In this document: in pieces, positions 1 through 64,000 of the stretch
How positions within the stretch are numbered: the stretch's first letter is position 1
Layout of the letters: every line of letters begins with the position of its first letter
Assembly (NCBI GenBank): GCA_043815665.1
Contig: JBDRIT010000025.1
Span: 67,487 to 131,486, forward strand
Source: Pseudomonadota bacterium
GTDB taxonomy: Bacteria > Myxococcota_A > UBA9042 > CAIXZC01
Direction: 5' to 3'
Length of the DNA stretch: 64,000 nt
Notes under the pieces: generated by a model
Seen by the model: only the letters and a program-made list of their open reading frames with translations
What the model was told of the DNA's origin: nothing
The model's database searches: none
Translations under genes and position numbers: made by a program

Positions 1-766
1 AGAGCACCTTCGCTGCCTGGTCGGCCTGGCCGTTCCTGAGGTAGAGGGTCCCCAGGACGAGGCGCAGGCCCGAGTCCTCCGGGGCCTTCTTCATCAAGCC
101 CTCGTACAGCTCGATGGCCTCGTCCAGGCGGTTCAGCTTCTCATAGGCCTGGGCCAGGAGATCCCCGGCCTCCTGCACATCCGGTCGCAGTTCCACCGCG
201 CCCCTGAGGTGGGTCACCGCCTCCCCGGGCTGGCCTCGCTCCATGTAGACGAGGCCGAGGTTGTACCGGGCTTCGAAGAGCTCCGGGGCGACCCGGGCCG
301 CCTCCTTGAGGTACCTCAGCTCTTCGTCCTTCCGGCCCTCCTTGCCCGCGATCATCCCCATGAGGAAGAGGGCCTCCCCGTGGTCGGGCTTCATGTCCAG
401 GACCGCGCGCAGGTGCCCCTTCGCCTGGGCATCCCGGCCGGTCTCGTGGAACGCGACGGCCAGGTAGTACCGCACAGCGAGGAACTTCGGGTCCAGGGCC
501 GCCGCCTTCTCGAGGAAGGGGATCGAGTCTCCGTGCCGACCGAGACTCTGCTCGCACATCCCCAGGTAGAACCACGCCTCCAGGAAGCCGGGGGAGTCCT
601 TCGCCACCTGGTGAAAGAGCCCCCGGGCGGCCTGGATCCGATCTGCGTTGAAGTGGACGACCCCCTTCTCGAAGGAGGCCATCGCCTCCTCGGAGATTCG
701 GTCCTGCGCCACCGCACCGGAGCTCATGGAGAACAGAATCACGAGGATCAGGAGACCCCTCAGCAT
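1..766 (-). CDS. TPR-repeat protein with N-terminal signal peptide (3' end runs off window start)
   Basis: Minus-strand frame starting at ATG (complement of 764-766) reads MLRGLLILVILFSMSSGAVAQ..., followed by repeated ~34-aa TPR-like units (A..F..G..Y..A...F). GC3 is high. It is absent from the ORF track because no stop codon lies inside the window. Confidence 0.7.
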   Translation of the reverse strand, partial: MLRGLLILVILFSMSSGAVAQDRISEEAMASFEKGVVHFNADRIQAARGLFHQVAKDSPGFLEAWFYLGMCEQSLGRHGDSIPFLEKAAALDPKFLAVRYYLAVAFHETGRDAQAKGHLRAVLDMKPDHGEALFLMGMIAGKEGRKDEELRYLKEAARVAPELFEARYNLGLVYMERGQPGEAVTHLRGAVELRPDVQEAGDLLAQAYEKLNRLDEAIELYEGLMKKAPEDSGLRLVLGTLYLRNGQADQAAKVL

Positions 767-802
767 GCTATCTCGCCCCCATGCTGCCGCAGCCGCGTCA
801 CG

Positions 803-2005
803 TCAGCCCTCGGCCCAAAGCCTCGTTGACGAAACAGCTTCCCAGATGGTCGTCTTCCCCATGCCGCCGCCGACACAGAGGGACGCGAGGCCCTTGGAGA
901 CCCCGCGACGCTGCATCTCGTGCACCAGGGAGACGATGAGCCTCAGCCCCGTCGCGCCAACAGGATGGCCGAGGCCGACCCCGGAGCCGTTGACGTTGGT
1001 GATCCCACGATCCAGCTCCAGGAGCTTCTCGCATGCGATGTACTGCGCGGCGAAGGCCTCATTGACCTCGGCGAGGCCGATGTCGCCGAGGGTCAGACCG
1101 CCGCGCTCGAGGGCCTTGCGGGTCGCGGGGACCGGGCCGTAGCCCATGAGCTCGGGCTCCACCCCGGCGACCGCGTGGGACACGAGGCGCGCCATGGGCT
1201 TGAGGCCGTGGCGCTTCACCGCGTCCTCGGAGCAGATGATGGCCGCCGCGGCCCCGTCGTTGATGCCCGAGGAGTTGGCCGCGGTGACCGTGCCGTCCTT
1301 CTTGAACACCGGCCGCAGCTTCGCCAGGTCGTCCATGGTGATGTCGGCCCGGAAGTGCTCGTCGGTGTCGATGGTCCTCTCGCCCTTACGGGTCTTGAGC
1401 ACCACGGGCACGATCTCGTCTGCGAAGCGACCCTCCGCAGTGGCCCTGGCGGCGTTGTGGTTGGACCGCAGGGCGACCACGTCCTGCTCCTCCCGGGAGA
1501 TGTCGTACTTCTCCGCGAGGTTCTCCGCGGTGACGCCCATGATCGTCCCGGTGTTGGGATCGGTCAGCCCCTCCCAGAGGCAGTCGGTCATCTCCCCGTG
1601 CTGCATGCGCTTGCCCCAGCGGACGTCCTTGAGCATATAGGGGGTCTGGGACATGGCCTCGACGCCGCCCACGAGGATCATCTCCGCGCCGCCGGTCTGG
1701 ATCTGCTGGGCGGCGTAGACCACGGCCTGCATGCTCGAGGAGCACTGTCGTTGGATCGTGACCCCCGGGACGTGCCAGGGGATGCCGGCCTTGAGGAGGG
1801 TGACCCGGGCGATGTTGATGTCGTCGGAGCGCATGAAGCAGTTCCCGAAGATCACGTCCTCCAGATCCCCGGGATCGATGCCCGCCCGCTCGATGCACGC
1901 CTTCACGGGGTGGACCGCCAGGTCCGACCCCATCACGTCCTTGAACACCCCGCCGAAGCTCCCGATGGCCGTCCGGACCGGCGCTACGATGAACACATCC
2001 TTCAT
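803..2005 (-). CDS. acetyl-CoA C-acetyltransferase (thiolase II)
   Basis: 400-aa ORF with thiolase hallmarks: N-terminal VRTAIGSFGG, active-site Cys region, C-terminal GLASLCVGGGMG. A GGAGGTG RBS precedes the ATG. Confidence 0.93.
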   Translation of the reverse strand: MKDVFIVAPVRTAIGSFGGVFKDVMGSDLAVHPVKACIERAGIDPGDLEDVIFGNCFMRSDDINIARVTLLKAGIPWHVPGVTIQRQCSSSMQAVVYAAQQIQTGGAEMILVGGVEAMSQTPYMLKDVRWGKRMQHGEMTDCLWEGLTDPNTGTIMGVTAENLAEKYDISREEQDVVALRSNHNAARATAEGRFADEIVPVVLKTRKGERTIDTDEHFRADITMDDLAKLRPVFKKDGTVTAANSSGINDGAAAAIICSEDAVKRHGLKPMARLVSHAVAGVEPELMGYGPVPATRKALERGGLTLGDIGLAEVNEAFAAQYIACEKLLELDRGITNVNGSGVGLGHPVGATGLRLIVSLVHEMQRRGVSKGLASLCVGGGMGKTTIWEAVSSTRLWAEG

Positions 2006-2118
2006 GGCGTCACCTCCATATCTCAGACGAGGAACAACCTATCAGAAACCCAGGACCGAGTGTAGCGGTAACCTTGACGTGGGTCCCCGGCTCCATATGC
2101 TGACGGAGGAGGTCACCG

Positions 2119-2622
2119 ATGAAGCTCCTGGACCGACATACCCTGTTCAAGCGCGGCTTCGACGCGGTGCTGATCATCGCCGTCATCTACGCGCTCCTCC
2201 TCGCCACCGGGATCATCCGACGCGGCGGACGCTTCGAGGAGGGCCGTTCTGCGCCGGACTTCCAGGTGCAGAGCCTCCGGGACGGCAAGACCTACGGGCT
2301 GTCCGATTTCTCGGGCAAGACCCTCGTGATGACCTTCTTCTCCACCACCTGCCCCTCGTGCAAGCGGGAGCTCCCGGAGCTCCACGCGATGAAGGACGAA
2401 GTCGGGGACGAGGTGGAGTTCCTCATCGTCACCCACGACAACCCCCTGAAGGTCAGGGCCTACATGAAGTCCCAGGATCTCGACTTCCATGTCGCACACG
2501 ACAACGGCGGCACCCACGACGCCTACGCGGTGGACACCATCCCCTACAGCGTCGTCATCACCCCCGACGGAAGCATCAAGGCCGACGTGATCGGCGCGCT
2601 CCGGATGACCGACATCCTGTAG
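2119..2622 (+). CDS. TlpA/ResA-like thiol-disulfide oxidoreductase (thioredoxin fold, CPSC active site), membrane anchored
   Basis: 167 aa with an N-terminal TM segment. KTLVMTFFSTTCPSCKRELPEL matches the redoxin WCxxC region. A GGAGGAGG RBS precedes the ATG. Confidence 0.85.
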   Translation: MKLLDRHTLFKRGFDAVLIIAVIYALLLATGIIRRGGRFEEGRSAPDFQVQSLRDGKTYGLSDFSGKTLVMTFFSTTCPSCKRELPELHAMKDEVGDEVEFLIVTHDNPLKVRAYMKSQDLDFHVAHDNGGTHDAYAVDTIPYSVVITPDGSIKADVIGALRMTDIL

Positions 2623-2630
2623 AATGACCG

Positions 2631-3032
2631 ATGAGGCGCCCTGAAGGAATGCGGACCACTCTCCACCACAAGCGCCGAGTCCCATCGATCCTGCTCGTGG
2701 CCCTCCTGCTCTCCGCTTCGAGCGGGGCAGCGAAGGAGGAGCCCCGCGGAGGATCCCACGAGGCCCCGGAGCGCTGCGTTGCGGTCCTGGGGAATGCCCT
2801 CGAGGGAAGCGAAGCAGCCGGCGGCGAGGCGCGAGGGCCCCGGGGAGAGCGGCCTCGGCCTGTGCCCCTCGGGGGCCGCTGTGGAGTCCTCCCCGGAGGC
2901 CCAGCCGGGTCCCTGACCGCGTCTGCTGCGGCGCGGCGGGACGGGACCGCATCGAGCACCGGCCACCGTTGCCCCTGGGCGCGCCGCCTGGGCAACGCGA
3001 ACAAGGACCCCGATCCATTCCTCCTCTCCTGA
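2631..3032 (+). CDS. hypothetical secreted protein (weak call)
   Basis: 133-aa ORF with a signal-peptide-like SILLVALLLSASSGAA. No clear RBS, and overlapping antisense ORFs are common at this GC content. Confidence 0.25.
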   Translation: MRRPEGMRTTLHHKRRVPSILLVALLLSASSGAAKEEPRGGSHEAPERCVAVLGNALEGSEAAGGEARGPRGERPRPVPLGGRCGVLPGGPAGSLTASAAARRDGTASSTGHRCPWARRLGNANKDPDPFLLS

Positions 3033-3088
3033 GCACCGGCGTCAAGGCAAGAGTACTGGCTTCTGGTTTCCAATGGAGAGGTGAATCC

Positions 3089-3286
3089 ATGGACAGCGAT
3101 ACCAAGATGTACCTGGTGGTGGGCGGTCTGTTCCTGTTCTTCTGCGTCATCGTGCCGATCTTCATGTCCATCAGGAAGAAGTTCGAGGCGGGATCCCCAG
3201 AGGCCTCCGAGTCGGCGGAGGCGCCACCGCCCGCGCCCCGGCGGCCGCCGGAGCCCCGGGGGAAGGGCCAGCGTCGGGGCGCCTGA
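3089..3286 (+). CDS. small single-TM membrane protein
   Basis: GGAGAGG RBS 5 nt before the ATG. Reads MDSDTKMYLVVGGLFLFFCVIVPIFMSIRKKFE..., with a hydrophobic helix followed by a charged tail. GC3 is high. Confidence 0.45.
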   Translation: MDSDTKMYLVVGGLFLFFCVIVPIFMSIRKKFEAGSPEASESAEAPPPAPRRPPEPRGKGQRRGA

Positions 3287-3292
3287 GCGCCA

Positions 3293-5050
3293 TCACCGGC
3301 CGGTGCCCTCGCTCTCCTCCAGCCGGGTCCCCGTGAGGGGGCGGTAGCGGTTGATGGGGAGGATCTCATACCCCTCGAGGCGGCGGGACATCACGGCGAC
3401 GTTGTCCTCGTGCCACAGAGGCAGGAGCGGGAGCTCCGCGGCCAGGATCTCCTGGATGCGCCGGTAGTACCGGATCCGATCCTCCCGCGTCGGCGTGCGT
3501 CTCCCAAGGTCCAGCAGGCAGTCCACCTCGGGGTCCGTGAAGAAGCTCCGGTTCCCCGTGGTGAAGGGCAGGGTCCCCCCCGCGTCCACGATCCCGTGGT
3601 ACTCCCCGGCGCGGGCCTCCACCCACGGCACCCAGCGCTCCTCGCACTCTGCAGCGAAGGGTCCCTGAATGTCCTTGTATCCCGGCGGCAGGAAGCGCCG
3701 ATCCAGGCGGCCGTACTCCGTGTCCCCGATCCCCCCGGCCGGGACCGGGGTCCCCTGGGAGTGAAAGAGCCAGCGCAGGATGTCCGGGTCGATCACCTCG
3801 GGCACCTGGAGCACGTAGAGATCGAAGTTGCCCTGGCGGACGTCGGAGAGGAGGGTGGACAGCTCCGTGGGCACGGTCTCCACCTCCACCCCCACCGCGG
3901 CCAGCTGGTCCGCGAGGATCCGACCCACCGCGGTGCGGAACCTGTCCGTGGTGACCTTCAACGTAAGGGTCATGCGGATCCCTGTCTCCGGATCCCTGGG
4001 AATCCCGGCCTGGTCCAGGAGACGCTCGGCGCCTTCAACATCGTAGGGCGGCGGCTCGATGGCCCCGTGGAAGGCCCAGTGGAGGGGAGGCAGGATCCCC
4101 GCGGCCAGCCGGGCGCGCCCGTGGTACATGTGCGTAACGATCCCCCGCCGATCCAGGGCCAGCGCGAGGGCCTTTCGCACGTCCCGCCGGTCCAGGGGCG
4201 AGCGGGTGAGGTTCATGGCCATGTAGGTGGTGCAGGACGCCGGCCCGGCTTCGATGCGGAGCCCGGGCTCGTCCTGGAGGCTCCGGATCAGGGGAGGGGA
4301 GAGGTTGTTCACCGCGAGATCCGCGCTGCCGGCGAGGACCGAGAGCATCCGGGTCGCCTCGTCCCGGATCACCCGCGCCACGAGCCACCGTGCCGGCGGC
4401 TTGGGGCCGTGGTACTCCGGATTCCGCTCCAGGGTCACCTTCACGTCCCCGTACCGTGACTCGTATCGATAGGGCCCCGTTCCCACGTAGGCGGTCAGCC
4501 GCTGGGGCGGCTCCGTGCCCTCCAGGAGGTGGGCGGGCACCAGACCGATGGCGAGGTCCAGGGCGAAGAGCGCGTCCGGGTCCTTCAGCTCGAAGTGGAT
4601 CCGACGGTCTCCCTCGGCCCAGACCCGCGCAATCTTCTTCCTGAGATCTCCGGAGAAGGGGGACCCCAGGGAGGGGTCCAGGAGGGTCCTCCAGGTGTAC
4701 ACAGCGTCGTGCGCCCGCACCGGCACGCCGTCGTGCCAGAAGAGCCCCTCCCGGAGCGTCACGATCCAGTGGGTGCAGTCCCGAGGGCCCTCTTCGCAGG
4801 CCGGCTCCACGCTCTGCGCGAGGTCGGGTATCGGGGTGAGGTCCGGCGTCTCCACGGTGGTGAGGCCCGCGAAGATCAGCTTCGAGATCTTGGTGGAACT
4901 CGAGTCCGAGACGAAGCGCGGATCCAGATCCCGCGGGGGCGTCTCCAGGAGCAGGACGATCCGCTCCTCCCGCTCCCCAGGGTCCCTCGGCTCCGCCTGA
5001 CAGGCGACCAGGCAGAGGACCAGGAGGACGTGGAGGGACGACTTCGTCAC
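3293..5050 (-). CDS. ABC transporter substrate-binding lipoprotein, family 5 (peptide/nickel, DppA/OppA-like)
   Basis: C-terminal two thirds align to the SBP_bac_5 architecture. Probable GTG start gives VTKSSLHVLLVLCLVACQAEP, which has a lipobox. The longer ORF-track N-terminus is low-complexity Arg/Gly and is probably not translated. Confidence 0.8.
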   Translation of the reverse strand: MTKSSLHVLLVLCLVACQAEPRDPGEREERIVLLLETPPRDLDPRFVSDSSSTKISKLIFAGLTTVETPDLTPIPDLAQSVEPACEEGPRDCTHWIVTLREGLFWHDGVPVRAHDAVYTWRTLLDPSLGSPFSGDLRKKIARVWAEGDRRIHFELKDPDALFALDLAIGLVPAHLLEGTEPPQRLTAYVGTGPYRYESRYGDVKVTLERNPEYHGPKPPARWLVARVIRDEATRMLSVLAGSADLAVNNLSPPLIRSLQDEPGLRIEAGPASCTTYMAMNLTRSPLDRRDVRKALALALDRRGIVTHMYHGRARLAAGILPPLHWAFHGAIEPPPYDVEGAERLLDQAGIPRDPETGIRMTLTLKVTTDRFRTAVGRILADQLAAVGVEVETVPTELSTLLSDVRQGNFDLYVLQVPEVIDPDILRWLFHSQGTPVPAGGIGDTEYGRLDRRFLPPGYKDIQGPFAAECEERWVPWVEARAGEYHGIVDAGGTLPFTTGNRSFFTDPEVDCLLDLGRRTPTREDRIRYYRRIQEILAAELPLLPLWHEDNVAVMSRRLEGYEILPINRYRPLTGTRLEESEGTGR

Positions 5051-6552
5051 TAGAACGTGGCGTAGGTCTCTTGCTTGGCGAGCTCTTCGAGGAACGTCTC
5101 CAGATTCTCGGGGCTGGCGGCCATGGTGAGGTCCTTGATGCGGTCGAGGGTCTCGACGATCTCGGCGAAGATCACGGCCCGGTTGAGCATCTCGACGCTG
5201 TACTGTGCGTAGAGCTGGGCCACCATGGGCTCCATGACCGGTCGGATGTTGAGCTGGACCAGGTCGCCGAGGTTGGCGACCTTCTTGTCGCCGGTCTCGT
5301 CCAGGTACCGCTTGACCTTCACCTCGTGCCAGCGCTTGACCTCCTGCTCCGTGATCTTCAGGTGGACCTGCGGGGCGAGGACGAAGCCTTTGATCTCGGC
5401 TTCCTTGATGATGTCCGCGAGGATCTGCTCCACGACGTAGCTGTCGAACTGCTCCTCGCCCTCGGGGACCTCCTCGCACTTGGGCACCTTGATGTCCAGA
5501 TCCTGGCCGAACATCTCCTTGAAGGTCTGGTAGGTGAACTTGTCCTCGACCTTCTTCTTCTCCTCGGGCTCACCGCTCATCTCGACCAGCGCGCCCTTGA
5601 TGTCCTCCTGGCCTTCCTTCCGCGGGGCCCAGATGACCAGCTCCGTCTTGATGCCCGTGGGGGGCTCCGGGCTCCATTGGAATCCGTAGAGGAGGGTGAG
5701 GTTGTCCCGGAGGTCGTCCAGGGCCCGCCGCAGGCGGTTGGCCGCGGCCATGTAGTCTACGACCTTGTACGCGATCTCAGGGTGGAAGACCCGGTCCCCG
5801 AAGATCCCGTGAGGGGACATGTCCGCAACGCCGGTATCGACCTTCTCGAGCATCTTGATCAGCGGCTTCACGAGCTCGAGCTGCTTCTCCACCTTCTGGT
5901 ACTCGGCGAGCTGCGCCAGCATCGTGGGGTCGCCGGTCTCGAGGACCGGGATCAGGTTGCCCAGGGCGTTGATGTTGTCGTTGTACCAGACCAGGTATTC
6001 GTCCCGGAACTTCTGGATCGCCTCGACCCGGGCGGCGAGCTTCTGGCCCGTAGGATCGGTCTGGGGCTCGAAGAAGTAGGTCTTCAGGGTCTTCGCCTGG
6101 GTGACCCCGGCGTTGTGCAGGGAGCGGAGCCCGAGGTCACGACCGAACTGCATCCCGAGCCAGAGCGCTGCGCCAAATCCGATGATGGCGACGATGGACA
6201 CGACGAGGAACAGGCCCTTGGGCTTCGTGACCTTTCCGGTGTCGAGGTCATCCATGCTCACGGACTCCGTGACCTTCCCCCCGGCGCCGAAGTCCAGCTT
6301 GAAGTCGTCCGTGGAGATCTTCTGTGGATCAGCGCCGGAACCGGTGTCTTCTGTGGAAGGCCTCGTCTGGGCCCCGGTCTTCTTTGCGTCCTTCAGGCCC
6401 AGCCGGGCGCGCAAGGCGTCCAGATCCTTGCCTTTGTCCTTCGGCGTCTCCCCGCCCTCGATGCGCTCGTCGGTCTTGTCGTGGTCCACTCGGTCCTCCC
6501 GGGTTCCGCGGCCCAAGAAAGGGCACCAAAATTCGGAACTAGAGATTAACAC
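5050..6552 (-). CDS. hypothetical membrane-anchored protein (Lys-rich N-terminus, one TM, large exported domain)
   Basis: 500-aa ORF with high GC3. TM segment is LFLVVSIVAIIGFGAALWLGM. Start codon is uncertain: GTG at 6552 or internal ATGs. Confidence 0.6.
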   Translation of the reverse strand: MLISSSEFWCPFLGRGTREDRVDHDKTDERIEGGETPKDKGKDLDALRARLGLKDAKKTGAQTRPSTEDTGSGADPQKISTDDFKLDFGAGGKVTESVSMDDLDTGKVTKPKGLFLVVSIVAIIGFGAALWLGMQFGRDLGLRSLHNAGVTQAKTLKTYFFEPQTDPTGQKLAARVEAIQKFRDEYLVWYNDNINALGNLIPVLETGDPTMLAQLAEYQKVEKQLELVKPLIKMLEKVDTGVADMSPHGIFGDRVFHPEIAYKVVDYMAAANRLRRALDDLRDNLTLLYGFQWSPEPPTGIKTELVIWAPRKEGQEDIKGALVEMSGEPEEKKKVEDKFTYQTFKEMFGQDLDIKVPKCEEVPEGEEQFDSYVVEQILADIIKEAEIKGFVLAPQVHLKITEQEVKRWHEVKVKRYLDETGDKKVANLGDLVQLNIRPVMEPMVAQLYAQYSVEMLNRAVIFAEIVETLDRIKDLTMAASPENLETFLEELAKQETYATF

Positions 6553-6679
6553 CTACGGCCGCGGTGTCAAGCGCCTGGGCACGGGCGATGATTTGACTTC
6601 ATCGACGCGCGGAGGTCTCGATTCGGCCGTGGAGAAGACCTGCCCGAAATGCTTCGCCGGGGCTATCGTACTCGGCCCA

Positions 6680-6804
6680 CGTCATCCTGAGCAAACGAGT
6701 GAAACGAGTGCGTCGAAGGCCCCCCCCCGTTGGTGCGCAGAGCGATCTCTGCCGAGGAACCGGGAGGTCCTTCGACTCGGGCTACGCCCTCGCTCAGGAT
6801 GACG
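6680..6804. repeat. inverted-repeat-bounded intergenic element (13-bp perfect IR cgtcatcctgagc / gctcaggatgacg) containing a tandem aacgagtg x2 and a C9 homopolymer
   Basis: Arms at 6680-6692 and 6792-6804. ~125 nt. Lies between two co-directional minus-strand genes (terminator/promoter position). Confidence 0.35.
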
Positions 6805-6815
6805 GGAAGGCGTGG

Positions 6816-8036
6816 TTAGAACGTCAGGCCCAGGGTCACCCCACCGCCGTCGGGCAGGGCCATGGGCCGGATGCGGGTGGTCATGACCTCCGTGTCTGCG
6901 GGCGCGGAGGTCATGTCGATGATCAGGGTGACGAGGCCCGCGGTGGCGGCGGCGGCGCCGACGCCGTAGAGGACGTAGCCGGCGACGGCCTTCGGCAGGA
7001 CCGAGGAATCGAACTCGCTGTTGTACCGCTGCTGGTTCTCCACTGGCGCCGGATCGCCGGCGACGCCGTCGGGGTACTTCTTCTTCAGATCGTTGTTGTC
7101 CCTGGCGGCGATGCCGTGGAGCGCTGCGCCGGTGGCCACCATGGCCACGCCTCCGCCCAGGAGGGTCCACTTCCACCACTGGTTCCTGGCCGCCGGAGGC
7201 TTCCTCTCCGTCCCAGGATCGTCCACCAGGGGCTTCTTCACGGGGACCTCGGGGCGCTTGATCCGGGGCTCACGGGTGGTCGTACGACCGGCCAGTACCT
7301 CCACCTCGTCCTCCCAGGCCGGCAGCTCCGAGAGCGTCACCTTGATGTGGTACTTCCCGGACTTCATGCGCGCCTTGTAGGGGATCTTCCCGACCTCCTT
7401 GCCGCTCACGTAGACCTTCGCCCCCATCTCAGACCCCAGGATTGCGAGGACGCCGTCGGTCTCCTCCTCCAGGGTCACCGAGAGCCGCACCTCGCCCTTC
7501 TTGTCTGGCACGGAGATCGGCTTGACGGCTGCCTTGAAGCCTGGCTTGGAGAGGCGGATCTGGTGCTCGCCGGGCTCGAACCACCAGGTGAGCGGGCACT
7601 CGTGGATCGGCGCGCCCTCGTCCGTGGAGACCGCAACCATGGTGCCGAAGGGGATGCAGGTGATGGTCACGCGACGGAACTCGCCGAGGAGCTTCGCCTC
7701 GACCTCGTCCATCCAGCCCTCGGCCTTCTCGTTGTGGGGCCCGGAGATCCGGTACCGGCTCAGGTAGTACCACGCGTCGGGGTACCGCTCGAGCTTCTTG
7801 TAGGCCAGCCCCAGGTTCAGCTGCACCGCCGGGCGGTACTTGTCCGGGAGGGCCTCGTAGACCGAGATCCAGATCTCGACGGCCTTGGCGAGCTCACCAT
7901 TCTTGGCCAGCTTCGCGGCGTCGTTGAACTGCGCGACGGCCTCATCCTTGGTCTGGGCCATCGCATCCGGGGCGACCAGGCCCACGAGGAGACCAAAGAG
8001 GAGGGCGGCGAGGGTCAGCATCCGGGGTGCGCTCAT
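6816..8036 (-). CDS. secreted protein with TPR-like N-terminus, PEGA-like middle and C-terminal TM
   Basis: Signal peptide MSAPRMLTLAALLFGLLVGLVAPDAMAQ. Stretches such as KVYVSGKEVGKIPYKARMKSGKYHIKVT resemble PEGA domains. A C-terminal hydrophobic segment is present. Confidence 0.7.
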   Translation of the reverse strand: MSAPRMLTLAALLFGLLVGLVAPDAMAQTKDEAVAQFNDAAKLAKNGELAKAVEIWISVYEALPDKYRPAVQLNLGLAYKKLERYPDAWYYLSRYRISGPHNEKAEGWMDEVEAKLLGEFRRVTITCIPFGTMVAVSTDEGAPIHECPLTWWFEPGEHQIRLSKPGFKAAVKPISVPDKKGEVRLSVTLEEETDGVLAILGSEMGAKVYVSGKEVGKIPYKARMKSGKYHIKVTLSELPAWEDEVEVLAGRTTTREPRIKRPEVPVKKPLVDDPGTERKPPAARNQWWKWTLLGGGVAMVATGAALHGIAARDNNDLKKKYPDGVAGDPAPVENQQRYNSEFDSSVLPKAVAGYVLYGVGAAAATAGLVTLIIDMTSAPADTEVMTTRIRPMALPDGGGVTLGLTF

Positions 8037-8135
8037 GTCCGGGTCTTCCTCCGGTGAAGTTCCTGCGTCAATCTACCGCTTTTCCTTGGCACCTGCAATG
8101 TGTAACAATCAGACGGACACTGGAGGAGGTGTGAG

Positions 8136-8660
8136 ATGAAACGCATGGTGATGGCGCTCGTGGGTCTCCTGTTCGCCGGACCGGTGGCGGCGGAGGAAGC
8201 CAACTGCATGACCGACATGGTCACAGCCTTCGAGGGGGCCCTCATGGCAGGGAACCTCGACGGCATCATGGGGCTCTACGTGGACTCGAACGACGTCCTG
8301 GTGGTGGAGTCCACGGGGAAGGTCCGCCGGGGCCGGGAGGGCATCCGCGCGATGTACGGGGACGCCTTCGCCGAGGCGACCTGGACCAAGGCGGACTTCG
8401 AGCTGATCAAGACGGATCTGGGAGACGACGAGGGGTTCTGCTTCTTCCGGTTCGCCGCACGGGGAACCCTCAAGGGGGGAACCGACGAGTTCGCGCTCAA
8501 CGTGCAGGGCACCTGGCTGGTCCGGAACACGAAGACCGGTTGGAAGATCTTCCACGAGCACATGTCACCTACGGACGCGGTCCCGCGACTGGAGATCATC
8601 AAGACCGAGGCCGAAGCCGAGGCCGAAGCCGAACCGGAGAGTCCGTCGCCGCAGGACTGA
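8136..8660 (+). CDS. NTF2-like/SnoaL-like fold secreted protein
   Basis: Signal peptide MKRMVMALVGLLFAGPVAAEE followed by ~120 aa typical of NTF2-like (DUF4440-type) proteins. C-terminal (EA)n tail. Confidence 0.6.
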   Translation: MKRMVMALVGLLFAGPVAAEEANCMTDMVTAFEGALMAGNLDGIMGLYVDSNDVLVVESTGKVRRGREGIRAMYGDAFAEATWTKADFELIKTDLGDDEGFCFFRFAARGTLKGGTDEFALNVQGTWLVRNTKTGWKIFHEHMSPTDAVPRLEIIKTEAEAEAEAEPESPSPQD

Positions 8661-8687
8661 GCCTGAGGCAGGAGGCCGACGACGGAC

Positions 8688-8918
8688 CTAGTAAGGAACA
8701 GCCTCCACGGCGGTCACGTCCGGGACCTCCTCCATGACCTTGCGCTCGATGCCCATCTTCAGGGTGTACATCGCGCCCGGACAACCTGCGCAGGCGCCCT
8801 TGAGCTTGACCTTGACCACCTTCTCGTCGGTGATCTCGACGAACTCCAGATCCCCGCCGTCCATCTGCAGGAACGGGCGCAGGGTCTCGAGCACTGCCTT
8901 GACCTTGTCCTCCATCAT
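8688..8918 (-). CDS. NifU-like (NFU C-terminal domain) Fe-S cluster scaffold protein
   Basis: ...LKGACAGCPGAMYTLKMGIERKVMEEVPDV is the classic NFU CxxC motif. A GGAGGTGG RBS immediately precedes an ATGATG pair; either ATG may be the start. Confidence 0.8.
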   Translation of the reverse strand: MMEDKVKAVLETLRPFLQMDGGDLEFVEITDEKVVKVKLKGACAGCPGAMYTLKMGIERKVMEEVPDVTAVEAVPY

Positions 8919-9057
8919 CCACCTCCGGTTCGGGCGCCTTGTTCCGTGCGCCCATCGATGAGAGGGCACATCTTCACGGAAACGTCCCGTGTTTTCAAGC
9001 GCTCAATCGATGGACACCGCGCACCCTCCAGGCAAGGCGGGGGCGGAGCGGAGCAGC

Positions 9058-9564
9058 TCAGTCGTACTGGCAGGGAGAGGTATAGCCCTGAGGATCACAG
9101 GTCCCGTCAACCATGTACTTCCAGTCGTCGTTCTCCGTGAACGTGGAATCATAGCCGAAGGTACAGCAACTGCAGTAGGTCAGGTTGTCTCCGCCTGGGA
9201 CGCTCGGGGAGTCCATGCAGTTGCAGTAGTCATCATACTTCAGGTCGTTCCCCTTGCCCTCCAGGCAGGAACAGTACGTCTCGCTGCCGCTGCACACGAA
9301 GACCTCGACGTCGACGTCCGTCCCGCCGACGTCCTCCTCGACGACGGTGTCGGTGCCCCCGGTGGTGGCGTCCTTCTCCGCCTCGGGAGGGACGGCCGAA
9401 CCACCGGTGACCATCAGGCTCGGGTAGGCGTACCCGGGGCCGTAGGTGTTGTCGGCGATGGGCTCCGGATTGATGTCGTCCATGGCCCGGTCGCAGCCGG
9501 CGAGCACGAGGGCTCCGAAGAGGAGGCCGGTGGTGGTCACGAGGATCAGGGACAGGGTCTTCAT
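9058..9564 (-). CDS. Cys-rich lipoprotein
   Basis: MKTLSLILVTTTGLLFGALVLAGC lipobox. The mature part has 13 Cys in CSC/CNC/CSCC clusters. A GGGGGAA RBS precedes the ATG. It lies 54 nt downstream of, and co-directional with, the ECF sigma gene. Confidence 0.7.
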   Translation of the reverse strand: MKTLSLILVTTTGLLFGALVLAGCDRAMDDINPEPIADNTYGPGYAYPSLMVTGGSAVPPEAEKDATTGGTDTVVEEDVGGTDVDVEVFVCSGSETYCSCLEGKGNDLKYDDYCNCMDSPSVPGGDNLTYCSCCTFGYDSTFTENDDWKYMVDGTCDPQGYTSPCQYD

Positions 9565-9630
9565 GGGTTCCCCCACGCGCAGGTTGCATTACACGTCCAG
9601 TGGAGAGTGTAGGCTGCGCCGCTGGGGACG

Positions 9631-10233
9631 TCAAAAATTCAACACGGGCGCCGGGCCGGGAGGAGCGAGGAGCCGTCCCAGGAGCCGGCGGCCCCGGTGG
9701 AGGCGGGACATGACCGTACCGATGGGGATGCCCAGGCGCCCGGCGGCTTCCCTGTAAGAGAGGTCCGAGAGATCGCAGAGCTCGATGCAGCGCCGGAAGT
9801 CCGGCGGGATGTCCCGCAAGGCCGCCAGGACCCGATCCACCAGGAAGTAGTCGGGATCCCGCAGGGGCTTCTCGTCACGGAGCACCTTGAAGTACCGGTA
9901 CTCGTCCAGGAGCCGGACGCTGGTGCGGGCCTTCCGCCGGGTGTTGAGGAAGGTGTTGCGCAGGATCCGGGACAGCCACGGCCCCGGCTCGGTGCCGGAG
10001 CGAAACTGCTCCAGGTTCTGCAGCGCCTTCACCATGGTCTCCTGGAGCAGGTCCTCAGCCTCCGTCGCGTCCCGGCAGAGACCGAGGGCCTGCCGCCGGA
10101 GACGGGACATGCACCGCACGATGGCTCGGACCAGCGCCTCCTGATCTTCAGCGCTGCGTGGCGTAGCAGCGAGGGAGAGGTCCGTTTCCGGGAGCATCCT
10201 GTTGTGGTCGCGGGTCGCTTCTTTGGAAATCAT
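9631..10233 (-). CDS. ECF (sigma-70 family, RpoE-like) RNA polymerase sigma factor
   Basis: Region 2 (LLQETMVKALQNLEQF...PWLSRILRNTFLNTRRK) and region 4 (DLSYREAAGRLGIPIGTVMSRLHRGRRLL) motifs. Confidence 0.9.
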   Translation of the reverse strand: MISKEATRDHNRMLPETDLSLAATPRSAEDQEALVRAIVRCMSRLRRQALGLCRDATEAEDLLQETMVKALQNLEQFRSGTEPGPWLSRILRNTFLNTRRKARTSVRLLDEYRYFKVLRDEKPLRDPDYFLVDRVLAALRDIPPDFRRCIELCDLSDLSYREAAGRLGIPIGTVMSRLHRGRRLLGRLLAPPGPAPVLNF

Positions 10234-10346
10234 CCGTCCTCGAGCCTCCGTTCACAGGGGGAACCCCGGCGGTCACTCCACCGAACCCACCTCTCTACGA
10301 ACGAGCCGGGAGGAGGTTCTCCCGACGGAGCTTTTTCTTCGGGTTT

Positions 10347-10685
10347 TTGTCCCGCCGCCGTGCCGGGGCTACACTCGCAGGAACAGTGAACCGTCGTGAG
10401 GTGCTCGTGCTCCGACTCCTGCTCCTCGTCGCCCTCCTCGGGATCGTGGCCTGGTGTGTCCTCGTCGCACCGACCCGGGATCCGGAGTCGGTTGCGACCC
10501 CGCCTCCGTCCCTCACCCAGCCCATGTGCGACTCCCTCGACCAGGGCGTCCGAAACACCGTGGACCAGGCCCGGGATCGGGCAGAGCACGGCCTGCGACG
10601 CACCGGGCACCGCCTCGAGGAGGCCGGCACCGAGGCCAATGAGTGGCTGTCGGAGAAGACCGACGAAGTGGTCAAGCAGTTCTGA
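10347..10685 (+). CDS. small membrane protein, divergent from ECF sigma (weak)
   Basis: 112-aa ORF with one TM (VLVLRLLLLVALLGIVAWCVLV) and a charged C-terminus. Confidence 0.35.
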   Translation: MSRRRAGATLAGTVNRREVLVLRLLLLVALLGIVAWCVLVAPTRDPESVATPPPSLTQPMCDSLDQGVRNTVDQARDRAEHGLRRTGHRLEEAGTEANEWLSEKTDEVVKQF

Positions 10686-11483
10686 TCAATCCAGGTAGGG
10701 GATCATCGACTCGAGGCGGGACGCGATGACGTCCGGTCGGTGCCGGGCGGACTCCACCATCTCCAGGTCCGACTCCCCGGACAGCACCAGGACCGTGAGC
10801 ACCCCCGCGGCGTTGCCCGAGGCGACGTCGGTGTACAGCCTGTCCCCGACCATCGCCGTCTCCTCGGTTGCGGCCCCCAGCAGGGCCATGGCGCCCCGAA
10901 GGAAGTCCGGGTTCGGCTTCCCGATGACCCGATCGGGGCGACGGCCGGTGGAGGCCTCGATGGCCGCCATGAAGGACCCCGCATCGGGGATCGGTCCCGT
11001 GGGCGTGGGGCAGTTCACGTCGGGGTTGGTCGCGACGTAGGGCAGCCCTGCACGGAGCAGGGTGCAGGCGGTCCGGAGCTTCTCGTAGGTGAGGGTCCGG
11101 TCGAAGCCGAGGACGACCATCTCGGGATCCTCGGCGGTCAGACCCAGACCCACCCCGCGGAACTCCTCCTCGAGGGACGGCGTGCCCAGGAGGAAGACCC
11201 TGCGGATCCCCTCCCGGTGGAGGATCTCCGCGGTGGCGGCGCCGGATGTGAGGATGTCCTCCACCGGCACGGTCACCCCCATGTCCGCGAAGCGTGCGGC
11301 GTATCCTGCAGCGTCCCCGCTGGAGTTGTTGGTGAGGAAGAGGGCACGCCGTCCCGTCCCCCGAACCCGCTCGAGGAAGCGGTCGGAGCCGGAAATCATG
11401 TGCGGGCCGATGCTGAAGGTCCCGTCCATGTCCAGCAGGAAGAGCCGAACCTTCCCGAGCCCCTCGAGGTCGCCCCGGATCAT
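10686..11483 (-). CDS. HAD-superfamily subfamily IIA hydrolase (NagD-like sugar phosphatase)
   Basis: Motif I FLLDMDGT, then TNNS and GKP motifs. Start ATG at 11483 overlaps the upstream stop as ATGA. The ORF-track start at 11507 is an alternative. Confidence 0.85.
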   Translation of the reverse strand: MIRGDLEGLGKVRLFLLDMDGTFSIGPHMISGSDRFLERVRGTGRRALFLTNNSSGDAAGYAARFADMGVTVPVEDILTSGAATAEILHREGIRRVFLLGTPSLEEEFRGVGLGLTAEDPEMVVLGFDRTLTYEKLRTACTLLRAGLPYVATNPDVNCPTPTGPIPDAGSFMAAIEASTGRRPDRVIGKPNPDFLRGAMALLGAATEETAMVGDRLYTDVASGNAAGVLTVLVLSGESDLEMVESARHRPDVIASRLESMIPYLD

Positions 11484-12049
11484 TCCTCGCGCTCCCCCCG
11501 GGTCCACAGCAGCTCCCGCACCCGGGCGTCTCCCAGGCCGCTGTAGTGGGCGGCGTACTCCTCGTAGGCGGCACCGGTGCGCCGGATCCGGGCGCGCTCC
11601 TCGTCAGAGATCCCCCGCCGCACCGACCCGGGGACGCCGACCACCAGGCTCCCGGGGGGGACCTCCATCCCCTCGCGGACCAGGGCCCCGGCTGCGACGA
11701 TGGAGTCGTCACCGATCCGCGCCCCGTTGAGGATGATCGCACCCATGCCCACGAGGACCCGATCCCCCAGGGTACAGCCGTGGATGACGGCACCGTGCCC
11801 GATGGTGACGTCTTCGCCGACGATCACCGGGTTGTCCCCGGCCACGCGATCGCCGTGCATGACCACAAGATCCTGGATGTTGGAGCGGGCCCCCACGCGG
11901 ATCGCGTTGGCGTCTCCTCGAAGGACGCAGTGAAACCACACGCTGGCGCCAGGGCCGATCTCCACGTCCCCGAGCACGGCGGCGGTGGGGGCGATGAACG
12001 CAGTCGGGTCGATGCGGGGCGAACCCGCGAGTCTCTCCACGAAGTCCAT
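11480..12049 (-). CDS. gamma-class carbonic anhydrase family / hexapeptide-repeat protein (YrdA/PaaY-like)
   Basis: MDFVERLAG...IGPGASVWFHCVLRGDANAIRVGARSNIQDLVVMHGD..., left-handed beta-helix hexapeptide repeats. A GGGAGAG RBS precedes the ATG. The longer ORF-track N-terminus is Arg/Gly low-complexity noise. Confidence 0.85.
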   Translation of the reverse strand: MDFVERLAGSPRIDPTAFIAPTAAVLGDVEIGPGASVWFHCVLRGDANAIRVGARSNIQDLVVMHGDRVAGDNPVIVGEDVTIGHGAVIHGCTLGDRVLVGMGAIILNGARIGDDSIVAAGALVREGMEVPPGSLVVGVPGSVRRGISDEERARIRRTGAAYEEYAAHYSGLGDARVRELLWTRGEREE

Positions 12050-12060
12050 GGGTCTCTCCC

Positions 12061-12288
12061 TCAGCGCGCCAGTTCGTCCTCGAAGTACTGGATGATCGCC
12101 CGGAGCTGGGCCTCGTGCTGCTCCTCCTGCCCGGCCATCTCCTCGAAGAGGCGACGGGCCATCTCGCCGGGGGCGCGCTTCGCCGCGGCGAGGTAGCGAT
12201 CCCGGGCCTCCCGCTCCCGTGGGATGGCGAGGGAGGCGACCTCGATCATGTAGCGCAGCTCCCGGGCCCGTGGGTTGTCGTCGCGCAT
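12061..12288 (-). CDS. small hypothetical protein (possibly ferritin/rubrerythrin-like helical)
   Basis: 75 aa, helical, E/R-rich with EEMAGQEEQHEAQLRAI. Sits immediately upstream of the CA-like gene. Confidence 0.4.
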   Translation of the reverse strand: MRDDNPRARELRYMIEVASLAIPREREARDRYLAAAKRAPGEMARRLFEEMAGQEEQHEAQLRAIIQYFEDELAR

Positions 12289-12297
12289 GCCGTCTCC

Positions 12298-12978
12298 TCA
12301 GGAGGCCGGGAAGGTGATGCGGCCGCCGACCATCCCCAGCCCGAGGACCACGGGCAGGTGGAGCGCCAGCACGACGTCGTAGGCCACCCCGCCCCCCGCG
12401 AAGCGGAGCCCGAGGGCCACCGCCCCCAGGGACAGCAGCAGGAAGGAGAGGCCCATCTTCCACCCGAAGAGGGGGGTGATCCGCCCGCCGTACTGGTACC
12501 GCCAGTCCATGAGCCCGGACAGGATCGACGCAGGCGCCATGGCGAGACCGATCACCAGGTTGATCAGGGCCGCGGTCTCCAGGGCATCGGAGCCCGCGAG
12601 CCGCCCGACCAGGTTCAGGACCGCAGCCACCGCGCAGAGCGCGATGGGGAAGTGCACCGAGGCCGGATGGGCGTGGAGCCTGTAGGCCAGCGCAGCCAGA
12701 GGCGGCACCGGCTCCGGCTCCACCACGGGGACCGTCACCGGATCCCGGACCACCCCGACCCGGACCAGGCGCTCCAGGCGCTCCTTCGGGTGGGGCGCCA
12801 TGGTGATCTCGCGGCTCAGGTCCGCCCCCGCGCTGTGGGCGCGGACGTGGCTGCCTCCGCGCCAGAGGGCGGACCCGCTCGCGTCGTACACCACCCCGTC
12901 CACGGCGACGTAGGCCGGGTGGCCGTCACGACCGTCGAAGTCCGCCAGCTCTTCCCGTGTGAAGATCCTCTCGTTCAT
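12298..12978 (-). CDS. cytochrome b5-like heme/steroid-binding domain fused to a 4-TM membrane domain
   Basis: N-terminal FTREELADFDGRDGHPAYVAVDGVVYDASGSALWRGGSH matches the cyt-b5-like fold. The C-terminal half is hydrophobic. Confidence 0.7.
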   Translation of the reverse strand: MNERIFTREELADFDGRDGHPAYVAVDGVVYDASGSALWRGGSHVRAHSAGADLSREITMAPHPKERLERLVRVGVVRDPVTVPVVEPEPVPPLAALAYRLHAHPASVHFPIALCAVAAVLNLVGRLAGSDALETAALINLVIGLAMAPASILSGLMDWRYQYGGRITPLFGWKMGLSFLLLSLGAVALGLRFAGGGVAYDVVLALHLPVVLGLGMVGGRITFPAS

Positions 12979-13083
12979 GGACGGAATCTACCACAGACAG
13001 CTTGTCCGTTGAAGCGCGGCGTTGACCTTGGTATACCCGTGTCACAGGATCGTGGGCCCATCCCTGATGACGAGGCGGAGACC

Positions 13084-14748
13084 ATGTCGGAACCCCTGAA
13101 GTTCAACGTCGCAGCCCACCCGCCCCGCATCACGCGGGACTTCCCCTCCGAGGAGTTCAGCGGTCCCAGGCTGGACGCGTTCAACGAACGCCACATCGAG
13201 GTGCTCGCGCGCTACGGCATCCAGGCAGTGTCCATCCGACGCATACGCATCGACGAGAAGACCAACGGCCGGTCGAACCTGGGCGTGTTCCGCAACAAGC
13301 AGCTCAACCAGAGCGTGCTCCTCGCCGCAGGCCTGCCCGCAATCGCCGTGGCGCTCACCGGGCGCGGCGCGTTCGCCGCGCTGCCGAAGGCGGAGCAGAC
13401 CCCGGACCGCAAGGAGGCCCTCAAGCGGTCCAACGACCGGGTCGCGGCCCTGGCCATGGGGGAGACCTTCCAGCACACCTGCGACGCCCTCGAGGCGGGC
13501 GAGGACGTCCTGATCTCCACGGCGATCACCGAGGGCGTCCGGGCCAAGCCCGGGTACGAGGCCGGCGGAAATCCCACCATCGCGGTGGGCGCGGTCTTTG
13601 GCAAGGCGGAGATCCGGGCCCGATACGGCCGCCCGATGCCCCGGGACGTGACCCTGCTGTCCATGGGCAATGACGTCATCGACGGGACCACGAAGTCGGT
13701 CATGGGGACCCACAGCTCCCTCACATCGGTCTTCCTGAGCGAGTCGGGGGTGAAGCGCCACCTGCCGGACATCTATGTTCAACGTTGGGCCGCTGCGGTC
13801 CCCTTCGAGGAGTTCAATCCCCGGGACCTGGGCAGCGCGGACGTGGCCCGCCTCTTCGCGGATGCCTACGGGATCCCCGTAGAGCAGATGTCCGCGTTCT
13901 TCATCGACCGGCCCCGACACGTCCCGGCGATCGAGGCCCTCAACCGCATCGGGGTCTCCACACCCATGGACACGGACGGGGACCTCTTCCCCGGGGTCCT
14001 CCTGGGGGTCGAGGGGATCTCCTTCCCCGACGGCCGGGGGCTCATGTCCATGATCGGCGAGATCGGCGGCTCCGCGGAGTGGGCCGTGGCCGTCCTCCCC
14101 CTGGTCTGGCGTGGCGGCAACGCGCTGGGGATGCTCACCTCCCAGTCGAGCATCCAGCGGAAGGACCTGAGCCCGGAGGAGCTCTGGGCGGAGCGATTCC
14201 ACTACACCGCGGACGAGCTCCTGATGATCCAGGACGCCCGCTTCGAGCTGAAGCCCTGGTTCACCATCGAGGACATCATGGAGAACCCCTACGCGGGCGG
14301 CGTCTCCGCGTTCGGCGCGATCACGGACAACATCTACCTGCCCACGTTGAAGGGTGTCCGGGTGGACGAGGACGCGGGGCGGCTCTGCACCTCGGTGCTC
14401 ACGGTCAACTCCCTGGGCCTCGCGGACCAGTGGGACATCGAGTTCGAGGCCGCCGCCGGGGTCGGCGCCGTGCGGGACGCCATGCGGACCCCGAAGGAGC
14501 TGCTCCGGGGCCTCGACCAGGCCGGCATGGAGCGCGCCATCGGCGCCATGACCGACCACCCGACCCGTCGCGAGACCTTCCGGATCTTCTTCGGCAACGA
14601 ATACTACGGCGCGCTGGCGCACTCCGTGGGCCGGATGATGGTCCTCGATCGGACGGTCCGGTCCCTCATCGAGCGCGGCGCGCTGGAGCCCCTGGACACC
14701 ATGATCATCGCGGCGGCCAAGGCCGTGGTGCCCGACTGGTTCATCTGA
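13084..14748 (+). CDS. GlpX-like (class II fructose-1,6-bisphosphatase fold) family protein with ~200-aa C-terminal extension
   Basis: VIDGTTKSVMG aligns with the GlpX DPIDGT motif; DRPRH and GEIGGSAEWAVAV align with GlpX's KPRHD and GIGGAPEGVVSAA. The protein is 554 aa, against ~330 for GlpX. The leading part of the 877-aa ORF-track entry is antisense to real genes. Confidence 0.55.
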   Translation: MSEPLKFNVAAHPPRITRDFPSEEFSGPRLDAFNERHIEVLARYGIQAVSIRRIRIDEKTNGRSNLGVFRNKQLNQSVLLAAGLPAIAVALTGRGAFAALPKAEQTPDRKEALKRSNDRVAALAMGETFQHTCDALEAGEDVLISTAITEGVRAKPGYEAGGNPTIAVGAVFGKAEIRARYGRPMPRDVTLLSMGNDVIDGTTKSVMGTHSSLTSVFLSESGVKRHLPDIYVQRWAAAVPFEEFNPRDLGSADVARLFADAYGIPVEQMSAFFIDRPRHVPAIEALNRIGVSTPMDTDGDLFPGVLLGVEGISFPDGRGLMSMIGEIGGSAEWAVAVLPLVWRGGNALGMLTSQSSIQRKDLSPEELWAERFHYTADELLMIQDARFELKPWFTIEDIMENPYAGGVSAFGAITDNIYLPTLKGVRVDEDAGRLCTSVLTVNSLGLADQWDIEFEAAAGVGAVRDAMRTPKELLRGLDQAGMERAIGAMTDHPTRRETFRIFFGNEYYGALAHSVGRMMVLDRTVRSLIERGALEPLDTMIIAAAKAVVPDWFI

Positions 14749-14821
14749 TCCCCCTCCCCAGGGCGCCTGCGGGGCGCCCGCCCTCTTGTGGATTCCTCGA
14801 CCTTCTCGTAGAGTATTTCCC

Positions 14822-16282
14822 ATGAAAACGTCGCAACGAATCACCCTGGCGCTGCTCTTCACGGTCCTTTGCTCCGACGGGTGCATCCGGTCACGCTGCT
14901 ACCGCGACCGGGACTGCCCCGGCGGCCAGGTCTGCAACAGCGCCACCGGCGTCTGCGTCGTCCCGGACTGCATCGGTGACGACGCCTGCCTGGCGGGCCA
15001 GATCTGCCAGGCCAACGTCTGCGTGCCGGGCTGCCTCGGGGACGAGGACTGCGGCACGGCGAAGGTCTGCGTCGCGGGCCACTGCGTCCTCGAGACCTCC
15101 TCGGGGTCCGGCTGCATCTGCATCGCGGCGCCCTTGTTCTGCGCGCAGGACATCCACCCGGGCTCAACGACCTTCCAGTCCGAGATCTGCATGGGAGACA
15201 CCTCCCAGACCGCAAAGCTCCTCTTCTTCGGGAACACCGGGTGATTCCACTGCCGTCACCAGTTCGGTGACCTCTGGGACATGAAGGAGACGTTGCTGGC
15301 GGACGGGGTCGACAACGTCGAGCTCTGGTTCATCCAGATCGGGACCCAGGACAAGACGCCGGAGGAGGTCGAGGATCTCATCGGGGAGTACCCGACCACG
15401 GTCCTGGACGACGACCCCGAGCAGACCATCTGGACCGCCTTCGCGTCCACCTGGTACGAGGCGGTCCTCCTGGACCCGGAGGACTGCATCGTCGCGAAGT
15501 TCGGGCCCTTCACGACGTTCCCCCAGGATCCCGACGAGATCATCCCCCTGTGGAAGGGCGCCGCCCTCGGGACCCTCCCCTGTGACGAGCCCGAGCCCGG
15601 GCCGGAGTCCGGGGCCGAGCCCGCGCCCGACGTCTCCGAGCCGATGCCCGATGTCTTCGAGCACGACACCGTGGACGTCGTCGACATCCTCGACCTCGTG
15701 GACGCCATCGAAGATGTCCCCACGGACACGCTGGCGGACGTCCCCACGGACACCCCCGCGGATCTCCCCGGAGAGATCCCGGAGATCCCCCCCTGGTGGT
15801 GCCAGGTGGACGCGCCCCCGGCGCCCGTCGGCCCGGGGGATCCGCTGCCGTTCTTCACCTGCGTCGACATGAACCCCATGTCACCCACCGAAGGGGAGGT
15901 GGTCTCCAAGTCCTCCCTCAAGCAGAGGGTCTGGCTGGGATACGCCGGGAGTGGTGGCTGAGGCTTCTGCGTGCAGCAGGCTGCTGCGCTCGAAGACCTC
16001 GTGCTGGAGGCCCAGGCCCAGGGATGGGACGACCTGACCGCGGTGTTCCTCAACCAGGCCCAGGACGTAACCACCTTCGACTACCTGTCCACGGAGTTCG
16101 GCGGCCCCGCGGTCCAGGATCCCGATGACGGCAGCCTCTGGGCGGCCTTCGGGCTGGGCTACAACGGCGCGATGATCGTCGACCGGGACGGCGTGATGAC
16201 CGCGCTCTTCTCGACGCCATCGTTCCCCGATGACGCCGAGGCGATCTCCGCAGCCCTGCAGGAGGCCCTCGAGCAGCCGTGA
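14822..16282 (+). CDS. predicted selenoprotein: exported Cys-rich protein with two thioredoxin-fold (TlpA-like) domains, each with a UxxC active site (in-frame TGA at 15242-15244 and 15959-15961)
   Basis: Three ORF-track entries (14786-15244, 15281-15961, 15971-16282) share one frame and are separated only by TGA. FFGNTG-TGA-FHC and GYAGSGG-TGA-GFC each fall exactly on the WCxxC position of a redoxin fold. The rest of each fold continues after the TGA. A hairpin lies 9-10 nt after each TGA. Confidence 0.65.
15255..15271 (+). promoter_or_regulatory. candidate bacterial SECIS-like hairpin 1 (GTCACC-AGTTC-GGTGAC), 10 nt downstream of TGA 15242-15244
   Basis: Perfect 6-bp stem with a 5-nt loop containing GUU. 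The spacing is typical of bacterial SECIS apical hairpins. Confidence 0.45.
15971..15989 (+). promoter_or_regulatory. candidate bacterial SECIS-like hairpin 2 (GTGCAGCA-GGC-TGCTGCGC), 9 nt downstream of TGA 15959-15961
   Basis: 8-bp stem (one G.U pair) with a GGC loop. Confidence 0.45.
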
Positions 16283-17700
16283 GAACCAGCTTTACCTTCA
16301 TCCTCGTCCTCCTCCTGCTGGCACCCGCTGATGCCCTGGCCGAGGATTGCTGGGACGCGGCCCGCCCCTTCGCCGAGAAGAACGACTGGGCCGCGGTCGA
16401 GAAGACCCTGCGAGGCTTCCCGGCGCGGGACCGCGCCTGCCAGCTCCTCCTGGCCGAGGCCCAGATCCACCAGGGCAAGCACACCTGGGCCCTCCAGATC
16501 CTCCGACTCTTGGTGGAGGCGGACCCCCGGGACGCGGTGGCTCGGGGGCTCCTGGGCGCGGCGCTCCTGGGGATGGGGGACCACGAGAGCCTCCTCGAGG
16601 TGGCCAGGGAGCTGCCTCCGACCACGCCGGGGGATCCCTGGACCGGGATCCTGGAGCACCAGCGCGCGGCAGCGGAGCTCCGGACCGGAGACGCACACAC
16701 CGCCCGGCTTCGCCTGACCCGGGTTCTCCGTGAGCGCCCGCTGCATCCCTTCCGCGACGAGGCGAATCGGTTCCTGGGTCTGGCCTGGTGGTATGATTAC
16801 CGGGATCGGGGACAACCCACCCTGGACCTCGCCACGGGGTTCCAGTACGACTCCAACGCAGCCTTCGATCCGGACGACCCGCTGCTCTCCGTGGTCGAGG
16901 GGGATCCGGCGGCCTGGCGGGGCTGGCTGTCTGCGTCGGGGCGGATCCCGCTGGTCTGGGAGCCCCGCACGGTGGTCACGGCGAACGCGTCCGCGTACCG
17001 GAGCTTCCACAGCACGGCGATCGCGAACGACTTCAACTACACGGACGTCTCCGGCGGGGCGACCTTGGTCCACCGCATGCTGTGGGGACAGGCGGACGCA
17101 TCCATCGAGGTCGCGTGGCTCAGCCGCATCGGCCTCCTCGACGGCGGGCCCCTCCTGCCGGAGCCCAGGATCTTCGCGTTCCTGGAGAACCACTCCTTCG
17201 CTGCGGGGTTCCGGGTGGAGCCCGCCGCCGGCGTCCTGCTGGGGTTCACGGGGGTCGGGGGCTACCAACGCTTCGCGGAGCTGGCCAGGAACAACCTGGG
17301 GGGCGGGGGCCTCCTGTCCCTCCTCTGGTCGGTCGGAGTCGTCGACCTGGCGTTCACCGGCTCCGGGATCTACCGGGAGGCCGAGAGCGAGGGGTACGAT
17401 CGGTATGAGCTGGCCACCCGCCTCACGGTGAGCCTCCGCCTGCCCTGGGAGGTCCGTCTCGGCGCCTCCGGCGGACTGGGGCACGACGACTACCTCGACT
17501 CCGCAGGCTGGTTCGAGGCCGGCAGCCGGCGGCGGGACACCCGCTGGGACGCCCGGGCCACCCTGGGTCGCCCCATCGCAGCCGGCTTCGGCGTCGAGGT
17601 GCATGGGGGCTACGGGGAGCGACGCTCCACCGTGGGCGCGTTCGCCTACGATCACTGGACCGCAGGGCTCACCCTGAGCTGGAGTCATGCATGGGACTGA
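16279..17700 (+). CDS. TPR-containing putative outer-membrane beta-barrel protein
   Basis: GTG start overlaps the upstream stop (GTGA). Signal peptide RTSFTFILVLLLLAPADALA. N-terminal TPR-like helices. The C-terminal ~300 aa have alternating-hydrophobic beta-strand character and end ...GLTLSWSHAWD with a terminal aromatic. Confidence 0.6.
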   Translation: MRTSFTFILVLLLLAPADALAEDCWDAARPFAEKNDWAAVEKTLRGFPARDRACQLLLAEAQIHQGKHTWALQILRLLVEADPRDAVARGLLGAALLGMGDHESLLEVARELPPTTPGDPWTGILEHQRAAAELRTGDAHTARLRLTRVLRERPLHPFRDEANRFLGLAWWYDYRDRGQPTLDLATGFQYDSNAAFDPDDPLLSVVEGDPAAWRGWLSASGRIPLVWEPRTVVTANASAYRSFHSTAIANDFNYTDVSGGATLVHRMLWGQADASIEVAWLSRIGLLDGGPLLPEPRIFAFLENHSFAAGFRVEPAAGVLLGFTGVGGYQRFAELARNNLGGGGLLSLLWSVGVVDLAFTGSGIYREAESEGYDRYELATRLTVSLRLPWEVRLGASGGLGHDDYLDSAGWFEAGSRRRDTRWDARATLGRPIAAGFGVEVHGGYGERRSTVGAFAYDHWTAGLTLSWSHAWD

Positions 17701-18053
17701 GAACGATCCTCGTCATCTCCATCGCGCTCCTCGCCACCGCCTGCGCCCACGCGCCGCGATACAGCGGTGAGCCAGCGAACCGCCAGGAGGCCTTCCTCCT
17801 CGAGCACCTCCCCTCCCCCGCACCGACCCGTGACGACGAGGCCTGGGCCCGGAGCGCCAAGGCGTTCCTGGCCCGCGCCGCCGGCCGCGGCCTCGAAGGC
17901 ACCGTGGACATCTCCGCCGCCTGCGGCTGCGTGGACAGCGGCGACGGCGGCGGCAGCGGCGGCGGCCCCGGTGGGCCGGTGGGGCCGGACATCGAGGGGC
18001 CGTCCAAGGAAGCGACGATCCGCGTGAAGGTCGTGCTGCCCGACCCCTCCTGA
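17691..18053 (+). CDS. small lipoprotein
   Basis: MGLRTILVISIALLATAC lipobox-like sequence. Gly-rich C-terminus. Overlaps the upstream gene by 10 nt. Confidence 0.55.
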   Translation: MGLRTILVISIALLATACAHAPRYSGEPANRQEAFLLEHLPSPAPTRDDEAWARSAKAFLARAAGRGLEGTVDISAACGCVDSGDGGGSGGGPGGPVGPDIEGPSKEATIRVKVVLPDPS

Positions 18054-18138
18054 CCGAGGATTTGGTGATTGCGCTCCCCCCCACCCTCGGTTACCTTCCC
18101 CGCGTAATTGAATCCCTGCCCTCGCCCTGGAGGTCCCG

Positions 18139-20181
18139 ATGACCTGTTCACGTCCTCTCCCGAAGGCCTCTCCCGAGCTGTTGAAGCGCTGCGCGGACAC
18201 CATCCGGATGTTGTCCGTCGAGGCCATCGAGCGGGCCAACTCCGGGCACCCCGGGGCGCCCATGGGGATGGCCGACCTGGCGACGGTCCTGTGGACCCGC
18301 TACCTGCGTCACGATCCCCGGGATCCCGCGTGGATGGATCGGGACCGCCTGGTCCTGTCGGCGGGCCACGCGTCCATGCTGCTCTACTCCCTGCTCCACC
18401 TGGGCGGCTTCGGGGTGTCCATGGAGGACATCAAGGCCTTCCGCCAGTGGGGCAGCCCCACCCCAGGCCACCCGGAGTACGGGCACCTCCCCGGGGTCGA
18501 GGTCACCACGGGCCCCCTGGGGCAGGGCTTCGCCCACGCGGTCGGCATGGCCATCGCCCGGGAGCGCCTGCACGAGAGCGTCGGCGGCGGCGACTTCAAC
18601 CCGGTCTCCCACCGGATCTTCACCCTCATGGGCGACGGCTGCATGATGGAGGGCGTGACCCAGGAGGCGGCGTCCCTGGCGGGACATCTCGGCCTCGGGA
18701 ACCTGGTCGCGATCTACGACGACAACGGGATCTCCATCGACGGCCCCACCTCCCTCGCGTTCTCCGACGACACAGCGGCGCGGTTCCGGGCCCTGGGCTG
18801 GCACACCGTGGCCTGCAACGGCCATGACTACGACGACGTCGCGGGGGCCCTCGACGAGGCCCTCTCCGTGACCGATCGACCCTCTCTGATCCTCGCGAAG
18901 ACCACCATCGGCCACGGCGCGCCCAACAAGTGCGACGACTCGGGGGTCCACGGCGCCCCCCTGGGCGGGGTGGAGCTGGCGGCGACCCGGGCCGCCCTCG
19001 CCTGGGACCTGCCCCCCTTCGAGGTCCCCGACGAGGTGCGATCCTACTTCGCTGCCTGCGCAGAGACGAAGCAGACCGATCGGGACGCCTGGGACGACGC
19101 GATGCTCACCTGGCGGCGCGATCCGGAGCGGGCCCGGCGCTGGGACGCGCACGTCCTCCAGGCGGAGCCCGGGGATCTGCGCAGCGCCCTCATCGCCTCC
19201 GTGGCCGATGCGAAGGGCGCCACCCGGCAGCTGTCGGCGAAGGTCCTCAAGGTCGCGGCGGAGAAGATGGGCTGGATCATGGGCGGAAGCGCGGACCTGA
19301 CCCCCTCCAACGGGACCATGTTCGCCGGCGGCGTCTTCGGCGACCCGGCCTCCGCGTCGCCCCACGGGGGCCGCTACATCCACTACGGCGTGCGCGAGCA
19401 CGCGATGGGCGCGGTGGCCAACGGCCTGACCCTCCACGGCTCGGCCCGGGGCTTCACCGCGACCTTCCTGGTCTTCGCCGACTACATGCGGCCCCCCATG
19501 CGCCTCGCAGCGCTCATGGGCGCGCCCACGATCTTCGTGTTCACCCACGACAGCATCTTCCTGGGCGAGGACGGCCCGACCCACCAGCCCGTGGAGCACC
19601 TCGCGAGCCTCCGGGTGATCCCCGGGATGGAGGTGTTCCGCCCCGCGGACAACATGGAGACGGCCATGGCCTGGTACCGGGCCCTGGTGCGCCAGGACGG
19701 CCCGGTGACCTTGAGCTTCACGCGCCAGGGGGTCCGGAACCTGGACCGACCCGCGGGCTGGGATCCCGACGAGATCCTCCGAGGCGGCTACGTGGTCCAC
19801 GGGCGGGACATCGACGATCCCGACCTGGTGCTCATCGCGACGGGCTCTGAGGTCGGACTGGCCATGGACGCGGCGGCGCTCCTCGGGGCCGAGGGGCACC
19901 GGGTGCGGGTGGTGAGCATGCCCTGCCAGGAGCTCTTCGATCAGCAGGACGCCTCGTGGCGGAACGCGGTGATCCCCGCGGGGCACCCCCGCCGGGTCTC
20001 CATCGAGGCCGGTGCGACCCAGGGCTGGCGTCCCTACGTCGGCGACGCCGGGCTCTGCATCGGCCTGGACCGGTTCGGCGCCTCAGCCCCCGCGGAGGTC
20101 CTGGCCGAGAGGTTCGGGTTCATCCCCGACGCCGTGGTCGCCCGCATCAAGGCCCACTTCTCCCTGGACGTCCCCCGGTAG
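18139..20181 (+). CDS. tkt: transketolase
   Basis: 680 aa with SGHPG and GDGCMMEG thiamine-diphosphate motifs. Full-length collinear match to Tkt. Confidence 0.95.
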   Translation: MTCSRPLPKASPELLKRCADTIRMLSVEAIERANSGHPGAPMGMADLATVLWTRYLRHDPRDPAWMDRDRLVLSAGHASMLLYSLLHLGGFGVSMEDIKAFRQWGSPTPGHPEYGHLPGVEVTTGPLGQGFAHAVGMAIARERLHESVGGGDFNPVSHRIFTLMGDGCMMEGVTQEAASLAGHLGLGNLVAIYDDNGISIDGPTSLAFSDDTAARFRALGWHTVACNGHDYDDVAGALDEALSVTDRPSLILAKTTIGHGAPNKCDDSGVHGAPLGGVELAATRAALAWDLPPFEVPDEVRSYFAACAETKQTDRDAWDDAMLTWRRDPERARRWDAHVLQAEPGDLRSALIASVADAKGATRQLSAKVLKVAAEKMGWIMGGSADLTPSNGTMFAGGVFGDPASASPHGGRYIHYGVREHAMGAVANGLTLHGSARGFTATFLVFADYMRPPMRLAALMGAPTIFVFTHDSIFLGEDGPTHQPVEHLASLRVIPGMEVFRPADNMETAMAWYRALVRQDGPVTLSFTRQGVRNLDRPAGWDPDEILRGGYVVHGRDIDDPDLVLIATGSEVGLAMDAAALLGAEGHRVRVVSMPCQELFDQQDASWRNAVIPAGHPRRVSIEAGATQGWRPYVGDAGLCIGLDRFGASAPAEVLAERFGFIPDAVVARIKAHFSLDVPR

Positions 20182-20211
20182 CACGGTTCGAACCGGGGGC
20201 TCGGCAGGTAC

Positions 20212-20790
20212 CTACTCGCACTCCTGGTATTCGACCTTGACCTCACCGCCGGAGGTGGCCTTGACGCGGACACGCCAGACGCCGTCGGACTGGTTGGCGC
20301 GTACGGTGAAGCCCTGCCCCTTCTCGGGCTTGGAGATCATCGCGTTCTTGTCGCTGTCCGCAGGCGCGGTGCAGGGGACATCGGCGAGGTTCCCGAAGGT
20401 CTGGGTCCCGAAGCGGTGCAGGGGCAGGTAGGAGGTCCCCTGCCGGCCCGCCTTCAGGTCCAGGCCGGTGCCGTGCTTGTACGCGATCAGGTCGACCTTC
20501 ATCCCCGAGCCGTCCGCGAGGACCGTCCCCGTTGCGAAGACCGCGCCCTTGTCCGCCTGGAGCGCTGCGGTGCGGATCTTGGCAGCAGGGACAGGGGCCT
20601 TCTTCTTCACGGCAACGGTCTTCTTCTGCTGTGGCTTGTTCTTCTTCTGCTTCTTCTGCTTCTTGTTCTTCTTCTGCTTCTTCTGGGCCGTCAGCGCGCT
20701 CTTGCTGGTCTTCTTGCTCCCGCTCGAGCCGGAGCAGCCACCCAGGGCCAGCGCAATGGCCATGATCACGATCCAGGGGAACCTGCCCAT
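20212..20790 (-). CDS. lipoprotein with poly-Lys low-complexity tract
   Basis: MGRFPWIVIMAIALALGGC lipobox, then KKQKKNKKQKKQKKNKPQQKK, then a globular C-terminal domain. A GGGAGGG RBS precedes this ATG. Confidence 0.65.
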   Translation of the reverse strand: MGRFPWIVIMAIALALGGCSGSSGSKKTSKSALTAQKKQKKNKKQKKQKKNKPQQKKTVAVKKKAPVPAAKIRTAALQADKGAVFATGTVLADGSGMKVDLIAYKHGTGLDLKAGRQGTSYLPLHRFGTQTFGNLADVPCTAPADSDKNAMISKPEKGQGFTVRANQSDGVWRVRVKATSGGEVKVEYQECE

Positions 20791-20807
20791 GATCGTCCCT
20801 CCCATTC

Positions 20808-23498
20808 CTATTTCCAGTACCCGTAGTCCTTGAGGATCCCGCGGGTCGCGGGATCCACGATCCGCTCCTTCTCGAAGTCACCCTCCTCCAGGAGGTCGTC
20901 CGTGGCCCCCGCGGCCCGGGGCCCGGTGCGCCACACGAAGACGCCCAGGTCCTCGCCGGGGATCCGGTGGGGCGGGGTTCGGGCGCTGAGCACGGTCGCG
21001 GCCTCCTCGGGGCCCCAGGTCGGCGCACCGAGGATCGCCAGACCGTCGCGCCCGGCGTAGACCCTGCTGCCGTCCACCGGTGCGCCGTCCAGGGTGAGCT
21101 CCAGGGTCACCGCCGCATCCGGCGGCGCGGTGCGCAGCCTCAGCTGCGGCTCCGTACCCGGCGCCACGTCCAACGCCACCGTGATTCCGTCACGTCCGTT
21201 GCGCTGGTGGAATGCGCCGTCCGGGCCGAGGAACTCCGCGTCGGCGATCCGTCCTGAGATCCGGATGGTGCCTTCGAAGCGTCGGATCTCCGGCCCCTTT
21301 CCCGAGAACGCCAGGTGGTAGACCGCTGTCCCGGGGCGGTCCCCCTGCTCGGGGGTGGCCGCGGAGGGCGCGGCGGCGGGGCCAGCACCGGGGATCGGTG
21401 GTGTCGGCCGCGGTAACGCAGTCTCGGGATTCCACTCGTCGTCCCGGGCCTGCTCCACGTAGTCTTTGTAGAGGGTCCTGGTCTCGCCCAGGAGCTGGCG
21501 GAGCTGCTTGCGGCGGGGATCCTGCTGACGGACGAGGTTCTTCTTCTCATCGGGATCCGTTGTGAGATCGTAGAGCTCCTCCTGGCCGGACTCGCCGCCG
21601 GAGTTCCACGCAGGGGTCCGCGCGTCGTCCTTCTGGTGGTGGAGGATGTACTTCCAGCCCCAGGCCCGAACCGCGCTGCTGAGGCGGCTCTCCACGTAGA
21701 CCACGTCCGGACGGTCCGCGGCGCTGCCCTCCCCGCGCAGCTCATCCCAGAGGGTGAGGCCGGTGTGGGCCGGGTGCGCTGGCAACCCCGCCGCGTCCAG
21801 GAGCGTGGGGGCCACGTCCAGGTGGCTGACCGTGTGTTCGTGGACCACGCCGGGGGTCACGCCCCATCCCCACCAGATGAGGGGGGTCCGGAGCTCCTCG
21901 TCGTAGAGCGTCAGGCCGTGGCTGTTGTTGCAGATCGTCTCGAAGACCTCGGATCGGCAGGAGTGCTCCGTACGCATGACCTCGCCGTGGTCCGCGGTGA
22001 GGAGGAAGATCGTACGCTCCGCGAGGCCCAGGGAGTCCATGTGCTCCACGAGCCGCTTGAGCGCTGCGTCCGCGTAGCGGACCTCGCCCAGGTAGTCCTT
22101 CCTGGCGGGGAGACGACCCTCGTACTGAGCGAGCCGCGCCTCGGTCCAGCGGGCATGCTCCTCCGGCGCCTTGTAGGGCTGGTGGGGCGGGGAGATGTTC
22201 ACGAGCATCAGGAACTTGCGCGCATGGTTCCCGTCCAGCCATCGCACCGCCCTGTCGATGATCCGCTCGGTATCCTCGACGGACTTGCGGTTGTCCCAGA
22301 CCTCGTCGAAGCCGGGGTCCAGGCCCATCAGGGTCGTCCCGAACTGGAAGTGGTTCCGCCCGAAGGTCACGGTCTCGTAGCCGGCCTGCGCGAGGAGGAG
22401 GGGCAGGAGCGGCGGGCGGTGGGCGTAGTATTCGTCGATCTTCTCCTTGCGGAAGTTCCACCACTTCGCGTGGTAGGCGCCCACGGTGGGGTGCTGGGAC
22501 TGGAGGAAGCCCACGATGGAGGGCCGGGTCTGGTTGGACACCGTAAAGTTCGACGTGTAGGTGGTCCCCGTTGCGGCCCGTGCGTCCAGGAAGGGGGTCA
22601 CCGAGGGGAAGCCGGGGTTGCCCGCGCCGACACAGTCCGCGCGCAGCGCGTCCACGAAGAGGACCACCAGGTTGGGGCCCTGCCGGAGCCGCGCAGGCGC
22701 GTCCGCCGCGTCGGACGCCGGGACCGTGACGTGGACGTCGGCGAGCCCTATCCCGGGCTTGAGGCCGACGCCCGCGGGGCTCGAGACCCGAACGGTCACC
22801 GCGCCGGCGTCGGCGGGCAAAGGTACGGTGCCCTCCTCCCAGCGCGTCGACGGCTCCCGACCGGAGAGGTCGAACCGCGACACCACCACGTCGGCGACAA
22901 GGATCTCCAGGCTCAAGGCCTCTGCTCTGCGCCCCTGGAAGGCCTTGGGGAACGCCGCGATCGAGACATGGAGCACGCGCCCCTCCCCCGCCGGGGGGTC
23001 CCACCGCAAGGACGCGCCCGCAGGCAGGAGGAGGCCCGTCCGCATGTCCCAGGTGTGGGCGTCGTGGTCCACGGTGATCAGTCGCCTGAGGAGGAGCTCC
23101 AGGGGCCCCTTTCCGGCGCGGAAGGGGTACGGATAGCTGACTTCGGTGAGGCCCTCGACGTCCAGGCGCAGACCGTCGAAGCCGCGGAGGAGCTCGAGAT
23201 CGGCGGGGGCGTCGATGAGACGCGCGGCGACGGCGCGGGTCCCGGCGAAGGTCGATGCCGTCAGCTCCTCAGCCTGTGGGAGGGGTTCTTCAGCCTCGAA
23301 TCGGCCTGTGGACGGGCCTCCCACACTGTGGGAGGGGCCTCCGGCCCCGATGTCCGGCTCTTCACCCTCGACCGGGACGGGGCGCCACCCAGGCACAGGC
23401 GCAGGCCCGGTGGCCGCCTCGCCCGGGGCCATCCCCGAGCAGGAGGCCAGCCCGAAGAGGACCGCGCCCAGGGTGGCGGCGCGTGTTACGAATCTCAT
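20808..23498 (-). CDS. sulfatase-like (alkaline phosphatase superfamily) lipoprotein with large N-terminal extension
   Basis: LVVLFVDALRADC...LTADHGE are sulfatase-family motifs. Start MRFVTRAATLGAVLFGLASC has a GGAGGA RBS. The active-site region reads SNQTRPS rather than the canonical C/SxPxR. Confidence 0.7.
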   Translation of the reverse strand: MRFVTRAATLGAVLFGLASCSGMAPGEAATGPAPVPGWRPVPVEGEEPDIGAGGPSHSVGGPSTGRFEAEEPLPQAEELTASTFAGTRAVAARLIDAPADLELLRGFDGLRLDVEGLTEVSYPYPFRAGKGPLELLLRRLITVDHDAHTWDMRTGLLLPAGASLRWDPPAGEGRVLHVSIAAFPKAFQGRRAEALSLEILVADVVVSRFDLSGREPSTRWEEGTVPLPADAGAVTVRVSSPAGVGLKPGIGLADVHVTVPASDAADAPARLRQGPNLVVLFVDALRADCVGAGNPGFPSVTPFLDARAATGTTYTSNFTVSNQTRPSIVGFLQSQHPTVGAYHAKWWNFRKEKIDEYYAHRPPLLPLLLAQAGYETVTFGRNHFQFGTTLMGLDPGFDEVWDNRKSVEDTERIIDRAVRWLDGNHARKFLMLVNISPPHQPYKAPEEHARWTEARLAQYEGRLPARKDYLGEVRYADAALKRLVEHMDSLGLAERTIFLLTADHGEVMRTEHSCRSEVFETICNNSHGLTLYDEELRTPLIWWGWGVTPGVVHEHTVSHLDVAPTLLDAAGLPAHPAHTGLTLWDELRGEGSAADRPDVVYVESRLSSAVRAWGWKYILHHQKDDARTPAWNSGGESGQEELYDLTTDPDEKKNLVRQQDPRRKQLRQLLGETRTLYKDYVEQARDDEWNPETALPRPTPPIPGAGPAAAPSAATPEQGDRPGTAVYHLAFSGKGPEIRRFEGTIRISGRIADAEFLGPDGAFHQRNGRDGITVALDVAPGTEPQLRLRTAPPDAAVTLELTLDGAPVDGSRVYAGRDGLAILGAPTWGPEEAATVLSARTPPHRIPGEDLGVFVWRTGPRAAGATDDLLEEGDFEKERIVDPATRGILKDYGYWK

Positions 23499-23633
23499 CA
23501 CGTCCTCCGGATGCCCGCGGGGGGTCCGGGCCCACGGATTGTCGCCAGTATCGCGCATCGGACCGCCCCGTCCATTGAAATCGAATGTCAGCCCGTGTTA
23601 CTAGTCAACCCGATGAACCCAAGGAGGTGTCCC

Positions 23634-24305
23634 ATGAATCGACTCGGAATCCTGACGATCCTCTGCCTGTTCGCGCTCACCCTCGCGGCCCCGGCGGCCG
23701 CTCAGCATCATCCCCACGAGAAGGGCATGGTCCCGGCCACGCCGGGCCCCAAAGAGGAGTCCCGCCGACTGCTCCAGAAGTCGATGCAACGCCTGGGTGA
23801 GGTCCAGAAAATCCTCCAGCAGCGCGGCAAGCTCGAGCAGAAGGCCAGGGAAGAGGTCGCGCAGGAACTGAAGGACATCGCCCTGGACCTCAAGACGGTG
23901 CAGATCAACCTTCGCGAGCTCACCGTCGGTTCCGGCGTGCTGCTCCCGACCGGTCCGCAGATCGTCGTCATTGAGGCCCCTCCGGAGCCCGTTCTCCCCC
24001 TCGAACCCGCGGGGCCGATGCCGATGGAGCCCGCCAGCTTCCGCGCCCTCCTGGCCGAGGTCGACGGGCAGTCCTTCTCGGACGACAAGCTCCTGGTCGT
24101 CCGCAGCGCCAGCCGTGAGGCCTTCTTCATGACGGCCCAGGTCAAGGCCATGCTGGACGCGTTCGTGCACTCTTCGGACAAGATCGAGCTCCTGCGCGTC
24201 GTCGCTGATCGCATCGTGGACCGGGAGAACATCTTCACGATCTACGGCTCCCTCGTGCACTCCTCCGACAAGGAGGAGGCTCGAGAGATCCTCGAGGGCC
24301 GCTAG
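23634..24305 (+). CDS. secreted hypothetical protein
   Basis: AAGGAGGTG RBS. Signal peptide MNRLGILTILCLFALTLAAPAAAQ. Confidence 0.6.
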   Translation: MNRLGILTILCLFALTLAAPAAAQHHPHEKGMVPATPGPKEESRRLLQKSMQRLGEVQKILQQRGKLEQKAREEVAQELKDIALDLKTVQINLRELTVGSGVLLPTGPQIVVIEAPPEPVLPLEPAGPMPMEPASFRALLAEVDGQSFSDDKLLVVRSASREAFFMTAQVKAMLDAFVHSSDKIELLRVVADRIVDRENIFTIYGSLVHSSDKEEAREILEGR

Positions 24306-24468
24306 ATGACCTCGGCGCAAATGATGATGCGGCCTGGGCGAGGAACCGGCGTCGAGGTCAAGGCGCTTCTACGAAGACGTGGTAGAGCCACTTCGAGGAG
24401 GAGCAACGCCGAGATCGGCGTCTGGGACCGGCCAGGGGGTATCATCACCTCAGCCGAGTTCATCTAGA

Positions 24469-25869
24469 ATGTCCACGCTGCTCCTACGTCGCCTCAACAC
24501 CCTCGTCACCATGGATCCCGACCTCGGGATCCTCCACGACGTGGACGTCCGGATTCGGGACGGACGCGTCTCTTCCGTGGGAAACAACCTCACCCTCGCA
24601 CCGGGGGAGCGCGTCATCGAAGGTGCTGACATCGTCGCCTACCCGGGCTTCGTCAACACCCACCACCACCTGTACCAGACGCTGCAACGTTGCGTGCCGC
24701 GGGTCCAGGACGCCAAGCTCTTCGACTGGCTCACGGGCCTGTACGAGGTCTGGCGCCACCTGACCCCGGAGGGCGCCTACCGATCCGCGCAGGTCGGGCT
24801 GGCGGAGCTCCTCCTGTCGGGCTGCACCACCGTTGCGGACCACCACTACCTCTTCCCCGTGGACCAGCCCCTGGATCTCCTGGACCGGAGCATCGAGGCG
24901 GCCCGGGATCTCGGGGTGCGGTTCCACCCCACCCGGGGGAGCATGAGCCTGGGCAGGTCCGGCGGGGGCCTGCCCCCGGACTCGGTGATCCAGACAGCGG
25001 ACGCGATCCTCGAGGACAGCGTCCGCGTCATCGACACCTGGCACGACCCGTCCCCCCTGTCCATGTGTCGCGTCTCCCTGGCCCCCTGCTCGCCCTTCTC
25101 GGTGACCGCGGACCAGCTGCGCGAGACCGCAGCCCTGGCCCGGTCGAAGGGGGTGCGCCTGCACACCCACCTCGCCGAGACCCGGGACGAGGACGACTAC
25201 TGCCAGCAGCACGTCGGGATGCGCCCCCTCGCGTACATGGAGTCCCTGGGCTGGGTCGGCGATGACGTGTGGTTCGCGCACGGGATCCACTTCAACGACG
25301 CGGAGCTGGATCTCCTGGCGGAGACCGGCACCGGCGTCGCGCACTGCCCGTCGTCCAACCTCCGCCTCGGCTCCGGGATCGCCCGGGTGCCGGAGATGCT
25401 CGAGCGGGGGGTCCCCGTGGGCCTCGCTGTGGACGGCAGCGCGTCCAACGACTGCTCGAACATGCTCCTGGAGATTCGCATGGCCCTGCTGGTGCACCGC
25501 ATCGGCACCGGGGTCAATCGCATGCCCGTCGTGGACGCCCTGCGCCTCGCCACCACAGGTGGCGCCAGGGTCCTGGGCCGGGACGACATCGGGCGGATCG
25601 CACCGGGCATGGCAGCGGACCTGGCCCTCTTCGATCTCACCGACGTGGGCCTCGCCGGCGCCCTGCACGACCCCGCAGCGGCGCCGATCCTGTCCTTCGG
25701 GACCGGCCGGACCCTCTACACCATCGTGAACGGCGAGGTCGTGGTGGATCAGGGCCGTCTGGTCACCGGCGACCTCAAGGAGATCAGCCGGGAGGCGAAC
25801 CGGATCGCTGCGGAGATGCTCGACGCGGCGTCGGCACGCACCGGCGTGGATTATCGGAGTCGGGGCTGA
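24469..25869 (+). CDS. amidohydrolase family protein (TRZ/ATZ / 8-oxoguanine-deaminase-like)
   Basis: GFVNTHHHLYQT metal-binding HxH, then HLAE, then the HGIHF/ DG motifs. Start at MSTLLLRRLNTLVTMDPD. Confidence 0.85.
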   Translation: MSTLLLRRLNTLVTMDPDLGILHDVDVRIRDGRVSSVGNNLTLAPGERVIEGADIVAYPGFVNTHHHLYQTLQRCVPRVQDAKLFDWLTGLYEVWRHLTPEGAYRSAQVGLAELLLSGCTTVADHHYLFPVDQPLDLLDRSIEAARDLGVRFHPTRGSMSLGRSGGGLPPDSVIQTADAILEDSVRVIDTWHDPSPLSMCRVSLAPCSPFSVTADQLRETAALARSKGVRLHTHLAETRDEDDYCQQHVGMRPLAYMESLGWVGDDVWFAHGIHFNDAELDLLAETGTGVAHCPSSNLRLGSGIARVPEMLERGVPVGLAVDGSASNDCSNMLLEIRMALLVHRIGTGVNRMPVVDALRLATTGGARVLGRDDIGRIAPGMAADLALFDLTDVGLAGALHDPAAAPILSFGTGRTLYTIVNGEVVVDQGRLVTGDLKEISREANRIAAEMLDAASARTGVDYRSRG

Positions 25870-25887
25870 AGCCCCTCCCACAGGGGC
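25862..25887. terminator. GC-rich hairpin(s) between convergent genes (putative bidirectional terminator, no U-tract)
   Basis: ggggc-tgaa-gcccc and gcccct-cccac-aggggc overlapping stem-loops lie directly after the amidohydrolase stop. Confidence 0.3.
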
Positions 25888-25963
25888 GCAGCAGGAACTG
25901 AGGTCATCGGAAAGATGGGCGTCCGCCCCGAGGGCGAGGCGGACTTCCCCAGGCGCTACGGCC

Positions 25964-26293
25964 TCAGTCCGCGCCCGGGAACGCCTCCACGTACTTGATC
26001 TTGATGTCGGGGAACGCAGTGACGAACTGGATCTTCAGGTCCGGGAACGCCTCCACCATCTTCCACTTGCCGCAGGAGTCGGGGAAGGCTTCGACCATCT
26101 TGACCTTGAGGTCCGGGAACGCTTCCACCACCTGGACCTTCAAATCCGGGAACGCGTCCACCACCTTGATCTTGCCGTAGAGCTTGAAGCCCTTGCAGGT
26201 GCACGAGCCCTTGTCGACCTTGTCCTCTGCCTGGACGGGCGCCGCCAGGGCCACCATCGCCAGCACCACCACGGCTCCGATGAATCGTCTCAT
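25964..26293 (-). CDS. small secreted tandem-repeat protein (5-6 x 9-aa VEAFPDLKV repeats)
   Basis: Perfect GGAGGA RBS. Signal peptide MRRFIGAVVVLAMVALAAPVQA. KVVDAFPDLKVQVVEAFPDLKVKMVEAFPD...MVEAFPDLKIQFVTAFPDIKIKYVEAFPGAD. A 27-nt DNA periodicity is visible. Confidence 0.7.
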   Translation of the reverse strand: MRRFIGAVVVLAMVALAAPVQAEDKVDKGSCTCKGFKLYGKIKVVDAFPDLKVQVVEAFPDLKVKMVEAFPDSCGKWKMVEAFPDLKIQFVTAFPDIKIKYVEAFPGAD

Positions 26294-26340
26294 GTTTCCT
26301 CCTTCGAAGGCTGCGGCCACCGACCGGTCACTGGGGGATT

Positions 26341-29334
26341 CTATTCATTCGGGAGCGTCGGAGCGAGGTGGATCTCCACCCGCCGGTTCCTGGCCCGTCC
26401 CTCGTCCGTGTCCGCAGGATCGACGAGGTCTGCGTCGCTGACCCCCACAACCTCGAGGATCTCGTCGGCGAGACCTGCACGCTGGAGGGCGGCCCCTACG
26501 GACCGGGCGCGCTCGAGGGAGATCTCGCGCTTCGACTCCGGCGTCCCCACCTGATCCGAATGCCCTTCGATCCGCAGGCGGAGCGGCGGCAGGCTACGGA
26601 GAAGGTCCACCGCGCTCCTGAGGGCCTCCACGGTCTCCCCGGGGAGGCTCACGGAGCTTCGCGGGAAGGGGACCGGGCGGAGGGCGCCCTCCAGATCCAC
26701 CATCCCCGGAGGGATCCGCGCCGGCGGGTCGGGCTCGGGGCAGCCGTCACCGTCCCGGTCCCCGTCGGGGTCCTCGGCCTCATCCTGGCAGAGATCGAAG
26801 GGATCCGTGATCCCGTCGCCATCCCTGTCCGGGTGCTGTGCGTCCCGGTCTTCCACACCCCAGTCCGCCTCCGGCGCCTCCGGAGGCGGGCGCCCCCCGA
26901 AGTGCGTCCCCCAGGAGACCCCCAGGCGGCCCTCGGCGCGGTCCCCGAAGGCCGTGTCCGTGATCCAGTGCGGGGTCCACCGATACTCCACCCGCGCCTC
27001 CCTGCTGTTGGCGTCCGGGGGCGCGTTGTGGTGGTAGACCGTCTCCAGGTAGAGCTCCCGTGTCACCTGCTTCCCCACGGTGAGGATCGGGTTCGCGGCG
27101 GACCTCCCGAACCCCAGGCCGAGGTTGTCCACGCCGATGTTGTCGAAGAGCTGCCGCTTGAGATCCGGGTTGTGGTACCGCTCGACCATGGAGGCGACCT
27201 GTCGCCGGACCTCACCGTCGCGAGAATCAACCACGTCCACCCGCCCCAGGATCAGCAGGGTCATGATCTGGAACTCCGGGAGCGGGGGGCTCGACAGGAG
27301 GACCAGGTCGGGCCGGTGCCCGGGCCCGGCGACGCGGACCAGGACGTGGGTCCGCTGCACCCGCCCCCGGGCGACCACGTCCAGCACCGGCTCCAGGGGA
27401 CGCGCCTCCCGCTCAGCAGACGCGCGCCTGAGGTGGCCCTCCGCGAGGGTGATGCGCCCGGCCCGAAGTTCGAAGCGGTTGTCGAAGAGGTCGATCCAGC
27501 CCCCGGGGGTGAGGTCCAGGCCACCGTGGACCCGCACCAAGGGCCCCGTCCGCTCCGTGCGGAGGGTCCCCGTGAGCTCCAGGGACACCCCCGGCCCCCG
27601 CACCTTGACGGGCGTACCCAGCGCCAGCACCAGCCTCCGGATCTCCGACCCATCCGACCCCTCTGCCGAGGCGCCGTCCTCGCGGGAGCCGACCACGCGC
27701 ACCGCAGGGTTCGTCGGAATGGCGCGGGGCTCCGGCACCTCGTCGTCGGTGATCCGGACCGCGCCCTTCACGACCGTCACGGTGAGGGTCCGCTCACCCG
27801 GGCGTGCGGTGAGACCGAGGTCCGCGACTGCAGTCAGGAGGACCACGGGCAACCCCTCCCGCAGCACCGGGAACCGCTGGAGTTTGAGCGCGGCCGTCCC
27901 GGTCAGGGTCGACGCGCTCCAGAGGGGTGCGTCCCCGGGGGTCCCCGCCGGGGTCGGATCCCAGGACAGGGCGCCGCGCCCCAGGACCTCCCCGGGCGCG
28001 GCCAAGGCAACCAGCTCGTCAATCTCCAGGGTCGTCCCGTGCACCCTCGCCCGCGCTCGGACCCCCCGCAGCCGCCGCCCGACGGGCAGCAGGTCGAAGG
28101 CTGCGTCCTCCACGGAGAGGGTGCCATCGAGCACAGGCGCCCCCAGAGTCCCGGACAAGCGGACCCCGCCGTGGACGCTGCCGCGGCCCCCGTCCAGGCC
28201 AGCCCCCAGGAAGGGGACCACCCGCCCGGCGGGGAGGTCCGCGGACAAGGTCCCATGCACCGGCGCGTCGACCAGGGACACCCCGGCCCTCCGGAGCCCG
28301 AGGAGAGGCATCCCGGCGGTCAGGTCGAGGTCGATCTCGCCCTCCCCCAGGGTGGCCCTGAGACGCTGGGTGTCCGGACCCGCCTCGAAGTGCGCGTCCA
28401 GGTCGACCCGGTCGCTGCCGGCCGCCACCGCCCCCTGCAGGGTCGCATCGATCCGGAGATCGTCCAGGGTTCCGGCGCCCCGCAGGGTGAAGCCCAGGAG
28501 GAAGTCGAGGTCCGGAGGAGCGCGCCAGAAGGGGCGGAGGAGGGACGGATCGATGACCCCCGCGGTCACGGAGATCCGGTGCTCCTCGTGGTCCCGCCAG
28601 GTCAGGCCGCCCCCGAGGAGGTCGAGACCGACAGGGAGCTCCCCGTCCAGGGTCAGGGCGGGGTCGTCCTCGGAGCCCCACAGCAGGTGCACCCGGGACC
28701 GGCCGGCGCTGTGCTGGACACGGGCCTCCACCGCACCGAGGACCGCGCCCCCCCAGGTTGCGTCCGCGACGCTCAGATCCAGCTCCAGGGCCGGCGCCCG
28801 GGGGTCCCCCGAGAGGCGGATCTCGCCCTGCAAGGTGCCGCCCAGGGGGGCCCAGCCCAGGACCTCGCCGAGGGCCCCGAGATCCACGCCATCCACGCGC
28901 AGCGCCGCGGCCAGGGGCCCTGGACCCAGCGAGATCGTTCCCTGGGACAGCTCCACTGCGGCCTCGAAGGTGGCGTCGAGGGCCAGGCGGCCGATGCCGC
29001 CCTCCACCACGGCGGACAGCTCCCCGGGGGAGCCGGCCGGGGACCAGAGCTCCAGGGAGAGCGCGCCCAGGGGCACCCCCCCCACGTGGAGCTCCTCCAC
29101 CCTGCAGCGGAGGAGCCGATGCATGCCGGCGTCGTCCATGACCACGGCGAGTCGGACCTCCACCACCCCGTCGACTGCCTCGAGGGCCGGCCAGTCACTG
29201 AGCAGGCTCGCCAGGGAGCTGCGCCAGGACAGGTGCAGGTCCGGATCCTCCGCCACGACCTCCCGCTGGGGCGCACCCCAGGCCACCGCCGGCAGGAGCA
29301 GACAGGCGACCAGGAGAATCTGCCGGGCGCTCAA
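26341..29334 (-). CDS. TamB-like translocation/assembly module protein (DUF490) with TSP3-type Asp repeats and C-terminal OmpA-like peptidoglycan-binding domain
   Basis: N-terminal signal-anchor. A long beta-rich body. DUF490-like ...VTRELYLETVYHH..., then DRDGDGITDPFD...DPDGDRDGDG, then OmpA_C (LRIEGHSDQVG...NRRVEI). Confidence 0.7.
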   Translation of the reverse strand: MSARQILLVACLLLPAVAWGAPQREVVAEDPDLHLSWRSSLASLLSDWPALEAVDGVVEVRLAVVMDDAGMHRLLRCRVEELHVGGVPLGALSLELWSPAGSPGELSAVVEGGIGRLALDATFEAAVELSQGTISLGPGPLAAALRVDGVDLGALGEVLGWAPLGGTLQGEIRLSGDPRAPALELDLSVADATWGGAVLGAVEARVQHSAGRSRVHLLWGSEDDPALTLDGELPVGLDLLGGGLTWRDHEEHRISVTAGVIDPSLLRPFWRAPPDLDFLLGFTLRGAGTLDDLRIDATLQGAVAAGSDRVDLDAHFEAGPDTQRLRATLGEGEIDLDLTAGMPLLGLRRAGVSLVDAPVHGTLSADLPAGRVVPFLGAGLDGGRGSVHGGVRLSGTLGAPVLDGTLSVEDAAFDLLPVGRRLRGVRARARVHGTTLEIDELVALAAPGEVLGRGALSWDPTPAGTPGDAPLWSASTLTGTAALKLQRFPVLREGLPVVLLTAVADLGLTARPGERTLTVTVVKGAVRITDDEVPEPRAIPTNPAVRVVGSREDGASAEGSDGSEIRRLVLALGTPVKVRGPGVSLELTGTLRTERTGPLVRVHGGLDLTPGGWIDLFDNRFELRAGRITLAEGHLRRASAEREARPLEPVLDVVARGRVQRTHVLVRVAGPGHRPDLVLLSSPPLPEFQIMTLLILGRVDVVDSRDGEVRRQVASMVERYHNPDLKRQLFDNIGVDNLGLGFGRSAANPILTVGKQVTRELYLETVYHHNAPPDANSREARVEYRWTPHWITDTAFGDRAEGRLGVSWGTHFGGRPPPEAPEADWGVEDRDAQHPDRDGDGITDPFDLCQDEAEDPDGDRDGDGCPEPDPPARIPPGMVDLEGALRPVPFPRSSVSLPGETVEALRSAVDLLRSLPPLRLRIEGHSDQVGTPESKREISLERARSVGAALQRAGLADEILEVVGVSDADLVDPADTDEGRARNRRVEIHLAPTLPNE

Positions 29335-31253
29335 AATGTCTCCCCGAAGCCGAAGTAGATCCCCCAGGCCGGCTCATCGGGGTAGACCCCCGGGTCGTTG
29401 AGGCGGAAGCCGGCGTCCAGGCGCAGCAGTCCGATGGGGCTGGTCACACGGATCCCGGGCCCCGCGGAGACGTTCCACTCCTCGGGGCGCCAAGTCGCCT
29501 GTCCCGCCTGGACGTCCCCGAAGTCCAGAAAACCCACCAGGTGGATCATGGTGATGATCTTGAGGCGGAGCTCGAGGTTGCCCTGGATCATGGTGGCCCC
29601 ACCCACGGGGATCGAGGTGCACGTCCCCTGGTCGTCGCACTCCTCGACCCTGGGTGAGAGGCGCCGGTTGCCCCAGCCCCGCACCGTGTCCGCACCGCCG
29701 AGGTAGAGGGTGTGGGTCAGGGGCGCGCCCGGGTTCTGGCCGAAGGTCAGGATGAGGCCTGTACGCAGCTTGGCCGCCACCTGGAGACGGCCCCAGGGGC
29801 GCCACCAGGCACGCACCCCGCCCAGGAGGCGCTGGAAGTCGTAGTCGCTGCCCAGGTACTTCGCCGCCACGAGGTAGGAGGCGTCCAGGGTGACGCCATT
29901 CCTGGGCGTGAGGATCGAGTCCGTGAACCAGGCCGCGGCCTGGAGCTCCACATAGCCCAGGAGGAACGGGTCCCGGAAGTCCCGGCCCAGCAGGGACGCC
30001 TGGGCGTCCAACGCCGGGGTGGTCGCGAAGAAGTCCACGAAGCGGATGTTGTGGCTCACGCCCAGCTGGTATCGGCCGGCGAACCAGCGACTCACCCCGA
30101 TCCGGTTCGCCGGAGAGTAGTACTGGTAGCCCTCCTGGATGTCCACGTCGAAGCGCGGCGTGAGCTCCCAGATCAGGTGCTTCTCCAGGAGGCCCTTCCG
30201 GGTGAACCGGGGCACCAGGGAGACCGCGGGGCCGTGCTGGAGGGGCGCCCAGGGGTTGGGCAGCTCCGCCCAGCCGGCGAGGACCGTCGCGTCGAGGCGC
30301 ACCAGGCGCCCGAAGAGGTTGGTGTGGGTGTACTCCGCCGCGATCTGCTCCTGCCAGCGGGAGGTCTCGACGGCCAGCCGGACGCCCACGCGGACGCTCT
30401 GGGGATCCGCCTCGTCCACCCGGATCGTGACCTGGACGCCGCCACGATCCACTTCGGTCGCAGGCTGGACCGCGACCCATCGGAAGACCCGGGTGCTCTT
30501 CAGGGCCGTCTCGATCTGCTGGATCAGCGCCGGGGTGTAGAGGGCCCCGAGGGCGAAGTCGATCTCGTTGCGCGCCAGGTTCTCCGGGACCCGGTCCAGC
30601 CCCTCAAAGCGGATCCCGGAGAGGAGGGCGGCGGGTCCCGGATCGACCTCCAGGACCACGTCCGCCTTGCGCGTGAGGGGGTGGACCTCCGCGCTCCCCC
30701 GCACGCGGGCCAGGGGATGACCCCGGTTGCGCAGGGTCTGGGAGAGTCTGCCCACGGTCGCGTTGAGTCTGTCCACCTCCCAGGGGCCACCGGGGTCGAG
30801 GGTGACCATGGTCTCGAGATCCTCCCGCACGGGCGGAGGAAGCGGACACCCGGGCGCCCACCGGACATCGATCCCGCTGACCCGGGTTCGGGGGCCCTCA
30901 TCGACGACGATCCGCAGGCCGGCGCGGCGCCGTCGGCGGTCGAGGCGCGTCTCCACCGCGAGGACCTTCGCGTCGAGGAAGCCGTAGGCGCGGTAGAGCG
31001 CCTCGATGCGGTCGGCGTCGATGCCCACGATGCCGTCGTCGAGATGGTAGGTCGGCGCGGTCGGCATCCAACGCGTCACGCCGAGGTGGAGATGCTCCAG
31101 GAGGGTCTCCTGGTCAAAGCGCGTCACCCCGACGAGCTCCACCCCCTTGATCCGGTAGCCGGACCGCAGCACATGGCGCTCCTTCCGGCCACACCCGGGT
31201 GCGAGGAAGAGAGCGGCGAGGAGGAGGAGCGTGAAGCGGGCGCGTCGGGGCAA
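29331..31253 (-). CDS. Omp85-family outer membrane protein (BamA/TamA-like; POTRA + beta-barrel)
   Basis: 640 aa with a lipobox/signal start. POTRA-like N-terminus. C-terminal surface-antigen barrel ending ...GIYFGFGETF. 4-nt overlap with the TamB-like gene. Confidence 0.8.
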   Translation of the reverse strand: MPRRARFTLLLLAALFLAPGCGRKERHVLRSGYRIKGVELVGVTRFDQETLLEHLHLGVTRWMPTAPTYHLDDGIVGIDADRIEALYRAYGFLDAKVLAVETRLDRRRRRAGLRIVVDEGPRTRVSGIDVRWAPGCPLPPPVREDLETMVTLDPGGPWEVDRLNATVGRLSQTLRNRGHPLARVRGSAEVHPLTRKADVVLEVDPGPAALLSGIRFEGLDRVPENLARNEIDFALGALYTPALIQQIETALKSTRVFRWVAVQPATEVDRGGVQVTIRVDEADPQSVRVGVRLAVETSRWQEQIAAEYTHTNLFGRLVRLDATVLAGWAELPNPWAPLQHGPAVSLVPRFTRKGLLEKHLIWELTPRFDVDIQEGYQYYSPANRIGVSRWFAGRYQLGVSHNIRFVDFFATTPALDAQASLLGRDFRDPFLLGYVELQAAAWFTDSILTPRNGVTLDASYLVAAKYLGSDYDFQRLLGGVRAWWRPWGRLQVAAKLRTGLILTFGQNPGAPLTHTLYLGGADTVRGWGNRRLSPRVEECDDQGTCTSIPVGGATMIQGNLELRLKIITMIHLVGFLDFGDVQAGQATWRPEEWNVSAGPGIRVTSPIGLLRLDAGFRLNDPGVYPDEPAWGIYFGFGETF

Positions 31254-31260
31254 GACGATC

Positions 31261-33333
31261 TCAGCCGTCCGCGTTGAACTGGGCTTGGATCTCCTTGACG
31301 ATGGGGGTGGACGCCTTGTCCTCGGAGAAGAGCCAGAGGCGGACCTCGAGGTACTTCCCGTCCATCGCAGGGAGGATCGAGAGATCCAGGGGGAAGGTGT
31401 CCGGCGGGAAGGGCCCGAACATGCCCTGCCAGGGCGTGACCTCGAGGACCTCCTCGGTCATGGCGGTGCGGACCTCCACCATGATGTTCGCACCGACGGG
31501 GATCTCCGCGTTCACCCAGAGGGACTCCCACTTGACCCGGATCTCGGACCAGCCGCCCAGGGTGGTGGAATAGGAGCCCTGGGGCGCGGTGAAGTTCTGC
31601 AACGCGTAGCCGGTCATGTCCGAGTAGGTGTACGGGCTCTGCCCCACGGGGTAGGGCCCGAACTTCTGGCCGGTATGGGGGTCGATCTTCATCGCGTTGC
31701 TGGAGCCGTAGTTCACCGCCCAGACGTATCCCCCGGAGTCCAGGGCCACGCCGATGGGCGTGTTCCCCGGGGAGATGTCCAGGATGGAGACCTGGAGGGT
31801 GTCGATATCGACCTTGGCGATGCTCGAGCCGCCGCACCCGAGCCCGGAGTACATGTACCCGTCCGTGGAGCCGGCCATGCCCCGGGGGCAATGACCGCTC
31901 AGGTTCTGGGTGATGGCGTTGAACTGGTTGGTCTGCGGGTTGAACCGGGTGATGCAGTTGGCGCTGTAGTGGCCGATCCACACCATCCCGTTCATGTCCA
32001 CGGTGATCCCGTAGAGGCTGTTGCAGGGCGGCGACCAGGACTGGACCTGGGCCGGCTCCACGTTGGGATCGACCCGCACGAGCTTGTCGCCGCCGCGGCC
32101 GCTCACCCAGATGACGCCTTCGCCGTCGAGGACGAGGCCGTAGGGGTTCGCGGGGATGCTCACCTGGTGGGTCTGGATCCCGGTGTCCGGCGTGAGGCGC
32201 CGCAGGATCTGCTGGTTCCACATGCCCACCCAGACGTGGTTGTCCGCGTCGACCCCCAGGGCCCGTGCGCAGGTGCCGCCGGGATACACGGTGAAGAGGA
32301 CGCACTCGTCCTGCCCAAAGGGCAGCATCTCGTTGGACTGGATCTGCCCGTCGCCGCTGGCGTCATTGGACGTGTCGATGACCCCGTTGCCGTTCAAGTC
32401 CACGCAGAGGGCCTCGTCGATCGCGATCTTCATGACGCCGCCGTCCGAGCGACAGCCCACCCAGGCGTTCCCGTAGAGGTCCACCGCGGTCCGGGAGGGG
32501 CTCCCGCACCCGTGGTACCGGCCGAGCTCCTTCCCGGTCTCCGTGTCCAGCTTCGACACAGTGGCCTCGCCGGAGTTGGCGATCCAGATGAAAGCCAGGT
32601 TGAGCTTGGTGGAGTCGAGGATCAGGAAGCCGTCGAGGTTGAGGCCCACGCCGTCGGAGTTCTCGTCTGTAGGGACGAAGGGGTTCTCCGAGTTCGGCCC
32701 CGCCTTCAGGGTGTCGCACATGGGGTCACAGTCGCCGCAGGGGGAGAGCACCCCCTCGTCCACCTGCCCGTCACAGTCATCGTCCAGGAGGTTGCAGGCC
32801 TCGGGCGTCGCCACCACCTGGCCCAGGCACTCGCTCCAGTACTGGCCGTCGCAGTACCGCTCCCCGAGGGAGCAGACCCCGATGCCGACCTCCGCGGGGT
32901 CACCCTCGTAGCAGAACTCCACGAGGTTGGGCTGCTCGCAGGGACAACCCGCGGTGGTCTGGTACGCGCAGGGCGGACAGTAGACGTTGAAATTCGGGTT
33001 CGACTCGTCGCAGTCGCCGCCGACGAAGCACCCGGGCCCGTACCCGTCGCCATCCAGATCCAGGCAGTCCTCCGGCAGCTGCCCGGTGTCGAGCCCGGGG
33101 ACGATCTCCGGGCCCCCCGCGTCGGGGATTGCTTCGGCGCTGTCGGGGTCACCCCAGATCACCTCGGGATCAGCGGGGTCACCCGCGTCCTCCCCCGGTT
33201 CGGATCCCGCTACGTCCTCCCCGTTCCAGCTGAATCCCGAGTCCTCGGGGGCAGAGCCTCCACCGGTCTTGTTGGACTTTCCGCACGCTGCGAGGGCAAC
33301 GATGACGAGCATGACGACGGTCGTTCGAGGCAT
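31261..33333 (-). CDS. lipoprotein with MopE-like Cys/Asp 'putative metal-binding' motifs and beta-propeller repeats
   Basis: MPRTTVVMLVIVALAAC lipobox. CLDLDGDGYGPGC...DCDESNP and CNLLDDDCDGQVDEG motifs. Repeated G..WV propeller-like blades. Confidence 0.7.
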   Translation of the reverse strand: MPRTTVVMLVIVALAACGKSNKTGGGSAPEDSGFSWNGEDVAGSEPGEDAGDPADPEVIWGDPDSAEAIPDAGGPEIVPGLDTGQLPEDCLDLDGDGYGPGCFVGGDCDESNPNFNVYCPPCAYQTTAGCPCEQPNLVEFCYEGDPAEVGIGVCSLGERYCDGQYWSECLGQVVATPEACNLLDDDCDGQVDEGVLSPCGDCDPMCDTLKAGPNSENPFVPTDENSDGVGLNLDGFLILDSTKLNLAFIWIANSGEATVSKLDTETGKELGRYHGCGSPSRTAVDLYGNAWVGCRSDGGVMKIAIDEALCVDLNGNGVIDTSNDASGDGQIQSNEMLPFGQDECVLFTVYPGGTCARALGVDADNHVWVGMWNQQILRRLTPDTGIQTHQVSIPANPYGLVLDGEGVIWVSGRGGDKLVRVDPNVEPAQVQSWSPPCNSLYGITVDMNGMVWIGHYSANCITRFNPQTNQFNAITQNLSGHCPRGMAGSTDGYMYSGLGCGGSSIAKVDIDTLQVSILDISPGNTPIGVALDSGGYVWAVNYGSSNAMKIDPHTGQKFGPYPVGQSPYTYSDMTGYALQNFTAPQGSYSTTLGGWSEIRVKWESLWVNAEIPVGANIMVEVRTAMTEEVLEVTPWQGMFGPFPPDTFPLDLSILPAMDGKYLEVRLWLFSEDKASTPIVKEIQAQFNADG

Positions 33334-33353
33334 GGCACACCTCCGTGCAGCCC

Positions 33354-33382
33354 ATTCTATAACTTCTGAATAATCATATCAA
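33354..33382 (-). promoter_or_regulatory. near-consensus sigma70-type promoter (TTGATA-N17-TAGAAT on minus strand) for the lipoprotein/Omp85/TamB operon
   Basis: The reverse complement of 33354-33382 reads TTGATA tgattattcagaagtta TAGAAT, about 20 nt before the GGAGGTG RBS and the ATG at 33333. It sits in an AT-rich divergent intergenic region. Confidence 0.45.
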
Positions 33383-33492
33383 TTAGGTTCGCTTGAAAAC
33401 GCCCCGGGTGCTGCTGGATCGGCCCGTGCACATGGAGCGATATTTGGTGTGCGCGGCGGCGAAACCTACAATCCCCCCTACGGAGGTGTGTC

Positions 33493-34284
33493 TTGAGTAC
33501 GGGGGAGGAACCGATCGTCGTCGTCGAGGAGCTGCGAAGGCGGTTCGGGGACAACGAGGTCCTCAAGGGGATCGACCTGCCCATCCCCGAGGGCCTGGTC
33601 ACGGTGATCATCGGCGCCTCGGGCTCCGGGAAGTCCGTGCTCGTGAAGCACATCATCGGGTTGCTCCTGCCCACGTCCGGACGAATCCTGTTTCGGGGGA
33701 ATGATGTGACGTCGATGTCGAGACGAGCGCGGGACCGGATCCGGCACCACTTCGGGATGCTGTTCCAGCACTCCGCGCTCTTCGACTCCATGAGCGTCGA
33801 GGAGAACATCGCGTTCCCCCTGGTGGAGCACACCCGGAAGACCCGCAAGGAGATCCGGCGGGTCGTCGCAGAGAAGCTCGAGCTCCTCGGGCTCTCCGGG
33901 ATCGAGCGGATGAACCCCTCGGACCTCAGCGGCGGCATGCGCAAACGCGTCGGTCTCGCTCGGGCCATCGTCCTCAACCCCGACGTCCTGATCTACGACG
34001 AGCCCACCACGGGCCTGGACCCCATCACCACCATCCAGGTGGACCGGATGATCAAGGAGGCCCAGCAGAAACTCCACGTCACCTCCGTGGTCATCAGCCA
34101 CGACATGGCCTCTACCTTCCGCATCGCAGACCAGGTGGCCATGATCCACGATGGCCGCATCGTCGAGCGGTGCCCGCCGGACGCGTTCCGAGTGAGCGCG
34201 AAGCCCGAGGTCCGGGAGTTCCTCATGGCCTCCTCCCTGGGGGGCGATGGCCTCGCGCTCATGGAGCGGGAGGACGCATCATGA
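33493..34284 (+). CDS. ABC transporter ATP-binding protein, MlaF-like
   Basis: Walker A GASGSGKS, signature LSGGMRKRV, Walker B LIYDEPTTGLD. TTG start after a GGAGGTG RBS. Confidence 0.9.
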   Translation: MSTGEEPIVVVEELRRRFGDNEVLKGIDLPIPEGLVTVIIGASGSGKSVLVKHIIGLLLPTSGRILFRGNDVTSMSRRARDRIRHHFGMLFQHSALFDSMSVEENIAFPLVEHTRKTRKEIRRVVAEKLELLGLSGIERMNPSDLSGGMRKRVGLARAIVLNPDVLIYDEPTTGLDPITTIQVDRMIKEAQQKLHVTSVVISHDMASTFRIADQVAMIHDGRIVERCPPDAFRVSAKPEVREFLMASSLGGDGLALMEREDAS

Positions 34285-36086
34285 AGCGCCTCTACGCGCC
34301 CCTCTCCGTGGGTGTCATGCTCGTGCTGGGGGTGGCCGGCCTCCTCTACGCGCTCGGAGAGATCCGGGGGACAACCTACGACGCCACGAACTCCTACACC
34401 GTCTGGGCCCGCTTCAGCGACGCGTCGGGCCTCGCTGTGGACTCGTCGGTGACCATGGCCGGCATCCAGGTCGGGGTCATCGAGGCCATCGTTCTGGAGC
34501 AGGATGCGACGGGGCAGGTCTCCGCAAAGGTGACCCTCAGGGTCAAGAACGACGTCTCCCTGCGCTCGGGCGGCCCCGGGGAGTCCGGCCCAAACGAGGG
34601 CGGCGCCGTGGTCTTCAGGGAGAACTCCTCGATCCTGGGTGACTACTTCCTCTCGTTGCTGCCGGGGGTCCAGGGCGGGAAGCTCGCAGCAGGAGACGAG
34701 ATCCCGAAGGTGGTCGGGAAGACGGGCCTCGACGCGGTCATGGAGCAGCTCTCCAAGGTCAAGGACCTCTACCCGAAGATGGAGAAGATCGTCACCAACC
34801 TCGCCGACGTCAGCGAGGGCCTGTCCACGGCCATGGGTGGGAAGGACGGCGGCGAGAGACTCAAGGTGATCGTCGAGAACGCAGGGCGCATCAGCGAGGA
34901 CATGAAGCAGATCTCGGACGACGTGAAGCGGGTATCGGGTGCGATGAAGGGCTTCGTGGACGACGGCACCGTGAACACCATCGCCATGGATCTGGCCTCC
35001 ACCTCCCGGGACGCCGCCTCCGTGGTCGGCCGGATCGACGAGCTCATGAGCGCCGGGGACGTAGAGCAGCTCGTCGCCAACCTCGTGGAGACCTCCGAGG
35101 CCATCTCCCGGTTCGGCAAGGACCTCGAGGAGCTGGTCGAGAGCGGCATCAAGCCGCAGATCTCCAAGCTGGACCGGACCTTCGGCAACCTGGACCGCTT
35201 CGCGTCCAACATCGCCACCCTCTCGGACCACGGCGGCAGGACCCTGGGACAGACCCTGGACAACTTCAAGACCATCTCCGAGGAGGCCCTCGCGGTCATC
35301 GGCCGCTCCAAGGGCGACGTGGAGACCTCCCTGGGCACCCTCAAGGGGACCCTGGCCGCGGCCCAGGGCTCCATCGGAAAGCTGGACGAGGTCCTGGACG
35401 ACGTGCGGGCCGTGACCCGGGACGTGCGGGCGGGCAAGGGCACCATCGGGCGGCTCCTCACCGACGACAAGCTCATCGGACAGGTCGAGGAGGTCGTGGA
35501 CGACACCGCGAGCTTCATCAAGCAGTACACCCTGATGCAGACCCACGTGCAGATGTCCTCGGCCTGGTACTGGAACCAGCAGGCGGCGCGCACGGCCTTC
35601 GAGCTGCGGTTCCAGCCGAAGGACGACAAGTACTACCTCTTCCAGCTCGTGGACGACCCCCGGGGCTCGACGAAGCAGACCACCACGGTCACCCAGACCA
35701 ACGATCCGGCCCTCCCGTCGGTCCTCAAAGAGAACGAGACCAGGACCACGTCGTCCTTGAAGTTCACGTTCCAGTTCGCCAAGCGCTGGTACTTCCTCAC
35801 CGGACGCTTCGGGATCATGGAGAACACCGGGGGGGCCGGCGTGGACTTCACGTTCTTCCGGGACCGCCTGGACTTCCAGTTCGACCTCTTCGACTTCGCG
35901 ATGGACCACAACCCGCGGCTGCGCACCCAGGTGGCCTTCGAGGTGATCCGGCACCTGTTCCTCTACGGCGGCGTGGACGACCTCGTGAACCCCAGGATGC
36001 GGGACTACTACTTCGGCGCGGGCCTCCGGTTCACCGACGAGGACATCCGCTCCCTCCTCATGGCGGCCCCGTCCCTCAACCTCTGA
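34281..36086 (+). CDS. MCE/MlaD-family protein with long coiled-coil-rich C-terminus
   Basis: N-terminal TM, then an MCE domain (TVWARFSDASGLAVDSSVTMAGIQVGVIEAI). ATGA overlap with the MlaF-like gene. Confidence 0.8.
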   Translation: MKRLYAPLSVGVMLVLGVAGLLYALGEIRGTTYDATNSYTVWARFSDASGLAVDSSVTMAGIQVGVIEAIVLEQDATGQVSAKVTLRVKNDVSLRSGGPGESGPNEGGAVVFRENSSILGDYFLSLLPGVQGGKLAAGDEIPKVVGKTGLDAVMEQLSKVKDLYPKMEKIVTNLADVSEGLSTAMGGKDGGERLKVIVENAGRISEDMKQISDDVKRVSGAMKGFVDDGTVNTIAMDLASTSRDAASVVGRIDELMSAGDVEQLVANLVETSEAISRFGKDLEELVESGIKPQISKLDRTFGNLDRFASNIATLSDHGGRTLGQTLDNFKTISEEALAVIGRSKGDVETSLGTLKGTLAAAQGSIGKLDEVLDDVRAVTRDVRAGKGTIGRLLTDDKLIGQVEEVVDDTASFIKQYTLMQTHVQMSSAWYWNQQAARTAFELRFQPKDDKYYLFQLVDDPRGSTKQTTTVTQTNDPALPSVLKENETRTTSSLKFTFQFAKRWYFLTGRFGIMENTGGAGVDFTFFRDRLDFQFDLFDFAMDHNPRLRTQVAFEVIRHLFLYGGVDDLVNPRMRDYYFGAGLRFTDEDIRSLLMAAPSLNL

Positions 36087-36087
36087 T

Positions 36088-36909
36088 TCAGGGATACAGC
36101 CGCGACAGCACCCAGGTGGAGACCTGGCTCTCCCAGGCGCAGGCGGCGAGGAGGGTGAGCAGGGCGAGGCCGCTGGTCATGGCGCTGGCGTCCAACACCC
36201 GGCGCAGCTCCGGCGACCCCGAGCGGTATCGCTGGAGGCCCTTGGAGAGGAAGACCCCGGCCATGGCGACCAGGACGTAGGCCATGGACTCCAGGAGCAG
36301 GTGGGGCAGGATGCCGGGGAGCAGGCGGCCCAGCTCCGCGACGGCGGTGATGCCCTCACCGGGGGCGGCGCGCCGCACCAGCACGGGGAACGCGCTGCCC
36401 CAGAGGGACGCGTTCCATCCGAGGACGAGGAGGATCCCGCCCTCCCGGTAGACCAGCGCGGCCAGGAAGCCCGCGATCATCACCAGCGCGTTGTGACCCA
36501 GGAGGGTCAGGAAGCCCGGCAGGATCAGGTCCCCCGCGGTGCGCCCGCCGAAGGGGGCGAGCTGGGGATCGAAGATCCGGTCCAGGCTGGCCACCGGCGC
36601 AGCCAGGGACACCAGGGCGTACGCGGCCAGGAGCCCCGTGAACATGGAGAGGACCGCGAAGGCCAGGCGCTCGTTGGCCCGGTAGGATCCGTCGCCGCGA
36701 CGCCAGATATCGTCCTGATTCCGTTCGAAGAGCCGCTGGAGGGTGTCCGCCGCGGCGAAGCCCACCAGGAAGACCGAGACCAACCCTGCGTACTGCGGAA
36801 AGAGCACCCAGGCGGCCCCGATGCCAGCGAGGCCCAGGAGGAAGGCCTCCGCGAGGATCAGGCGGTTGGAGAGACCCTGCCGGTCGTAGAGGGGGTGGAA
36901 GAGGTACAT
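36088..36909 (-). CDS. polytopic membrane protein (SpoIIM/DUF95-like)
   Basis: 273 aa with ~6 hydrophobic helices. 10 nt downstream of the transglutaminase-like gene. Confidence 0.6.
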   Translation of the reverse strand: MYLFHPLYDRQGLSNRLILAEAFLLGLAGIGAAWVLFPQYAGLVSVFLVGFAAADTLQRLFERNQDDIWRRGDGSYRANERLAFAVLSMFTGLLAAYALVSLAAPVASLDRIFDPQLAPFGGRTAGDLILPGFLTLLGHNALVMIAGFLAALVYREGGILLVLGWNASLWGSAFPVLVRRAAPGEGITAVAELGRLLPGILPHLLLESMAYVLVAMAGVFLSKGLQRYRSGSPELRRVLDASAMTSGLALLTLLAACAWESQVSTWVLSRLYP

Positions 36910-36919
36910 GGGGCGGCGG

Positions 36920-38896
36920 TCAGCCCCCCTGCGGTGTCAGGCGGAGGGCCAGATGGCCTCCGGGCGGGATCTCGAAGGGGGTCTCCAGGGCCTCCGGCCA
37001 GCCGGCGTCGTTTCCGTCCAGGGGCGTCACCGTGAGGGTCGCCCCCCCCAGGACCACCGTGTGGAGGAAGCCCGGGTTCGCAAGAACCACGACCCAGTCC
37101 CGATCCAGGGGCACCGCGACGGAGAGGACGTCGTCGTCGCCCTCGAGCAGCAGCACCGCCGCGGCGGGTGGGTCATCCCCCGCCTGGAAGGCCGCGTAGC
37201 CCTCGGCGTCGGTGACGAAGCCCAGGACCGGGGCGCGTTCGTCCGCCCGGGAGAAGGTGGTGTCGTAGGTATAGGTGGCCTGGAGGGTCCGGGTCCCGTC
37301 GAGGCGGGCCGCGAGGCGGAGCTCCACCTCGGGGGTCGCGTCCCCGATCAGATCCGCCTCGGCGGGGGCGGGGCCAGGCTCCTTGTGGCCGGGCACCGTC
37401 ACCGCAGCGGAGAAGAGATCCTCCTCGACGGGGCCCGTGACCAGGGGTCCGAGGGAATCGACATCAGGCCAGTCACCGAAGGGGGTCTTCACCAGCATGG
37501 CGTAGTCGTGGGCGCGCCCGATGTTGGCCCGAGCCACCCCCGCGATGTCCGAGAAGGCCTCGTACACGTAGTACCAGAGGCCATCGTCCTTGGCCCCGTA
37601 GATCAGCACCCGGGCGCCGTCCACGGGCGCGCCGGCCTCGTCGGTGACCGTGACCTCGACGTCGAAGGCCTCCCCCCAGGTCTGGGAGTCCGTGGTCACC
37701 AGGGAGTCCCCCCGGGTCCAGGTGCAGGCGAAGACGTTGTCCCCGTAGTACTTCTTGTGCCCGATGAACGCGCCGATGGGCTCCATGCCGATCCACTCCG
37801 CCCCGTCCCAGATCTCGTCCCAGGTATGATCGTTGGTGTGCGCGCCCACGTTGCGGGCGGGGATCAGCCCGGTCCGCGCAGCCGCGGAGGTGAGATCCGC
37901 GTGCTCCCCGCAGTTGCCCCACTTGATCGCGTAGATCCGGTTGGGCTGGATCGGCCGCTCCCCGGCCATCGCGCCGAAGTCCAGGGCCTCGAGGACGAAC
38001 CGCGTGACCCCCCCCAGCGCCCCGTTGTCGTCGACGGTGTTGGGCAGGGACCTCCAGAGGACGTCCTCTCCGACGAGGAAGTCCGCCAGGAGGGGGCAGG
38101 TGGAGTAGCCCGGACACGCGAACATGCCCTCCAGCGCGCCGTCCCAGAGGAAGGTCCGCCAGAACTGGCCCTCCTCCGGCGCCACGGGGCACTGGGTCGG
38201 CTGCTTGAGGCACTGGGCCCATCCGTCGATGTAGAAGGGCCACTCGTCCTCCAGGCGGGGATGGACAACGAACCAGTAGTAGATGTCGGGATCGATGGTC
38301 CGCTCCTCGAGGTCGCCCTCGGCGGTCTCGATGGTGTAGGTCGCGGTGGTGTGGAAGTCGTCGTCCTGATCCGGGACGCCCACGTCCACCGGGGTCACGT
38401 AGTCGAGGACCTCGTCCTTCGCGTAGAGGTCCGCGGCGCTCTCCACGATGAGCTCCGGGTAGAACGCGGGATCCACGAGGATCTCCGGGCTCACGTGGGC
38501 CAGCATGAAGGCCACCTCGTCCAGGATCCGGGGATCCTCGATCCCCAGGATCAACGCGGCGAACACCTCCTGCTGGTCGGCGAAGAGCATGTCGAACTGG
38601 ATCCGGAGATCCGGGCGGAGCCAAGCCGGTGCCCGGGCGATCGCGTCCGCCGCGGTGGGCATGAGCGGGATCGCCGGGGTCGCGATCTGGAGGAGCGGCG
38701 GGAGGCGGGCGGGGGGGAGATCGGGGACCGTGTCCGCGACGGGCTCGGCGTCGGCGACGGAGGCCGCATCGTCCGCAGAGTCGGGCCAGGGGGTGACGTC
38801 GGGATCAGCGCCTGAGTCGCCGCTCTCGCCACAGGACATAGCGACAAATATGCAGCATATCAAAGTAGCTAAACGACATTTCTTAATGTATTTCAT
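36920..38896 (-). CDS. transglutaminase-like cysteine protease-fold lipoprotein
   Basis: MKYIKKCRLATLICCIFVAMSCG lipobox-type signal sequence. Core GNCGEHADL...H...D catalytic triad context. The 5' end is strikingly AT-rich. Confidence 0.75.
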   Translation of the reverse strand: MKYIKKCRLATLICCIFVAMSCGESGDSGADPDVTPWPDSADDAASVADAEPVADTVPDLPPARLPPLLQIATPAIPLMPTAADAIARAPAWLRPDLRIQFDMLFADQQEVFAALILGIEDPRILDEVAFMLAHVSPEILVDPAFYPELIVESAADLYAKDEVLDYVTPVDVGVPDQDDDFHTTATYTIETAEGDLEERTIDPDIYYWFVVHPRLEDEWPFYIDGWAQCLKQPTQCPVAPEEGQFWRTFLWDGALEGMFACPGYSTCPLLADFLVGEDVLWRSLPNTVDDNGALGGVTRFVLEALDFGAMAGERPIQPNRIYAIKWGNCGEHADLTSAAARTGLIPARNVGAHTNDHTWDEIWDGAEWIGMEPIGAFIGHKKYYGDNVFACTWTRGDSLVTTDSQTWGEAFDVEVTVTDEAGAPVDGARVLIYGAKDDGLWYYVYEAFSDIAGVARANIGRAHDYAMLVKTPFGDWPDVDSLGPLVTGPVEEDLFSAAVTVPGHKEPGPAPAEADLIGDATPEVELRLAARLDGTRTLQATYTYDTTFSRADERAPVLGFVTDAEGYAAFQAGDDPPAAAVLLLEGDDDVLSVAVPLDRDWVVVLANPGFLHTVVLGGATLTVTPLDGNDAGWPEALETPFEIPPGGHLALRLTPQGG

Positions 38897-39042
38897 TAGC
38901 GCACCTGCCTGCAAACCGGGTCCAGGATGACTTTATCGGAGCCCGGGGATTGCGTAAAGGGCGGGGAATCGAGGACGGGAACGCGGAGGCTTGCTTCGAG
39001 TTTGTGTGGGAGGCTATGCTCCGGGCGAAGGTGGAGGGGGAC

Positions 39043-39951
39043 ATGGCAAAGATCACGGCGCATCCGGAGTACTTGTTCGATCGGGACACGCGGCACCTGA
39101 TGGTCTGGCCGCACCAGGACGACGAGGTGATGTACGCGGGGCTCATCAGCCGCCTCGGTGCGGAGGTGGACTTCGTCTGGGTGACCAATGGGGACGGTCT
39201 GGCCCCCGAGGCGGGTGCGGACCCCGCCGAGTACGCGGTGATGCGCATGAAGGAGACCGACGCGGTCCTGGGGACCCTCGGTCGGCCCCTGGCGCGACGG
39301 ACGAACCTCGCGTACTCGGAGATCGCCATCTACGATGGCTTCGCCGACCTGACCCGCACCCCGGAGCGGCGGGACGGGATCATGGACTTCTTCGGCGGGA
39401 TCGCGGACGCGGTCTACCGGGAGGTTGCACGGGTCCGACCCCAGGTGGTCTGGGTCCCCGCGTTCCAGAACGGCCACCCGGAGCACGACCTGGTGCACAT
39501 CGTCACCGCCCTGGCCCTCCGGCGCCTCCGACGGGAGGGCCACGAGATCGCCCTCTACCACGTCCCGGAATACGAGTACCTGATCTTCATCCCCCACCGG
39601 TTCCACCCGCGGTACAAGGGCGTCGTCCACGCCCTCCGGCTCACCCCGGAGGAGGTCGCGCTGAAGCACCGGTGCCTCGCGTGTTACCCCAGCCAGCTGG
39701 GCCTGTTCCGGTACTTCGAGCGGATCATCACCGGGATCGGAAGCTCCGGGCGGCTGGTCGGGCGCGGGTTCACCGTCGAGGACTTCATGGCCCTGGAGCA
39801 GTTCGGTCCCGTGGACCGGGATCTGGACTACACCCGGTCGACCCACGTCTTCGAGTGGGCCAACTACATCAACGAGAAGCACGACGGCGTGAAGATCCGC
39901 TTCGACCGCCACATCGCCGAGATCGCGAGGGAGTTGGTGAGGAGACTCTGA
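39043..39951 (+). CDS. LmbE/PIG-L family N-acetylglucosaminyl deacetylase
   Basis: VWPHQDDEVMYAG matches the PIG-L HPDDE motif. A GGAGGGGG RBS before MAKITAHPEY. Confidence 0.75.
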   Translation: MAKITAHPEYLFDRDTRHLMVWPHQDDEVMYAGLISRLGAEVDFVWVTNGDGLAPEAGADPAEYAVMRMKETDAVLGTLGRPLARRTNLAYSEIAIYDGFADLTRTPERRDGIMDFFGGIADAVYREVARVRPQVVWVPAFQNGHPEHDLVHIVTALALRRLRREGHEIALYHVPEYEYLIFIPHRFHPRYKGVVHALRLTPEEVALKHRCLACYPSQLGLFRYFERIITGIGSSGRLVGRGFTVEDFMALEQFGPVDRDLDYTRSTHVFEWANYINEKHDGVKIRFDRHIAEIARELVRRL

Positions 39952-39966
39952 GCCGCTCGCTCAGGA
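39947..39966. terminator. hairpin between convergent genes (tctgagc-cgctc-gctcaga-like)
   Basis: 6-7-bp stem overlapping the LmbE stop codon. No U-tract. Confidence 0.3.
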
Positions 39967-39980
39967 TGACCGGGGAGCTA

Positions 39981-41798
39981 TCAATCCAGGCAGTACTCGT
40001 AGTTGTTCCGGATCGCGTCGTCCCCGGGGAACGCCCCCATGCCCTCCTCCGCGGCTTTGAGGCAGCGGACCCGATCACCGGCCCGGGCAGCCTCGGCGGT
40101 CCAGGTCACGTAGATCCCGCGCAGGAGCTCCCGGTCGTCCCGGGGGAGGCCGATCCCCATCGTGTCCTCGATGAGCCGGACTCCCTGCGCAGCCTTCCCC
40201 TGTCTCCCGAGACGCTTCGCCGCGTTGAGGACCACCCGCCAGAGCGCGGCGAGGACCTCCCCGTCCCCTTCCAGGAGCGCGGTCCCCTCCACCAGGAGCG
40301 CGAGGCCCGCGTCGGTGCCGTCCCCGATCCCCTGACCGGACAGGTTGACCAGGGCGCTCACGTAGTTCTGGCGCCATCGGTCCCCGGTCGCGCCGTCGAC
40401 GAAGCCATCCCGGAACAGGGTCGCGGCCGCAGCCCAATCCTTGGTGCGGAAGGTCGCGATGGCCACCTGGAAGCGCAGGAGATCCAGCGCGACGGCGGCG
40501 AGGGCGCGTCGCAGCCCCACGTCCCGGGCCCTGTGGGCCAACGCGAGCCCCTCGGCCACCCGGCCCTCCTCGACCTGGATCCGCTGGACGCTGCGCTGCA
40601 CGGCGACGGCGTAGTTGTGTCCCACGGTCTCGGGGACCGGTTCGAACGCCTCCAGCCCCTCACGGGCCACCGTGAGACCCTCGGGGATCCGGCCGGAGTC
40701 CAGCAGCCTGGAGACGTGGCGGGTGTAGCAGACCTCGAGGTTGTTCAGGAGCACCCCCTGCCCCGGATGTCGACCCAGACCTTCCAGGAGCGCGTCCCGG
40801 GCGTCGGTGAAGCGCTCGGCCTCGACCAGGGCCATCCCCTTCTTGTGGAAGGCGTAGATCGCCCACTCGTCCATGCTGTCCCGGAGCTTCCGGGTCAGAT
40901 CCCCGATGGTGCGGGCCCGATCCATCAGCTCGATGGCGGCGTCGTACCGGCGCTCCTTGAGGAGGCTCCAGGCGAGGTTGTTGATCATCCCGTCCCGGGA
41001 CTCCCGGAAACGACGGATCCCCCCCCCAACGGCGGTCGCCTTGCTGAACGCGGCCAGCGCGCCCTCGGGGTCCCGGTCCCGGAGGCGGGCCACTCCGATG
41101 TTGGAGTAGACCAGGGCCACGAGGACCCGGTTGTCCACACGCTCCCGTTCCCCCTCGATCTCCTTGATCAATGCAGTGTTCTCCACGGCGTCGCCCCCCT
41201 GATGACGGACGGCCTCGCCGCCGAGGTTCCGCGCCTCGAGGAACCGCTTGTACTCGTCCAGGGTCCGCGCCGGCGAGAACCCCTTCGGCGACGTGGTCTC
41301 CACCTCGATCCAGCGATCGCCCGCACGGACCACGGAGTAGACGTGGCTCGGCACGAGGACCGCAGCAGAGCGGATCCCCAGCTCCTCGAGGAGGCCGTTG
41401 TAGAGGAGGGTCGCGGACACGCAGTTGTACCGGCCGTCGTTCAGGACCCCGGGGAGGTCCACGCCGTGGACCTCGTAGCGAACGAGGATCTCCTGATGGA
41501 GCCACTCGAAGACCCGGCGGGCGCGGTCCCTGTTGGCCCCCTCCCCTGCCGCCGCCCGGGCTGCGTCCACCAGGCCCTCGACGCGGGGCCGGAACCGGCC
41601 CAGGTCCTCGGTCCAGACCACTCCAGAGGCCACCAGCCCGGCCTCCACCAGGTTCATGTCGTCCAGGCTGCCGTCGGCCATGTCCGCCAGCAGCGCCTTC
41701 TCCGCCGGCCCAGTGACGGAGTCCGTGCCGGGTTCGGCAGCGGCCCACGGTGAACCCAGGAACGTGAACAGGGAAAGGGTGATGATGAGATCTCGCAT
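39981..41798 (-). CDS. secreted transglutaminase-like domain + TPR-like helical repeat protein
   Basis: Signal peptide MRDLIITLSLFTFLGSPWAAA. GRYNCVSATLLYNG...VPSHVYSVV is a transglutaminase-like Cys/His core. The C-terminal ~350 aa are helical repeats. Confidence 0.65.
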   Translation of the reverse strand: MRDLIITLSLFTFLGSPWAAAEPGTDSVTGPAEKALLADMADGSLDDMNLVEAGLVASGVVWTEDLGRFRPRVEGLVDAARAAAGEGANRDRARRVFEWLHQEILVRYEVHGVDLPGVLNDGRYNCVSATLLYNGLLEELGIRSAAVLVPSHVYSVVRAGDRWIEVETTSPKGFSPARTLDEYKRFLEARNLGGEAVRHQGGDAVENTALIKEIEGERERVDNRVLVALVYSNIGVARLRDRDPEGALAAFSKATAVGGGIRRFRESRDGMINNLAWSLLKERRYDAAIELMDRARTIGDLTRKLRDSMDEWAIYAFHKKGMALVEAERFTDARDALLEGLGRHPGQGVLLNNLEVCYTRHVSRLLDSGRIPEGLTVAREGLEAFEPVPETVGHNYAVAVQRSVQRIQVEEGRVAEGLALAHRARDVGLRRALAAVALDLLRFQVAIATFRTKDWAAAATLFRDGFVDGATGDRWRQNYVSALVNLSGQGIGDGTDAGLALLVEGTALLEGDGEVLAALWRVVLNAAKRLGRQGKAAQGVRLIEDTMGIGLPRDDRELLRGIYVTWTAEAARAGDRVRCLKAAEEGMGAFPGDDAIRNNYEYCLD

Positions 41799-41902
41799 TT
41801 CCGCTCCGTCGCCCGAGGCCCTCTCCGGAGAACGTGACCGCCGACCCGTTTATTCTGGACATGCCCCCGGGTTTTTACAAACATGCAGACGGGAGGTGAC
41901 CC

Positions 41903-43666
41903 ATGAGCTGGAGGGACTGGAAGTACGCGCTGGTCCAGTTCAACCCGGTGCCCGGGGCCCTGGAGCACAACGCGTCCCGGATCATCGCGCTGGGTCGCGC
42001 CGCCCGGGACCTGGGCGCGGACGTCGTGATCTTCCCCGAGACCGCGCTCCCCGGATACTGCATCGCCGACCTCCACAAGGACATGAGCTTCGTCCGCCGC
42101 AACCGGCGGATCCTCGAGGAGACCCTCGCCCCCGCGCTCGCCGACGTGGTCACGGTGCTGGGCTACATCGACGTTGACGACGTACGTCGCATGGCAGATG
42201 GGCTCCCGGCCCGCAGGAACCGCTACGCGGTGTGCCAGGGCGGTCGCGTCCTGGCGACGGGCACGAAGACCCTCCTCGTCGACGACGGGGTCCTGGAGGA
42301 CTCACGCCACTACCTGCCGGGGGACCCGGACGAGGTCCGCCCCGTGGAGGTCGTCTGCGGCGGTCGTCGGCTCCGCATCGGGGTGCTGATCTGCCAGGAT
42401 CTCTGGGACGACGAGGCCCAGGTCAAGCCGGCGCTGCTCCAGCGGGACCGGGGCGCCGAGATCCTGGTCGCGATCAACTCCTCGCCCTTCCACGTGGGCC
42501 GCCTCGCGGACCGCCGGGCGGTGGCCGCGGCCCGGGTCCGGGAGACCGGCCTGCCCCTGCTCTACGCCAACACCGTGGGTGCGCAGGACAACGGCAAGAA
42601 CATCATCCTCTTCGACGGCGGCGGCTTCGCGCTTGGCCCCGACGGCGGACTCCTCGCCCAGGGACCGCTCTTCGACGAGACCCCCGTCCTCTTCGACCCC
42701 GCCGCTCCGGCCACGTCCATCCCTCCCCTGGAGCCCGTGGACGAGCTGCACAGGGCCCTGGTCATGGGGATCGCGGACTTCTACGTGAAGACCGGGGTGT
42801 TCCGGGGCGCGGTCATCGGCCTCTCGGGGGGCATCGACTCCACCGTGGACGCGGCCCTCCTGGTGGAGGCCCTCGGCGCGGATCGGGTCCTGGGCGTCAA
42901 CATGCCCAGCCGCTTCAACAGCGACATCACCCGGGGCATCGCCGCGGACCTGGCCGGCAACCTGGGCATCGAGTACCTGGTCCACCCGATCCAGGAGATC
43001 GTGGATGCGAAGGTCGCCGCCTGGCGTCGGGCCACGGGGAGCGACCTCGCCTCCCTCACCCTGGAGAACATCCAGGCCCGGGAGCGGGGCAACATCCTGA
43101 TGACCGCCTCCCAGGAGCGGCGCTTCATGGTCGTGGGGAACGGGAACAAGACCGAGTTCCAGCGGGGCTACGCGACCTTGTACGGCGACATCGTCGGCGC
43201 GCTCATGCCCCTGGGGGACGTGCACAAGCTCGATGTCTACCGGCTGGGCCGACATCTGAACGGACTCCTGGATGGTGCGATCCCCGAAGCGGTCTTCGGG
43301 ATCAAGGCCTCCGCGGAGCTCTCCGACGCACAGGACGTGTCCCGGGGCGGCGGGGATCCCTTCGACTACCACGTCGAGGCCCCCCTGGGGGTGGAGCTGG
43401 TCGAGCGGGGCCGCAGCCCCGAGGAGCTGGCCGCCCTGTTCCAGGCCAGGGAGCTGGATCCCTTGCTCTGGGTCCGGGACGGGACCGGGCGCCTGGTCTA
43501 CGACAAGCTCACACCCGAGGCCTTCCGGGACGCGGCGCTGGCCACCCTCCGGGCGATCCGCTCCAGCGTGTTCAAGCGGGTCCAGGCGCCGCCGATCCTG
43601 GTGGTCTCCCCCCGGGCCTTCGGTTTCGACTTCCGGGAAGCCCTCCTGGTCCGGGACCGCTGTTGA
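41903..43666 (+). CDS. nadE: glutamine-dependent NAD+ synthetase (CN-hydrolase + NadE domains)
   Basis: N-terminal nitrilase-like domain (VIFPETALPGY...CQDLW). C-terminal SGGIDS PP-loop. Confidence 0.92.
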   Translation: MSWRDWKYALVQFNPVPGALEHNASRIIALGRAARDLGADVVIFPETALPGYCIADLHKDMSFVRRNRRILEETLAPALADVVTVLGYIDVDDVRRMADGLPARRNRYAVCQGGRVLATGTKTLLVDDGVLEDSRHYLPGDPDEVRPVEVVCGGRRLRIGVLICQDLWDDEAQVKPALLQRDRGAEILVAINSSPFHVGRLADRRAVAAARVRETGLPLLYANTVGAQDNGKNIILFDGGGFALGPDGGLLAQGPLFDETPVLFDPAAPATSIPPLEPVDELHRALVMGIADFYVKTGVFRGAVIGLSGGIDSTVDAALLVEALGADRVLGVNMPSRFNSDITRGIAADLAGNLGIEYLVHPIQEIVDAKVAAWRRATGSDLASLTLENIQARERGNILMTASQERRFMVVGNGNKTEFQRGYATLYGDIVGALMPLGDVHKLDVYRLGRHLNGLLDGAIPEAVFGIKASAELSDAQDVSRGGGDPFDYHVEAPLGVELVERGRSPEELAALFQARELDPLLWVRDGTGRLVYDKLTPEAFRDAALATLRAIRSSVFKRVQAPPILVVSPRAFGFDFREALLVRDRC

Positions 43667-43691
43667 ACGCCTGCGGGTCTCCTCGTATAAT
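43663..43691 (+). promoter_or_regulatory. near-consensus sigma70-type promoter TTGAAC-N17-TATAAT
   Basis: TTGAAC at 43663-43668 (overlapping the nadE stop), a 17-nt spacer, then TATAAT at 43686-43691. About 40 nt upstream of the Cys-rich gene start. Confidence 0.5.
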
Positions 43692-43732
43692 GCCTTCGCT
43701 CCGATCCGGGAGACATCTGCACGGGGGTCTGC

Positions 43733-46700
43733 ATGAGCATGAAGGGACGTTGGACGATGCGCTTCGCGATGACCGCGATCCTGGTTGCGGCCCTGGCCGC
43801 GCCGGCCGCCGCTGCGACCTGGAGCTACGGCTTCGACAATGACCTCCAGGAGTTCTCGGGGACCGACGGCTGGGTCTCCCAGTACTGCTCGGACCCGTGG
43901 ACCACCGCGCTCAACGGCGGCGTCACGCCGAAGACCGACGACGGCTGCAACGTGGAGCAGTGCACCCCGAGCAACAACTGCGGGTACAACTGGGGCTACT
44001 GGCTCCAGTGGGGCCAGTGCATCCAATCCGACCCCCTGGACAACCACATCACCTACGGCCCGAAGACCTGGCAGGACTACGTCTTCCGGGCGGACATGCG
44101 CAACGACGACGACGACACCTTCGGGTTCGTGTTCCGCTACCAGAACTCGGGGCAGTTCTACCTCTTCATGATCTCCCGGAACATCGCCCCCCTGCCGAAC
44201 CTCGGCTGCGGTCACGAGATCTATGGCGCGGCCCTGTACCGGATCGAGGGGTCCGACGGGACCGTGCTGGGCACGGCGGAGAACGTCGTCTACCAGCCCG
44301 GCCAGGTGCACAAGGTGCAGATCACGGTGCAGGGGAACCACCTCACCGTCCAGTTCGACACGAACCACGACGGCGCGTTCGGCGCCGACGAGACCATCTT
44401 CGACCTGGACGACCCCGATCCGCTGCCCTCGGGCCAGGTGGGCTTCTTCGCCTGGGAGAACGGCGCAACAGGGAACGACGCCGACCCCTGCTCCGCGGGG
44501 GGCTGCTGGTTCGACAACGCAGAGGTGGACGTCCTGGCGGTCGACGATCCCTGCGACGGAATCTCCTGGGAGGGCTACTGCGAAGGGAACACCGCGGTCT
44601 ACTGCGACGACGGCGTGGTCAAGGAGGTCAACTGCCAGGGCTGCTGCGCCTGGATCCCCCAGCAGGAGTACTACTGGTGCACCAACGGACCCTCCTGCCA
44701 GCAGGACTGCATCCCCGAGTGCGGGCAGGGGGACTTCGGCTGCTCGGACCAGGGGACCCACGCCTGGGTCTGCGGACAGGACTCCACGGGGTGCTGGATC
44801 CGGTCCTGGACCGCGTGTACCCAGTCCGGCGTCTGCGATGCGGCGACGGGGCAATGCGCGGGCAACCCCTGCGAGCCCCAGTGCGTCGGCGAGGACGGCC
44901 AGCTGATGGCGTGTGGACCCGATGGCTGCGGCGGCGCTTGCGGCACCTGCCCCGGGGACTCCTACTGCGGCGCCGGGTTCACCTGCGTCGAGGACTGCAT
45001 GCCGAACTGCGGCGGAAAGATCTGCGGCTCTGACGGCTGTGGCGGCGCCTGCGGCGCCTGCCCCCCGGGCTTCGAGTGCAACCAGCAGGGCTTGTGCCAG
45101 GCCCAGTGCCTGCCCAACTGTGTGGGCAAGCAATGCGGCAACGACGGCTGCGGCGGGTCCTGCGGGATCTGTCCGCCGGGCCTCACCTGCGTGGACTACC
45201 AGTGCACCGTCTGCACCCCGGACTGCACCGACAAGCAATGCGGCGGCGATGGCTGCGGCGGCCTCTGCGGGACCTGCCCCGAGGACTTCACCTGCGAGGA
45301 CAACCTGTGCGTCGAGGGCCCCTGCGAGCCCCAGTGCGTCAGCGCCGACGGCCTGATGAAGCAATGCGGCCCGAACGGGTGCGCCGGCTTCTGCGGCTTC
45401 TGCCCCCCGGGCCTGGAGTGCAACGACGCTGGGATGTGCATCTCCACCTGCACGCCGGACTGCGAGGGAAAGGACTGCGGCCCCGACGGGTGCGACGGTT
45501 TCTGCGGACAATGCGACGACGACGCGCTCTGCTGGGACGGCCAGTGCATCGTCCAGGACAGCTGCGTGGGCTTCTGCGGCGAGCAGGGACCGAGCTGCTA
45601 CTGTGACCCGCAGTGCCAGGACTACGGCGACTGCTGCGACGACGCCTGCGAGGCCTGCCCTGACCTCCCCTTCTGCGGTCAGTGCCAGCCCCTCTGCGCC
45701 GATCCCCTCGGCAACCCCTTCGAGTGCGGCGACGACGGCTGCAGCGGCGCCTGCGGTCTCTGCGGCGACGGTGACGTCTGCCAGGGACACGTCTGCGTCC
45801 CCGACGGCCCCGTCATCCCCGAGACCTGCAGCGAGATCCAGGGCTGCATCGAGCAGTGCGGGGACGACGAGGCGTGCGCAGCCGCATGCTTCGAGGTGGC
45901 CCCGCCGGACGCCCAGCAGCTCTACTTCGAGCTGGTGCAATGCTATCAGGGCGCAGAGGGACTCTGCGACTGCGTCGGAGAGGACGACAACTGCTGGCTC
46001 GTCTGCCTCTTGACGGAGTGCGAGGCGGTCATCGACGCGTGCTATGCGTTCCAGGGGGACTGCGGCGACATCGTCGGCTGCACCCAGGAGTGCACGGGCG
46101 GCACCTGCATGGCGGACTGTCTGAACTCCGAAGGCGACGTCGCGGCCAAGCTCCTCTTCATGGAGGTCGCCGCCTGCGTCGAGAACGCCTGCGCCGATCC
46201 CTTCCCCGGCTGCGTCGAGGACGCGCTCCAGGGACCCTGCGCCGACCTCTTCGAGGAGTGCACCGGCGGCGCCTGCGAGCCCGACTGCCAGGGCCCCGAC
46301 GGACCGATGCAATGCGGCGGCGACGGCTGCGGCGGGAGCTGCGGCGAGTGCGGGGCCGGCGCCTCCTGCGTCGGCGGGGAATGCGTCGACGACGGAGACC
46401 CCTGTGGGCTCGCCTGCGCAGGCAAGGAGTGCGGCTCCACCAACGGCTGCCTCTGCGGCACCTGCGACGCGGGCCAGGCCTGCGACGACGGCGAGTGCAT
46501 CCCCGTAGGAGAGTGCACCCCGGGCGACTACAAGCAGTGCGTGGGCGACATCCTGTACTGGTTCGACTCCTGTGACCAGCAGGGGCCGCCCACGGAGATC
46601 TGCAAGGGGACCTGCGTCGAGGACAAATGCGTGGACGAGGAGCCTGGCACCGGGGACGTGATCGATCCCGAGGACGCAGGCCCGGACCCGGACATCACCG

Positions 46701-46861
46701 ACCCCACGATCTTCCCGAAGTCCGAGACCTCCTCGGGCTGCACCCGGGCCCCAGCCGGTTCGACCGCTACGGTCTGGCTGCTCCTCCTGGCCCTTGCGGG
46801 CCTCATCGGCGTGCGCCGTGTCCGTCGGGGCGACCTGAAGGACGCCCGCACCGGAGGATGA
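43733..46861 (+). CDS. large secreted Cys-rich repeat protein (LamG-like N-domain, ~9 CGxDGCGGxCGxC repeats, MYXO-CTERM-like tail)
   Basis: Signal peptide. Repeat units such as CMPNCGGKICGSDGCGGACGACPPGFEC. C-terminus GCTRAPAGSTATVWLLLLALAGLIGVRRVRR. Confidence 0.8.
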   Translation: MSMKGRWTMRFAMTAILVAALAAPAAAATWSYGFDNDLQEFSGTDGWVSQYCSDPWTTALNGGVTPKTDDGCNVEQCTPSNNCGYNWGYWLQWGQCIQSDPLDNHITYGPKTWQDYVFRADMRNDDDDTFGFVFRYQNSGQFYLFMISRNIAPLPNLGCGHEIYGAALYRIEGSDGTVLGTAENVVYQPGQVHKVQITVQGNHLTVQFDTNHDGAFGADETIFDLDDPDPLPSGQVGFFAWENGATGNDADPCSAGGCWFDNAEVDVLAVDDPCDGISWEGYCEGNTAVYCDDGVVKEVNCQGCCAWIPQQEYYWCTNGPSCQQDCIPECGQGDFGCSDQGTHAWVCGQDSTGCWIRSWTACTQSGVCDAATGQCAGNPCEPQCVGEDGQLMACGPDGCGGACGTCPGDSYCGAGFTCVEDCMPNCGGKICGSDGCGGACGACPPGFECNQQGLCQAQCLPNCVGKQCGNDGCGGSCGICPPGLTCVDYQCTVCTPDCTDKQCGGDGCGGLCGTCPEDFTCEDNLCVEGPCEPQCVSADGLMKQCGPNGCAGFCGFCPPGLECNDAGMCISTCTPDCEGKDCGPDGCDGFCGQCDDDALCWDGQCIVQDSCVGFCGEQGPSCYCDPQCQDYGDCCDDACEACPDLPFCGQCQPLCADPLGNPFECGDDGCSGACGLCGDGDVCQGHVCVPDGPVIPETCSEIQGCIEQCGDDEACAAACFEVAPPDAQQLYFELVQCYQGAEGLCDCVGEDDNCWLVCLLTECEAVIDACYAFQGDCGDIVGCTQECTGGTCMADCLNSEGDVAAKLLFMEVAACVENACADPFPGCVEDALQGPCADLFEECTGGACEPDCQGPDGPMQCGGDGCGGSCGECGAGASCVGGECVDDGDPCGLACAGKECGSTNGCLCGTCDAGQACDDGECIPVGECTPGDYKQCVGDILYWFDSCDQQGPPTEICKGTCVEDKCVDEEPGTGDVIDPEDAGPDPDITDPTIFPKSETSSGCTRAPAGSTATVWLLLLALAGLIGVRRVRRGDLKDARTGG

Positions 46862-48174
46862 ACCCCGTGCACACCACCGGCCGGGTCGTGGCCCTTTCCC
46901 TCCTCGCGTTCCTGTGCGGCGGGTGCGGCGGGGATGCTCCGAGGGCGGGGACCGGCTGGATCCTCCCCGGAGAGGTCGGGGCATGGCCGGACGCCCTCTC
47001 GGGGGATGACACAGCAGCGGACATCGCCATCGGCGAAGGCGGCGATTCGAACTGCGATCCCCCCGACGTCTGCGCCCACGAAGTCACCTCGGACACGGAC
47101 GCCGGGCTCCTCTGCACCCCCGGGGAGAGGTCCTGCGACGGGGCCGACGTCATCGAGTGCGGAGGAGACGGGCTCGCCTGGGAATCCCTCGGGGACTGCG
47201 ACGACGGGGACTTCTGCACCGAGGACCAGTGCCTGGGCGGGGAGTGCCTCAACGAGGCCCTCGGGTCCTGCTGCGAGCCGCCCTGCCCCCTCGGACAGCT
47301 CTGCTTCAACGGGGAGTGTGTCTGCGCATCCCAGTGCTTCGGCAAGGAGTGCGGCGACGACGGCTGCGGCGGGACCTGCGGCGAGTGCCCTCTGCAGCAC
47401 CACTGTTCCCCCGCGGGCCAGTGCACCTGTGATCCGGATTGCGCGGGGCCAGACGGGACGGAGAAGGAGTGCGGCGACGACGGCTGCGGCGACGCCTGCG
47501 GATTCTGCCTCGGGCCCCAGGATCTCTGCCTCGAGGGGCTCTGCGTCTGCCAGCCCGCCTGCGAGGCGATGGAGTGCGGCCCGGACGGCTGCGGCGCCGA
47601 CTGCGGTGTCTGCCCCGCCCAGCACCAATGCTCCCCGGAGGGCCAGTGCGTCTGTGTCCCGGACTGTGCTGGCAAGACCTGCGGCGGCGACGGGTGCGGC
47701 GGCCTCTGCGGCGAATGCGACGCCCCGCTGTATCTCTGTGACGCCGCGGGGCAGTGCGTCCAGGACCCGGCCTTCTCACCGGTGCTCGGTGCGTGCACAC
47801 CCCACCTCCTCGGGCCGACGGTCTATTACATCTGCTGGCAGGCCAAGAAGTGGGACGACGCAAAGGACTACTGTGCGGACAACGGCACCTGGCTCGCCAC
47901 GATCACGTCCCAGGCCGAGCAGGACTTCCTCGCCGGTCTCGCTGGCGCGGCGGGGCAGACCCTCTGGATCGGTCTGAGCCAGGGCTTCTGGGAGTGGGAC
48001 TCCTTCGAGTGGGTCACCGGCGAGGGAAAGCCCGTGGAGTTCTGGGGCGAGGGTGAGCCCAACGATGGCGGGTTCTTCGAGAGCGAGGACTGCGGCGAGA
48101 TGCACCCCGCCGGGTTCTGGAATGACGAAAAATGCGGCGACGAGCAGTGGTTCTTCTGTGAGCACTCCTCCTGA
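46858..48174 (+). CDS. Cys-rich repeat lipoprotein with C-terminal C-type lectin-like domain
   Basis: ATGA overlap with the upstream gene. LSLLAFLCGGCGG. Four CGDDGCGGTCGEC-type repeats. C-terminal WIGL...WEW...GEPND...WNDEKC...FFCE is a CTLD signature. Confidence 0.8.
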   Translation: MNPVHTTGRVVALSLLAFLCGGCGGDAPRAGTGWILPGEVGAWPDALSGDDTAADIAIGEGGDSNCDPPDVCAHEVTSDTDAGLLCTPGERSCDGADVIECGGDGLAWESLGDCDDGDFCTEDQCLGGECLNEALGSCCEPPCPLGQLCFNGECVCASQCFGKECGDDGCGGTCGECPLQHHCSPAGQCTCDPDCAGPDGTEKECGDDGCGDACGFCLGPQDLCLEGLCVCQPACEAMECGPDGCGADCGVCPAQHQCSPEGQCVCVPDCAGKTCGGDGCGGLCGECDAPLYLCDAAGQCVQDPAFSPVLGACTPHLLGPTVYYICWQAKKWDDAKDYCADNGTWLATITSQAEQDFLAGLAGAAGQTLWIGLSQGFWEWDSFEWVTGEGKPVEFWGEGEPNDGGFFESEDCGEMHPAGFWNDEKCGDEQWFFCEHSS

Positions 48175-48223
48175 CCCAGGGGCGCCGACGGCGCGCCGGA
48201 CGGTTCCCCGGAGCCGCGGCTGG

Positions 48224-48706
48224 ATGGTGCCTGCCGGAGGCATCGGCCTCGCCGGCCTTCTCGCCCTCACCGAGGCCGCGTTCGGCGTCGGCTATCCGAC
48301 CCCATACAGCCCACCGGAGGCACCGCTCATGGCGGCTGCGTGGGGCCTGCCCGCAGGGATGCTCCTCACGGAGGCCTGGTTCGATCTGCGCACCTACGGC
48401 CTCGGCCGGAAGGGCCTGTTCCTCCTCTTCGGGATGGTCCTCGCGGCCACAGGATGCCTCCTCCCGTGGCCCATCGCGGTGCCGCCGAGCATCCACGGCG
48501 CGGTGGTCGGCCTCGCGGTGCTCCACGAGCTCATCGACTACCGGCCGACGAGCTCCCACCGGCTCGTGCTCGTGATGTTCTCCCTCCTGCTGGCCGCCTG
48601 GCACGAGCTGTTCCGCTTCCCCGCGCCCGCGTCCCTCCTGGTGGGGGTCGGGGTGGGGATCGCTGCCTGGTGTGTCGCGAGGATCAGCGCCGGCGCAACG
48701 CGGTGA
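48224..48706 (+). CDS. hypothetical polytopic membrane protein
   Basis: ~160 aa with 4-5 hydrophobic helices. Weak similarity to A24 prepilin peptidases (FDLRT), but no GxGDVK motif. Confidence 0.45.
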   Translation: MVPAGGIGLAGLLALTEAAFGVGYPTPYSPPEAPLMAAAWGLPAGMLLTEAWFDLRTYGLGRKGLFLLFGMVLAATGCLLPWPIAVPPSIHGAVVGLAVLHELIDYRPTSSHRLVLVMFSLLLAAWHELFRFPAPASLLVGVGVGIAAWCVARISAGATR

Positions 48707-49955
48707 CCGTCTCGATGTGCGGCGTGTGGGGGAAGAGATCCACCGGGATGACCCGGTCCACCCGCCAGCCTGCGTCCACGAGGATCCCGAGGTCTCTCCC
48801 CAGGGTGTAGGGGTCACAGGACACGTAGACGATCCCTTGGGTCGGGTGATCGCGAAGGGCCTCGCAGACGGCACGGGCGCCGGCCCGGGGCGGGTCCAAC
48901 AGGACCAGGTCCGGAGCAGGGCCATCCTGACCGAGCGCCCGCACGGCGTCCCCGTGGTGAACGCGGAGGGTCGCTCCCCGCGGGGCGGCGCCCTCGAGGG
49001 CACGCACCGCAGGCCCCGACGACTCCCAGGCCTCGACAGCCAGCCCTGCTCCGAGCAGGGGGAGGGTCATGTTTCCGCTCCCGGAGTACAGCTCCAGGAT
49101 CCTGCCGGATGGGGGCACCATCGCCTCCACCGCGGCGATGACACGCTCCACGAGGAGCCCGTTGGCAGCCCAGTTTGCCTGGAGGAACGCGCCCGCGGCC
49201 ACGGGGATTCGCCAGGTCCTGCCTGTGACCTCGAGGATCTTGGACCCGGTGGCCTCGCTGAAGCGGTGGCTGCCCAGCCCCGGAGCTCCGAGGATCCCCC
49301 CCCGGATCGCCTTGGATTGAGCCAGCGCAACCTGGAGACCATCGAGATCCCGGGGCACGTTCGAGAGGTTGATCGCGACCAGGACGCCCTCGTCGGCGAG
49401 GCTCAGCTCCACGGTCCCGGCGGCGCCCCGCCCGGCCAGGGCGGCGCGCAGGGCCGCGGCCGCGTCGAGGAGCGGCCGCATCAGCACGGGACACTCCGGC
49501 GCATTCACGACCTCGTGGGTCCCGGGACGGAAGAAGCCCAGGCGGACGCGACCGCCGTCGGAGGCAATGTGGAGCCGTGCCCGGTGGCGCCAGGCCCGCT
49601 CTTCCGGGCTGGGCACCACCTCCTCCGGCGGCATCTCCACGCCGGCCCGGCCCAGCGCGTCGGAGAGGATCTGGCGGCATGCGTCCCGCTGCGCAGCGAC
49701 CGCGACGTGCTGCCAATCGCACCCCCCGCACGTCCCGGCGAGGGGACAGAAGGGCTCGACCCGACACACAGACGGTCGGATGACCCGGGTCACGACCGCC
49801 AGGTCGAACCGTGCACGCTGCTGGAACAGGCGGACCTCCACGACCTCGTCCGGCGCGGCGCCGCGCACGAAGACCACCTTCCCGTCGGTTGCCCGCGCAA
49901 CGGCGCCGCCCAGGAACGCGAGGGCGCCGGTCTCCAGGGTGACGACGTCGGTCAA
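48684..49955 (-). CDS. rlmD: 23S rRNA (uracil-5-)-methyltransferase RlmD/RumA family
   Basis: TRAM-like N-terminus. Cys cluster CRVEPFCPLAGTCGGCDWQH. SAM-MTase motifs LELYSGSGN and DPPRAG. Confidence 0.88.
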   Translation of the reverse strand: MTDVVTLETGALAFLGGAVARATDGKVVFVRGAAPDEVVEVRLFQQRARFDLAVVTRVIRPSVCRVEPFCPLAGTCGGCDWQHVAVAAQRDACRQILSDALGRAGVEMPPEEVVPSPEERAWRHRARLHIASDGGRVRLGFFRPGTHEVVNAPECPVLMRPLLDAAAALRAALAGRGAAGTVELSLADEGVLVAINLSNVPRDLDGLQVALAQSKAIRGGILGAPGLGSHRFSEATGSKILEVTGRTWRIPVAAGAFLQANWAANGLLVERVIAAVEAMVPPSGRILELYSGSGNMTLPLLGAGLAVEAWESSGPAVRALEGAAPRGATLRVHHGDAVRALGQDGPAPDLVLLDPPRAGARAVCEALRDHPTQGIVYVSCDPYTLGRDLGILVDAGWRVDRVIPVDLFPHTPHIETVTALRRR

Positions 49956-51028
49956 GGCAGGTCGAGCCCGAGGAGGAGGGGCACGTGGTCGGAGAGGTCG
50001 GGCATGGGCTCGAGGAGCTTCGGGGTCGAGGTGTTGATGGAGCCACCCGTGAGGAGGTAGTCGAACCGCCGGATCGGCGCCGCCCCTTCCGCCCCCAGCC
50101 AGGTGGCGTGGGCCGCCGGATCCTGGAAGAAGTCCCGGTCCTGGACGACCTCTTTCAGGCTCCCCTTGTGGCGCAGGAGATCCATGGTGTACTCCATCTC
50201 GCCCATCTGCTTCGCCTCTTCGGGGTTCTTGGGGCGCTGCGCGGGCTCCGTCCAGGTCGTTGCGTAGACCACCGCATCATGGAAATCCCGGGTCTCGATC
50301 CACTCGGCGGCAGCGCTCGCCTGGCGCTCCCGAGCCCTGGAATCGACCTGGTCGAGGACCACCTGCAGGATCTTGAGCTCCTTCTCGTCGCCTACCCGGA
50401 TCCGGGCCTCATGGACCACCGCAATGGGACCGAATGCATCGTCCATCCAGCCCCTGTCCCTGGAGCCGGGGAGGGGGTAGAGCACGCTCTTCGCAATCGG
50501 GTATCGGCTGAGCACGGCCACGCCGGAGTCGATCCCCCCCGAGAAGTTGAGCACAAGGGGCCGCGGGTAGAGCGGGTACGGGCTCATCTGCGTCCGCGCC
50601 CGGGCCACGTAGGCCCAGCCGAGGCGCCGCGCGAGGATCTCGGCCTGGTCGCGCTCCCCCGTGGCCCGGGACCCGAAGTCCACCTCCTGGAGCACCAGCG
50701 CATCCGCCGCCTGGTCCCGGACCAGGGCCACCACCTGATCCAGACGGTGGGAGATCGCCTGGTCCTCATGAGCCACCTCGGCGGGCGGGTTCCGCTCGTA
50801 CCAGATCAAGTCCCGACCCAAGCCGTGGTTGAGGTTCAGGAACAGGATCTTGAGCCCCTTGCCGGTGCTCTGGGGTGGGTCCTCACCCGCCCAGGAACCC
50901 TGCTCCACGTCCAGATTCGTCTCCCCGATCGGGTGGTACCCGGACTTGTAGATCCCGAGGACCAACAGCACCAGGACGATGAATGCCACGATCAAAATGG
51001 TCACGATGACGGAAAAAAAGCGTCTCAT
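49952..51028 (-). CDS. endonuclease/exonuclease/phosphatase (EEP) family protein, N-terminal TM
   Basis: LKILFLNLNHG...LVLQEVD...SDHVPLL are EEP-fold motifs. Confidence 0.8.
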   Translation of the reverse strand: MRRFFSVIVTILIVAFIVLVLLVLGIYKSGYHPIGETNLDVEQGSWAGEDPPQSTGKGLKILFLNLNHGLGRDLIWYERNPPAEVAHEDQAISHRLDQVVALVRDQAADALVLQEVDFGSRATGERDQAEILARRLGWAYVARARTQMSPYPLYPRPLVLNFSGGIDSGVAVLSRYPIAKSVLYPLPGSRDRGWMDDAFGPIAVVHEARIRVGDEKELKILQVVLDQVDSRARERQASAAAEWIETRDFHDAVVYATTWTEPAQRPKNPEEAKQMGEMEYTMDLLRHKGSLKEVVQDRDFFQDPAAHATWLGAEGAAPIRRFDYLLTGGSINTSTPKLLEPMPDLSDHVPLLLGLDLP

Positions 51029-51037
51029 CGGTCTCCT

Positions 51038-51898
51038 CTAGAGGTGGATCCTCAGCGGTCTGGTTGAACGTCGCGGCTCGATCACATCACCGTAACCGAG
51101 ATCGTGGCGGATGTGCCCGCCATCCACCCAGACCGCTGCCTCCGGGGTGAGGTTGGTGATACGCAGGCCGCCGGTGAACGTCTCCCGCAGGAGACGGAGG
51201 GTGTCCTGTCGGCGAAATACCTCCCGCACTGCGAACTGGAGCATGCACGCGCCCAGGGGCATACGCGTTCCCCCGGCGTTCAGGATCCCCGCGGTGGATC
51301 CGGCCGGGGTCGAGACCCAGATTCCTGAGCTCTTCTGCAGCTCCCGGCGCCCGTCCAGCTCGATGGAGTACACCGTCGACGTCGCCGGGTTCACCGCGGT
51401 GTACAGGAAGTCGTTGAGGGCTGGAGGCGGCAGCTCCACGCCTCCCACAGAAACGGAACACCTGGTGAGGTTTCGTGGCGCAACCTCACCGGCCAGGATC
51501 GGCCGCAGACGGTCCGGAAAATCGTGCCGGGTCGCCGCGCAGAACCAGCCTACGCTGAAGGTCGGCCTCGAGTTGATCCCGACGATCGGGGTGTCCACGA
51601 GCCAGTGGGACGCATCCAGCAGGGTCCCGTCACCGCCCACGGTGATCACGAGGTCGTACTCACCGTCCTGGTCCACCCCCGGAGGAGCGCCCAGCCGGTA
51701 GGAAATCCCACCGCCAGTAAGGAAGGCCTCGACGGCCTCCGTGACCTTGAGGTTCTCATCGTGATCCCGGAGCAGACGGGCGGCGTGCTCGCCGCTCTGC
51801 GCCATCAACTCAAGGAACCGCGGCACCTTCTTCTCCAGCCCGAAGTGCTGGTAAAAGCTCCGCTTGGTCACGAGCAGGACCTGCGCGGTCCGTCCCAC
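51038..51898 (-). CDS. nadK: NAD kinase
   Basis: DLVITVGGDGTLL GGDG motif and the NE/D short motif. 286 aa, typical for PpnK. Confidence 0.9.
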   Translation of the reverse strand: MGRTAQVLLVTKRSFYQHFGLEKKVPRFLELMAQSGEHAARLLRDHDENLKVTEAVEAFLTGGGISYRLGAPPGVDQDGEYDLVITVGGDGTLLDASHWLVDTPIVGINSRPTFSVGWFCAATRHDFPDRLRPILAGEVAPRNLTRCSVSVGGVELPPPALNDFLYTAVNPATSTVYSIELDGRRELQKSSGIWVSTPAGSTAGILNAGGTRMPLGACMLQFAVREVFRRQDTLRLLRETFTGGLRITNLTPEAAVWVDGGHIRHDLGYGDVIEPRRSTRPLRIHL

Positions 51899-52061
51899 GT
51901 TGGTCCCTCCTTTTTCTCTGGTCCTCGGGCAGTCGGGGCGCTATCGGTCAGTATCCAGCAGGGAACGTTTGTCCACAACCCAAAAAAATGTCATGAAAGG
52001 GGTAAAGGCGTCGGGCGATGGTCCGTTTCACGCCGGAACCGTGGGGACCTGGAGGAAGATC

Positions 52062-53039
52062 ATGCGATACAAGGCAATGCTCGGAGCGATGGTTCTGGTC
52101 CTCATGGCCGGCCTGGCCCTCCTGATCAACAGTGGCCTCCAGGCCCCGTCCGGGGCAGCCACAGGGGAAGCCACCGGCTGCGGCGGCGACCCCACCGCGC
52201 CCATGGATACGGCGGAGGCGGACTATGTCCTCGGGTCCGCAGAGGGCGATCCCGACACGCCAGTGAAGATCACCTACAAGGGCGCCGCCACGGAAAAGAG
52301 CTGCCCGACCCTCAGCGTGGAGCCGGGGGACCTGGTCGCCGCGTTCGAGGACCCCTGCGCCGACCCCGGCGCGATCCGGATCTGGGAGCTCACCCCCGGC
52401 GAGGCCGCCAGTCTGATCGCTGCATTCCAGGCGATTCGTGATCTGAACTGCACCTCCCAGGATTGCCTCGACGTGCTGACCCAGGCGGAGGAGTCCCTGC
52501 AGCTGGAGCTCGAGGCGCCCATGGAGGCCCAGATCGCGAACCTCCTGAAGAAGGCCCAGTCCGTGCCCCCCACGGGGACCGGCGAGGAGGCCCCGGAGCC
52601 CGATCCCCCCGCGGTGGCCGACCCGGGGGCCCCTGAGGTCCAGCAACAGATCTCCCAGGTGACCTTCAAGGCCGAGGAGGGCGTAGACTTTGCAGCGGAC
52701 GCGGTGGTCAAGGACGGCCACCCCCTCAAGGTGGACCTGATCTGCTACGCCGGCTCCCAGGGCCTCGACTGCCAGGCCGGCGCGGGTCCCACGATCAGCA
52801 AGCAGAAGCACCTGAAGCTCTTCCGCACGCCCGGGGGCACCATCGAGACCTTCGGCGGCGTCACGGAGCTGCCCACGGACCTCCCCTTGGACGCGGACCG
52901 GGACATGCTCAACGGCGCCGAGGCCGGCTGGGGCTTCGTCCTCGAGAACAACCTCTCCAAGACCTACACCCGCGCCTTCATCAAGAAGGCCACCCAGGAC
53001 TCCATCACGATCCAGTACGTCGTCTTCGCCGCCGACTGA
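52062..53039 (+). CDS. secreted hypothetical protein
   Basis: GGAGGA RBS. Signal peptide MRYKAMLGAMVLVLMAGLALLINSG. High GC3. Confidence 0.6.
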   Translation: MRYKAMLGAMVLVLMAGLALLINSGLQAPSGAATGEATGCGGDPTAPMDTAEADYVLGSAEGDPDTPVKITYKGAATEKSCPTLSVEPGDLVAAFEDPCADPGAIRIWELTPGEAASLIAAFQAIRDLNCTSQDCLDVLTQAEESLQLELEAPMEAQIANLLKKAQSVPPTGTGEEAPEPDPPAVADPGAPEVQQQISQVTFKAEEGVDFAADAVVKDGHPLKVDLICYAGSQGLDCQAGAGPTISKQKHLKLFRTPGGTIETFGGVTELPTDLPLDADRDMLNGAEAGWGFVLENNLSKTYTRAFIKKATQDSITIQYVVFAAD

Positions 53040-53060
53040 TTCCGACCCGCCTCACAATCT

Positions 53061-53525
53061 CTACCGTGAAACGACCCGCGGTGGTGCGGACCTCGACGCC
53101 GAACCGGGCCAGGACGTCCCGGATCGGCCCCTGGACCGTTCGAAGGGGGTGTGGACGTCGAAGCGGCCTTCCGATCGGGCGCTCGCGGCGATCACGAGCA
53201 TCCTGGGCCCGAGCACCACCGCGCCGCCACCTCCCCTCCGTCTGTGCACCGGGACCCCGTCGGCCTCTGCCACATGGGTGTTGACCACGCAACCGATGTC
53301 CTGGGAACGGCCCACCACGAGCCCGGTGCGCGCGCTCAAACACGTCCGCGCGAAGACCCGCCCCCCGTCGTCGACCGAGACCCGGAATCCCCCGTCGTAC
53401 AAGGCCGAAAGCGCATCGGACACGTGGCTCCCAGGGCCCGCCAGCGCGGCGTCTCCGGGGTACGGACTCCCGGCATCCCTGGGCAGGAGATCGGCGACCG
53501 CAAGGGTCCGATCCATGGGCTCCAT
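53061..53525 (-). CDS. hypothetical protein
   Basis: GAGGAG RBS before ATG. MEPMDRTLAV... 154 aa. The longer ORF-track version (to 53981) overlaps hupB and the HU promoter and is rejected. Confidence 0.4.
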   Translation of the reverse strand: MEPMDRTLAVADLLPRDAGSPYPGDAALAGPGSHVSDALSALYDGGFRVSVDDGGRVFARTCLSARTGLVVGRSQDIGCVVNTHVAEADGVPVHRRRGGGGAVVLGPRMLVIAASARSEGRFDVHTPFERSRGRSGTSWPGSASRSAPPRVVSR

Positions 53526-53711
53526 CTCCTCACTGATCGCCGCCCTTCGGGACCTCGGGGGCTGTCGCGAATCCCTCGACGTTTCGTCTTCATGAAATAA
53601 ACTGTGCATTTTTCGCTTGTCGTTCCAGATGCGCAGTGTTAAAAAGCCCCCAGAGCCAGTGATGGCAACGCATAACGCAATTGGGTCATTCAAACCGGAA
53701 GGGGGACTACC

Positions 53712-53975
53712 ATGACCAAGGCCGAGCTGATCAGCGCCGTGAGCGGAGACTACACCAAGAAGGATGCCGAGGCCGTCGTGAACGCGGTCTTCGAGGTCAT
53801 CAAGGGCACCCTGGCCACGGACGGGACCTTCTCGTTCCCGGGCTTCGGGACGTTCAAGGTCAAGACCCGCGCCGCCCGTAAGGGCCGGAACCCGCGGACC
53901 GGCGCCGAGATCACCATCAAGGCGAGCAAGACCGTGACCTTCAAGCCCGCGCCGAGCTTCAAGGGCGACCTCTAG
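53712..53975 (+). CDS. hup: HU family DNA-binding protein
   Basis: [11 protein letters not shown]...[26 protein letters not shown] is the canonical HU/IHF fold signature. GGAAGGGGG RBS. Confidence 0.95.
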
Positions 53976-54151
53976 TCCCAAAACAAGCGAAGATACCGTA
54001 GCGAGGCGGTCGAGATGGCGGTGCTGACAAGGATAGCGAACGAAGGCGATGCCGAGTATCGTCGAGTTCGAGTGAGCATGGCGAACGGTCTATCCGCCGT
54101 TCAGCACTGGCAGATCGGCTGCCGCAGTAGGCAGATGCGCTTGTTTTGGGG
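53976..54151. repeat. inverted-repeat-bounded intergenic element (13-bp perfect terminal IR cccaaaacaagcg / cgcttgttttggg); candidate structured ncRNA (6S-like size) or MITE-like element
   Basis: IR arms at 53977-53989 and 54138-54150 close a ~176-nt unit with lower GC and internal hairpins. Exactly fills the gap between convergent hup and lemA. Confidence 0.35.
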
Positions 54152-54778
54152 CTAAAACCCCACCTTCGGCGGCTTCTTCGTGGCCTCCTTCTCGGCCTCG
54201 TCCAGCTCGTAGTATGGCGCCTCCTCGAGGTCGGTCATGCCAGCGAAGAACCGCCCGAAGAAGGAGCGACGGTACGCGTTCAGGGCCCGGGCAGCCTCGT
54301 TGTAGCGCTTGCGGGCCACTGCGATGCGGTTCTCCGTGCCCTCGATGGAGTCCTGGAGCTTGAGGAAGGACTGGTTGGCCTTGAGGTCAGGGTACTTCTC
54401 CTTCAGGAGGAGGAGCCGGGACAGCGCCCCATCCAGGCCCGAGGCGGCCTTGATCTTGTCCGTCATGGAGCCGCCCTTGGCCGCGGAGAAGTACGCCTTC
54501 CTCGCGTCGGCGAGGTGGGTGAAGACCTCCTTCTCGTGCTTCGCGTAGCCCTTCACGGTCTCCACGAGGTTGTCCAGGAGGTCCAGGCGTCGCTTGAGCT
54601 GGTTCTCCACCTCGCTCCAGCCCTCCTTGACCTGTTCGTCGTAGGTGACGCCCTTGTTGTACATCCGCACGAACCAGAGCCCTGCGATCAGGGCGATGAT
54701 CAGGAGAATGCCGACGGGCAGCAGGCAACCAAGCTTCCAGTTGAAGCCGGCGCGGCCGGGTGTGGAATCGTCGTTCAT
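54152..54778 (-). CDS. LemA family protein
   Basis: N-terminal TM then the LemA domain (VTYDEQVKEGWSEVENQLKRRLDLLDNLVETVKGYAKHEKEVF...). Confidence 0.9.
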   Translation of the reverse strand: MNDDSTPGRAGFNWKLGCLLPVGILLIIALIAGLWFVRMYNKGVTYDEQVKEGWSEVENQLKRRLDLLDNLVETVKGYAKHEKEVFTHLADARKAYFSAAKGGSMTDKIKAASGLDGALSRLLLLKEKYPDLKANQSFLKLQDSIEGTENRIAVARKRYNEAARALNAYRRSFFGRFFAGMTDLEEAPYYELDEAEKEATKKPPKVGF

Positions 54779-54787
54779 TGGGAGCTC

Positions 54788-56524
54788 CTATAGCTTGAGA
54801 CCGGTGAATGGGACGGTCACCGCCCCGTTGTCTGCACCGCCGAGGATCCACGTCCCCGTGAACGCGCCCATCAGCGCATCGGCTTCCAGATCCTTGTCGT
54901 CATCGCTCAGCGCCGCGGCGCCGGAGACCACGAGCGCCTGCTCGGCGCCGACGATGGCGGCGAGGGCCAGGTAGTCACCCAGGGCGGCGTAGACCGCATC
55001 GTCACAGTCTTCGACGAGCTCGCTCATGGGGCGGTTGATGCAGGTCAGGGTGGACTGCTTCACGCCGGCGAGCATGGCCGCGCAGTCGAAGTGTCCGGTG
55101 AAGAGCTCCACCATGGAGGTCGCGCCGTCCGCGACGTCCGGGAGGACGACGTTCACGAAGGCGAAGAGCAGGAGCCGGCCCGGGTTGACGTGGAGCTCGA
55201 ACTCATGGAGGAGGAGCTCGTTTGCGGAGGTCACCTCGCAGACGATGTCGCTGTCACCAGCCTTGAGCCATGCCTCACCGGTCTCGAACGCATCCTCCAG
55301 GAACAGGGCATCGCCGAGCTCCAGGGACTTGATGTCCAGGGTGGCGACGCAGGCTCCACCGAACGCGCCGCCCTCGATGGCCAGGGAGGCGCCGAAGATC
55401 GGGTCCGTGAGCAGATCCTGCAGGGGCGCGGCGACGTCCTCGAGACCGACGGCCCAGGCCGGGGGGAGATGCGCCGCCGCCCACACGTCCACGGACTCGT
55501 TGATCTCGACGCTCACGTCATCGCATTGCTCCGGCAGGACGCCATCGTCCATCCAGACGAGGATCCCGTCCAGCACCGTGGTCTTCACGTCCCCGGGGAC
55601 CGTGTCCAGGCCCGCCTCGAGGGCAGCGGACCACCCCGGTGCGTGGCCCGTGGTCAAGACCCCGAAGTCCGGCGCCATGGTCAGCTCGTAGCTCCCCGTC
55701 GGGCTGATCTGCAGGGGACCGAGGGTGACCGCCGCGACGGTCTCCTTCCCGGCGAAGACGCTGATCCCCTCAGTGCATCCGGCGCCCACCGGGGAATCTC
55801 CGTCGTCATAGCCGACCACCATGATGGTGGTCCCCGGGCCCGCCACCGCGTCCTCGATGAGGAGCTGGTTCTCCTCCGCACCCAGGGTGTAGAGAGCCAT
55901 GTCCGGGGACGGGGAGACCGGCTCCGCGGCGGCGCAGAGGAGGCCCGACTGGGAGACATAGACCCCGAAGTGGTCGATCTTCTCCGGGTCGGTCACGTCC
56001 CCGCCCACCGTGAGGGTGAGGAGGATCGTGCCCGTGGCGTGGGCCCGGACATCGAGGACCACGTCGATCCCCGGCGCGCAGGGGGTGTCGATGCGCAGGT
56101 CATAGAGGACCGGCGCCTGGGCGCCCGTGGAGAGGTCCACCGCGGCCACGCCGAAGCCGTCGGTCTCCGCGGCCGCCTGGAGGATCTGCCCGTCGCCGTC
56201 GCCGGTGAGGGCGAAGGTCACGACCTCGCCCTCGGGGGTGTCCCCGGTGACGGGGTCGTAGATCCGAGCTTGGAGCACGTACTCCCGGTCCACCTCCAGC
56301 ACCAGGGGGGAGGCGCCGTTGAACAACTCCAGAATGAGCTCGGCACCACAGTGACCGCCCGGTTCGAGGTCCTCGAGATCCGCCGAGATCGTCACGTCGG
56401 GGGTGGTCGTCTCACCCTGGGCGACATCCTCGGTGCCATGAGTCCCACCGCCGCCGCCCGTGCAACCGACCACCAAAATCACAGCGATGATGCCAACCCA
56501 TCCGGCTCGCTGCTGCTGCACCAT
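54788..56524 (-). CDS. large hypothetical lipoprotein
   Basis: MVQQQRAGWVGIIAVILVVGC lipobox. 578 aa. Acidic, beta-rich. Confidence 0.6.
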   Translation of the reverse strand: MVQQQRAGWVGIIAVILVVGCTGGGGGTHGTEDVAQGETTTPDVTISADLEDLEPGGHCGAELILELFNGASPLVLEVDREYVLQARIYDPVTGDTPEGEVVTFALTGDGDGQILQAAAETDGFGVAAVDLSTGAQAPVLYDLRIDTPCAPGIDVVLDVRAHATGTILLTLTVGGDVTDPEKIDHFGVYVSQSGLLCAAAEPVSPSPDMALYTLGAEENQLLIEDAVAGPGTTIMVVGYDDGDSPVGAGCTEGISVFAGKETVAAVTLGPLQISPTGSYELTMAPDFGVLTTGHAPGWSAALEAGLDTVPGDVKTTVLDGILVWMDDGVLPEQCDDVSVEINESVDVWAAAHLPPAWAVGLEDVAAPLQDLLTDPIFGASLAIEGGAFGGACVATLDIKSLELGDALFLEDAFETGEAWLKAGDSDIVCEVTSANELLLHEFELHVNPGRLLLFAFVNVVLPDVADGATSMVELFTGHFDCAAMLAGVKQSTLTCINRPMSELVEDCDDAVYAALGDYLALAAIVGAEQALVVSGAAALSDDDKDLEADALMGAFTGTWILGGADNGAVTVPFTGLKL

Positions 56525-56666
56525 CTCGATCCCTCCTTGAAACAAGGCTTGGATACCATACACGAACTCCACCTTCCAATCGTTCATTTTCTCCATGCAT
56601 TTCAGGAAAATATGTGCTAACTTCCCGCTTCCGCGAGGGAGAGGCCCATTGAATTCGGAGACGCCG

Positions 56667-57041
56667 ATGGTACGGATCGCGTATGTTGCCCAGCACAGGC
56701 GGGGGCTCAGGGAGCTGCTCGAGCAGCTCGCCGAGACCGGCTACATGGTCTACCGAATCGATCCCACGGTGCTGGCCTACAAGAAACTCCGAGACAACCC
56801 GCCGGACATCATCATCGCCGACGCCACCCTCAGGGAGGGGCACGTCAAGGAGGTGGTGGAGTCCGTGAGCAGCTCCCGCATCACCAAGGAGATCCCCATC
56901 TGTGTCGTGGGCTGCCGCTTGGAGGTCCTCGACCGGATGCGGAAGGCCGCCCCCAACGCGAAGGTCGTCCTCTCCGGCGAAGTGACCCGAAAGATGCTCG
57001 TGGAGATCGTGAAGCAGCTCGCGACGGTCCTGCAGCACTAA
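56667..57041 (+). CDS. single-domain receiver-like (CheY-fold) protein with degenerate acidic pocket
   Basis: Flavodoxin-like alpha/beta pattern with DIIIAD at the phospho-acceptor position. No N-terminal DD pair (IAYVAQHRR). Confidence 0.55.
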   Translation: MVRIAYVAQHRRGLRELLEQLAETGYMVYRIDPTVLAYKKLRDNPPDIIIADATLREGHVKEVVESVSSSRITKEIPICVVGCRLEVLDRMRKAAPNAKVVLSGEVTRKMLVEIVKQLATVLQH

Positions 57042-57044
57042 GGG

Positions 57045-57218
57045 CCTGCGGCGAAATAAGTGGATCGCACCGAGAGCGCCGAAGCGCCCTGGCCGGAAGG
57101 CGCGGAGGTGCACGCCGACCGCAGGCGTACTTGAGGTACGTCGAGGGAGGTGGGGGCCCCGCAACGCACCGGGCGGGGCGGCAGCGGGGCTCGAATGCAC
57201 CACTTGTTTCGCCGCAGG
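57045..57218. repeat. inverted-repeat-bounded intergenic element (19-22-bp terminal IR cctgcggcgaaataagtgg / ccacttgtttcgccgcagg); candidate structured ncRNA or MITE-like element
   Basis: Arms at 57045-57063 and 57200-57218 with one G.U position. ~174 nt. Followed by the ggtcc-taa-ggacc hairpin at 57217-57229. Sits between convergent genes. Confidence 0.35.
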
Positions 57219-57309
57219 TCCTAAGGACCCGTTCCGAAACAACCTGCTCGTTCGGCTTCCGCTGCATCCCGCCCTGCTGCGTTGCTCTCCCTGCGACGCT
57301 GATCCGACA

Positions 57310-60265
57310 TCAGTCCCCGACGAGGATCACCACGTCGTCCAGGTAGATCGTCCCGAAGGCCTGGTTGGTCAACTCGAACCTGAAGGTATGCGCGCCCGCG
57401 CCCATCGTCGTGACCTCGGCGGACAGGTGGTGCCAGGTGTTGTCGCCGCAGACGGAGCTGGAGGGGACCGCCAGGAGGGTCCCGCCGTCACCCTTGACGT
57501 TCAGGTTCCAGTTCGGCGTGATGCCGGCCGGACAGAGGAGCATGAAGGAGATGTAGGACTCCGTGCCGCTCGGGAGGACCGCGCTGAACTCCATCCAGCC
57601 ATCCAACTTGTACTTGTTGTACCGGAAGGAGTGGGTCGGGGAGTTGGCGAACTCCGGTGTCCCGGAGGCGTCATAGACGAGCCAACCGGGGTTGAACGCC
57701 GGCCACGAGTCGGAGTAGCTGAACTTTGCGGAGGTGACGCCCGCCGCCTCGTCGTCGAAGTTGGCCTGGAACAAAGGCGTCATGGAGAGGCACAGGGTGT
57801 TCCCGTCGCCGGGGTCCGCACAGATCTCCAGCGCGCCGCACTCCGATGAGGTCTGGCAGCAGGTGTCGCAGATGCACTGGTGGAGCTCCTCGTTGCAGGT
57901 CTCGCTGCTCAGACAGGTCCCGCAGGTGCCACCGCAGCCGTCGGCGCCGCACTCGTAGCCGCCGCCATCGCCGTCATCGCAGACGGGCACGCAGCAGCTG
58001 CCGTCGATGCAGGGCAGTCCTCCGCAATCGTCCTCCGTGGTGCAGCACCCGGGGATCGGGTCGAAGAGACAGGCGGACCCGTCCTCGGTGCAGGTGTTCA
58101 GGGTGCACTCATCGCCGTCGTCGCAGGGGAGCGCGGGCGCAGGGGCGTGGGCGCAGCCGTCCACGGGCTCGCAGGAGTCGACGGTGCAGGGCTCCCCGTC
58201 GTCGCAATCGATGGGCGCGCCGCCGGTGCACTCGCCCGCGGCGCAGGTCTCCCCGGTGGTGCAGACGTCCACGTCGTCGCAGGTCCCGCCGTCATTGATC
58301 CCCGTGGGCACGCAGTCCCCGGTCCCCGGATCACAGGCCAGCTCGTAGCAGGTCCCGCCGGGGCCGCACTCCACCGCGGAGTCGGGATCGTTCGCGCAGG
58401 TGTACGGGAAGGAGGCGATGTCGCATTTCGGGGTGCCGTTGCAGAGATCCCCGTCGTCCGTGCAGTCCCCGGCCACGAGACACTCGCAGAGAAACACCCC
58501 GTGCTGGCACGCCCCCGCCGCGTCGCATTGGGCGTTCGGGTAGCAGGCGCCCGCCTCACCTGCGGAGGCGTCGGGGTAGGAGCACGCGGTCCCCAGCAGG
58601 GCAGGGCCGTGGATGCAGGCTCCGGTGAGCGGGTTGCAGGAGTCGACGGTGCAGTCGTTCTGATCGTCGCAGTCCACGGTGAGCACCCCTGCGCAGCCGC
58701 CGGACGCGGTGCAGGCGTCCACGTCGGTGCAGGCGTCCCCGTCGTCACAGGTCTCTCCGGTGAGGGCCACGTTGGCGCAGGCCCCGGTGAGCGCGGTGCA
58801 GGAGTCCGCGGTGCAGGCATTCAAGTCGTTGCAGTCCTTGGCCCCACCTGCACAGCCCCCCACCCCGTCACAGACGTCGACCTCGGTGCAGGGATCGCTG
58901 TCGTCGCAGGGCTCCCCGTCGAGCGCGGCGGCGTCGTGCTCGCATTCGCCGGAGATCGGATCGCAGGAGTCCGCGGTGCAGCCGTTGCCGTCGCCGCACT
59001 CCGTCTTGTCGCCCGGGACGCACGCGACGCCCACACAGATGGCGCTCCCCGTGCACGCGTCCCCGTCATCGCAGCCTCCGCCGGGGTTGGCCGCCTGCTG
59101 CTCACAGACGCCGGTCCCTGCCTGGCACTGCCAGGTGGAGCACTGGGTGTCGGCCGGGCACTCCACGGGCGCGCCCGCATCCACGCACATCCCCTCCTGG
59201 CAGACCCTTCCTCCGTCGCAGAGGTCGACGTCCAGGCAGTCCGCGTCCGCCGCACATTCGCCGACGCACTGAGCGGCCTCGGCGTCGCAGAGGAACTTCC
59301 CCTCGAATCCTTCGATGCACTCCTGGGACTCGGTGAACAGGCCCTCGTTGCACTGGCGGTAGGTGGTCGCGCCGGTGCAGAGGATCCCTTCGTCCACCAC
59401 ATGGGTGGCGAGGTCCTCGATGAGGATCACGCAGCCCCCTGCGGTCTCCGCGCAGACGGCCTGGGCGCCGCCGTAGGTCCAGGCGCAGGTCCCGCTCGCG
59501 CACATGGAGCCCATGAAGCAGGCCTCCCCCGCGGCGCAGATCGCCTCGTCGATCTCGCCGTCGCAGTCGTCGTCCAGGCTGTTGCACAGCTCGTCAACCG
59601 GAGTGCAAGAGGAGCCGCTGCCGCCACCGAGGCCGCCGACGAAGAGGGAGAAGTGGGTCGTGGGGATGCTCACGGTGCCCTTCACGAGGTTCACCGAGGC
59701 CGGGAGCTTCGTCCAGTCCTCCTCGAGGCTCAGGGGCTGCCGGAAGCCGCCCAGCTGATCCCAGGTCACGTCCTCGGGCAGCTCCGTGGGGAGGTCGTCG
59801 AGGAGCGGCAGGATGAGGAGCACCGGCTTGTTGAACACCGCGCCCTCGTTCGCGACGTCGATGCGCCACACCGCGGTGAGCGCCACGACGCCTTCCGGCG
59901 GCGCAGCGCCGCCCTGCACGCCGATGAAGACGTTGATCTCCACCGGAAACGCGTCGGGGGGGACGACCAGCGTCACGCCGCCGTCGAAGAGGAACGTGCC
60001 CCCCGCGGGGCCGATGTCCCACGCCTCCTTCGAGACACCGGTGATGTCCTCCGGCGGGGCGGTGTCTTCCCCGTCCGCATCTCCAGTGACGTCCAGGTCC
60101 TCGTCGGTGGTGTCCGGCGGGGTGGTCAGGTCCTCCTCAGCGGTGTCCGGTGCGATGAGGATCTTCTTCTCGGCCGTGACCACACAGGACTGCGCAGCCA
60201 GGGCCACCAGGGCCAGGAACAGGGCGATCCGGCTCATCCCATGGAACGCTGTTGTCGCTCTCATT
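57310..60265 (-). CDS. large secreted Cys-rich protein with Dictyostelium-type CTDC repeats (CxDGDxCTxDxC), one CGADGCGGTCGTC unit and a C-terminal lectin/LamG-like domain
   Basis: Signal peptide MRATTAFHGMSRIALFLALVALAAQSC with GGAGAG RBS. More than 12 CDDGDACT...C repeats. Confidence 0.8.
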
Positions 60266-60287
60266 CGTCTCTCCACAGTCGCAGGGT

Positions 60288-63236
60288 TCAGAACCGCAGG
60301 GTACCCGTCAGGCCCATGGGACCCTCCGCCCCGATGAGGGGCGCGACGTCCCAGGGACGCTGCTCGGCCGCGGTGGTCCCGGTCCGGGTCAGGATGAGCC
60401 AGAGGCCCACGCCGATGCCCACCGCGCCGAGACCGTAGCCCGAGTAGGCGATGATCATCTTCATCTGCGCGTCACGAACCAGCCCGTCGAATCGGCTCTC
60501 GTAGTTGGTGATGAACGGATCCAGGCCGTCCGCCTTCCGTCCGTCCTCCATGGCCAGGTGATTCACGACGCCGCCCGCCACGGCCACGGCCCCGCCCATG
60601 GCCAGGGTGAACCAGGGCCAGAAGGGTTTCTTGGTGGGGATGAAGGTCTTGCCCACCTGCCCACCGCTGCCGCTCGGCTCGATGGCCGCGACCCCCCCGG
60701 GGTCATCGATGGGCGGGACATCCGCGATCAGGGGGTTCATCTTCAGCATGTTCGCGAGGCCCACGGGATCCGGCCCCACGGTGTTCAGGGAGACGGGCCC
60801 GGAGAGGTCCTCCACGCTCGCGGTGAGGCCGCGCTCACCGATGGTGACCACGGCGCTCGGCACCACGCCGGCGGCGCCGGAGGTCACCGGCGCGCCGTCC
60901 ACCTCGACGAGGAACTTCTTCACCGCCGAGAGGAACATCTGCGGCTTGCTGATGTGGGGGAAGTGCCTCGCACCGGGGATCGTGGCGATCATGTAGTTCC
61001 CGCGGATGCGTCCGATGCGCCGGAAGGACTCCAGGCTCGCAGGGGGGACGGGGTCGCTCTCACCGACCACCAGGAGGACCGGGGCGCGCACCTGGGTGAA
61101 GGCGGCCTCCAGGGCCGAGTCCCCCTCCGGGATGTAGGCCTCACGGACGAACCAGCTCAGGCCGTAGTAGCTCCCCACAAGACTCGCGACGCCCTGGCCG
61201 CTCACCAGCGCGCCCAGCTCCGCCCGGTGACGATACCGGTGATAAGCCCTGGGGTTCATCCTGCCCCGGAGACCGTCGAGCTGATCCAGCTCCTGGCGCC
61301 ACCGCGCCGGGATCCCGTCCTCGATCCGTCGCACGGTCTCCCGCAACAGGCTCGGCTCGGGATAGACCGGCGCGATGAGGACCAGCTTGGACACCGCGTC
61401 GGGGTGCTTCGCTGCGTACCACACCGCGGCGTAGGCGGCCACGGAGTGCGAGATCAGCACAACCTTGCCCGACGTGAAGGCGCTCCGCACCAGCTCGATC
61501 CGTTCTGCGTGCCGGGCCATGCACTGATCCACCTCGGGGCGGGCATCCTCCACGAGGGCATCACAGCCCGGGAAGTCCATGAGCACGAGCCTGTAGTCAC
61601 CGGCCAGGGGCCGGAGCGCCTCGAGGAACCAGGGATCTTCCAGGGAATCGCCGGAGCGGAGCAGGAGGAGGGTCCCACGATCCGGGGTCCCGCCCACGAG
61701 GACCTCGATGGTCTCGTTCCCCGCACGGATCTCCTTGCGGTCCACCGCCAGGGGGGTGCCGTTCTTGCCCAGGCGCTCGGACTGGATGGCCTTCACGTCC
61801 CGACTCCAGTCCTCCAGGCTCCGCGCCCCGTCCAGGTAGGACAGGTTCGCCAGCACCCGCTCGGCGAGGCTCGCGATCTCCGGCTTCCGATGGGCGAGCT
61901 GATCGGCGATGGCACCCACGTGCCCTGCCCGGCCCATCCACAGGAGGGCCTTCAGGATCTCTTGACGGATGGGCCACTTCTCGTACTGGAGCATTCGGAC
62001 CATGCTCGAAACGGCGCTGGTCTCGCCGAGGTAGAAGAGCGCCTGGATCGCCGCGATGCGGATGTTCAGCTCCGAGTCCTCCTCGGCGCGGGACAGGAGG
62101 AGCGGGACGGTCATCGGCAGCCCGCTCCGGGCGATCATCTCCATGGCGGCGAGGCGCACGTTTGCGTCCTTGTCCTTGATCCCGAACTCCAGGATCCGGA
62201 TCGCGGCCTCGTCGCGGTAGAGGCCGGCGATGCGCACCACGTTGGAGCGCACCAGGGGGTCCCCCTTCTGGTAGGTCTGCGCCAGGATCGGGAGGATCGC
62301 CGGGTCGCGATAGAACGACAGGAACTGGGTGGCCAGATCCCGCATCTTGCTGTGGCGGGCCGTGAGCAGGGAGACCACCTCGGGGGCGGCCTCGGGCCCG
62401 ATCTGCATCATCGCCTCCATGGCAGCCGGAGCGCGGTTCTCGTCGCCCTGCTTGAGCACCATGAGGAGGGAGGGCACCGAGCGCTCGCCGAGTCCCACCA
62501 GGGCAGCGGACGCGGACTTCCTCTGATCCTGGCGGGAGAGGGCCTGGATCAGGGTCGGGATGACCCGGTCCGCGGCTTCCGGAGCTGAGGCGCCCACGAT
62601 CCCGAGGGTGCGGATCAGGACCTGGCGGAGCAGGAGGTTGGAGCGGGTCGGGCTCATGGCCTCCGCGCGAAAGAGGTCCATGAGGGTTGGCACGCTGTCC
62701 TTTCCCAGGTCCCGGGCGATGATCTCGCCGGCGGTGTTGCGCACCTCCTCGGAGGGATCGTTCAGGAGCTCGAAGAGCTTCTTCGGCAGGCCCTTGCCCG
62801 AGGCCCCGCTGTCCTTGATCCACTGGATCGCAGCCCAGCGGACCTTCGGGTTCGCAGACTCCAGGGCCCCGAACATCACCGGAAACACCTGGTCCGCCGC
62901 CTCGATGGTTGCGATCTGCCGTACCGCCTCGAACTCCACCCTGCGGTCCGCGAGGGCCACCTTCAAGGGCTTGATCCCCGCCGCGCCGAACCGCGGCAGG
63001 AGGGCGACGATCTCACGTCGCAGCAGGTCGCTCGACCCGGACTCCTTCAGCGCCTGGGTCAGATACGGCAGCGCGACCTCTCCTTTCTCGATGAGGTCGC
63101 GGGCCGCCGCCTCCCGGGTCACCGGATCTTCGAGCCGGGTCACCAGGGTCTGCAGCTCCTCTTTTTCGCCAGCCCGGGCCCCGGCCAGGGCCGGGATCAC
63201 CAGGAGCAGAGCCAGGATCATCATCCGTCTTCTCAT
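60288..63236 (-). CDS. HEAT/PBS-lyase-like repeat protein fused to alpha/beta-hydrolase domain and C-terminal TM helices
   Basis: Signal peptide MRRRMMILALLLVIPALAGARA. ~450 aa of HEAT-like repeats. Hydrolase core ...VLISHSVAAY...GESDPV...HFPH. Two C-terminal hydrophobic helices. 11 nt upstream of the Dicty-repeat gene. Confidence 0.75.
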   Translation of the reverse strand: MRRRMMILALLLVIPALAGARAGEKEELQTLVTRLEDPVTREAAARDLIEKGEVALPYLTQALKESGSSDLLRREIVALLPRFGAAGIKPLKVALADRRVEFEAVRQIATIEAADQVFPVMFGALESANPKVRWAAIQWIKDSGASGKGLPKKLFELLNDPSEEVRNTAGEIIARDLGKDSVPTLMDLFRAEAMSPTRSNLLLRQVLIRTLGIVGASAPEAADRVIPTLIQALSRQDQRKSASAALVGLGERSVPSLLMVLKQGDENRAPAAMEAMMQIGPEAAPEVVSLLTARHSKMRDLATQFLSFYRDPAILPILAQTYQKGDPLVRSNVVRIAGLYRDEAAIRILEFGIKDKDANVRLAAMEMIARSGLPMTVPLLLSRAEEDSELNIRIAAIQALFYLGETSAVSSMVRMLQYEKWPIRQEILKALLWMGRAGHVGAIADQLAHRKPEIASLAERVLANLSYLDGARSLEDWSRDVKAIQSERLGKNGTPLAVDRKEIRAGNETIEVLVGGTPDRGTLLLLRSGDSLEDPWFLEALRPLAGDYRLVLMDFPGCDALVEDARPEVDQCMARHAERIELVRSAFTSGKVVLISHSVAAYAAVWYAAKHPDAVSKLVLIAPVYPEPSLLRETVRRIEDGIPARWRQELDQLDGLRGRMNPRAYHRYRHRAELGALVSGQGVASLVGSYYGLSWFVREAYIPEGDSALEAAFTQVRAPVLLVVGESDPVPPASLESFRRIGRIRGNYMIATIPGARHFPHISKPQMFLSAVKKFLVEVDGAPVTSGAAGVVPSAVVTIGERGLTASVEDLSGPVSLNTVGPDPVGLANMLKMNPLIADVPPIDDPGGVAAIEPSGSGGQVGKTFIPTKKPFWPWFTLAMGGAVAVAGGVVNHLAMEDGRKADGLDPFITNYESRFDGLVRDAQMKMIIAYSGYGLGAVGIGVGLWLILTRTGTTAAEQRPWDVAPLIGAEGPMGLTGTLRF

Positions 63237-63384
63237 GAGCGGTCCGTCCCCCTGCCGTCCTCGAAGGCAAATCGGTCGCACGCGAGCGCACCCGCATGTG
63301 TCCGCACGCTGTTCATTGTAGCGGATCTCGCTGACTTCCAAAATAGCGGACTGGGGGATGGGCGCAGAAGCGGCGTTCCGGGGG

Positions 63385-64000
63385 TCAGTTCCCCGGGTTC
63401 ACGCCGTTGCCGATGACGATCTTGTAGGAATTGCAGGTGACCGGAGCCCCAGGGTGCCGATAGACCCTGACGAAGTACCACGAGGTCTGATCGGCGCACT
63501 CGTGTTCGCCGATGGTGTCGGTGGCACCGTAAGGGGCGCACGGGCACTCCCCGCCGCCGTTCGGGTAGCCCTGCTGCTTGTCGTCGTGGAAGTCCACGTA
63601 GTCGTCGAACTCCGTCGAACCCACACAGATGTTGTCCGCGCCAGCGCAGGAAGACCGGAACACGTCGAAGAGGAACTCCACCTGCGAGGGGTCCGGACCC
63701 CACTGGGGGTTGTCCTCGAACCAGGCGGTCACGTGGAAGGTGTCGCAGGCCTGGGGATCCGTGCCATCGAGGGCCTGGAACTTGTACCAGTCCGAGTCCC
63801 CCGCGGGGACGAGCTTCGCCGTGGTGATCACGGTGGCGCCGGAGTCGGGGAGGTTGCCGAGGTGGGTCGCTGTGTCGCATTGCTGGGCCACGACCTCGCC
63901 CTCCTCGAGCTGGCACTCGCAGCCGTTGACGTAGTTCTGGTCGATGTCGAAGAAGCTGGCGTCGCACTCCGAGATGACGCAGCCGCCGGCGCAGATCACG
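63385..64000 (-). CDS. Cys-rich secreted protein with PPC-like (pre-peptidase C-terminal, DWYKF) domain, 5' end beyond window
   Basis: ORF runs off the window end. MopE-like C/D motifs and DWYKFQALDG. Confidence 0.55.
   Translation of the reverse strand, partial: VICAGGCVISECDASFFDIDQNYVNGCECQLEEGEVVAQQCDTATHLGNLPDSGATVITTAKLVPAGDSDWYKFQALDGTDPQACDTFHVTAWFEDNPQWGPDPSQVEFLFDVFRSSCAGADNICVGSTEFDDYVDFHDDKQQGYPNGGGECPCAPYGATDTIGEHECADQTSWYFVRVYRHPGAPVTCNSYKIVIGNGVNPGN

What the first reader, a model, noticed from the sequence alone, without database searches (positions are those of the whole stretch)
14822..16282. Double-selenocysteine redoxin: exported Cys-rich protein with two TlpA-like thioredoxin-fold domains, each with TGA at the CxxC position (UxxC)
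Three ORF-track entries (14786-15244, 15281-15961, 15971-16282) share one frame and are separated only by TGA codons at 15242 and 15959.

When read through, both TGAs fall exactly where a thioredoxin-fold protein has its first active-site Cys:
- The first junction reads ...SQTAKLLFFGNTG-U-FHCRHQFGDLWDMKETLLADGVDNVELWFIQIG...AVLLDPEDCIVAKFGP.
- The second junction reads ...PFFTCVDMNPMSPTEGEVVSKSSLKQRVWLGYAGSGG-U-GFCVQQAAALEDLVLEAQAQGWDDLTAVFLNQ...YNGAMIVDRDGVMTALF.
- Both align residue for residue with the TlpA/ResA pattern: x-D-x-x-G-K-x-V-x-L-S-D-x-x-G-K-x-V-L-L-N-F-W-A-x-W-C-x-x-C ... L ... G-V-x-V-x-x-V ... F-P-V-L-x-D ... G-x-P-x-T-F-x-I-D-x-x-G.

The ORFs downstream of each TGA would, on their own, lack beta-1 and the whole active site. 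The upstream ORFs would end one residue before it. Sec read-through is therefore the parsimonious reading. UxxC is the established selenoprotein version of CxxC.

A Cys paralogue (CPSC) of the same fold sits at 2119-2622. Two Sec residues in one exported, envelope-targeted polypeptide is unusual.
Basis: partly seen in the sequence, partly recalled or inferred. Interest (0 to 1): 0.92.

Follow-up and report, generated by a model that had tools for sequence, protein, structure and literature searches.

The report
Two-selenocysteine tandem redoxin lipoprotein gene
One gene, split in the public annotation into three "hypothetical proteins", most likely encodes an exported protein with two thioredoxin-like domains that each carry selenocysteine at the active site; it is a rare two-selenocysteine variant of a kind of bacterial selenoprotein that is already known.

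Summary
Positions 14822-16282 (+) form one reading frame with in-frame TGA codons at 15242 and 15959. Coding signal (GC3 about 0.92) runs unbroken across both.

Independent assemblies at 60-97% identity keep both TGAs. dN/dS is 0.1-0.3 in every segment, so error, pseudogene and three separate genes are excluded.

Both TGAs fall on the first Cys of a CxxC motif in two paralogous ResA/TlpA-like thioredoxin-fold domains. Each TGA is followed by a hairpin that meets the published bacterial SECIS constraints.

- **Second hairpin:** it shows strong covariation across 25 distinct homologues.
- **First hairpin:** it is invariant apart from one compensatory change, and it is absent where homologues have Cys.

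In the wider family, which is rare and has no curated model of its own, selenocysteine in domain 2 is universal. Domain 1 normally has Cys (CxHC). Selenocysteine in domain 1, and therefore the two-selenocysteine protein, is specific to the window's clade, probably Myxococcota.

The closest curated family is NCBIfam NF053656 (TUGYCR thioredoxin-fold selenoprotein). Each domain scores below its cut-off.

The gene is the first of a conserved three-gene operon. The selenocysteine machinery of the genome could not be checked.

Verdict: a real feature and a new variant of a known kind, of moderate interest.

The parts
14822..16282 (+). Complete selenoprotein gene: 486 codons plus stop, with Sec at codons 141 and 380. 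The source record annotates it as three hypothetical proteins (ABIK09_02630, 02635, 02640).
   Evidence: Single frame with continuous GC3 of 0.92. Orthologues are collinear over residues 1-486. Source annotation.
14822..14884 (+). Signal peptide ending in a lipobox-like ..DG-C21. Probable lipoprotein signal; Cys21 would be the lipidated residue.
   Evidence: Hydrophobic N-terminus followed by an invariant G-C-I-x-S-x-C in the family alignment. Inferred; no signal-peptide predictor was available.
14885..15112 (+). Cys-rich repeat module (CxxDxDCPxGxxC type).
   Evidence: Weak hits to DUF7107, Dickkopf_N and TIGR04201 Myxo_Cys_RPT. The homologue model is strand-rich with pLDDT above 90 here.
15113..15583 (+). 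Redoxin domain 1 (ResA/TlpA-like thioredoxin fold) with active site U141-F-H-C144.
   Evidence: NF053656 at 54 bits and sub-threshold AhpC-TSA and Thioredoxin_8 hits. hhalign to the window's TlpA-like protein. AlphaFold and Foldseek on Cys homologue P0011.
15242..15244 (+). First Sec codon (UGA, residue 141). It corresponds to the first Cys of CxHC in the Cys-form homologues.
   Evidence: TGA is conserved in L001, L029, L031, L032, L035, L037 and L038. TGC or TGT is at this position in L002-L015.
15255..15271 (+). bSECIS-type hairpin 1: GUCACC-AGUUC-GGUGAC, with 16 nt between the UGA and the loop.
   Evidence: -8.0 kcal/mol and meets the bSECIS constraints. Invariant in 8 orthologues, with one compensatory A-U to U-A change in L031. 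Built with the gene's only CGT codon and one of its three GGT codons. Absent in the Cys-form loci.
15584..15787 (+). Acidic, Pro-rich linker that varies in length.
   Evidence: Highest dN and dS of the five segments, plus indels between orthologues. pLDDT below 50 in the homologue model.
15788..16279 (+). Redoxin domain 2, a paralogue of domain 1, with active site U380-G-F-C383.
   Evidence: hhalign of domain 1 against domain 2 gives 98.8% probability with U1 aligned to U2. NF053656 at 54 bits over profile positions 3-143 of 146.
15959..15961 (+). Second Sec codon (UGA, residue 380).
   Evidence: TGA is at this position in all 26 loci in which the motif was located.
15971..15989 (+). bSECIS-type hairpin 2: GUGCAGCA-GGC-UGCUGCGC (equivalently, loop A-GGC-U).
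   Evidence: -11.1 kcal/mol and meets the bSECIS constraints. 92% of cells are paired. Pairs 14-30 and 17-27 each show six pair types. 0 of 500 shuffles reach the observed covariation score. It holds both of the gene's only GCT codons.
16279..17700 (+). Second operon gene: a 473-aa protein with a signal peptide, TPR repeats and a C-terminal half of unknown fold. Its GTG start overlaps the selenoprotein stop (GTGA).
   Evidence: The same gene follows the selenoprotein gene in L002, L005, L010, L014, L017, L025, L029 and L035.
17691..18053 (+). Third operon gene: a 120-aa lipoprotein-like ORF with a conserved CGC motif.
   Evidence: It holds the same position in L029, L035 and L002.
2119..2622 (+). 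Ordinary Cys-type TlpA-like redoxin (CPSC). It is a distant relative used here as an internal reference, not part of the operon.
   Evidence: AhpC-TSA 1e-19 and Redoxin 2e-17. hhalign to domain 1 gives probability 88%.

Best explanation
Positions 14822-16282 are a single gene for an exported, probably lipid-anchored protein. It has a Cys-rich repeat module followed by two paralogous ResA/TlpA-like thioredoxin-fold domains.

The attacking residue of each active site is selenocysteine, encoded by UGA: U141-F-H-C144 and U380-G-F-C383. Each UGA is recoded by its own bacterial SECIS hairpin, which lies inside the coding sequence 16-17 nt downstream. SelB with Sec-tRNA(Sec) would bind that hairpin.

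Each domain would cycle between a selenol/thiol state and a selenenylsulfide state. The protein would therefore act as an extracytoplasmic thiol-disulfide oxidoreductase with two redox centres. It is made together with a TPR protein and a small CGC-motif lipoprotein from the same operon.

**Shown:**
- one frame under purifying selection;
- conserved TGAs at the CxxC position;
- the thioredoxin fold;
- SECIS-type hairpins, with covariation for the second.

**Inferred:**
- actual Sec insertion;
- lipidation and export;
- the redox function and its direction;
- partnership with the operon proteins.
For: 1. **One frame.** The frame is single and GC3 stays at 0.92 across both TGAs.
2. **Rarity in the window.** Only 3 such TGAs exist in 64 kb on both strands.
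3. **Conservation.** Both TGAs are kept in independent assemblies at 60-97% identity: L001/L033, L032, L035, L037 and L038. The three-ORF split in the JGI contig and in P0002 and P0041-P0045 points the same way.
4. **Selection.** dN/dS is 0.11-0.38 in all five segments at dS of about 0.5.
5. **Cys homologues.** They are uninterrupted through the domain-1 site (FFGSVGCSHCR). Every one of them then stops or reads TGA exactly at the domain-2 site. P0031 is a CGFC Cys form.
6. **Active-site position.** U1 aligns with U2 (hhalign 98.8%) and with the first Cys of CPSC in the window's TlpA-like protein. In the AlphaFold model of P0011 (pLDDT above 90 over residues 21-250) the equivalent Cys137 is the last loop residue before helix 138-153. 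The top Foldseek matches in the PDB are ResA, CcmG/DsbE, TlpA-like proteins and Etrx1/2, with target TM-scores of 0.7-0.8.
7. **Family homology.** NCBIfam NF053656, 'TUGYCR motif thioredoxin fold (seleno)protein', matches both domains at E of about 1e-14.
8. **SECIS constraints.** Both hairpins satisfy the four published bSECIS constraints (PMC13188914 Fig. 2; geometry and energy). Only 1.35% of all TGA trinucleotides in the window have this tight geometry.
9. **Hairpin 2.** 92% of cells are paired, four pairs show double changes, and 0 of 500 shuffles reach the score.
10. **Hairpin 1.** It is invariant apart from one compensatory change. It uses rare T-ending codons and is missing in the Cys-form loci.
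11. **Ordinary stop use.** TGA also serves as a normal stop in this genome: the upstream gene ends at 14746-14748 and this gene at 16280-16282. The genome therefore does not read TGA as a sense codon throughout.
Against: - The selenocysteine machinery (selA, selB, selC, selD) was not seen. The window has no tRNA, and no SelA/SelB/SelD domain turned up among the 42 window ORFs scanned; four longer ORFs (53676-53975, 57310-60471, 60288-63398, 63385-63999) and several low-signal stretches were not scanned. The rest of the genome could not be searched.
- Covariation support for hairpin 1 rests on a single compensatory event in five distinct sequences (103 of 500 shuffles do as well).
- A covariance model built from hairpin 2 scores the first site at only 7 bits.
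- No Rfam family matches.
- All Pfam hits, and each single-domain NF053656 hit, fall below the curated thresholds.
- The cis-Pro typical of TlpA/ResA enzymes appears to be missing, so the chemistry may differ from classical thiol-disulfide exchange.
- There is no protein-level evidence.
Confidence: 0.82

Rival explanations
1. SelB-independent read-through. The two UGAs would be decoded by a near-cognate or suppressor tRNA (Trp, Cys or Arg), with the downstream hairpins acting only as general read-through stimulators. The protein would then contain no selenium.
For: The Sec machinery was not observed. Hairpin 1 has little covariation support. No Rfam SECIS family matches.
Against: Both UGAs sit exactly on the catalytic Cys of CxxC, which is Cys in homologues. 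That is the signature of a Sec/Cys pair. A Trp or Arg there would inactivate the site, and if Cys were intended a one-base change to TGC or TGT would be cheaper. Yet TGA is kept in 26 of 26 domain-2 loci. The hairpins fit the bSECIS geometry, including the G[G/U] loop motif. The closest curated family is a selenoprotein family.
Confidence: 0.06
2. Only the second UGA, the family-wide one, is read as Sec. The first UGA would be mainly a genuine or selenium-regulated stop, so the main product is the 140-residue Cys-rich lipoprotein and the full-length protein is minor.
For: Sec in domain 1 is confined to one clade. Hairpin 1 is shorter (6 bp, -8.0 kcal/mol) and statistically weaker. UGA decoding by SelB competes with release factor 2 (established knowledge).
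Against: The sequence after the first UGA is under purifying selection (dN/dS 0.27 for residues 142-254). That sequence completes a fold whose first strand lies before the UGA. L029/L030 have lost domain 2 but keep the Sec-containing domain 1 intact. This makes sense only if the first UGA is read through. The strongest synonymous-site conservation in the gene surrounds the first UGA.
Confidence: 0.07
3. The region holds three separate genes or a decaying pseudogene, or the TGAs are sequencing or assembly errors. This matches the current public annotation as three hypothetical proteins.
For: The NCBI record calls three ORFs: ABIK09_02630, 02635 and 02640. Gene callers on every related contig do the same.
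Against: The same two TGAs recur in independent assemblies from different samples. dN/dS is well below 1 everywhere. The splits fall inside a thioredoxin fold, one residue before the active-site CxxC position. Cys-form homologues are continuous through the first site. The 36 nt between the first TGA and the next ATG (15245-15280) are coding-like and conserved.
Confidence: 0.02

Closest known systems
NCBIfam NF053656, redoxin_TUGYCR ('TUGYCR motif thioredoxin fold (seleno)protein')
   Same: Both domains are clearly homologous to it (E about 1e-14 each, covering most of the 146-position profile). They share the thioredoxin fold, with Sec in a U-G-aromatic-C motif. Metagenomic relatives read CT-U-GYC-Q.
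   Different: Each single domain scores 52-72 bits against a curated cut-off of 100. This holds for the window and for every relative tested. The window protein passes at 101.5 bits only because its two domains add up. The window's motifs are TG-U-FHCR and GG-U-GFCV, not T-U-GYCR. The tandem architecture, the Cys-rich N-terminus and the operon are not implied by a domain model. No paper on this family was found.
ResA / TlpA / CcmG (DsbE) extracytoplasmic thiol-disulfide oxidoreductases, and pneumococcal surface lipoproteins Etrx1/Etrx2
   Same: They are the best structural matches of domain 1 (Foldseek E about 1e-7, target TM-score 0.7-0.8). The CxxC-type site sits at the N-terminus of helix alpha-1. 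They are also membrane-anchored and exported, and Etrx1/2 are lipoproteins too.
   Different: This protein has Sec instead of the first Cys. It has two domains in tandem and a DsbA-like His before the second Cys in domain 1 (x-H-C). The cis-Pro loop appears not to be conserved. Sequence similarity is too low for Pfam thresholds or for any PDB sequence hit.
Previously catalogued bacterial UxxC thioredoxin-fold selenoproteins (Prx-like thiol:disulfide oxidoreductase, thiol:disulfide interchange protein, thiol-disulfide isomerase-like protein, UGC-containing TlpA family, Redoxin family; Table 1 of PMC13188914)
   Same: The principle is the same: Sec replaces the first Cys of CxxC in a thioredoxin-fold oxidoreductase, with a bSECIS just downstream and Cys-form homologues in other organisms.
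   Different: Nearly all of those have one Sec; only the Prx-like entry is listed with 1-2. Here there are two catalytic Sec residues in two duplicated domains, each with its own SECIS.
Known bacterial multi-Sec proteins ('double selenoproteins', e.g. MbdU, MduS, methyltransferase/UXPK-star, HUGP/GUXX-star fusion; PMC13188914)
   Same: Two UGA-Sec codons lie in one bacterial ORF.
   Different: According to the names and motifs in that table, they are fusions of unlike modules or metal-binding CU/UxxU motifs. None is a tandem duplication of one redoxin domain in an exported lipoprotein.
Eukaryotic protein disulfide isomerase (two catalytic CGHC thioredoxin domains)
   Same: This is a functional analogy only: two catalytic thioredoxin-fold domains in one secretory-compartment protein, one of them with an x-H-C motif.
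   Different: There is no evidence of homology beyond the shared fold, the sites use Sec, and the context is a bacterial lipoprotein.

Membership tests
Bacterial selenoprotein (UGA-Sec) | In-frame UGA within a continuous, conserved coding frame | tested here: met
Bacterial selenoprotein (UGA-Sec) | Homologues carry Cys at the position aligned with the UGA | tested here: met
   Domain 1: TGC or TGT in L002-L015 and Cys in P0006-P0034. Domain 2 type: P0031 has CGFC.
Bacterial selenoprotein (UGA-Sec) | bSECIS hairpin just downstream: 3-9 nt loop with G in its first two positions, 4-16 bp stem, 16-37 nt spacing, MFE at or below -7.5 kcal/mol (PMC13188914 Fig. 2) | tested here: met
   Site 1: 6 bp, loop AGUUC, spacing 16, -8.0 kcal/mol. 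Site 2: 8 bp, loop GGC, spacing 17, -11.1 kcal/mol. Covariation is strong at site 2 and is one compensatory event at site 1.
Bacterial selenoprotein (UGA-Sec) | Genome encodes selA, selB, selD and tRNA-Sec | not testable with these tools
   None was found in the window ORFs scanned or in the fetched loci.
Bacterial selenoprotein (UGA-Sec) | Selenium is actually incorporated | not testable with these tools
   Requires 75Se labelling or mass spectrometry.
NCBIfam NF053656 redoxin_TUGYCR | Score at or above the curated cut-off (100 bits) | tested here: inconclusive
   The whole protein scores 101.5 bits, but only as the sum of two 54-bit domains. Every single domain of this family scores 52-72 bits.
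NCBIfam NF053656 redoxin_TUGYCR | T-U-G-Y-C-R active-site motif | tested here: not met
   The window has G-U-F-H-C-R and G-U-G-F-C-V. Relatives have T-U-G-[YGSFTA]-C-[QGVA].
TlpA/ResA/CcmG-type thiol-disulfide oxidoreductase | Thioredoxin fold with the extra elements of the ResA/CcmG class | tested here: met
   Shown for domain 1 through Cys homologue P0011: AlphaFold pLDDT above 90, Foldseek top hits ResA, CcmG and TlpA-like. Extended to domain 2 by hhalign at 98.8%. The window's own domains could not be folded because of the stop codons.
TlpA/ResA/CcmG-type thiol-disulfide oxidoreductase | C-x-x-C at the N-terminus of helix alpha-1 | tested here: met
   Present as U-x-x-C.
TlpA/ResA/CcmG-type thiol-disulfide oxidoreductase | Conserved cis-Pro loop facing the active site | tested here: not met
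   hhalign opens a gap opposite the 'IP' of the window's TlpA-like protein. By reading the sequences against the TlpA pattern, the position is Tyr in domain 1 and Asn in domain 2. This rests on alignment only.
TlpA/ResA/CcmG-type thiol-disulfide oxidoreductase | Pfam Redoxin, AhpC-TSA or Thioredoxin_8 hit above the gathering score | tested here: not met
   The best hit is 23.6 bits against a cut-off of 26.
Bacterial lipoprotein | Signal peptide with a lipobox ending in Cys | tested here: inconclusive
   The hydrophobic N-terminus and invariant G-C-I-x-S fit. The window has Asp at position -2, which is atypical. No predictor was available.
Slam-dependent surface lipoprotein system (considered because a TPR protein follows the lipoprotein gene) | Partner has a Slam TPR domain (PF24575) and a DUF560 barrel (PF04575) | tested here: not met
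   Only generic TPR hits up to E=10. The single-sequence model of the C-terminal half was unusable (pLDDT about 30).

The most novel reading that the evidence does not exclude
The operon encodes a previously unrecognised envelope redox system. It would consist of a lipid-anchored, PDI-like selenoenzyme, a dedicated TPR/outer-membrane partner and a small CGC-motif lipoprotein that serves as substrate or redox relay. In the selenoenzyme, a DsbA-like oxidising centre (U-x-H-C) and a thioredoxin-like centre (U-G-F-C) would work in tandem through selenenylsulfides.

The window clade would be a natural case in which the first centre was recently converted between Cys and Sec, along with gain or loss of a SECIS inside the coding sequence.
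Probability: 0.15. Interest if true: 0.75.

Novelty: new variant of a known kind. Interest (0 to 1): 0.55.

Why it matters
**Annotation.** A real 486-residue selenoprotein is filed in the public record as three hypothetical proteins. The same error recurs on every related contig. The whole family is rare, with 34 hits among 1.84 billion representative proteins, and no curated model captures it.

**Biology.** It adds a tandem-domain, two-selenocysteine, exported redoxin to the short list of bacterial proteins with more than one Sec.

**Evolution.** It offers a clean natural comparison for how a Sec codon and its SECIS arise together inside a coding sequence. Orthologous domain-1 sites are Cys without a hairpin in most lineages. 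In one clade they are Sec with a hairpin built from rare codons.

**Function.** The conserved operon, with a TPR protein and a CGC-motif lipoprotein, points to an uncharacterised envelope redox pathway in Myxococcota-like bacteria.

Tried and rejected
- The word-indexed protein search with the full read-through sequence found nothing. Its 8000-candidate list was probably taken up by matches to the low-complexity parts of the query.
- The first metagenome scan, using two very specific peptides, found nothing.
- The exhaustive search and the structure tool refuse sequences containing a stop or a substituted residue. I therefore used the post-Sec parts of both domains as a two-sequence profile, and folded a Cys-form homologue instead of the window protein.
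- The 17-sequence family alignment was too divergent for locus finding. A 9-sequence subset worked.
- PDB sequence searches with either domain, or with the domain-2 profile, gave no meaningful hits.
- Rfam gave nothing at gathering or permissive thresholds.
- A covariance model of the second SECIS does not significantly detect the first (7 bits, E=4). The two hairpins are therefore not sequence homologues.
- No tRNA was found in the window or in 37 loci.
- No promoter or terminator consensus was found around the operon.
- The look-up of the source contig through P0040 failed.
- The AFDB fold library was unavailable.

**Ideas rejected**
- A Slam-like translocon for the 473-aa partner has no Pfam, NCBIfam or PDB support beyond generic TPR. 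The single-sequence AlphaFold model failed for its C-terminal 300 residues.
- A third Sec site at 12300 on the minus strand is only two neighbouring genes in one frame.
- Genome-wide reassignment of TGA is excluded, because TGA terminates this gene and its neighbour.
Full report
**1. The observation**

The frame that starts at the ATG at 14822 runs to 16282 and contains two internal stops. Both are TGA, at 15242-15244 and 15959-15961.

GC content by codon position is 0.65/0.47/0.92 over the whole frame. It stays at that level in every 90-nt block across both TGAs, as in the flanking genes. This includes the 36 nt between the first TGA and the next ATG.

A scan of both strands of the 64 kb looked for in-frame TGAs with coding-like composition on both sides. 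It returns three sites. Two are these. The third (12300, minus strand) is a Cyt-b5/DUF2231 gene followed in the same frame by a small rubrerythrin-like gene.

**2. Not an error, a pseudogene or three genes**

One genome-collection scan found an orthologue in a Myxococcales MAG (L001, 76-78% identity, collinear over residues 1-486). Both TGAs are in the same places.

Further orthologues came from other samples: L032, L035/L036, L037, L038 and a JGI contig, plus the middle-ORF fragments P0002 and P0041-P0045. They show the same two TGAs or the same 140 + about 230 + 103 residue split. L031 keeps the first TGA, but its contig ends before domain 2.

Between the window and L001, dS is about 0.5. 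dN/dS is 0.30, 0.27, 0.38, 0.11 and 0.20 for the five segments before, between and after the TGAs. All parts are therefore under purifying selection as protein.

The source record is an NCBI MAG labelled 'Pseudomonadota bacterium'. It annotates the gene as three hypothetical proteins, ABIK09_02630, 02635 and 02640.

**3. What the protein is**

Pfam gives only sub-threshold hits: AhpC-TSA, Thioredoxin_8 and Redoxin for the domains, and DUF7107 and Dickkopf_N for the N-terminus.

NCBIfam gives a clear homology signal. NF053656, 'TUGYCR motif thioredoxin fold (seleno)protein', matches both halves at 54 bits each (E about 1e-14).

An exhaustive HMMER search was run against 1.84 billion representative proteins, using a profile of the two post-Sec segments. 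It found only 34 proteins. Eleven are 338-432 residue proteins with the same architecture:
- a signal peptide ending in G-C;
- Cys-rich repeats;
- redoxin domain 1;
- an acidic linker;
- the start of domain 2.

They differ from the window protein in two informative ways. Domain 1 has Cys (FFGSVGCSHCR). Ten of the eleven ORFs end at ...VWIAYFG[SA]CT and the eleventh (P0027) at ...FGSCG, in every case one residue before the window's second Sec.

Fetching DNA for 27 metagenomic relatives showed what follows. In every locus in which the site was located the sequence reads CT-TGA-G-x-C-[QGVA] and continues in frame through a complete domain. Counting the window, L001 and L032, that is 26 of 26 loci.

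Selenocysteine in domain 2 is therefore the rule for the family. Selenocysteine in domain 1 is confined to the window's clade. One relative, P0031, has the Cys form CGFC of the domain-2 type.

**4. The TGAs are at the catalytic position of a thioredoxin fold**

Profile-profile comparison shows that the two domains are paralogues (98.8% probability). U141 aligns with U380, and C144 with C383.

Domain 1 aligns with the window's own TlpA-like protein (2119-2622, CPSC) at 88% probability. U141 falls on the first Cys and C144 on the second.

The tools would not accept a sequence with a stop or a substitution. I therefore modelled the Cys-form homologue P0011 with a 32-sequence alignment. Mean pLDDT is 80, and it exceeds 90 over residues 21-250. 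Its Cys137, the equivalent of U141, is the last loop residue before helix 138-153, after strand 126-133. That is the canonical CxxC position.

Foldseek against the PDB returns ResA, CcmG/DsbE, TlpA-like proteins and the pneumococcal surface lipoprotein thioredoxins Etrx1/2. E is about 1e-7 and target TM-scores are 0.7-0.8.

The cis-Pro of the TlpA pattern appears to be missing. Reading the sequences against the pattern gives Tyr in domain 1 and Asn in domain 2, and hhalign opens a gap there for domain 1.

**5. SECIS elements**

In bacteria each Sec-UGA needs its own hairpin immediately downstream. The published consensus requires four things (PMC13188914):
- a 3-9 nt loop with G, usually followed by G or U, in its first two positions;
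- a 4-16 bp stem;
- 16-37 nt between the UGA and the loop;
- a minimum free energy at or below -7.5 kcal/mol.

| Site | Hairpin | Stem | Spacing | Energy |
|---|---|---|---|---|
| 1 (15255-15271) | GUCACC-AGUUC-GGUGAC | 6 bp | 16 nt | -8.0 kcal/mol |
| 2 (15971-15989) | GUGCAGCA-GGC-UGCUGCGC | 8 bp | 17 nt | -11.1 kcal/mol |

Both sites meet all four constraints. Only 1.35% of the 1329 TGA trinucleotides in the window have this tight geometry.

Hairpin 2 was tested on 25 distinct sequences. 92% of cells are paired. Pairs 14-30 and 17-27 each show six different pair types, and four pairs show double changes. None of 500 shuffles reaches the observed covariation score, and no slid register comes close to it.

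Hairpin 1 is invariant in eight orthologues, apart from one compensatory A-U to U-A change in L031. There, CAC became CUC together with a synonymous GGU to GGA change. That is too little for statistical support on its own. Three further observations back it:
- The hairpin contains the gene's only CGT codon and one of its three GGT codons. Hairpin 2 likewise holds both of the gene's only GCT codons.
- The strongest synonymous conservation in the gene lies around the first UGA.
- Loci with Cys at this site have no hairpin at the corresponding place, with 0-4 of 6 pairs formed.

A covariance model of hairpin 2 does not significantly find hairpin 1, and Rfam has no match. This agrees with the known diversity of bacterial SECIS elements.

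**6. Context**

The N-terminus is hydrophobic and ends in an invariant G-C-I-x-S motif. This suggests a lipoprotein signal peptide. That is an inference, and Asp at position -2 is atypical.

The stop of the gene overlaps the GTG start of a 473-residue protein with a signal peptide, TPR repeats and an uncharacterised C-terminal half. A 120-residue lipoprotein-like ORF with a conserved CGC motif follows.

The TPR gene follows the selenoprotein gene throughout the two-domain family; the small ORF was seen behind it in L002, L029/L030 and L035/L036. Relatives that carry a single C-terminal domain behind other Cys-rich modules lack both.

I considered a Slam-like surface-lipoprotein translocon. No support was found.

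In the window clade the operon lies between a glpX-type FBPase gene and transketolase.

**7. Mechanism**

The best-supported reading is an extracytoplasmic, membrane-anchored thiol-disulfide oxidoreductase with two selenol/thiol centres. Each centre would cycle through a selenenylsulfide.

Domain 1 has His before the second Cys (x-H-C), as in DsbA. Domain 2 has G-F-C, closer to thioredoxin or PDI motifs. The two centres may therefore differ in redox potential, which is an inference.

L029/L030 have lost the linker and domain 2 but keep the Sec-containing domain 1. Domain 1 is evidently functional on its own.

In domain 2 the window clade has lost two Cys residues together: the one at position -2 of U, and one about 45 residues downstream. 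They probably formed a disulfide.

**8. Comparison and novelty**

UxxC thioredoxin-fold selenoproteins are a well-known kind. A homologous curated family exists (NF053656), and bacterial proteins with 2-3 Sec are known though few.

Three things are new here:
- The family itself is uncurated and annotated as fragments. No single domain reaches the NF053656 cut-off.
- The tandem-domain lipoprotein architecture comes with a conserved operon.
- One clade carries a second catalytic Sec with its own SECIS.

I therefore rate it a new variant of a known kind.

**9. Limits**

The Sec machinery of the genome was not examined. No tRNA was found in the window or the fetched loci, and no SelA/SelB/SelD domain was found among the window ORFs scanned. 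No tool was left to search the rest of the MAG.

No protein-level data exist. The structure evidence for the window's own domains is indirect, since it rests on a Cys homologue and on profile alignments.

Noticed in passing
window 17691-18053 (+): The third operon gene encodes a 120-residue lipoprotein-like protein with a conserved AGRGLEG..D[IL]SA[AS]CGC.D motif (vicinal Cys-Gly-Cys). It shares 59% identity with L035 and 39% with the distant L002. It could be a substrate or redox partner of the selenoprotein.
   Followed up: partly
window 16279-17700 (+): A 473-residue protein with a signal peptide and TPR repeats, whose C-terminal 300 residues match no family. It is translationally coupled to the selenoprotein gene (GTGA overlap) and conserved across the two-domain family. 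A Slam-like role was considered but found no support.
   Followed up: partly
L029 1854-2684 and L030 191-1021: A natural deletion variant of the selenoprotein. The linker and domain 2 are gone, the Sec-containing domain 1 is intact, and the C-terminal tail (...MEQP) is retained. Synteny is unchanged.
   Followed up: partly
window 15950-15958 and about 16085-16093 (domain 2): Compared with all other family members, the window clade has lost two Cys residues together. SCT-U has become SGG-U, and G[LI]xxCS has become DYLS. This suggests the loss of a structural disulfide next to the active site.
   Followed up: no
window 12070-12987 (-): The Cyt-b5/DUF2231 membrane protein gene ends with a TGA (plus-strand 12298-12300). 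A small rubrerythrin-like ORF follows in the same frame. The pair mimics a read-through candidate but is two separate genes, and related contigs call it the same way.
   Followed up: yes
P0031 (protein from the exhaustive search): A 268-residue single-domain lipoprotein-like relative with the Cys form SSG-C-GFC-QNQAA of the domain-2 active site. It is the only Cys form of that domain type among the 34 hits.
   Followed up: no
L018, L019, L021, L027, L028 (metagenome loci): The same Sec-containing domain (CT-U-GxCG) also occurs as a single C-terminal domain. It sits behind long, different Cys-rich modules (CDDGDPCT-type repeats), and these loci lack the TPR partner gene.
   Followed up: no
window 13669-13723 (-): The covariance model built from the second SECIS gives a weak hit here (18 bits, E=0.0035), antisense to the glpX-like gene. 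It is probably chance.
   Followed up: no
window 26341-31457 (-): Adjacent genes for a TamB-like protein fused to an OmpA domain and for an Omp85/POTRA protein, which together look like an outer-membrane assembly module.
   Followed up: no
window 43691-46861 (+), 5050-6552 (-), 54788-56740 (-): Large ORFs of 500-1056 residues with a strong coding signal and no Pfam hit at E of 1e-4 or better.
   Followed up: no
window 14755-14783: A GC-rich inverted repeat (GGGCGCC-tgcgg-GGCGCCC) lies just after the glpX-like gene's stop and has no T-run. A similar repeat is present in L001. It may separate that gene from the selenoprotein operon.
   Followed up: no

What the first reader, a model, noticed from the sequence alone, without database searches (positions are those of the whole stretch)
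15242..15989. Two hairpins at SECIS-like spacing (9-10 nt) downstream of each in-frame TGA
After TGA(15242-15244) there is a 10-nt spacer, then GTCACC-AGTTC-GGTGAC (perfect 6 bp, 5-nt loop). After TGA(15959-15961) there is a 9-nt spacer, then GUGCAGCA-GGC-UGCUGCGC (8 bp with one G.U, loop GGC).

Bacterial SECIS elements are hairpins beginning ~11 nt 3' of the UGA, with conserved G/U in the apical loop that binds SelB. Finding a hairpin at this spacing at both sites, inside coding sequence, supports recoding rather than termination.
Basis: seen in the sequence. Interest (0 to 1): 0.75.

Follow-up and report, generated by a model that had tools for sequence, protein, structure and literature searches.

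The report
Two selenocysteine-insertion hairpins in one gene
Both hairpins are real, conserved RNA signals of the ordinary bacterial kind that most likely tell the ribosome to read the two in-frame TGA codons as selenocysteine in a secreted two-domain thioredoxin-like lipoprotein, which makes this a solid but unsurprising case.

Summary
Window 14822-16282 (+) is one reading frame with two in-frame TGA codons (15242, 15959). It encodes a lipoprotein with Cys-rich repeats and two thioredoxin-fold domains, whose redox motifs are U-FHC and U-GFC. Each TGA is followed by the hairpin described: 15255-15271 (6 bp, loop AGUUC) and 15971-15989 (8 bp, loop GGC).

Folding energy alone does not single them out. 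About 8% of positions have a 6-bp hairpin at that spacing, and hairpin 1 folds no better than shuffled sequence. The comparative evidence is decisive:
- I aligned 25 TGA sites from relatives in Myxococcales and other deltaproteobacterial MAGs and metagenomes. All carry the hairpin in the same register, with loop G(G/U)N starting 16-17 nt after UGA.
- Six of eight pairs show compensatory changes.
- The stems use codons that are otherwise rare, and synonymous change is suppressed there.
- Nine homologous sites that have Cys instead of TGA lack the hairpin.
- Both elements meet every published bacterial SECIS criterion and resemble E. coli fdhF.

Not shown: SelB binding, actual Sec insertion, or Sec machinery in this genome. 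It is a new member of a known kind, of moderate interest.

The parts
14822..16282 (+). Single gene of 486 codons that reads through two in-frame TGAs. It has a lipoprotein signal (…SDGC), Cys-rich repeats, thioredoxin-fold domain 1 (motif GNTG-U-FHC-R), an acidic/Pro-rich linker, and thioredoxin-fold domain 2 (motif GSGG-U-GFC-V).
   Evidence: Translation. GC3 is 0.85/0.93/0.91 in the three segments. NCBIfam NF053656 scores 101.5 bits with two matched stretches. Pfam AhpC-TSA is a weak match. Syntenic homologues have the same split.
15242..15244 (+). TGA 1, a predicted selenocysteine codon at the first position of the UxxC redox motif of domain 1.
   Evidence: It is TGA in 7 related contigs. 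It aligns with TGC/TGT (Cys of CxxC) in 9 more distant homologues.
15255..15271 (+). SECIS hairpin 1: stem 15255-15260 with 15266-15271 (6 bp), loop AGUUC at 15261-15265. The loop starts 16 nt after the UGA.
   Evidence: -8.0 kcal/mol. Compensatory changes occur in L006 (GGCUCC/GGAGCC) and L018 (GUCUCC/GGAGAC). It contains the gene's only CGT codon and one of its three GGT codons. CM R1 scores it 52.6 bits.
15959..15961 (+). TGA 2, a predicted selenocysteine codon at the first position of the UxxC motif of domain 2.
   Evidence: It is TGA in all 18 domain-2 sites examined. Annotated homologues P0005-P0024 end exactly here. The downstream roughly 105 codons are conserved as protein.
15971..15989 (+). 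SECIS hairpin 2: stem 15971-15978 with 15982-15989 (8 bp, one U.G), loop GGC at 15979-15981. The loop starts 17 nt after the UGA.
   Evidence: -11.1 kcal/mol. Covariation in 18 sequences: 90.3% paired and 5 of 8 pairs with double changes. Both GCT codons of the gene lie in this stem. CM R1 scores it 59.2 bits.
15960..16000 (+). Possible lower helix that extends hairpin 2 in this sequence: 15960-15967 and 15969 pair with 15991-15995 and 15997-16000. It includes the GA of the UGA.
   Evidence: Predicted in the minimum-free-energy fold. Most of these pairs are kept in only about 40-70% of relatives (range 20-96%), so it is not established as part of the element.
16280..16282 (+). The true stop codon (TGA) of the gene. 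It overlaps the GTG start (16279) of the downstream TPR-protein gene.
   Evidence: The same C-terminus (…ALEQP) and stop occur in L001. CM R1 finds no SECIS-like match here.

Best explanation
The two hairpins are bacterial selenocysteine insertion sequences (SECIS), one for each in-frame UGA of a single mRNA.

Proposed mechanism, inferred from the established bacterial pathway as summarised in PMC13188914:
- SelB, carrying GTP and Sec-tRNA(Sec), binds the apical part of each hairpin. The stem is 6-8 bp and the loop is G(G/U)N, starting 16-17 nt after the UGA.
- When the UGA reaches the ribosomal A site, the tethered complex delivers selenocysteine instead of allowing termination.
- The ribosome then melts the hairpin and continues.

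The product is a secreted lipoprotein of 486 residues. It has two ResA/DsbE/TlpA-like thioredoxin-fold domains, each with a U-x-x-C redox centre, and is presumably an extracytoplasmic thiol/selenol-disulfide oxidoreductase.

Shown here: the anatomy of the hairpins, their conservation and covariation, selection on their codons, their link to TGA rather than Cys, and the fold of a homologue's domain. Inferred: SelB binding, Sec insertion, and the enzyme's activity.
For: 1. Reading frame and protein.
- One frame with high GC3 runs through both TGAs.
- Each TGA sits at the first position of a CxxC-type motif. In the AlphaFold model of homologue P0005, that motif lies at the N-terminus of helix 1 of a thioredoxin fold (domain 1 pLDDT above 90).
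- The best PDB fold matches are DsbE, ResA and CcmG, with TM about 0.77.
- NF053656, 'TUGYCR motif thioredoxin fold (seleno)protein', matches both domains.

2. Sec/Cys pairing and conserved TGA.
- Site 1 is TGA in 7 contigs and Cys in 9 homologues.
- Site 2 is TGA in 18 of 18 sites.

3. Coding conservation continues after each TGA.

4. Both hairpins meet all four structural criteria of the published bacterial SECIS model: loop 3-9 nt, stem 4-16 bp, G in the first two loop positions, spacing 16-37 nt, and energy at or below -7.5 kcal/mol (criteria from PMC13188914; test).

5. One register is shared by all 25 sites.
- The CAG that supplies the loop's first G is invariant.
- Covariation score is 0.522 against 0.114 in shuffles (0 of 500). 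Six of eight pairs show double changes. Slid controls reach at most 62% paired.
- Each site passes on its own, and RNAalifold predicts the same helix.

6. Selection at synonymous sites.
- GCT makes up 3.7% of Ala codons, yet both GCT codons of the gene lie in stem 2. The only CGT codon lies in stem 1.
- Resampling synonymous codons while keeping the peptide gives the observed pairing with a median probability of 0.016.
- Against close relatives, 0 of 26 (site 1) and 1 of 17 (site 2) conserved codons carry a synonymous change in the 10 codons after the TGAs. The rate elsewhere is 23-35%.

7. Negative control. The nine homologous Cys sites have no hairpin: best energy -5.0 to +2.1 kcal/mol, and 25.9% of core cells paired in that register.

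8. Geometry matches E. coli fdhF, whose loop GGUC starts 18 nt after the UGA.

9. A covariance model built from the 25 sites hits only these two places in the 64-kb window (59.2 and 52.6 bits; the next best is 16.8 bits).
Against: - No selA, selB, selD or tRNA-Sec gene was seen in the window or in the fetched loci, so the organism's ability to insert Sec is assumed.
- No Rfam SECIS family matches.
- Hairpin 1 is short, and by energy it cannot be told apart from shuffled sequence.
- The 25 sites are phylogenetically related, and sites 1 and 2 are paralogous. The shuffle statistics therefore overstate independence.
- Part of the stem conservation is tied to a conserved peptide (C-x-x-Q-[QFL]-[AG]-x-x-L).
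- The lower helix predicted for hairpin 2 is not conserved.
Confidence: 0.88

Rival explanations
1. The hairpins are by-products of a conserved helix-1 peptide (…C-V-Q-Q-A-A-A-L… and …C-R-H-Q-F-G-D-L…) encoded in GC-rich DNA. They have no RNA-level function, and the TGAs are recoded (or not) without them.
For: The stems overlap conserved residues, and the CAG (Gln) codon is invariant. Hairpins of 6 bp at this spacing follow 8.3% of positions. Hairpin 1 is not more stable than shuffles.
Against: - With the peptide held fixed, random synonymous codons give the observed pairing in only about 1.6% of draws (median).
- The stems use codons that are rare elsewhere: GCT 3.7% of Ala codons, CGT 7.7% of Arg, GGT 6.9% of Gly.
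- Amino-acid replacements come in compensating pairs: His to Leu with GGT to GGA; His to Leu plus Asp to Ala; Gln to Gly plus Ala to Ser.
- Homologous helix-1 regions after Cys codons do not pair (25.9% of core cells).
Confidence: 0.04
2. The TGAs are genuine stops. The locus would then be three separate small genes, or a decaying pseudogene, and the hairpins would be unrelated elements such as pause or attenuation structures.
For: Automatic gene callers annotate the three pieces separately in every relative. TGA is used as an ordinary stop elsewhere in the window.
Against: - Each TGA splits a thioredoxin fold between strand 1 and helix 1, exactly at the catalytic residue.
- The same two TGAs recur in independent contigs whose flanks are diverged but under purifying selection.
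- The Sec/Cys pair at site 1.
- No T-run follows either stem.
Confidence: 0.03
3. The hairpins promote UGA read-through without SelB. They might slow the ribosome so that a near-cognate tRNA (Trp, Cys or Arg) is inserted, giving a CxxC-like or WxxC protein rather than a selenoprotein.
For: Sec machinery was not observed in the data available. Structures downstream of a stop codon are known to stimulate stop-codon read-through in other systems (general knowledge).
Against: - The position is the catalytic Cys of CxxC, the classic Sec/Cys exchange site.
- The loop G(G/U)N and the 16-17 nt spacing match the SelB-dependent consensus and E. coli fdhF.
- The closest curated family is annotated as a selenoprotein family.
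- Several paralogues per MAG carry the same TGA-plus-hairpin module, which is what dedicated machinery would predict.
Confidence: 0.05

Closest known systems
Bacterial SECIS elements; prototype E. coli fdhF, and the consensus model of Zhang and Gladyshev as given in PMC13188914
   Same: A hairpin inside the coding sequence directly 3' of an in-frame UGA. The small apical loop has G in its first two positions (pattern G[G/U]N). The loop starts 16-17 nt after the UGA, against 18 nt in fdhF. The energy is below -7.5 kcal/mol.
   Different: The primary sequence is unrelated to fdhF. There is no bulged U in the upper stem. The stem is only 6-8 bp, and no conserved lower helix is present. No Rfam SECIS model matches. 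Two elements occur in one mRNA.
NCBIfam NF053656, 'TUGYCR motif thioredoxin fold (seleno)protein'
   Same: Both domains align to nearly the whole 146-position model, with E about 2e-14 each. The Myxococcales relatives carry the literal motif T-U-G-[YSGAT]-C. The Sec lies at the first position of UxxC.
   Different: Single domains score 52-70 bits, below the 100-bit cut-off. The window protein reaches 101.5 bits only because it has two domains, and its close relative L001 reaches 91.4. The motifs here are G-U-FHC-R and G-U-GFC-V. The architecture (lipoprotein signal, Cys-rich repeats, two tandem domains) is not part of the model's definition.
Extracytoplasmic thiol:disulfide oxidoreductases of the TlpA/ResA/DsbE(CcmG) type
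   Same: The predicted fold of a homologue's domain 1 matches them: TM about 0.77 and rmsd about 3 Å over about 145 residues. The CxxC motif sits at the N-terminus of helix 1. A lipoprotein signal suggests export.
   Different: Sequence identity is only 15-20%, and no PDB match is detectable by sequence. Sec replaces the nucleophilic Cys. The domains are in tandem and fused to Cys-rich repeats.
Known bacterial double selenoproteins (listed with 2-3 Sec residues in PMC13188914)
   Same: More than one Sec codon in one bacterial ORF, each of which needs its own SECIS immediately downstream.
   Different: Here the two Sec residues sit in two paralogous domains, and their SECIS elements share one register. 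In most relatives only domain 2 has Sec.

Membership tests
Bacterial SECIS (consensus model, PMC13188914 Fig. 2) | Located in the coding region immediately 3' of an in-frame UGA | tested here: met
   Both hairpins start 9-10 nt after an in-frame TGA.
Bacterial SECIS (consensus model, PMC13188914 Fig. 2) | Apical loop of 3-9 nt and upper stem of 4-16 bp | tested here: met
   Site 1 has a 5-nt loop and 6 bp. Site 2 has a 3-nt loop and 8 bp.
Bacterial SECIS (consensus model, PMC13188914 Fig. 2) | At least one G in the first two loop positions (pattern N G [G/U] N N) | tested here: met
   The loops are A-G-U-U-C and G-G-C. Column 21 is an invariant G and column 22 is G or T in all 25 sites.
Bacterial SECIS (consensus model, PMC13188914 Fig. 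2) | 16-37 nt between the UGA and the apical loop | tested here: met
   16 nt and 17 nt, at the lower edge of the allowed range. E. coli fdhF has 18 nt.
Bacterial SECIS (consensus model, PMC13188914 Fig. 2) | Hairpin free energy at or below -7.5 kcal/mol | tested here: met
   -8.0 and -11.1 kcal/mol for the simple hairpins.
Bacterial SECIS (functional definition) | Bound by SelB and required for Sec insertion at the upstream UGA | not testable with these tools
   This needs binding and reporter assays. Indirect support comes from covariation and from the absence of the hairpin at Cys sites.
Bacterial SECIS (functional definition) | The host genome encodes selA, selB, selC (tRNA-Sec) and selD | tested here: inconclusive
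   None was found in the 64-kb window or the fetched loci. The rest of the genome is not available.
Rfam SECIS covariance models | Match to a curated SECIS family at the gathering score, or at E up to 10 | tested here: not met
   Searches gave no SECIS hit. The elements are therefore not members of any curated Rfam SECIS family.
Selenoprotein gene (comparative criteria, PMC1088965) | The in-frame TGA aligns with Cys in homologues (Sec/Cys pair) | tested here: met
   Site 1 aligns with TGC/TGT in 9 homologues. For site 2 no Cys form was retrieved, although the NF053656 family name implies that such forms exist.
Selenoprotein gene (comparative criteria, PMC1088965) | [quoted passage not shown] | tested here: met
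   7 contigs for site 1 and 18 for site 2. The pattern of synonymous and non-synonymous changes downstream indicates coding sequence.
NCBIfam NF053656 redoxin_TUGYCR | Whole-protein score at or above the curated cut-off of 100 bits | tested here: inconclusive
   The score is 101.5 bits, reached only through two matched domains of 53.8 bits each. Relatives score 52-91 bits. The protein is a divergent relative rather than a clear member.
NCBIfam NF053656 redoxin_TUGYCR | T-U-G-Y-C-R motif | tested here: inconclusive
   The window has G-U-F-H-C-R and G-U-G-F-C-V. The more distant Myxococcales homologues have T-U-G-[YSGAT]-C-[QGRAL].
Thioredoxin fold, TlpA/ResA/DsbE-like | Thioredoxin-like fold with the redox motif at the N-terminus of helix 1 | tested here: met
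   Tested on homologue P0005, not on the window protein itself. Domain 1 has pLDDT above 90, and C166-x-x-C169 lies at helix 167-185. Foldseek finds DsbE and ResA with TM 0.77.

The most novel reading that the evidence does not exclude
This clade may capture a recent Cys-to-Sec conversion. Most relatives have Cys in domain 1 and Sec only in domain 2. The window's clade turned the domain-1 Cys into Sec and built a second SECIS in exactly the same register, out of the domain's own helix-1 codons. It did so by recruiting rare T-ending codons and making paired amino-acid changes.

The evidence does not exclude two further points. First, these Myxococcota lipoproteins may form a selenoprotein subfamily that curated models do not capture at threshold. 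Second, the family may use a compact minimal SECIS (6-bp stem, G(G/U)N loop, no conserved lower helix). Together these would give a natural model for how SECIS elements arise inside coding sequence.
Probability: 0.45. Interest if true: 0.5.

Novelty: new member of a known kind. Interest (0 to 1): 0.35.

Why it matters
Gene callers cut this gene into three fragments in every relative examined. Recognising the two SECIS elements restores a 486-residue, two-selenocysteine secreted redox lipoprotein. It also shows that this Myxococcota-type genome most likely uses selenocysteine.

The family gives a clean comparative data set for what a minimal bacterial SECIS needs: 25 Sec sites that carry the hairpin and 9 homologous Cys sites that lack it. 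It also shows how an RNA structure constrains codon and amino-acid choice in the helix that follows a UxxC centre. None of this changes current understanding of Sec decoding.

Tried and rejected
- The search for homologous proteins with the full read-through protein (U replaced by C) returned nothing. The candidate words were probably swamped by the low-complexity linker.
The stop-free middle fragment worked.
- The exact middle ORF is not on record in the contig index.
- The first alignment, A1, was too diverse for the search for related loci.
- Rfam gave no SECIS match at the gathering score or at E up to 10.
- Sequence searches of the PDB with both domains gave only noise.
- Literature searches for 'TUGYCR' and for selenoprotein + Myxococc + SECIS found no paper.
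- The covariance-model hit at 54301-54358 (16.8 bits) does not start with TGA and lies antisense to a LemA/MamQ-like gene, so I rejected it as noise.
- The extended lower helix of hairpin 2 was tested and is not conserved.
- I considered and rejected reassignment of TGA, because TGA is the usual stop of genes in this window.
- I considered and rejected sequencing error or pseudogene, because the same TGAs occur in independent assemblies.
Full report
**Observation.** TGA 15242-15244 is followed by 10 nt and then GTCACC-AGTTC-GGTGAC (15255-15271). TGA 15959-15961 is followed by 9 nt and then GTGCAGCA-GGC-TGCTGCGC (15971-15989, one U.G pair). Both TGAs lie in the frame that opens at ATG 14822 and closes at TGA 16280-16282. 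GC3 is 0.85, 0.93 and 0.91 in the three segments.

**What the gene is.** The read-through product has 486 residues.
- It starts with a lipoprotein-type signal (…SDGC; relatives have …AGC or …SGC), followed by Cys-rich repeats.
- Two thioredoxin-fold domains follow, joined by an acidic/Pro-rich linker. The TGAs fall in GNTG-U-FHC-R and GSGG-U-GFC-V, which is the first position of a CxxC-type motif.
- NCBIfam NF053656, 'TUGYCR motif thioredoxin fold (seleno)protein', matches both domains at 53.8 bits each. The whole protein scores 101.5 bits against a cut-off of 100. Pfam gives only a weak AhpC-TSA match.
- No solved structure is detectable by sequence.
- An AlphaFold model of homologue P0005 has pLDDT above 90 in domain 1 and places C166-x-x-C169 at the N-terminus of helix 167-185. 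Its best PDB fold matches are DsbE, ResA, CcmG and related extracytoplasmic thiol:disulfide oxidoreductases, with TM about 0.77.

**Relatives.**
- An exhaustive HMMER search with the stop-free middle fragment found 36 cluster representatives.
- Four are close (50-71% identity). They start after TGA1, and two of them end at …AYAGSGG, which is TGA2.
- About twenty are roughly 400 residues long with the same architecture. They carry FFGSVxCSHCR (Cys at the TGA1 position) and end at …WIAYFGSCT, immediately before a TGA.
- I fetched the DNA for these, plus a genome scan and a metagenome scan.
- This gave 7 site-1 TGA contexts, 18 site-2 TGA contexts and 9 domain-1 Cys contexts.
- The genome hits are MAGs labelled uncultured Myxococcales, Deltaproteobacteria or uncultured proteobacterium. 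Several have two or three paralogues each.
- Synteny is conserved in close relatives: a glpX-like gene upstream, a TPR gene and transketolase downstream.

**Are the TGAs Sec codons?**
- Site 1 forms a Sec/Cys pair with 9 homologues.
- Site 2 is TGA in 18 of 18 sites.
- The sequence after each TGA is conserved as protein.
- TGA also serves as the ordinary stop of this gene and its neighbours.
- These are the standard comparative criteria for a selenoprotein gene (PMC1088965).

**Are the hairpins more than chance?** From the single sequence, only weakly.
- Hairpins of at least 6 bp at this spacing follow 8.3% of positions. Hairpins of at least 8 bp follow 0.8-0.9%.
- Hairpin 1 is no more stable than shuffles. 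Hairpin 2 reaches z = -2.67 only in its 42-nt context.
- Both pass every criterion of the published bacterial SECIS model: loop 3-9 nt, stem 4-16 bp, G in the first two loop positions, 16-37 nt spacing, energy at or below -7.5 kcal/mol (PMC13188914). So do 12.6% of all TGA triplets in the window. With the tight geometry seen here, 2.3% pass.

**Comparative evidence.** Aligned from the TGA without gaps, all 25 Sec sites place a hairpin in one register. Pairs join columns 13-20 with columns 24-31, and the loop occupies columns 21-23 as G(G/T)N. The two hairpin 'types' differ only in whether the innermost pair is closed.
- The five pairs 15-19 with 25-29 form in all 25 sequences. Overall 86% of cells are paired, against 63.7% in shuffles (0 of 500).
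- Six of eight pairs show double-sided changes. The covariation score is 0.522 against 0.114 (0 of 500). Slid controls reach at most 62% paired.
- Site 2 alone gives 90.3% against 74.6%, with double changes in 5 of 8 pairs. Site 1 alone gives 97.6% against 86.7%, with double changes in 2 of 6 pairs.
- RNAalifold independently predicts the shared 6-bp helix.
- Examples of compensation in hairpin 1: GUCACC/GGUGAC becomes GGCUCC/GGAGCC in L006 (His to Leu plus Asp to Ala). It becomes GUCUCC/GGAGAC in L018 (His to Leu, compensated by a synonymous GGT to GGA).
- Example in hairpin 2: GUGCAGCA/UGCUGCGC becomes GUGGGGCA/UGCCUCAC in L003 (Gln to Gly plus Ala to Ser).

**RNA-level selection, separated from peptide conservation.**
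- GCT is 3.7% of Ala codons in confident genes of the window. The gene's only two GCT codons (of 43 Ala codons) are the adjacent GCT GCT in stem 2.
- The gene's only CGT codon and one of its three GGT codons are in stem 1.
- Holding each peptide fixed and resampling synonymous codons from local usage reproduces the observed pairing with a median probability of 0.016.
- Against three close relatives, 0 of 26 conserved codons (site 1) and 1 of 17 (site 2) carry a synonymous change in the ten codons after the TGAs. The rate elsewhere in the gene is 23-35%.
- At the nine homologous Cys sites the best hairpin has -5.0 to +2.1 kcal/mol. Only 25.9% of core cells pair in the Sec-site register.
- A covariance model built from the 25 sites finds only 15959 (59.2 bits) and 15242 (52.6 bits) in the 64-kb window. 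The next hit scores 16.8 bits and is noise.

**Comparison with what is known.**
- I first checked my recalled E. coli fdhF SECIS sequence against the E. coli genome collection. It matches at 100% in 5419 genomes. Its loop GGUC starts 18 nt after the UGA, against 16 and 17 nt here.
- The loops fit the consensus N-G-[G/U]-N-N.
- No Rfam family matches. This is in line with the reported diversity of bacterial SECIS sequences.
- The lower helix predicted for hairpin 2 in this sequence is not conserved.
- Bacterial proteins with two or three Sec residues are already catalogued.
- The family is related to the curated NF053656 model but falls mostly below its threshold. Single domains score 52-70 bits, and close relative L001 scores 91.4 bits.

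**Mechanism.** This is inferred from the established pathway. SelB, carrying GTP and Sec-tRNA(Sec), binds each hairpin's apical region. It delivers Sec when the UGA, 9-10 nt upstream of the stem, is in the A site. The ribosome then unwinds the hairpin. Two such events give a protein with two UxxC centres.

**Limits.**
- No Sec machinery or tRNA-Sec was seen in the window or the fetched loci.
- SelB binding and Sec insertion are untested.
- The aligned sites are related by descent, so the shuffle counts are not probabilities.

**Verdict.** These are two bona fide-looking bacterial SECIS elements in a two-Sec thioredoxin-fold lipoprotein. This is a new member of a known kind, and the interest is moderate.

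Noticed in passing
L011:1439-2977, L013:302-2554, L015:1298-2944, L014:934-2150: The same C-terminal T-U-G-x-C thioredoxin domain, with the same SECIS hairpin, is attached to quite different N-terminal regions. These are long Cys-rich 'C-DDGDPCT' repeat proteins, some with Kazal-like segments. Two or three such paralogues occur per Myxococcales or deltaproteobacterial MAG. The Sec domain plus its SECIS behaves as a reusable module.
   Followed up: partly
L004:1854-2684, L005:191-1021, L006:917-1813: Close relatives exist as single-domain versions. They keep TGA1 and hairpin 1 but lack the linker and domain 2 altogether, in the same gene neighbourhood (glpX-like upstream, TPR and transketolase downstream).
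   Followed up: partly
window 16279-16282; L004:2681-2684: The selenoprotein gene's true stop overlaps the start of the downstream TPR-protein gene (GTGA here, ATGA in L004). This suggests translational coupling within a conserved operon-like block: glpX-like gene, selenoprotein, TPR protein, small ORF, transketolase.
   Followed up: no
window 12115-14748 (+): The upstream ORF of 877 codons matches the FBPase_glpX family only in residues 520-710. The corresponding genes in relatives have 555-561 codons, so the real start here is probably well downstream of 12115.
   Followed up: no
L008:3665-3712, L021:2246-2293, L023:1774-1821: Some domain-2 sites carry the 'site-1 type' hairpin (peptide Q-F-G or Q-L-A, loop AGUUC, GUU or AGUUG) instead of the QQAAA/GGC type. 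The two forms therefore interconvert within one register.
   Followed up: yes
window 15256-16074 (-) and many other long antisense ORFs: Long open frames on the opposite strand (for example 272 codons antisense to the selenoprotein gene, GC3 0.92) are a side effect of 66-72% GC. GC3 alone does not tell sense from antisense here.
   Followed up: no
window 54152-54778 (-): A LemA/MamQ-like protein (NF040966, 91.9 bits, below its cut-off of 250). The only sub-threshold covariance-model hit in the window (54301-54358, + strand) lies antisense to it, does not start with TGA, and is noise.
   Followed up: yes

What the first reader, a model, noticed from the sequence alone, without database searches (positions are those of the whole stretch)
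14822..18053. Putative envelope selenoredox operon: Sec-redoxin exported protein, then a TPR/beta-barrel outer-membrane-like protein, then a small lipoprotein
The three genes are translationally coupled. GTGA overlaps the stop at 16279-16282, and there is a 10-nt overlap at 17691-17700. The second protein has a signal peptide, N-terminal TPR helices, and a C-terminal ~300 aa with amphipathic beta-strand periodicity ending SWSHAWD, which looks like an OMP C-terminal aromatic signature. The third is a Gly-rich lipoprotein.

Together they resemble a dedicated periplasmic or outer-membrane redox module whose catalytic subunit uses selenocysteine twice. I do not recognise a described system with this arrangement.
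Basis: inference. Interest (0 to 1): 0.8.

Follow-up and report, generated by a model that had tools for sequence, protein, structure and literature searches.

The report
Selenoprotein lipoprotein with Slam-like outer-membrane partner
A conserved three-gene operon in uncultured Myxococcota-like bacteria pairs a lipoprotein carrying two selenocysteine thioredoxin-fold domains with a distant relative of the Slam (type 11 secretion) outer-membrane barrel and a small Cys-Gly-Cys lipoprotein, which suggests the selenium enzyme is placed at or on the outer membrane; this pairing was not found in the literature searched.

Summary

- **Gene 1 (14822-16282)** is one reading frame with two in-frame TGA codons (15242, 15959), each in a UxxC redox motif and each followed by a conserved hairpin. 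Both TGAs are kept in relatives. More distant relatives have Cys at the first site and always TGA at the second. Both domains match NCBIfam NF053656, the "TUGYCR motif thioredoxin fold (seleno)protein" family.
- **Gene 2 (16279-17700)** is predicted as a signal peptide, a TPR domain and a 14-stranded beta-barrel. Pfam's Slam model (SlipAM, PF04575) does not hit it directly. A profile of its barrel does find proteins that pass the SlipAM threshold, and it aligns with them over the whole barrel (hhalign 99%, E 3e-18).
- **Gene 3 (17691-18053)** is a lipoprotein with an invariant SAxCGC motif, a Gly-rich stretch and a terminal beta-strand.

The cassette, with its overlapping start and stop codons or short gaps, recurs in every related metagenomic locus that has enough flanking sequence, across about six lineages down to about 25-28% gene 2 identity.

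My best reading is a Slam-like translocon with lipoprotein partners that places a selenoredoxin at or on the outer membrane. The parts are secure. Translocation and the chemistry are inferred. This is a new variant of known kinds, of moderately high interest.

The parts
14822..16282 (+). Gene 1: a 486-aa exported, probably lipidated, selenoprotein. It has a signal peptide, a Cys-rich stalk and two thioredoxin-fold UxxC domains joined by an acidic, Pro-rich linker.
   Evidence: A single frame with two TGAs. NCBIfam NF053656 scores 101.5 bits with two stretches. The frame is kept in L001, L006, L013, L016, L022, L024 and L026.
14822..14884 (+). Signal peptide ending at the invariant Cys21 (..SDG-C-IRSRC), the probable lipidation site.
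   Evidence: The Cys is invariant. Relatives have canonical lipoboxes here: VAVGC, ASAGC, LSGC, AVGC, VAGC, LTGC. The window has Asp at position -2, which is atypical.
14885..15121 (+). Cys-rich repeat stalk (CxxxxDCxxGxxC repeats).
   Evidence: Sub-threshold hits to Pfam DUF7107 and NCBIfam Myxo_Cys_RPT.
15128..15556 (+). Redoxin domain 1, with active site G-U-FHC-R.
   Evidence: NF053656 scores 53.6 bits on the domain alone. AhpC-TSA gives E 5e-5. The closest solved structures are ResA, TlpA and DsbE.
15242..15244 (+). Sec codon 1 (TGA).
   Evidence: Kept in L001, L006 and L007 and in L026. The same position is Cys (TGC) in L013, L016, L022 and L024.
15242..15281 (+). SECIS-like hairpin 1 (stem GUCACC/GGUGAC, loop AGUUC, 16 nt after the UGA).
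   Evidence: The fold is. The sequence is nucleotide-invariant in the four Sec lineages aligned and has no equivalent in the Cys lineages. Synonymous differences are 3% here against 28% gene-wide.
15557..15854 (+). Acidic, Pro-rich linker of variable length and sequence.
15855..16279 (+). Redoxin domain 2, with active site G-U-GFC-V.
   Evidence: NF053656 scores 54.0 bits on the domain alone. It aligns with domain 1.
15959..15961 (+). Sec codon 2 (TGA).
   Evidence: TGA in every lineage that has domain 2. The free-standing homologue P0037 has Cys in a CSHC motif at this position.
15960..16000 (+). SECIS-like hairpin 2 (CAGCAG/CUGCUG upper stem).
   Evidence: 80.9% of cells pair, against 32-54% when the partner is slid, and three pairs carry compensatory changes. 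The only two GCT Ala codons of gene 1 (15980, 15983) form the 3' arm; GCT is 2.5% of Ala codons locally.
16279..17700 (+). Gene 2: a 473-aa outer-membrane protein, a distant Slam/DUF560 (type 11 secretion) relative.
16342..16812 (+). Periplasmic TPR domain (aa 22-178). It carries a Cys pair (C24, C54) conserved in most cassette-type relatives.
   Evidence: Pfam TPR_19, AF2 helices, Cys pair.
16819..17697 (+). 14-stranded beta-barrel (aa 181-473).
17691..18053 (+). Gene 3: a 120-aa lipoprotein. Its features are Cys18 in the lipobox LATAC, the motif AG[RH]G...D[IL]SAxCGC (CGC at 17922-17930), a Gly/Ser-rich stretch, and the terminal strand IRVKVVLP.
   Evidence: It has homologues in every cassette. 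The same C-terminal module ends the gene that follows the barrel in the sister operons L019 and L027.

Best explanation
This is one operon with three products.

1. Gene 1 encodes an exported, probably lipidated protein with a disulfide-rich stalk and two TlpA/ResA-like thioredoxin-fold domains. The attacking residue of each domain is selenocysteine (UxxC), decoded from UGA with the help of a hairpin just downstream.
2. Gene 2 encodes a distant member of the Slam/DUF560 (type 11 secretion) family: a periplasmic TPR domain plus a 14-stranded outer-membrane barrel.
3. Gene 3 encodes a small lipoprotein with an invariant CGC motif, a Gly-rich stretch and a terminal beta-strand.

**Shown.** The identity and architecture of the three parts, Sec decoding (by comparative evidence), and strict conservation of the cassette.

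**Inferred from homology with Slam systems.** Slam barrels move lipoproteins encoded by adjacent genes to the cell surface. By analogy, the barrel's TPR domain receives one or both lipoproteins in the periplasm and the barrel places them in or across the outer membrane. The selenoredoxin would then work at the outer membrane or cell surface as a thiol/selenol-disulfide oxidoreductase. The gene 3 tail (Gly-rich stretch plus beta-strand), which always accompanies this barrel clade, is the element most likely to engage the barrel.

**Not determined.** The substrate and the electron source.
For: **Sec decoding**
- The TGAs and the reading frame are conserved.
- Site 1 switches between Sec and Cys among lineages, and the free-standing homologue P0037 has Cys at the site-2 position.
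- Hairpin 2 keeps 80.9% of cells paired with three compensatory pairs.
- Hairpin 1 is invariant in Sec lineages and absent from Cys lineages.
- Synonymous differences fall to 3% and 9% after the two TGAs, against 28% gene-wide.
- The rare GCT codons of gene 1 occur only in the stem of hairpin 2.

**Redoxin family**
- NF053656 matches across both TGAs.
- The closest solved structures are ResA, TlpA and DsbE.

**Barrel**
- A barrel profile finds 140 proteins with the barrel at the C-terminal end, most of them 430-580 aa with a long N-terminal region. Of the 65 scanned, 9 hit Pfam SlipAM and 15 hit TPR_Slam at E <= 0.01. P0047, P0077, P0089, P0100 and P0112 pass the SlipAM cut-off.
- hhalign of the barrel against SlipAM-positive proteins gives 99.0%, E 2.8e-18, over the whole barrel.

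**Lipoprotein neighbours**
- Slam homologues have an N-terminal TPR domain and a 14-stranded DUF560 barrel, and about 52% sit next to lipoprotein genes (PMC5449769; PMC12282271).

**Cassette conservation**
-.

**Sister clade**
- Related barrels are preceded by a DsbA-like gene and followed by a protein with the gene-3-type tail. The link between this barrel clade and thiol-redox proteins is therefore recurrent.

**Outer membrane present**
- The window encodes Omp85 and TamB homologues.
Against: - Pfam SlipAM does not hit gene 2 directly, even at E <= 10. The link to Slam is transitive, and the SlipAM-positive comparison set was itself drawn from hits to the query profile.
- Neither lipoprotein has the C-terminal 8-stranded beta-barrel that defines known cluster-1 T11SS cargo. 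The C-terminus of gene 1 is a thioredoxin fold. Gene 3 is too small and matches no family, and its AF2 model is unusable (pLDDT 42.7).
- No translocation, surface exposure, selenium incorporation or redox activity has been measured.
- No Sec machinery and no DsbD/CcdA-type electron donor was found in the part of the window that was scanned.
- The window's gene 1 lipobox has Asp at position -2.
- NF053656 passes its cut-off only when the two domains are summed (101.5 against 100; about 54 bits each).
Confidence: 0.5

Rival explanations
1. This is a static envelope redox complex with no translocation. Both lipoproteins stay on the periplasmic face of the outer membrane, docked on the TPR domain. 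The barrel acts as a channel for a small substrate or product, or simply as the membrane anchor. This is essentially the first reader's periplasmic reading.
For: - The closest solved relatives of the redoxin (ResA, TlpA, DsbE) all work in the periplasm or its equivalent and need an inner-membrane electron donor (established knowledge).
- The closest barrel folds are the substrate channels CymA and OmpG.
- The known T11SS cargo signal, a C-terminal 8-stranded barrel, is absent.
- A conserved Cys pair in the periplasmic TPR domain could be a docking or relay site.
Against: - The barrel is homologous over its whole length to SlipAM-positive proteins, and the characterised members of that family translocate proteins rather than small molecules (PMC12282271).
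- The disulfide-rich stalk and long acidic linkers of gene 1 are more typical of extracellular display (inference).
Confidence: 0.3
2. Gene 3 is a dedicated plug or assembly partner of the barrel, like LptE in LptD, or it is the only cargo. In either case the selenoprotein is merely co-expressed and acts elsewhere in the periplasm.
For: - The gene-3-type C-terminal module (Cys motif, Gly-rich stretch, terminal strand) follows the barrel in the two sister operons examined (L019, L027), where gene 1 is replaced by a DsbA-like protein.
- Gene 2 and gene 3 overlap in the closer and several distant loci.
Against: - Gene 1 is just as strictly linked within the cassette clade, overlapping gene 2 in the closer relatives and separated from it by only 9-11 nt in distant ones.
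- A thioredoxin-fold gene sits directly upstream of the barrel in both clades.
Confidence: 0.13
3. Gene 2 is an exopolysaccharide export channel of the BcsC/PgaA/PelB type (TPR plus barrel), unrelated to its neighbours.
Against: - Those matches have a low TM-score (0.3) and high rmsd.
- The model has 14 strands, like CymA and OmpG, whereas BcsC and PgaA have 16 (own knowledge).
- The protein is 473 aa, against more than 800 aa for those exporters.
- No synthase or glycosyltransferase genes are adjacent in any locus.
- The gene overlaps both of its neighbours.
Confidence: 0.03
4. The TGAs are real stop codons, and gene 1 is three separate small genes, as in the public annotation of this MAG.
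For: NCBI annotates ABIK09_02630, ABIK09_02635 and ABIK09_02640 as three separate hypothetical proteins. Gene callers split the gene in every contig.
Against: - The family model aligns straight across each TGA.
- The codons between each TGA and the next ATG are conserved as protein.
- Cys replaces the TGA in other lineages.
- A conserved hairpin follows each TGA.
Confidence: 0.02

Closest known systems
Slam / type 11 secretion system outer-membrane proteins (DUF560, Pfam PF04575 SlipAM; Neisseria Slam1/2, Xenorhabdus NilB, HrpB)
   Same: - A signal peptide, an N-terminal periplasmic TPR domain and a C-terminal 14-stranded barrel of about 300 aa.
- A total length of about 480 aa.
- Adjacent lipoprotein genes.
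- Profile-profile homology to SlipAM-positive proteins across the whole barrel.
   Different: - The Pfam SlipAM and TPR_Slam models do not hit it directly.
- The neighbouring lipoproteins lack the C-terminal 8-stranded barrel of known cargo.
- The partners are thiol/selenol redox proteins, a cargo class not mentioned in the T11SS papers read.
- The host is an uncultured Myxococcota/'Deltaproteobacteria'-labelled lineage.
NCBIfam NF053656, 'TUGYCR motif thioredoxin fold (seleno)protein'
   Same: Both domains align to the model across the Sec position. They share the UxxC motif with Sec or Cys at the first position. Relatives carry T-U-GYC-Q and T-U-SYC-R.
   Different: - Here the domain is duplicated in tandem on a Cys-rich lipoprotein stalk.
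- Each domain alone scores about 54 bits, under the cut-off of 100.
- The window's motifs are G-U-FHC-R and G-U-GFC-V.
- No paper mentioning the family was found.
TlpA / ResA / DsbE extracytoplasmic thiol-disulfide oxidoreductases, and the known selenoprotein forms (Prx-like thiol:disulfide oxidoreductase, thiol:disulfide interchange protein, UGC-containing TlpA-family protein)
   Same: A thioredoxin fold with an N-terminal attacking residue in a [CU]xxC motif, and export from the cytoplasm (table in PMC13188914).
   Different: - Similarity is weak (E about 2e-3).
- There are two Sec domains in one chain.
- It is genetically coupled to an outer-membrane barrel rather than to cytochrome c maturation or CcdA/DsbD genes.
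Outer-membrane barrel plus lipoprotein redox modules such as the Geobacter Ext porin-cytochrome cluster, which includes the selenoprotein ExtKL
   Same: A barrel gene clustered with extracytoplasmic redox proteins, one of which contains Sec (PMC13188914 table; PMC5877670).
   Different: Those use multihaem cytochromes and a much larger MtrB/PioB-type barrel. Here the redox centres are selenol/thiol pairs and the barrel is Slam-like.

Membership tests
Bacterial selenoprotein gene | An in-frame UGA conserved among homologues, with coding sequence continuing on both sides | tested here: met
   Coding-like GC3 on both sides of each TGA.
Bacterial selenoprotein gene | Homologues with Cys at the Sec position | tested here: met
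   Site 1 is Cys in L013, L016, L022 and L024. The free-standing homologue P0037 has CSHC at the site-2 position.
Bacterial selenoprotein gene | A SECIS stem-loop immediately 3' of the UGA | tested here: met
   Hairpins start about 11 nt after each UGA, with a G in the apical loop. Hairpin 2 shows compensatory changes. Synonymous differences are suppressed. Rfam gave no match, so the match to the SECIS consensus rests on my own knowledge of it.
Bacterial selenoprotein gene | Sec machinery (selA, selB, selC, selD) in the same genome | not testable with these tools
   Only 64 kb is available. No tRNA was found in the window or in the related loci.
NCBIfam NF053656 redoxin_TUGYCR | Whole-protein score at or above the curated cut-off of 100 bits | tested here: inconclusive
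   101.5 bits, but only as the sum of two domains. Each domain alone scores 53.6 or 54.0 bits.
NCBIfam NF053656 redoxin_TUGYCR | A T-[UC]-G-Y-C-R active-site motif | tested here: inconclusive
   The window has G-U-FHC-R and G-U-GFC-V, which keep the UxxC core. Relatives have T-U-GYC-Q (L013, L022) and T-U-SYC-R (L026).
Slam / T11SS outer-membrane protein (DUF560) | An N-terminal periplasmic TPR domain | tested here: met
   Pfam TPR_19 scores 25.2 bits, at its cut-off. AF2 helices at residues 17-178.
Slam / T11SS outer-membrane protein (DUF560) | A C-terminal 14-stranded beta-barrel | tested here: met
Slam / T11SS outer-membrane protein (DUF560) | A match to Pfam PF04575 (SlipAM) | tested here: not met
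   No hit at E <= 10 for gene 2 or its 8 close homologues. Homology is indirect only: a profile hit of E 1.3e-21 to P0047, which passes SlipAM, and hhalign at 99.0% against SlipAM-positive proteins.
Slam / T11SS outer-membrane protein (DUF560) | An adjacent gene encoding a lipoprotein or secreted cargo | tested here: met
   Gene 3 has a canonical lipobox. Gene 1 has an invariant Cys in a lipobox position.
Slam / T11SS outer-membrane protein (DUF560) | Cargo with a C-terminal 8-stranded beta-barrel (TbpBBD / lipoprotein C type) | tested here: not met
   The C-terminus of gene 1 is a thioredoxin fold. Gene 3 is about 100 aa when mature and matches no family. Cluster 3 T11SS systems also lack this domain (PMC12282271).
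Slam / T11SS outer-membrane protein (DUF560) | Barrel-dependent surface exposure or secretion of the partner | not testable with these tools
   This needs an experiment.
TlpA/ResA/DsbE thiol-disulfide oxidoreductases | Sequence membership (Pfam AhpC-TSA, Redoxin or Thioredoxin_8 above threshold) | tested here: not met
   AhpC-TSA scores 23.6 bits against a cut-off of 26. Thioredoxin_8 scores 15.1 against 27. PDB ResA gives E 1.8e-3. The domain is related at the superfamily level only.

The most novel reading that the evidence does not exclude
The three proteins form a thiol/selenol relay across the outer membrane. The Gly-rich segment of the small CGC lipoprotein would be threaded through the Slam-like barrel, much as RcsF is threaded through OmpA/C/F. 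Reducing or oxidising equivalents would pass between the periplasm (via the TPR-domain Cys pair and the CGC motif) and a surface-displayed double-selenocysteine redoxin. This would be a non-haem counterpart of porin-cytochrome conduits, and the first bacterial selenoenzyme shown to work on the cell surface.
Probability: 0.1. Interest if true: 0.9.

Novelty: new variant of a known kind. Interest (0 to 1): 0.62.

Why it matters
- **A new partner class for type 11 secretion.** Only animal-associated cluster 1 of this family has experimentally verified cargo, and the majority of its outer-membrane proteins have no known or predicted cargo (PMC12282271). If the reading is right, thiol/selenol redox enzymes are a new partner class, and they lack the canonical C-terminal barrel signal. 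The conserved gene-3-type tail becomes a candidate new recognition element that can be tested.
- **A selenoprotein at the outer membrane.** It would place a selenoprotein at or beyond the outer membrane, where no obvious reductant exists. How such an enzyme would be recycled is then an open question.
- **Sec acquisition caught in progress.** Site 1 switches between Cys and Sec among lineages, and a hairpin is present only in the Sec lineages. This is a clean natural example of a protein that already has one Sec site gaining a second Sec codon together with its SECIS.
- **Annotation.** Public annotation splits the gene into three hypothetical proteins, so the whole family is invisible in protein databases.

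Tried and rejected
- A word-indexed search with full-length gene 1 (U replaced by C) found nothing, probably because the Cys-rich and acidic low-complexity words dominated. A domain alignment solved this.
- Exact look-ups of window proteins failed. The homologue ids worked instead.
- Rfam at a permissive E-value gave only noise and no SECIS family match.
- The afdb50 fold library was unavailable.
- The GTDB genome scan found only one 1.7-kb Myxococcales contig, so taxonomic spread and genome-level co-occurrence with sel genes could not be assessed.
The single-sequence model has pLDDT 42.7 and was not used.
- The promoter and terminator scan found nothing, which is uninformative for this GC-rich organism.
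- I looked for further redoxin, barrel or gene 3 copies in the window and found none. I looked for DsbD/CcdA or sel genes among about 20 other window ORFs and found none.
- The polysaccharide-exporter reading suggested by the BcsC hits was rejected on strand number, protein size and genomic context.
- The reading of the TGAs as true stops was rejected.

Full report
**1. What is in the sequence**

Between a glpX-type fructose-bisphosphatase gene and a transketolase gene lie three tightly packed genes on the + strand. The region is about 70% G+C.

Region 14822-16282 translates as one frame interrupted only by two TGA codons. These lie at 15242-15244 (LLFFGNTG-U-FHCRHQFG) and 15959-15961 (LGYAGSGG-U-GFCVQQAA). 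The gene 2 GTG start (16279) overlaps the gene 1 stop in the sequence GTGA. The gene 3 ATG (17691) lies 10 nt inside gene 2, whose stop is at 17698-17700. A window-wide scan for in-frame TGA with coding-like GC3 on both sides returned only these two credible sites.

**2. The TGAs encode selenocysteine**

- *Conservation of the frame.* In contigs whose gene 2 is 68-69% identical (L001, L006) the frame and both TGAs are kept. The residues between each TGA and the next ATG are conserved as protein. Gene callers and NCBI split the gene into three hypothetical proteins, ABIK09_02630, 02635 and 02640.
- *Sec/Cys exchange.* In more distant cassettes (gene 2 only 25-28% identical), site 1 is Cys: G-C-PHC in L013 and L022, F-C-SHC in L016, K-C-SHC in L024. 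Site 2 is always TGA: T-U-GYC-Q, T-U-GFC, T-U-GGC. L026 again has Sec at both sites: T-U-SYC-R and G-U-SGC-R. A free-standing homologue, P0037, has CSHC.
- *Hairpins.* Each TGA is followed after about 11 nt by a hairpin. Hairpin 1 is nucleotide-identical in the four Sec lineages aligned and has no equivalent in the Cys lineages. Hairpin 2 pairs in 80.9% of cells across eight sequences, against 32-54% when the partner is slid, and three pairs carry compensatory changes.
- *Codon-level constraint.* Synonymous differences fall to 3% and 9% in the 12 codons after the TGAs, against 28% gene-wide. The only two GCT alanine codons in gene 1 (GCT is 2.5% of Ala codons locally) form the 3' arm of hairpin 2.
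- *Family model.* NCBIfam NF053656, "TUGYCR motif thioredoxin fold (seleno)protein", aligns straight across both TGAs.
- *Not testable.* The Sec machinery could not be looked for, because only 64 kb is available and no tRNA is present.

**3. Gene 1 anatomy**

- The signal peptide ends at an invariant Cys. Most relatives have a canonical lipobox there (VAVGC, ASAGC, LSGC, AVGC, VAGC, LTGC), but the window has Asp at position -2.
- A Cys-rich repeat stalk follows, with weak DUF7107 and Myxo_Cys_RPT hits.
- Redoxin domain 1, an acidic Pro-rich linker of variable length, and redoxin domain 2 complete the protein.
- The two domains are paralogous. Each scores about 54 bits against NF053656, so the curated cut-off of 100 is passed only by their sum.
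- The closest solved proteins are ResA, TlpA and DsbE, at E about 2e-3. Pfam AhpC-TSA is just below its threshold.
- One sub-lineage (L007, L008) has lost domain 2.

**4. Gene 2 is a distant Slam-like barrel**

- Pfam sees only TPR repeats.
- AlphaFold2, using nine homologues, gives pLDDT 81.5 and pTM 0.73. The model has helices at residues 17-178 and 14 strands at 181-471.
- A profile of the barrel alone, searched against 1.84 billion representatives, found 140 proteins, most of them 430-580 aa with the barrel at the C-terminal end.
- Of the 65 scanned with Pfam, 9 hit PF04575 SlipAM (surface lipoprotein assembly modifier, DUF560) and 15 hit PF24575 TPR_Slam at E <= 0.01. P0047 (E 1.3e-21 to the profile), P0077, P0089, P0100 and P0112 pass the SlipAM cut-off.
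- hhalign of the gene 2 barrel alignment against SlipAM-positive proteins gives 99.0% probability, E 2.8e-18, over 273 columns spanning the whole barrel.
- Slam proteins are defined by an N-terminal TPR domain plus a 14-stranded DUF560 barrel. About half sit next to lipoprotein genes whose products they move to the cell surface (PMC5449769; PMC12282271).
- Gene 2 therefore shares the architecture and is homologous, but it fails the direct Pfam test. I file it as a divergent relative, not a demonstrated member.

**5. Gene 3**

Gene 3 encodes a 120-aa lipoprotein with the lipobox LATAC. Across all cassettes it keeps three features:
- the motif AG[RH]G..G..D[IL]SAxCGC;
- a Gly/Ser/Pro-rich stretch;
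- a P[DG][IV][ED] motif followed by a terminal amphipathic strand.

It matches no family. The single-sequence model was unusable.

**6. The cassette is conserved, and the theme extends**

Every locus carrying a gene 2 relative with enough flanking sequence has gene 1 upstream and gene 3 downstream. These loci are the window clade (L001-L009, L020), L013/L022/L023, L016/L017, L024 and L026. In L018/L025 and L021 the contig ends cut off gene 1.

A sister clade of barrels includes the SlipAM-positive P0047 (L019) and P0049 (L027). There the operon order is FGE-sulfatase, rhodanese, MauE/DoxX, DsbA/Thioredoxin_4, barrel, and then a 230-282 aa protein. The C-terminus of that last protein carries the same tail as gene 3: a Cys motif, a Gly-rich stretch..IEH/EID.., and RVN[IL]xVxLE. 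In both clades, then, a thioredoxin-fold gene precedes the barrel and a protein bearing this tail follows it.

By contrast, the free-standing Cys homologue P0037 sits next to an FG-GAP protein and has no barrel nearby.

**7. Mechanism**

*Shown.* The parts, their architecture, Sec decoding (by comparative evidence), operon-like coupling and conservation.

*Inferred.* By homology with Slam, the barrel handles one or both lipoproteins and places the selenoredoxin at or on the outer membrane. The gene 3 tail is the best candidate for the element that engages the barrel. The redoxin acts as a thiol/selenol-disulfide oxidoreductase.

*Unknown.* The substrate, the electron source, and which lipoprotein, if either, crosses the membrane.

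The main rival is a periplasm-facing complex with no translocation. It is favoured by the periplasmic habits of TlpA/ResA relatives and by the absence of the 8-stranded cargo barrel.

**8. Novelty**

The redoxin domain is a curated (seleno)protein family. UxxC thioredoxin-fold selenoproteins are a well-known class (table in PMC13188914). Slam/T11SS is also known. What I could not find described is the coupling of a Slam-like barrel with thiol/selenol redox lipoproteins. The T11SS papers read contain no mention of thioredoxin, redox or selenocysteine, and mention DsbA only in a comparison of signal peptides. The term TUGYCR occurs in no paper of the library. I rate this a new variant of known kinds. 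All functional statements await experiment.

Noticed in passing
L019:277-7089 and L027:495-7208: These loci carry a sister operon around related Slam-like barrels. Its order is FGE-sulfatase domain protein(s) (one with a faint Cu-binding MopE hit), rhodanese, MauE/DoxX membrane protein, DsbA/Thioredoxin_4, the barrel, a 230-282 aa protein with the gene-3-type C-terminal tail, and another lipoprotein-like gene. It looks like a second envelope sulfur/thiol module, apparently undescribed, built on the same barrel clade.
   Followed up: partly
L007:1854-2684 and L008:191-1021: One sub-lineage has a short gene 1 (276 aa). It keeps the stalk, redoxin domain 1 and Sec1, but has lost the linker and domain 2. 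Genes 2 and 3 are intact.
   Followed up: partly
window 16348-16350 and 16438-16440 (gene 2 Cys24 and Cys54): A Cys pair about 30 residues apart in the periplasmic TPR domain is kept in most cassette-type barrels and in P0047, but not across the wider family. The L013-type clade has a second pair 16 residues apart. These could be structural disulfides or a redox docking site.
   Followed up: partly
window 14822-16282: The public annotation of the source MAG (labelled 'Pseudomonadota bacterium') splits the selenoprotein into three hypothetical proteins, ABIK09_02630, ABIK09_02635 and ABIK09_02640. All metagenome gene calls do the same.
   Followed up: yes
window 26341-31253 (- strand): There is a TamB-domain protein fused to a C-terminal OmpA domain (997 aa), followed by an Omp85/POTRA protein (640 aa). 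This is a TAM-like outer-membrane assembly pair, which confirms the organism has two membranes. The TamB-OmpA fusion is unusual.
   Followed up: no
window 20182-20808 compared with L001:14128-16419: Relatives carry a hybrid histidine kinase/response regulator gene between the transketolase and sulfatase genes. The window goes from transketolase almost directly to the sulfatase gene on the opposite strand, so that gene is missing here.
   Followed up: no
window 57310-60276 (-), 46627-48174 (+); L016:382-1359: There are other large Cys-rich secreted proteins: one with Dicty_CTDC repeats and one with a C-type lectin domain. A 325-aa Cys-rich DUF7107-like protein lies near the L016 cassette. Disulfide-rich exported proteins seem common in this lineage.
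   Followed up: no
L010:6001-8147: The single-domain Cys homologue of the redoxin (P0037, CSHC) overlaps by 4 nt a 531-aa FG-GAP repeat protein and lies next to an OmpA-domain protein. This is a different partner from the barrel cassette.
   Followed up: partly
window 9631-10233 (-): An ECF-type sigma-70 factor lies about 4.6 kb upstream of the cassette, and its position is conserved in L001. It may or may not regulate the operon.
   Followed up: no
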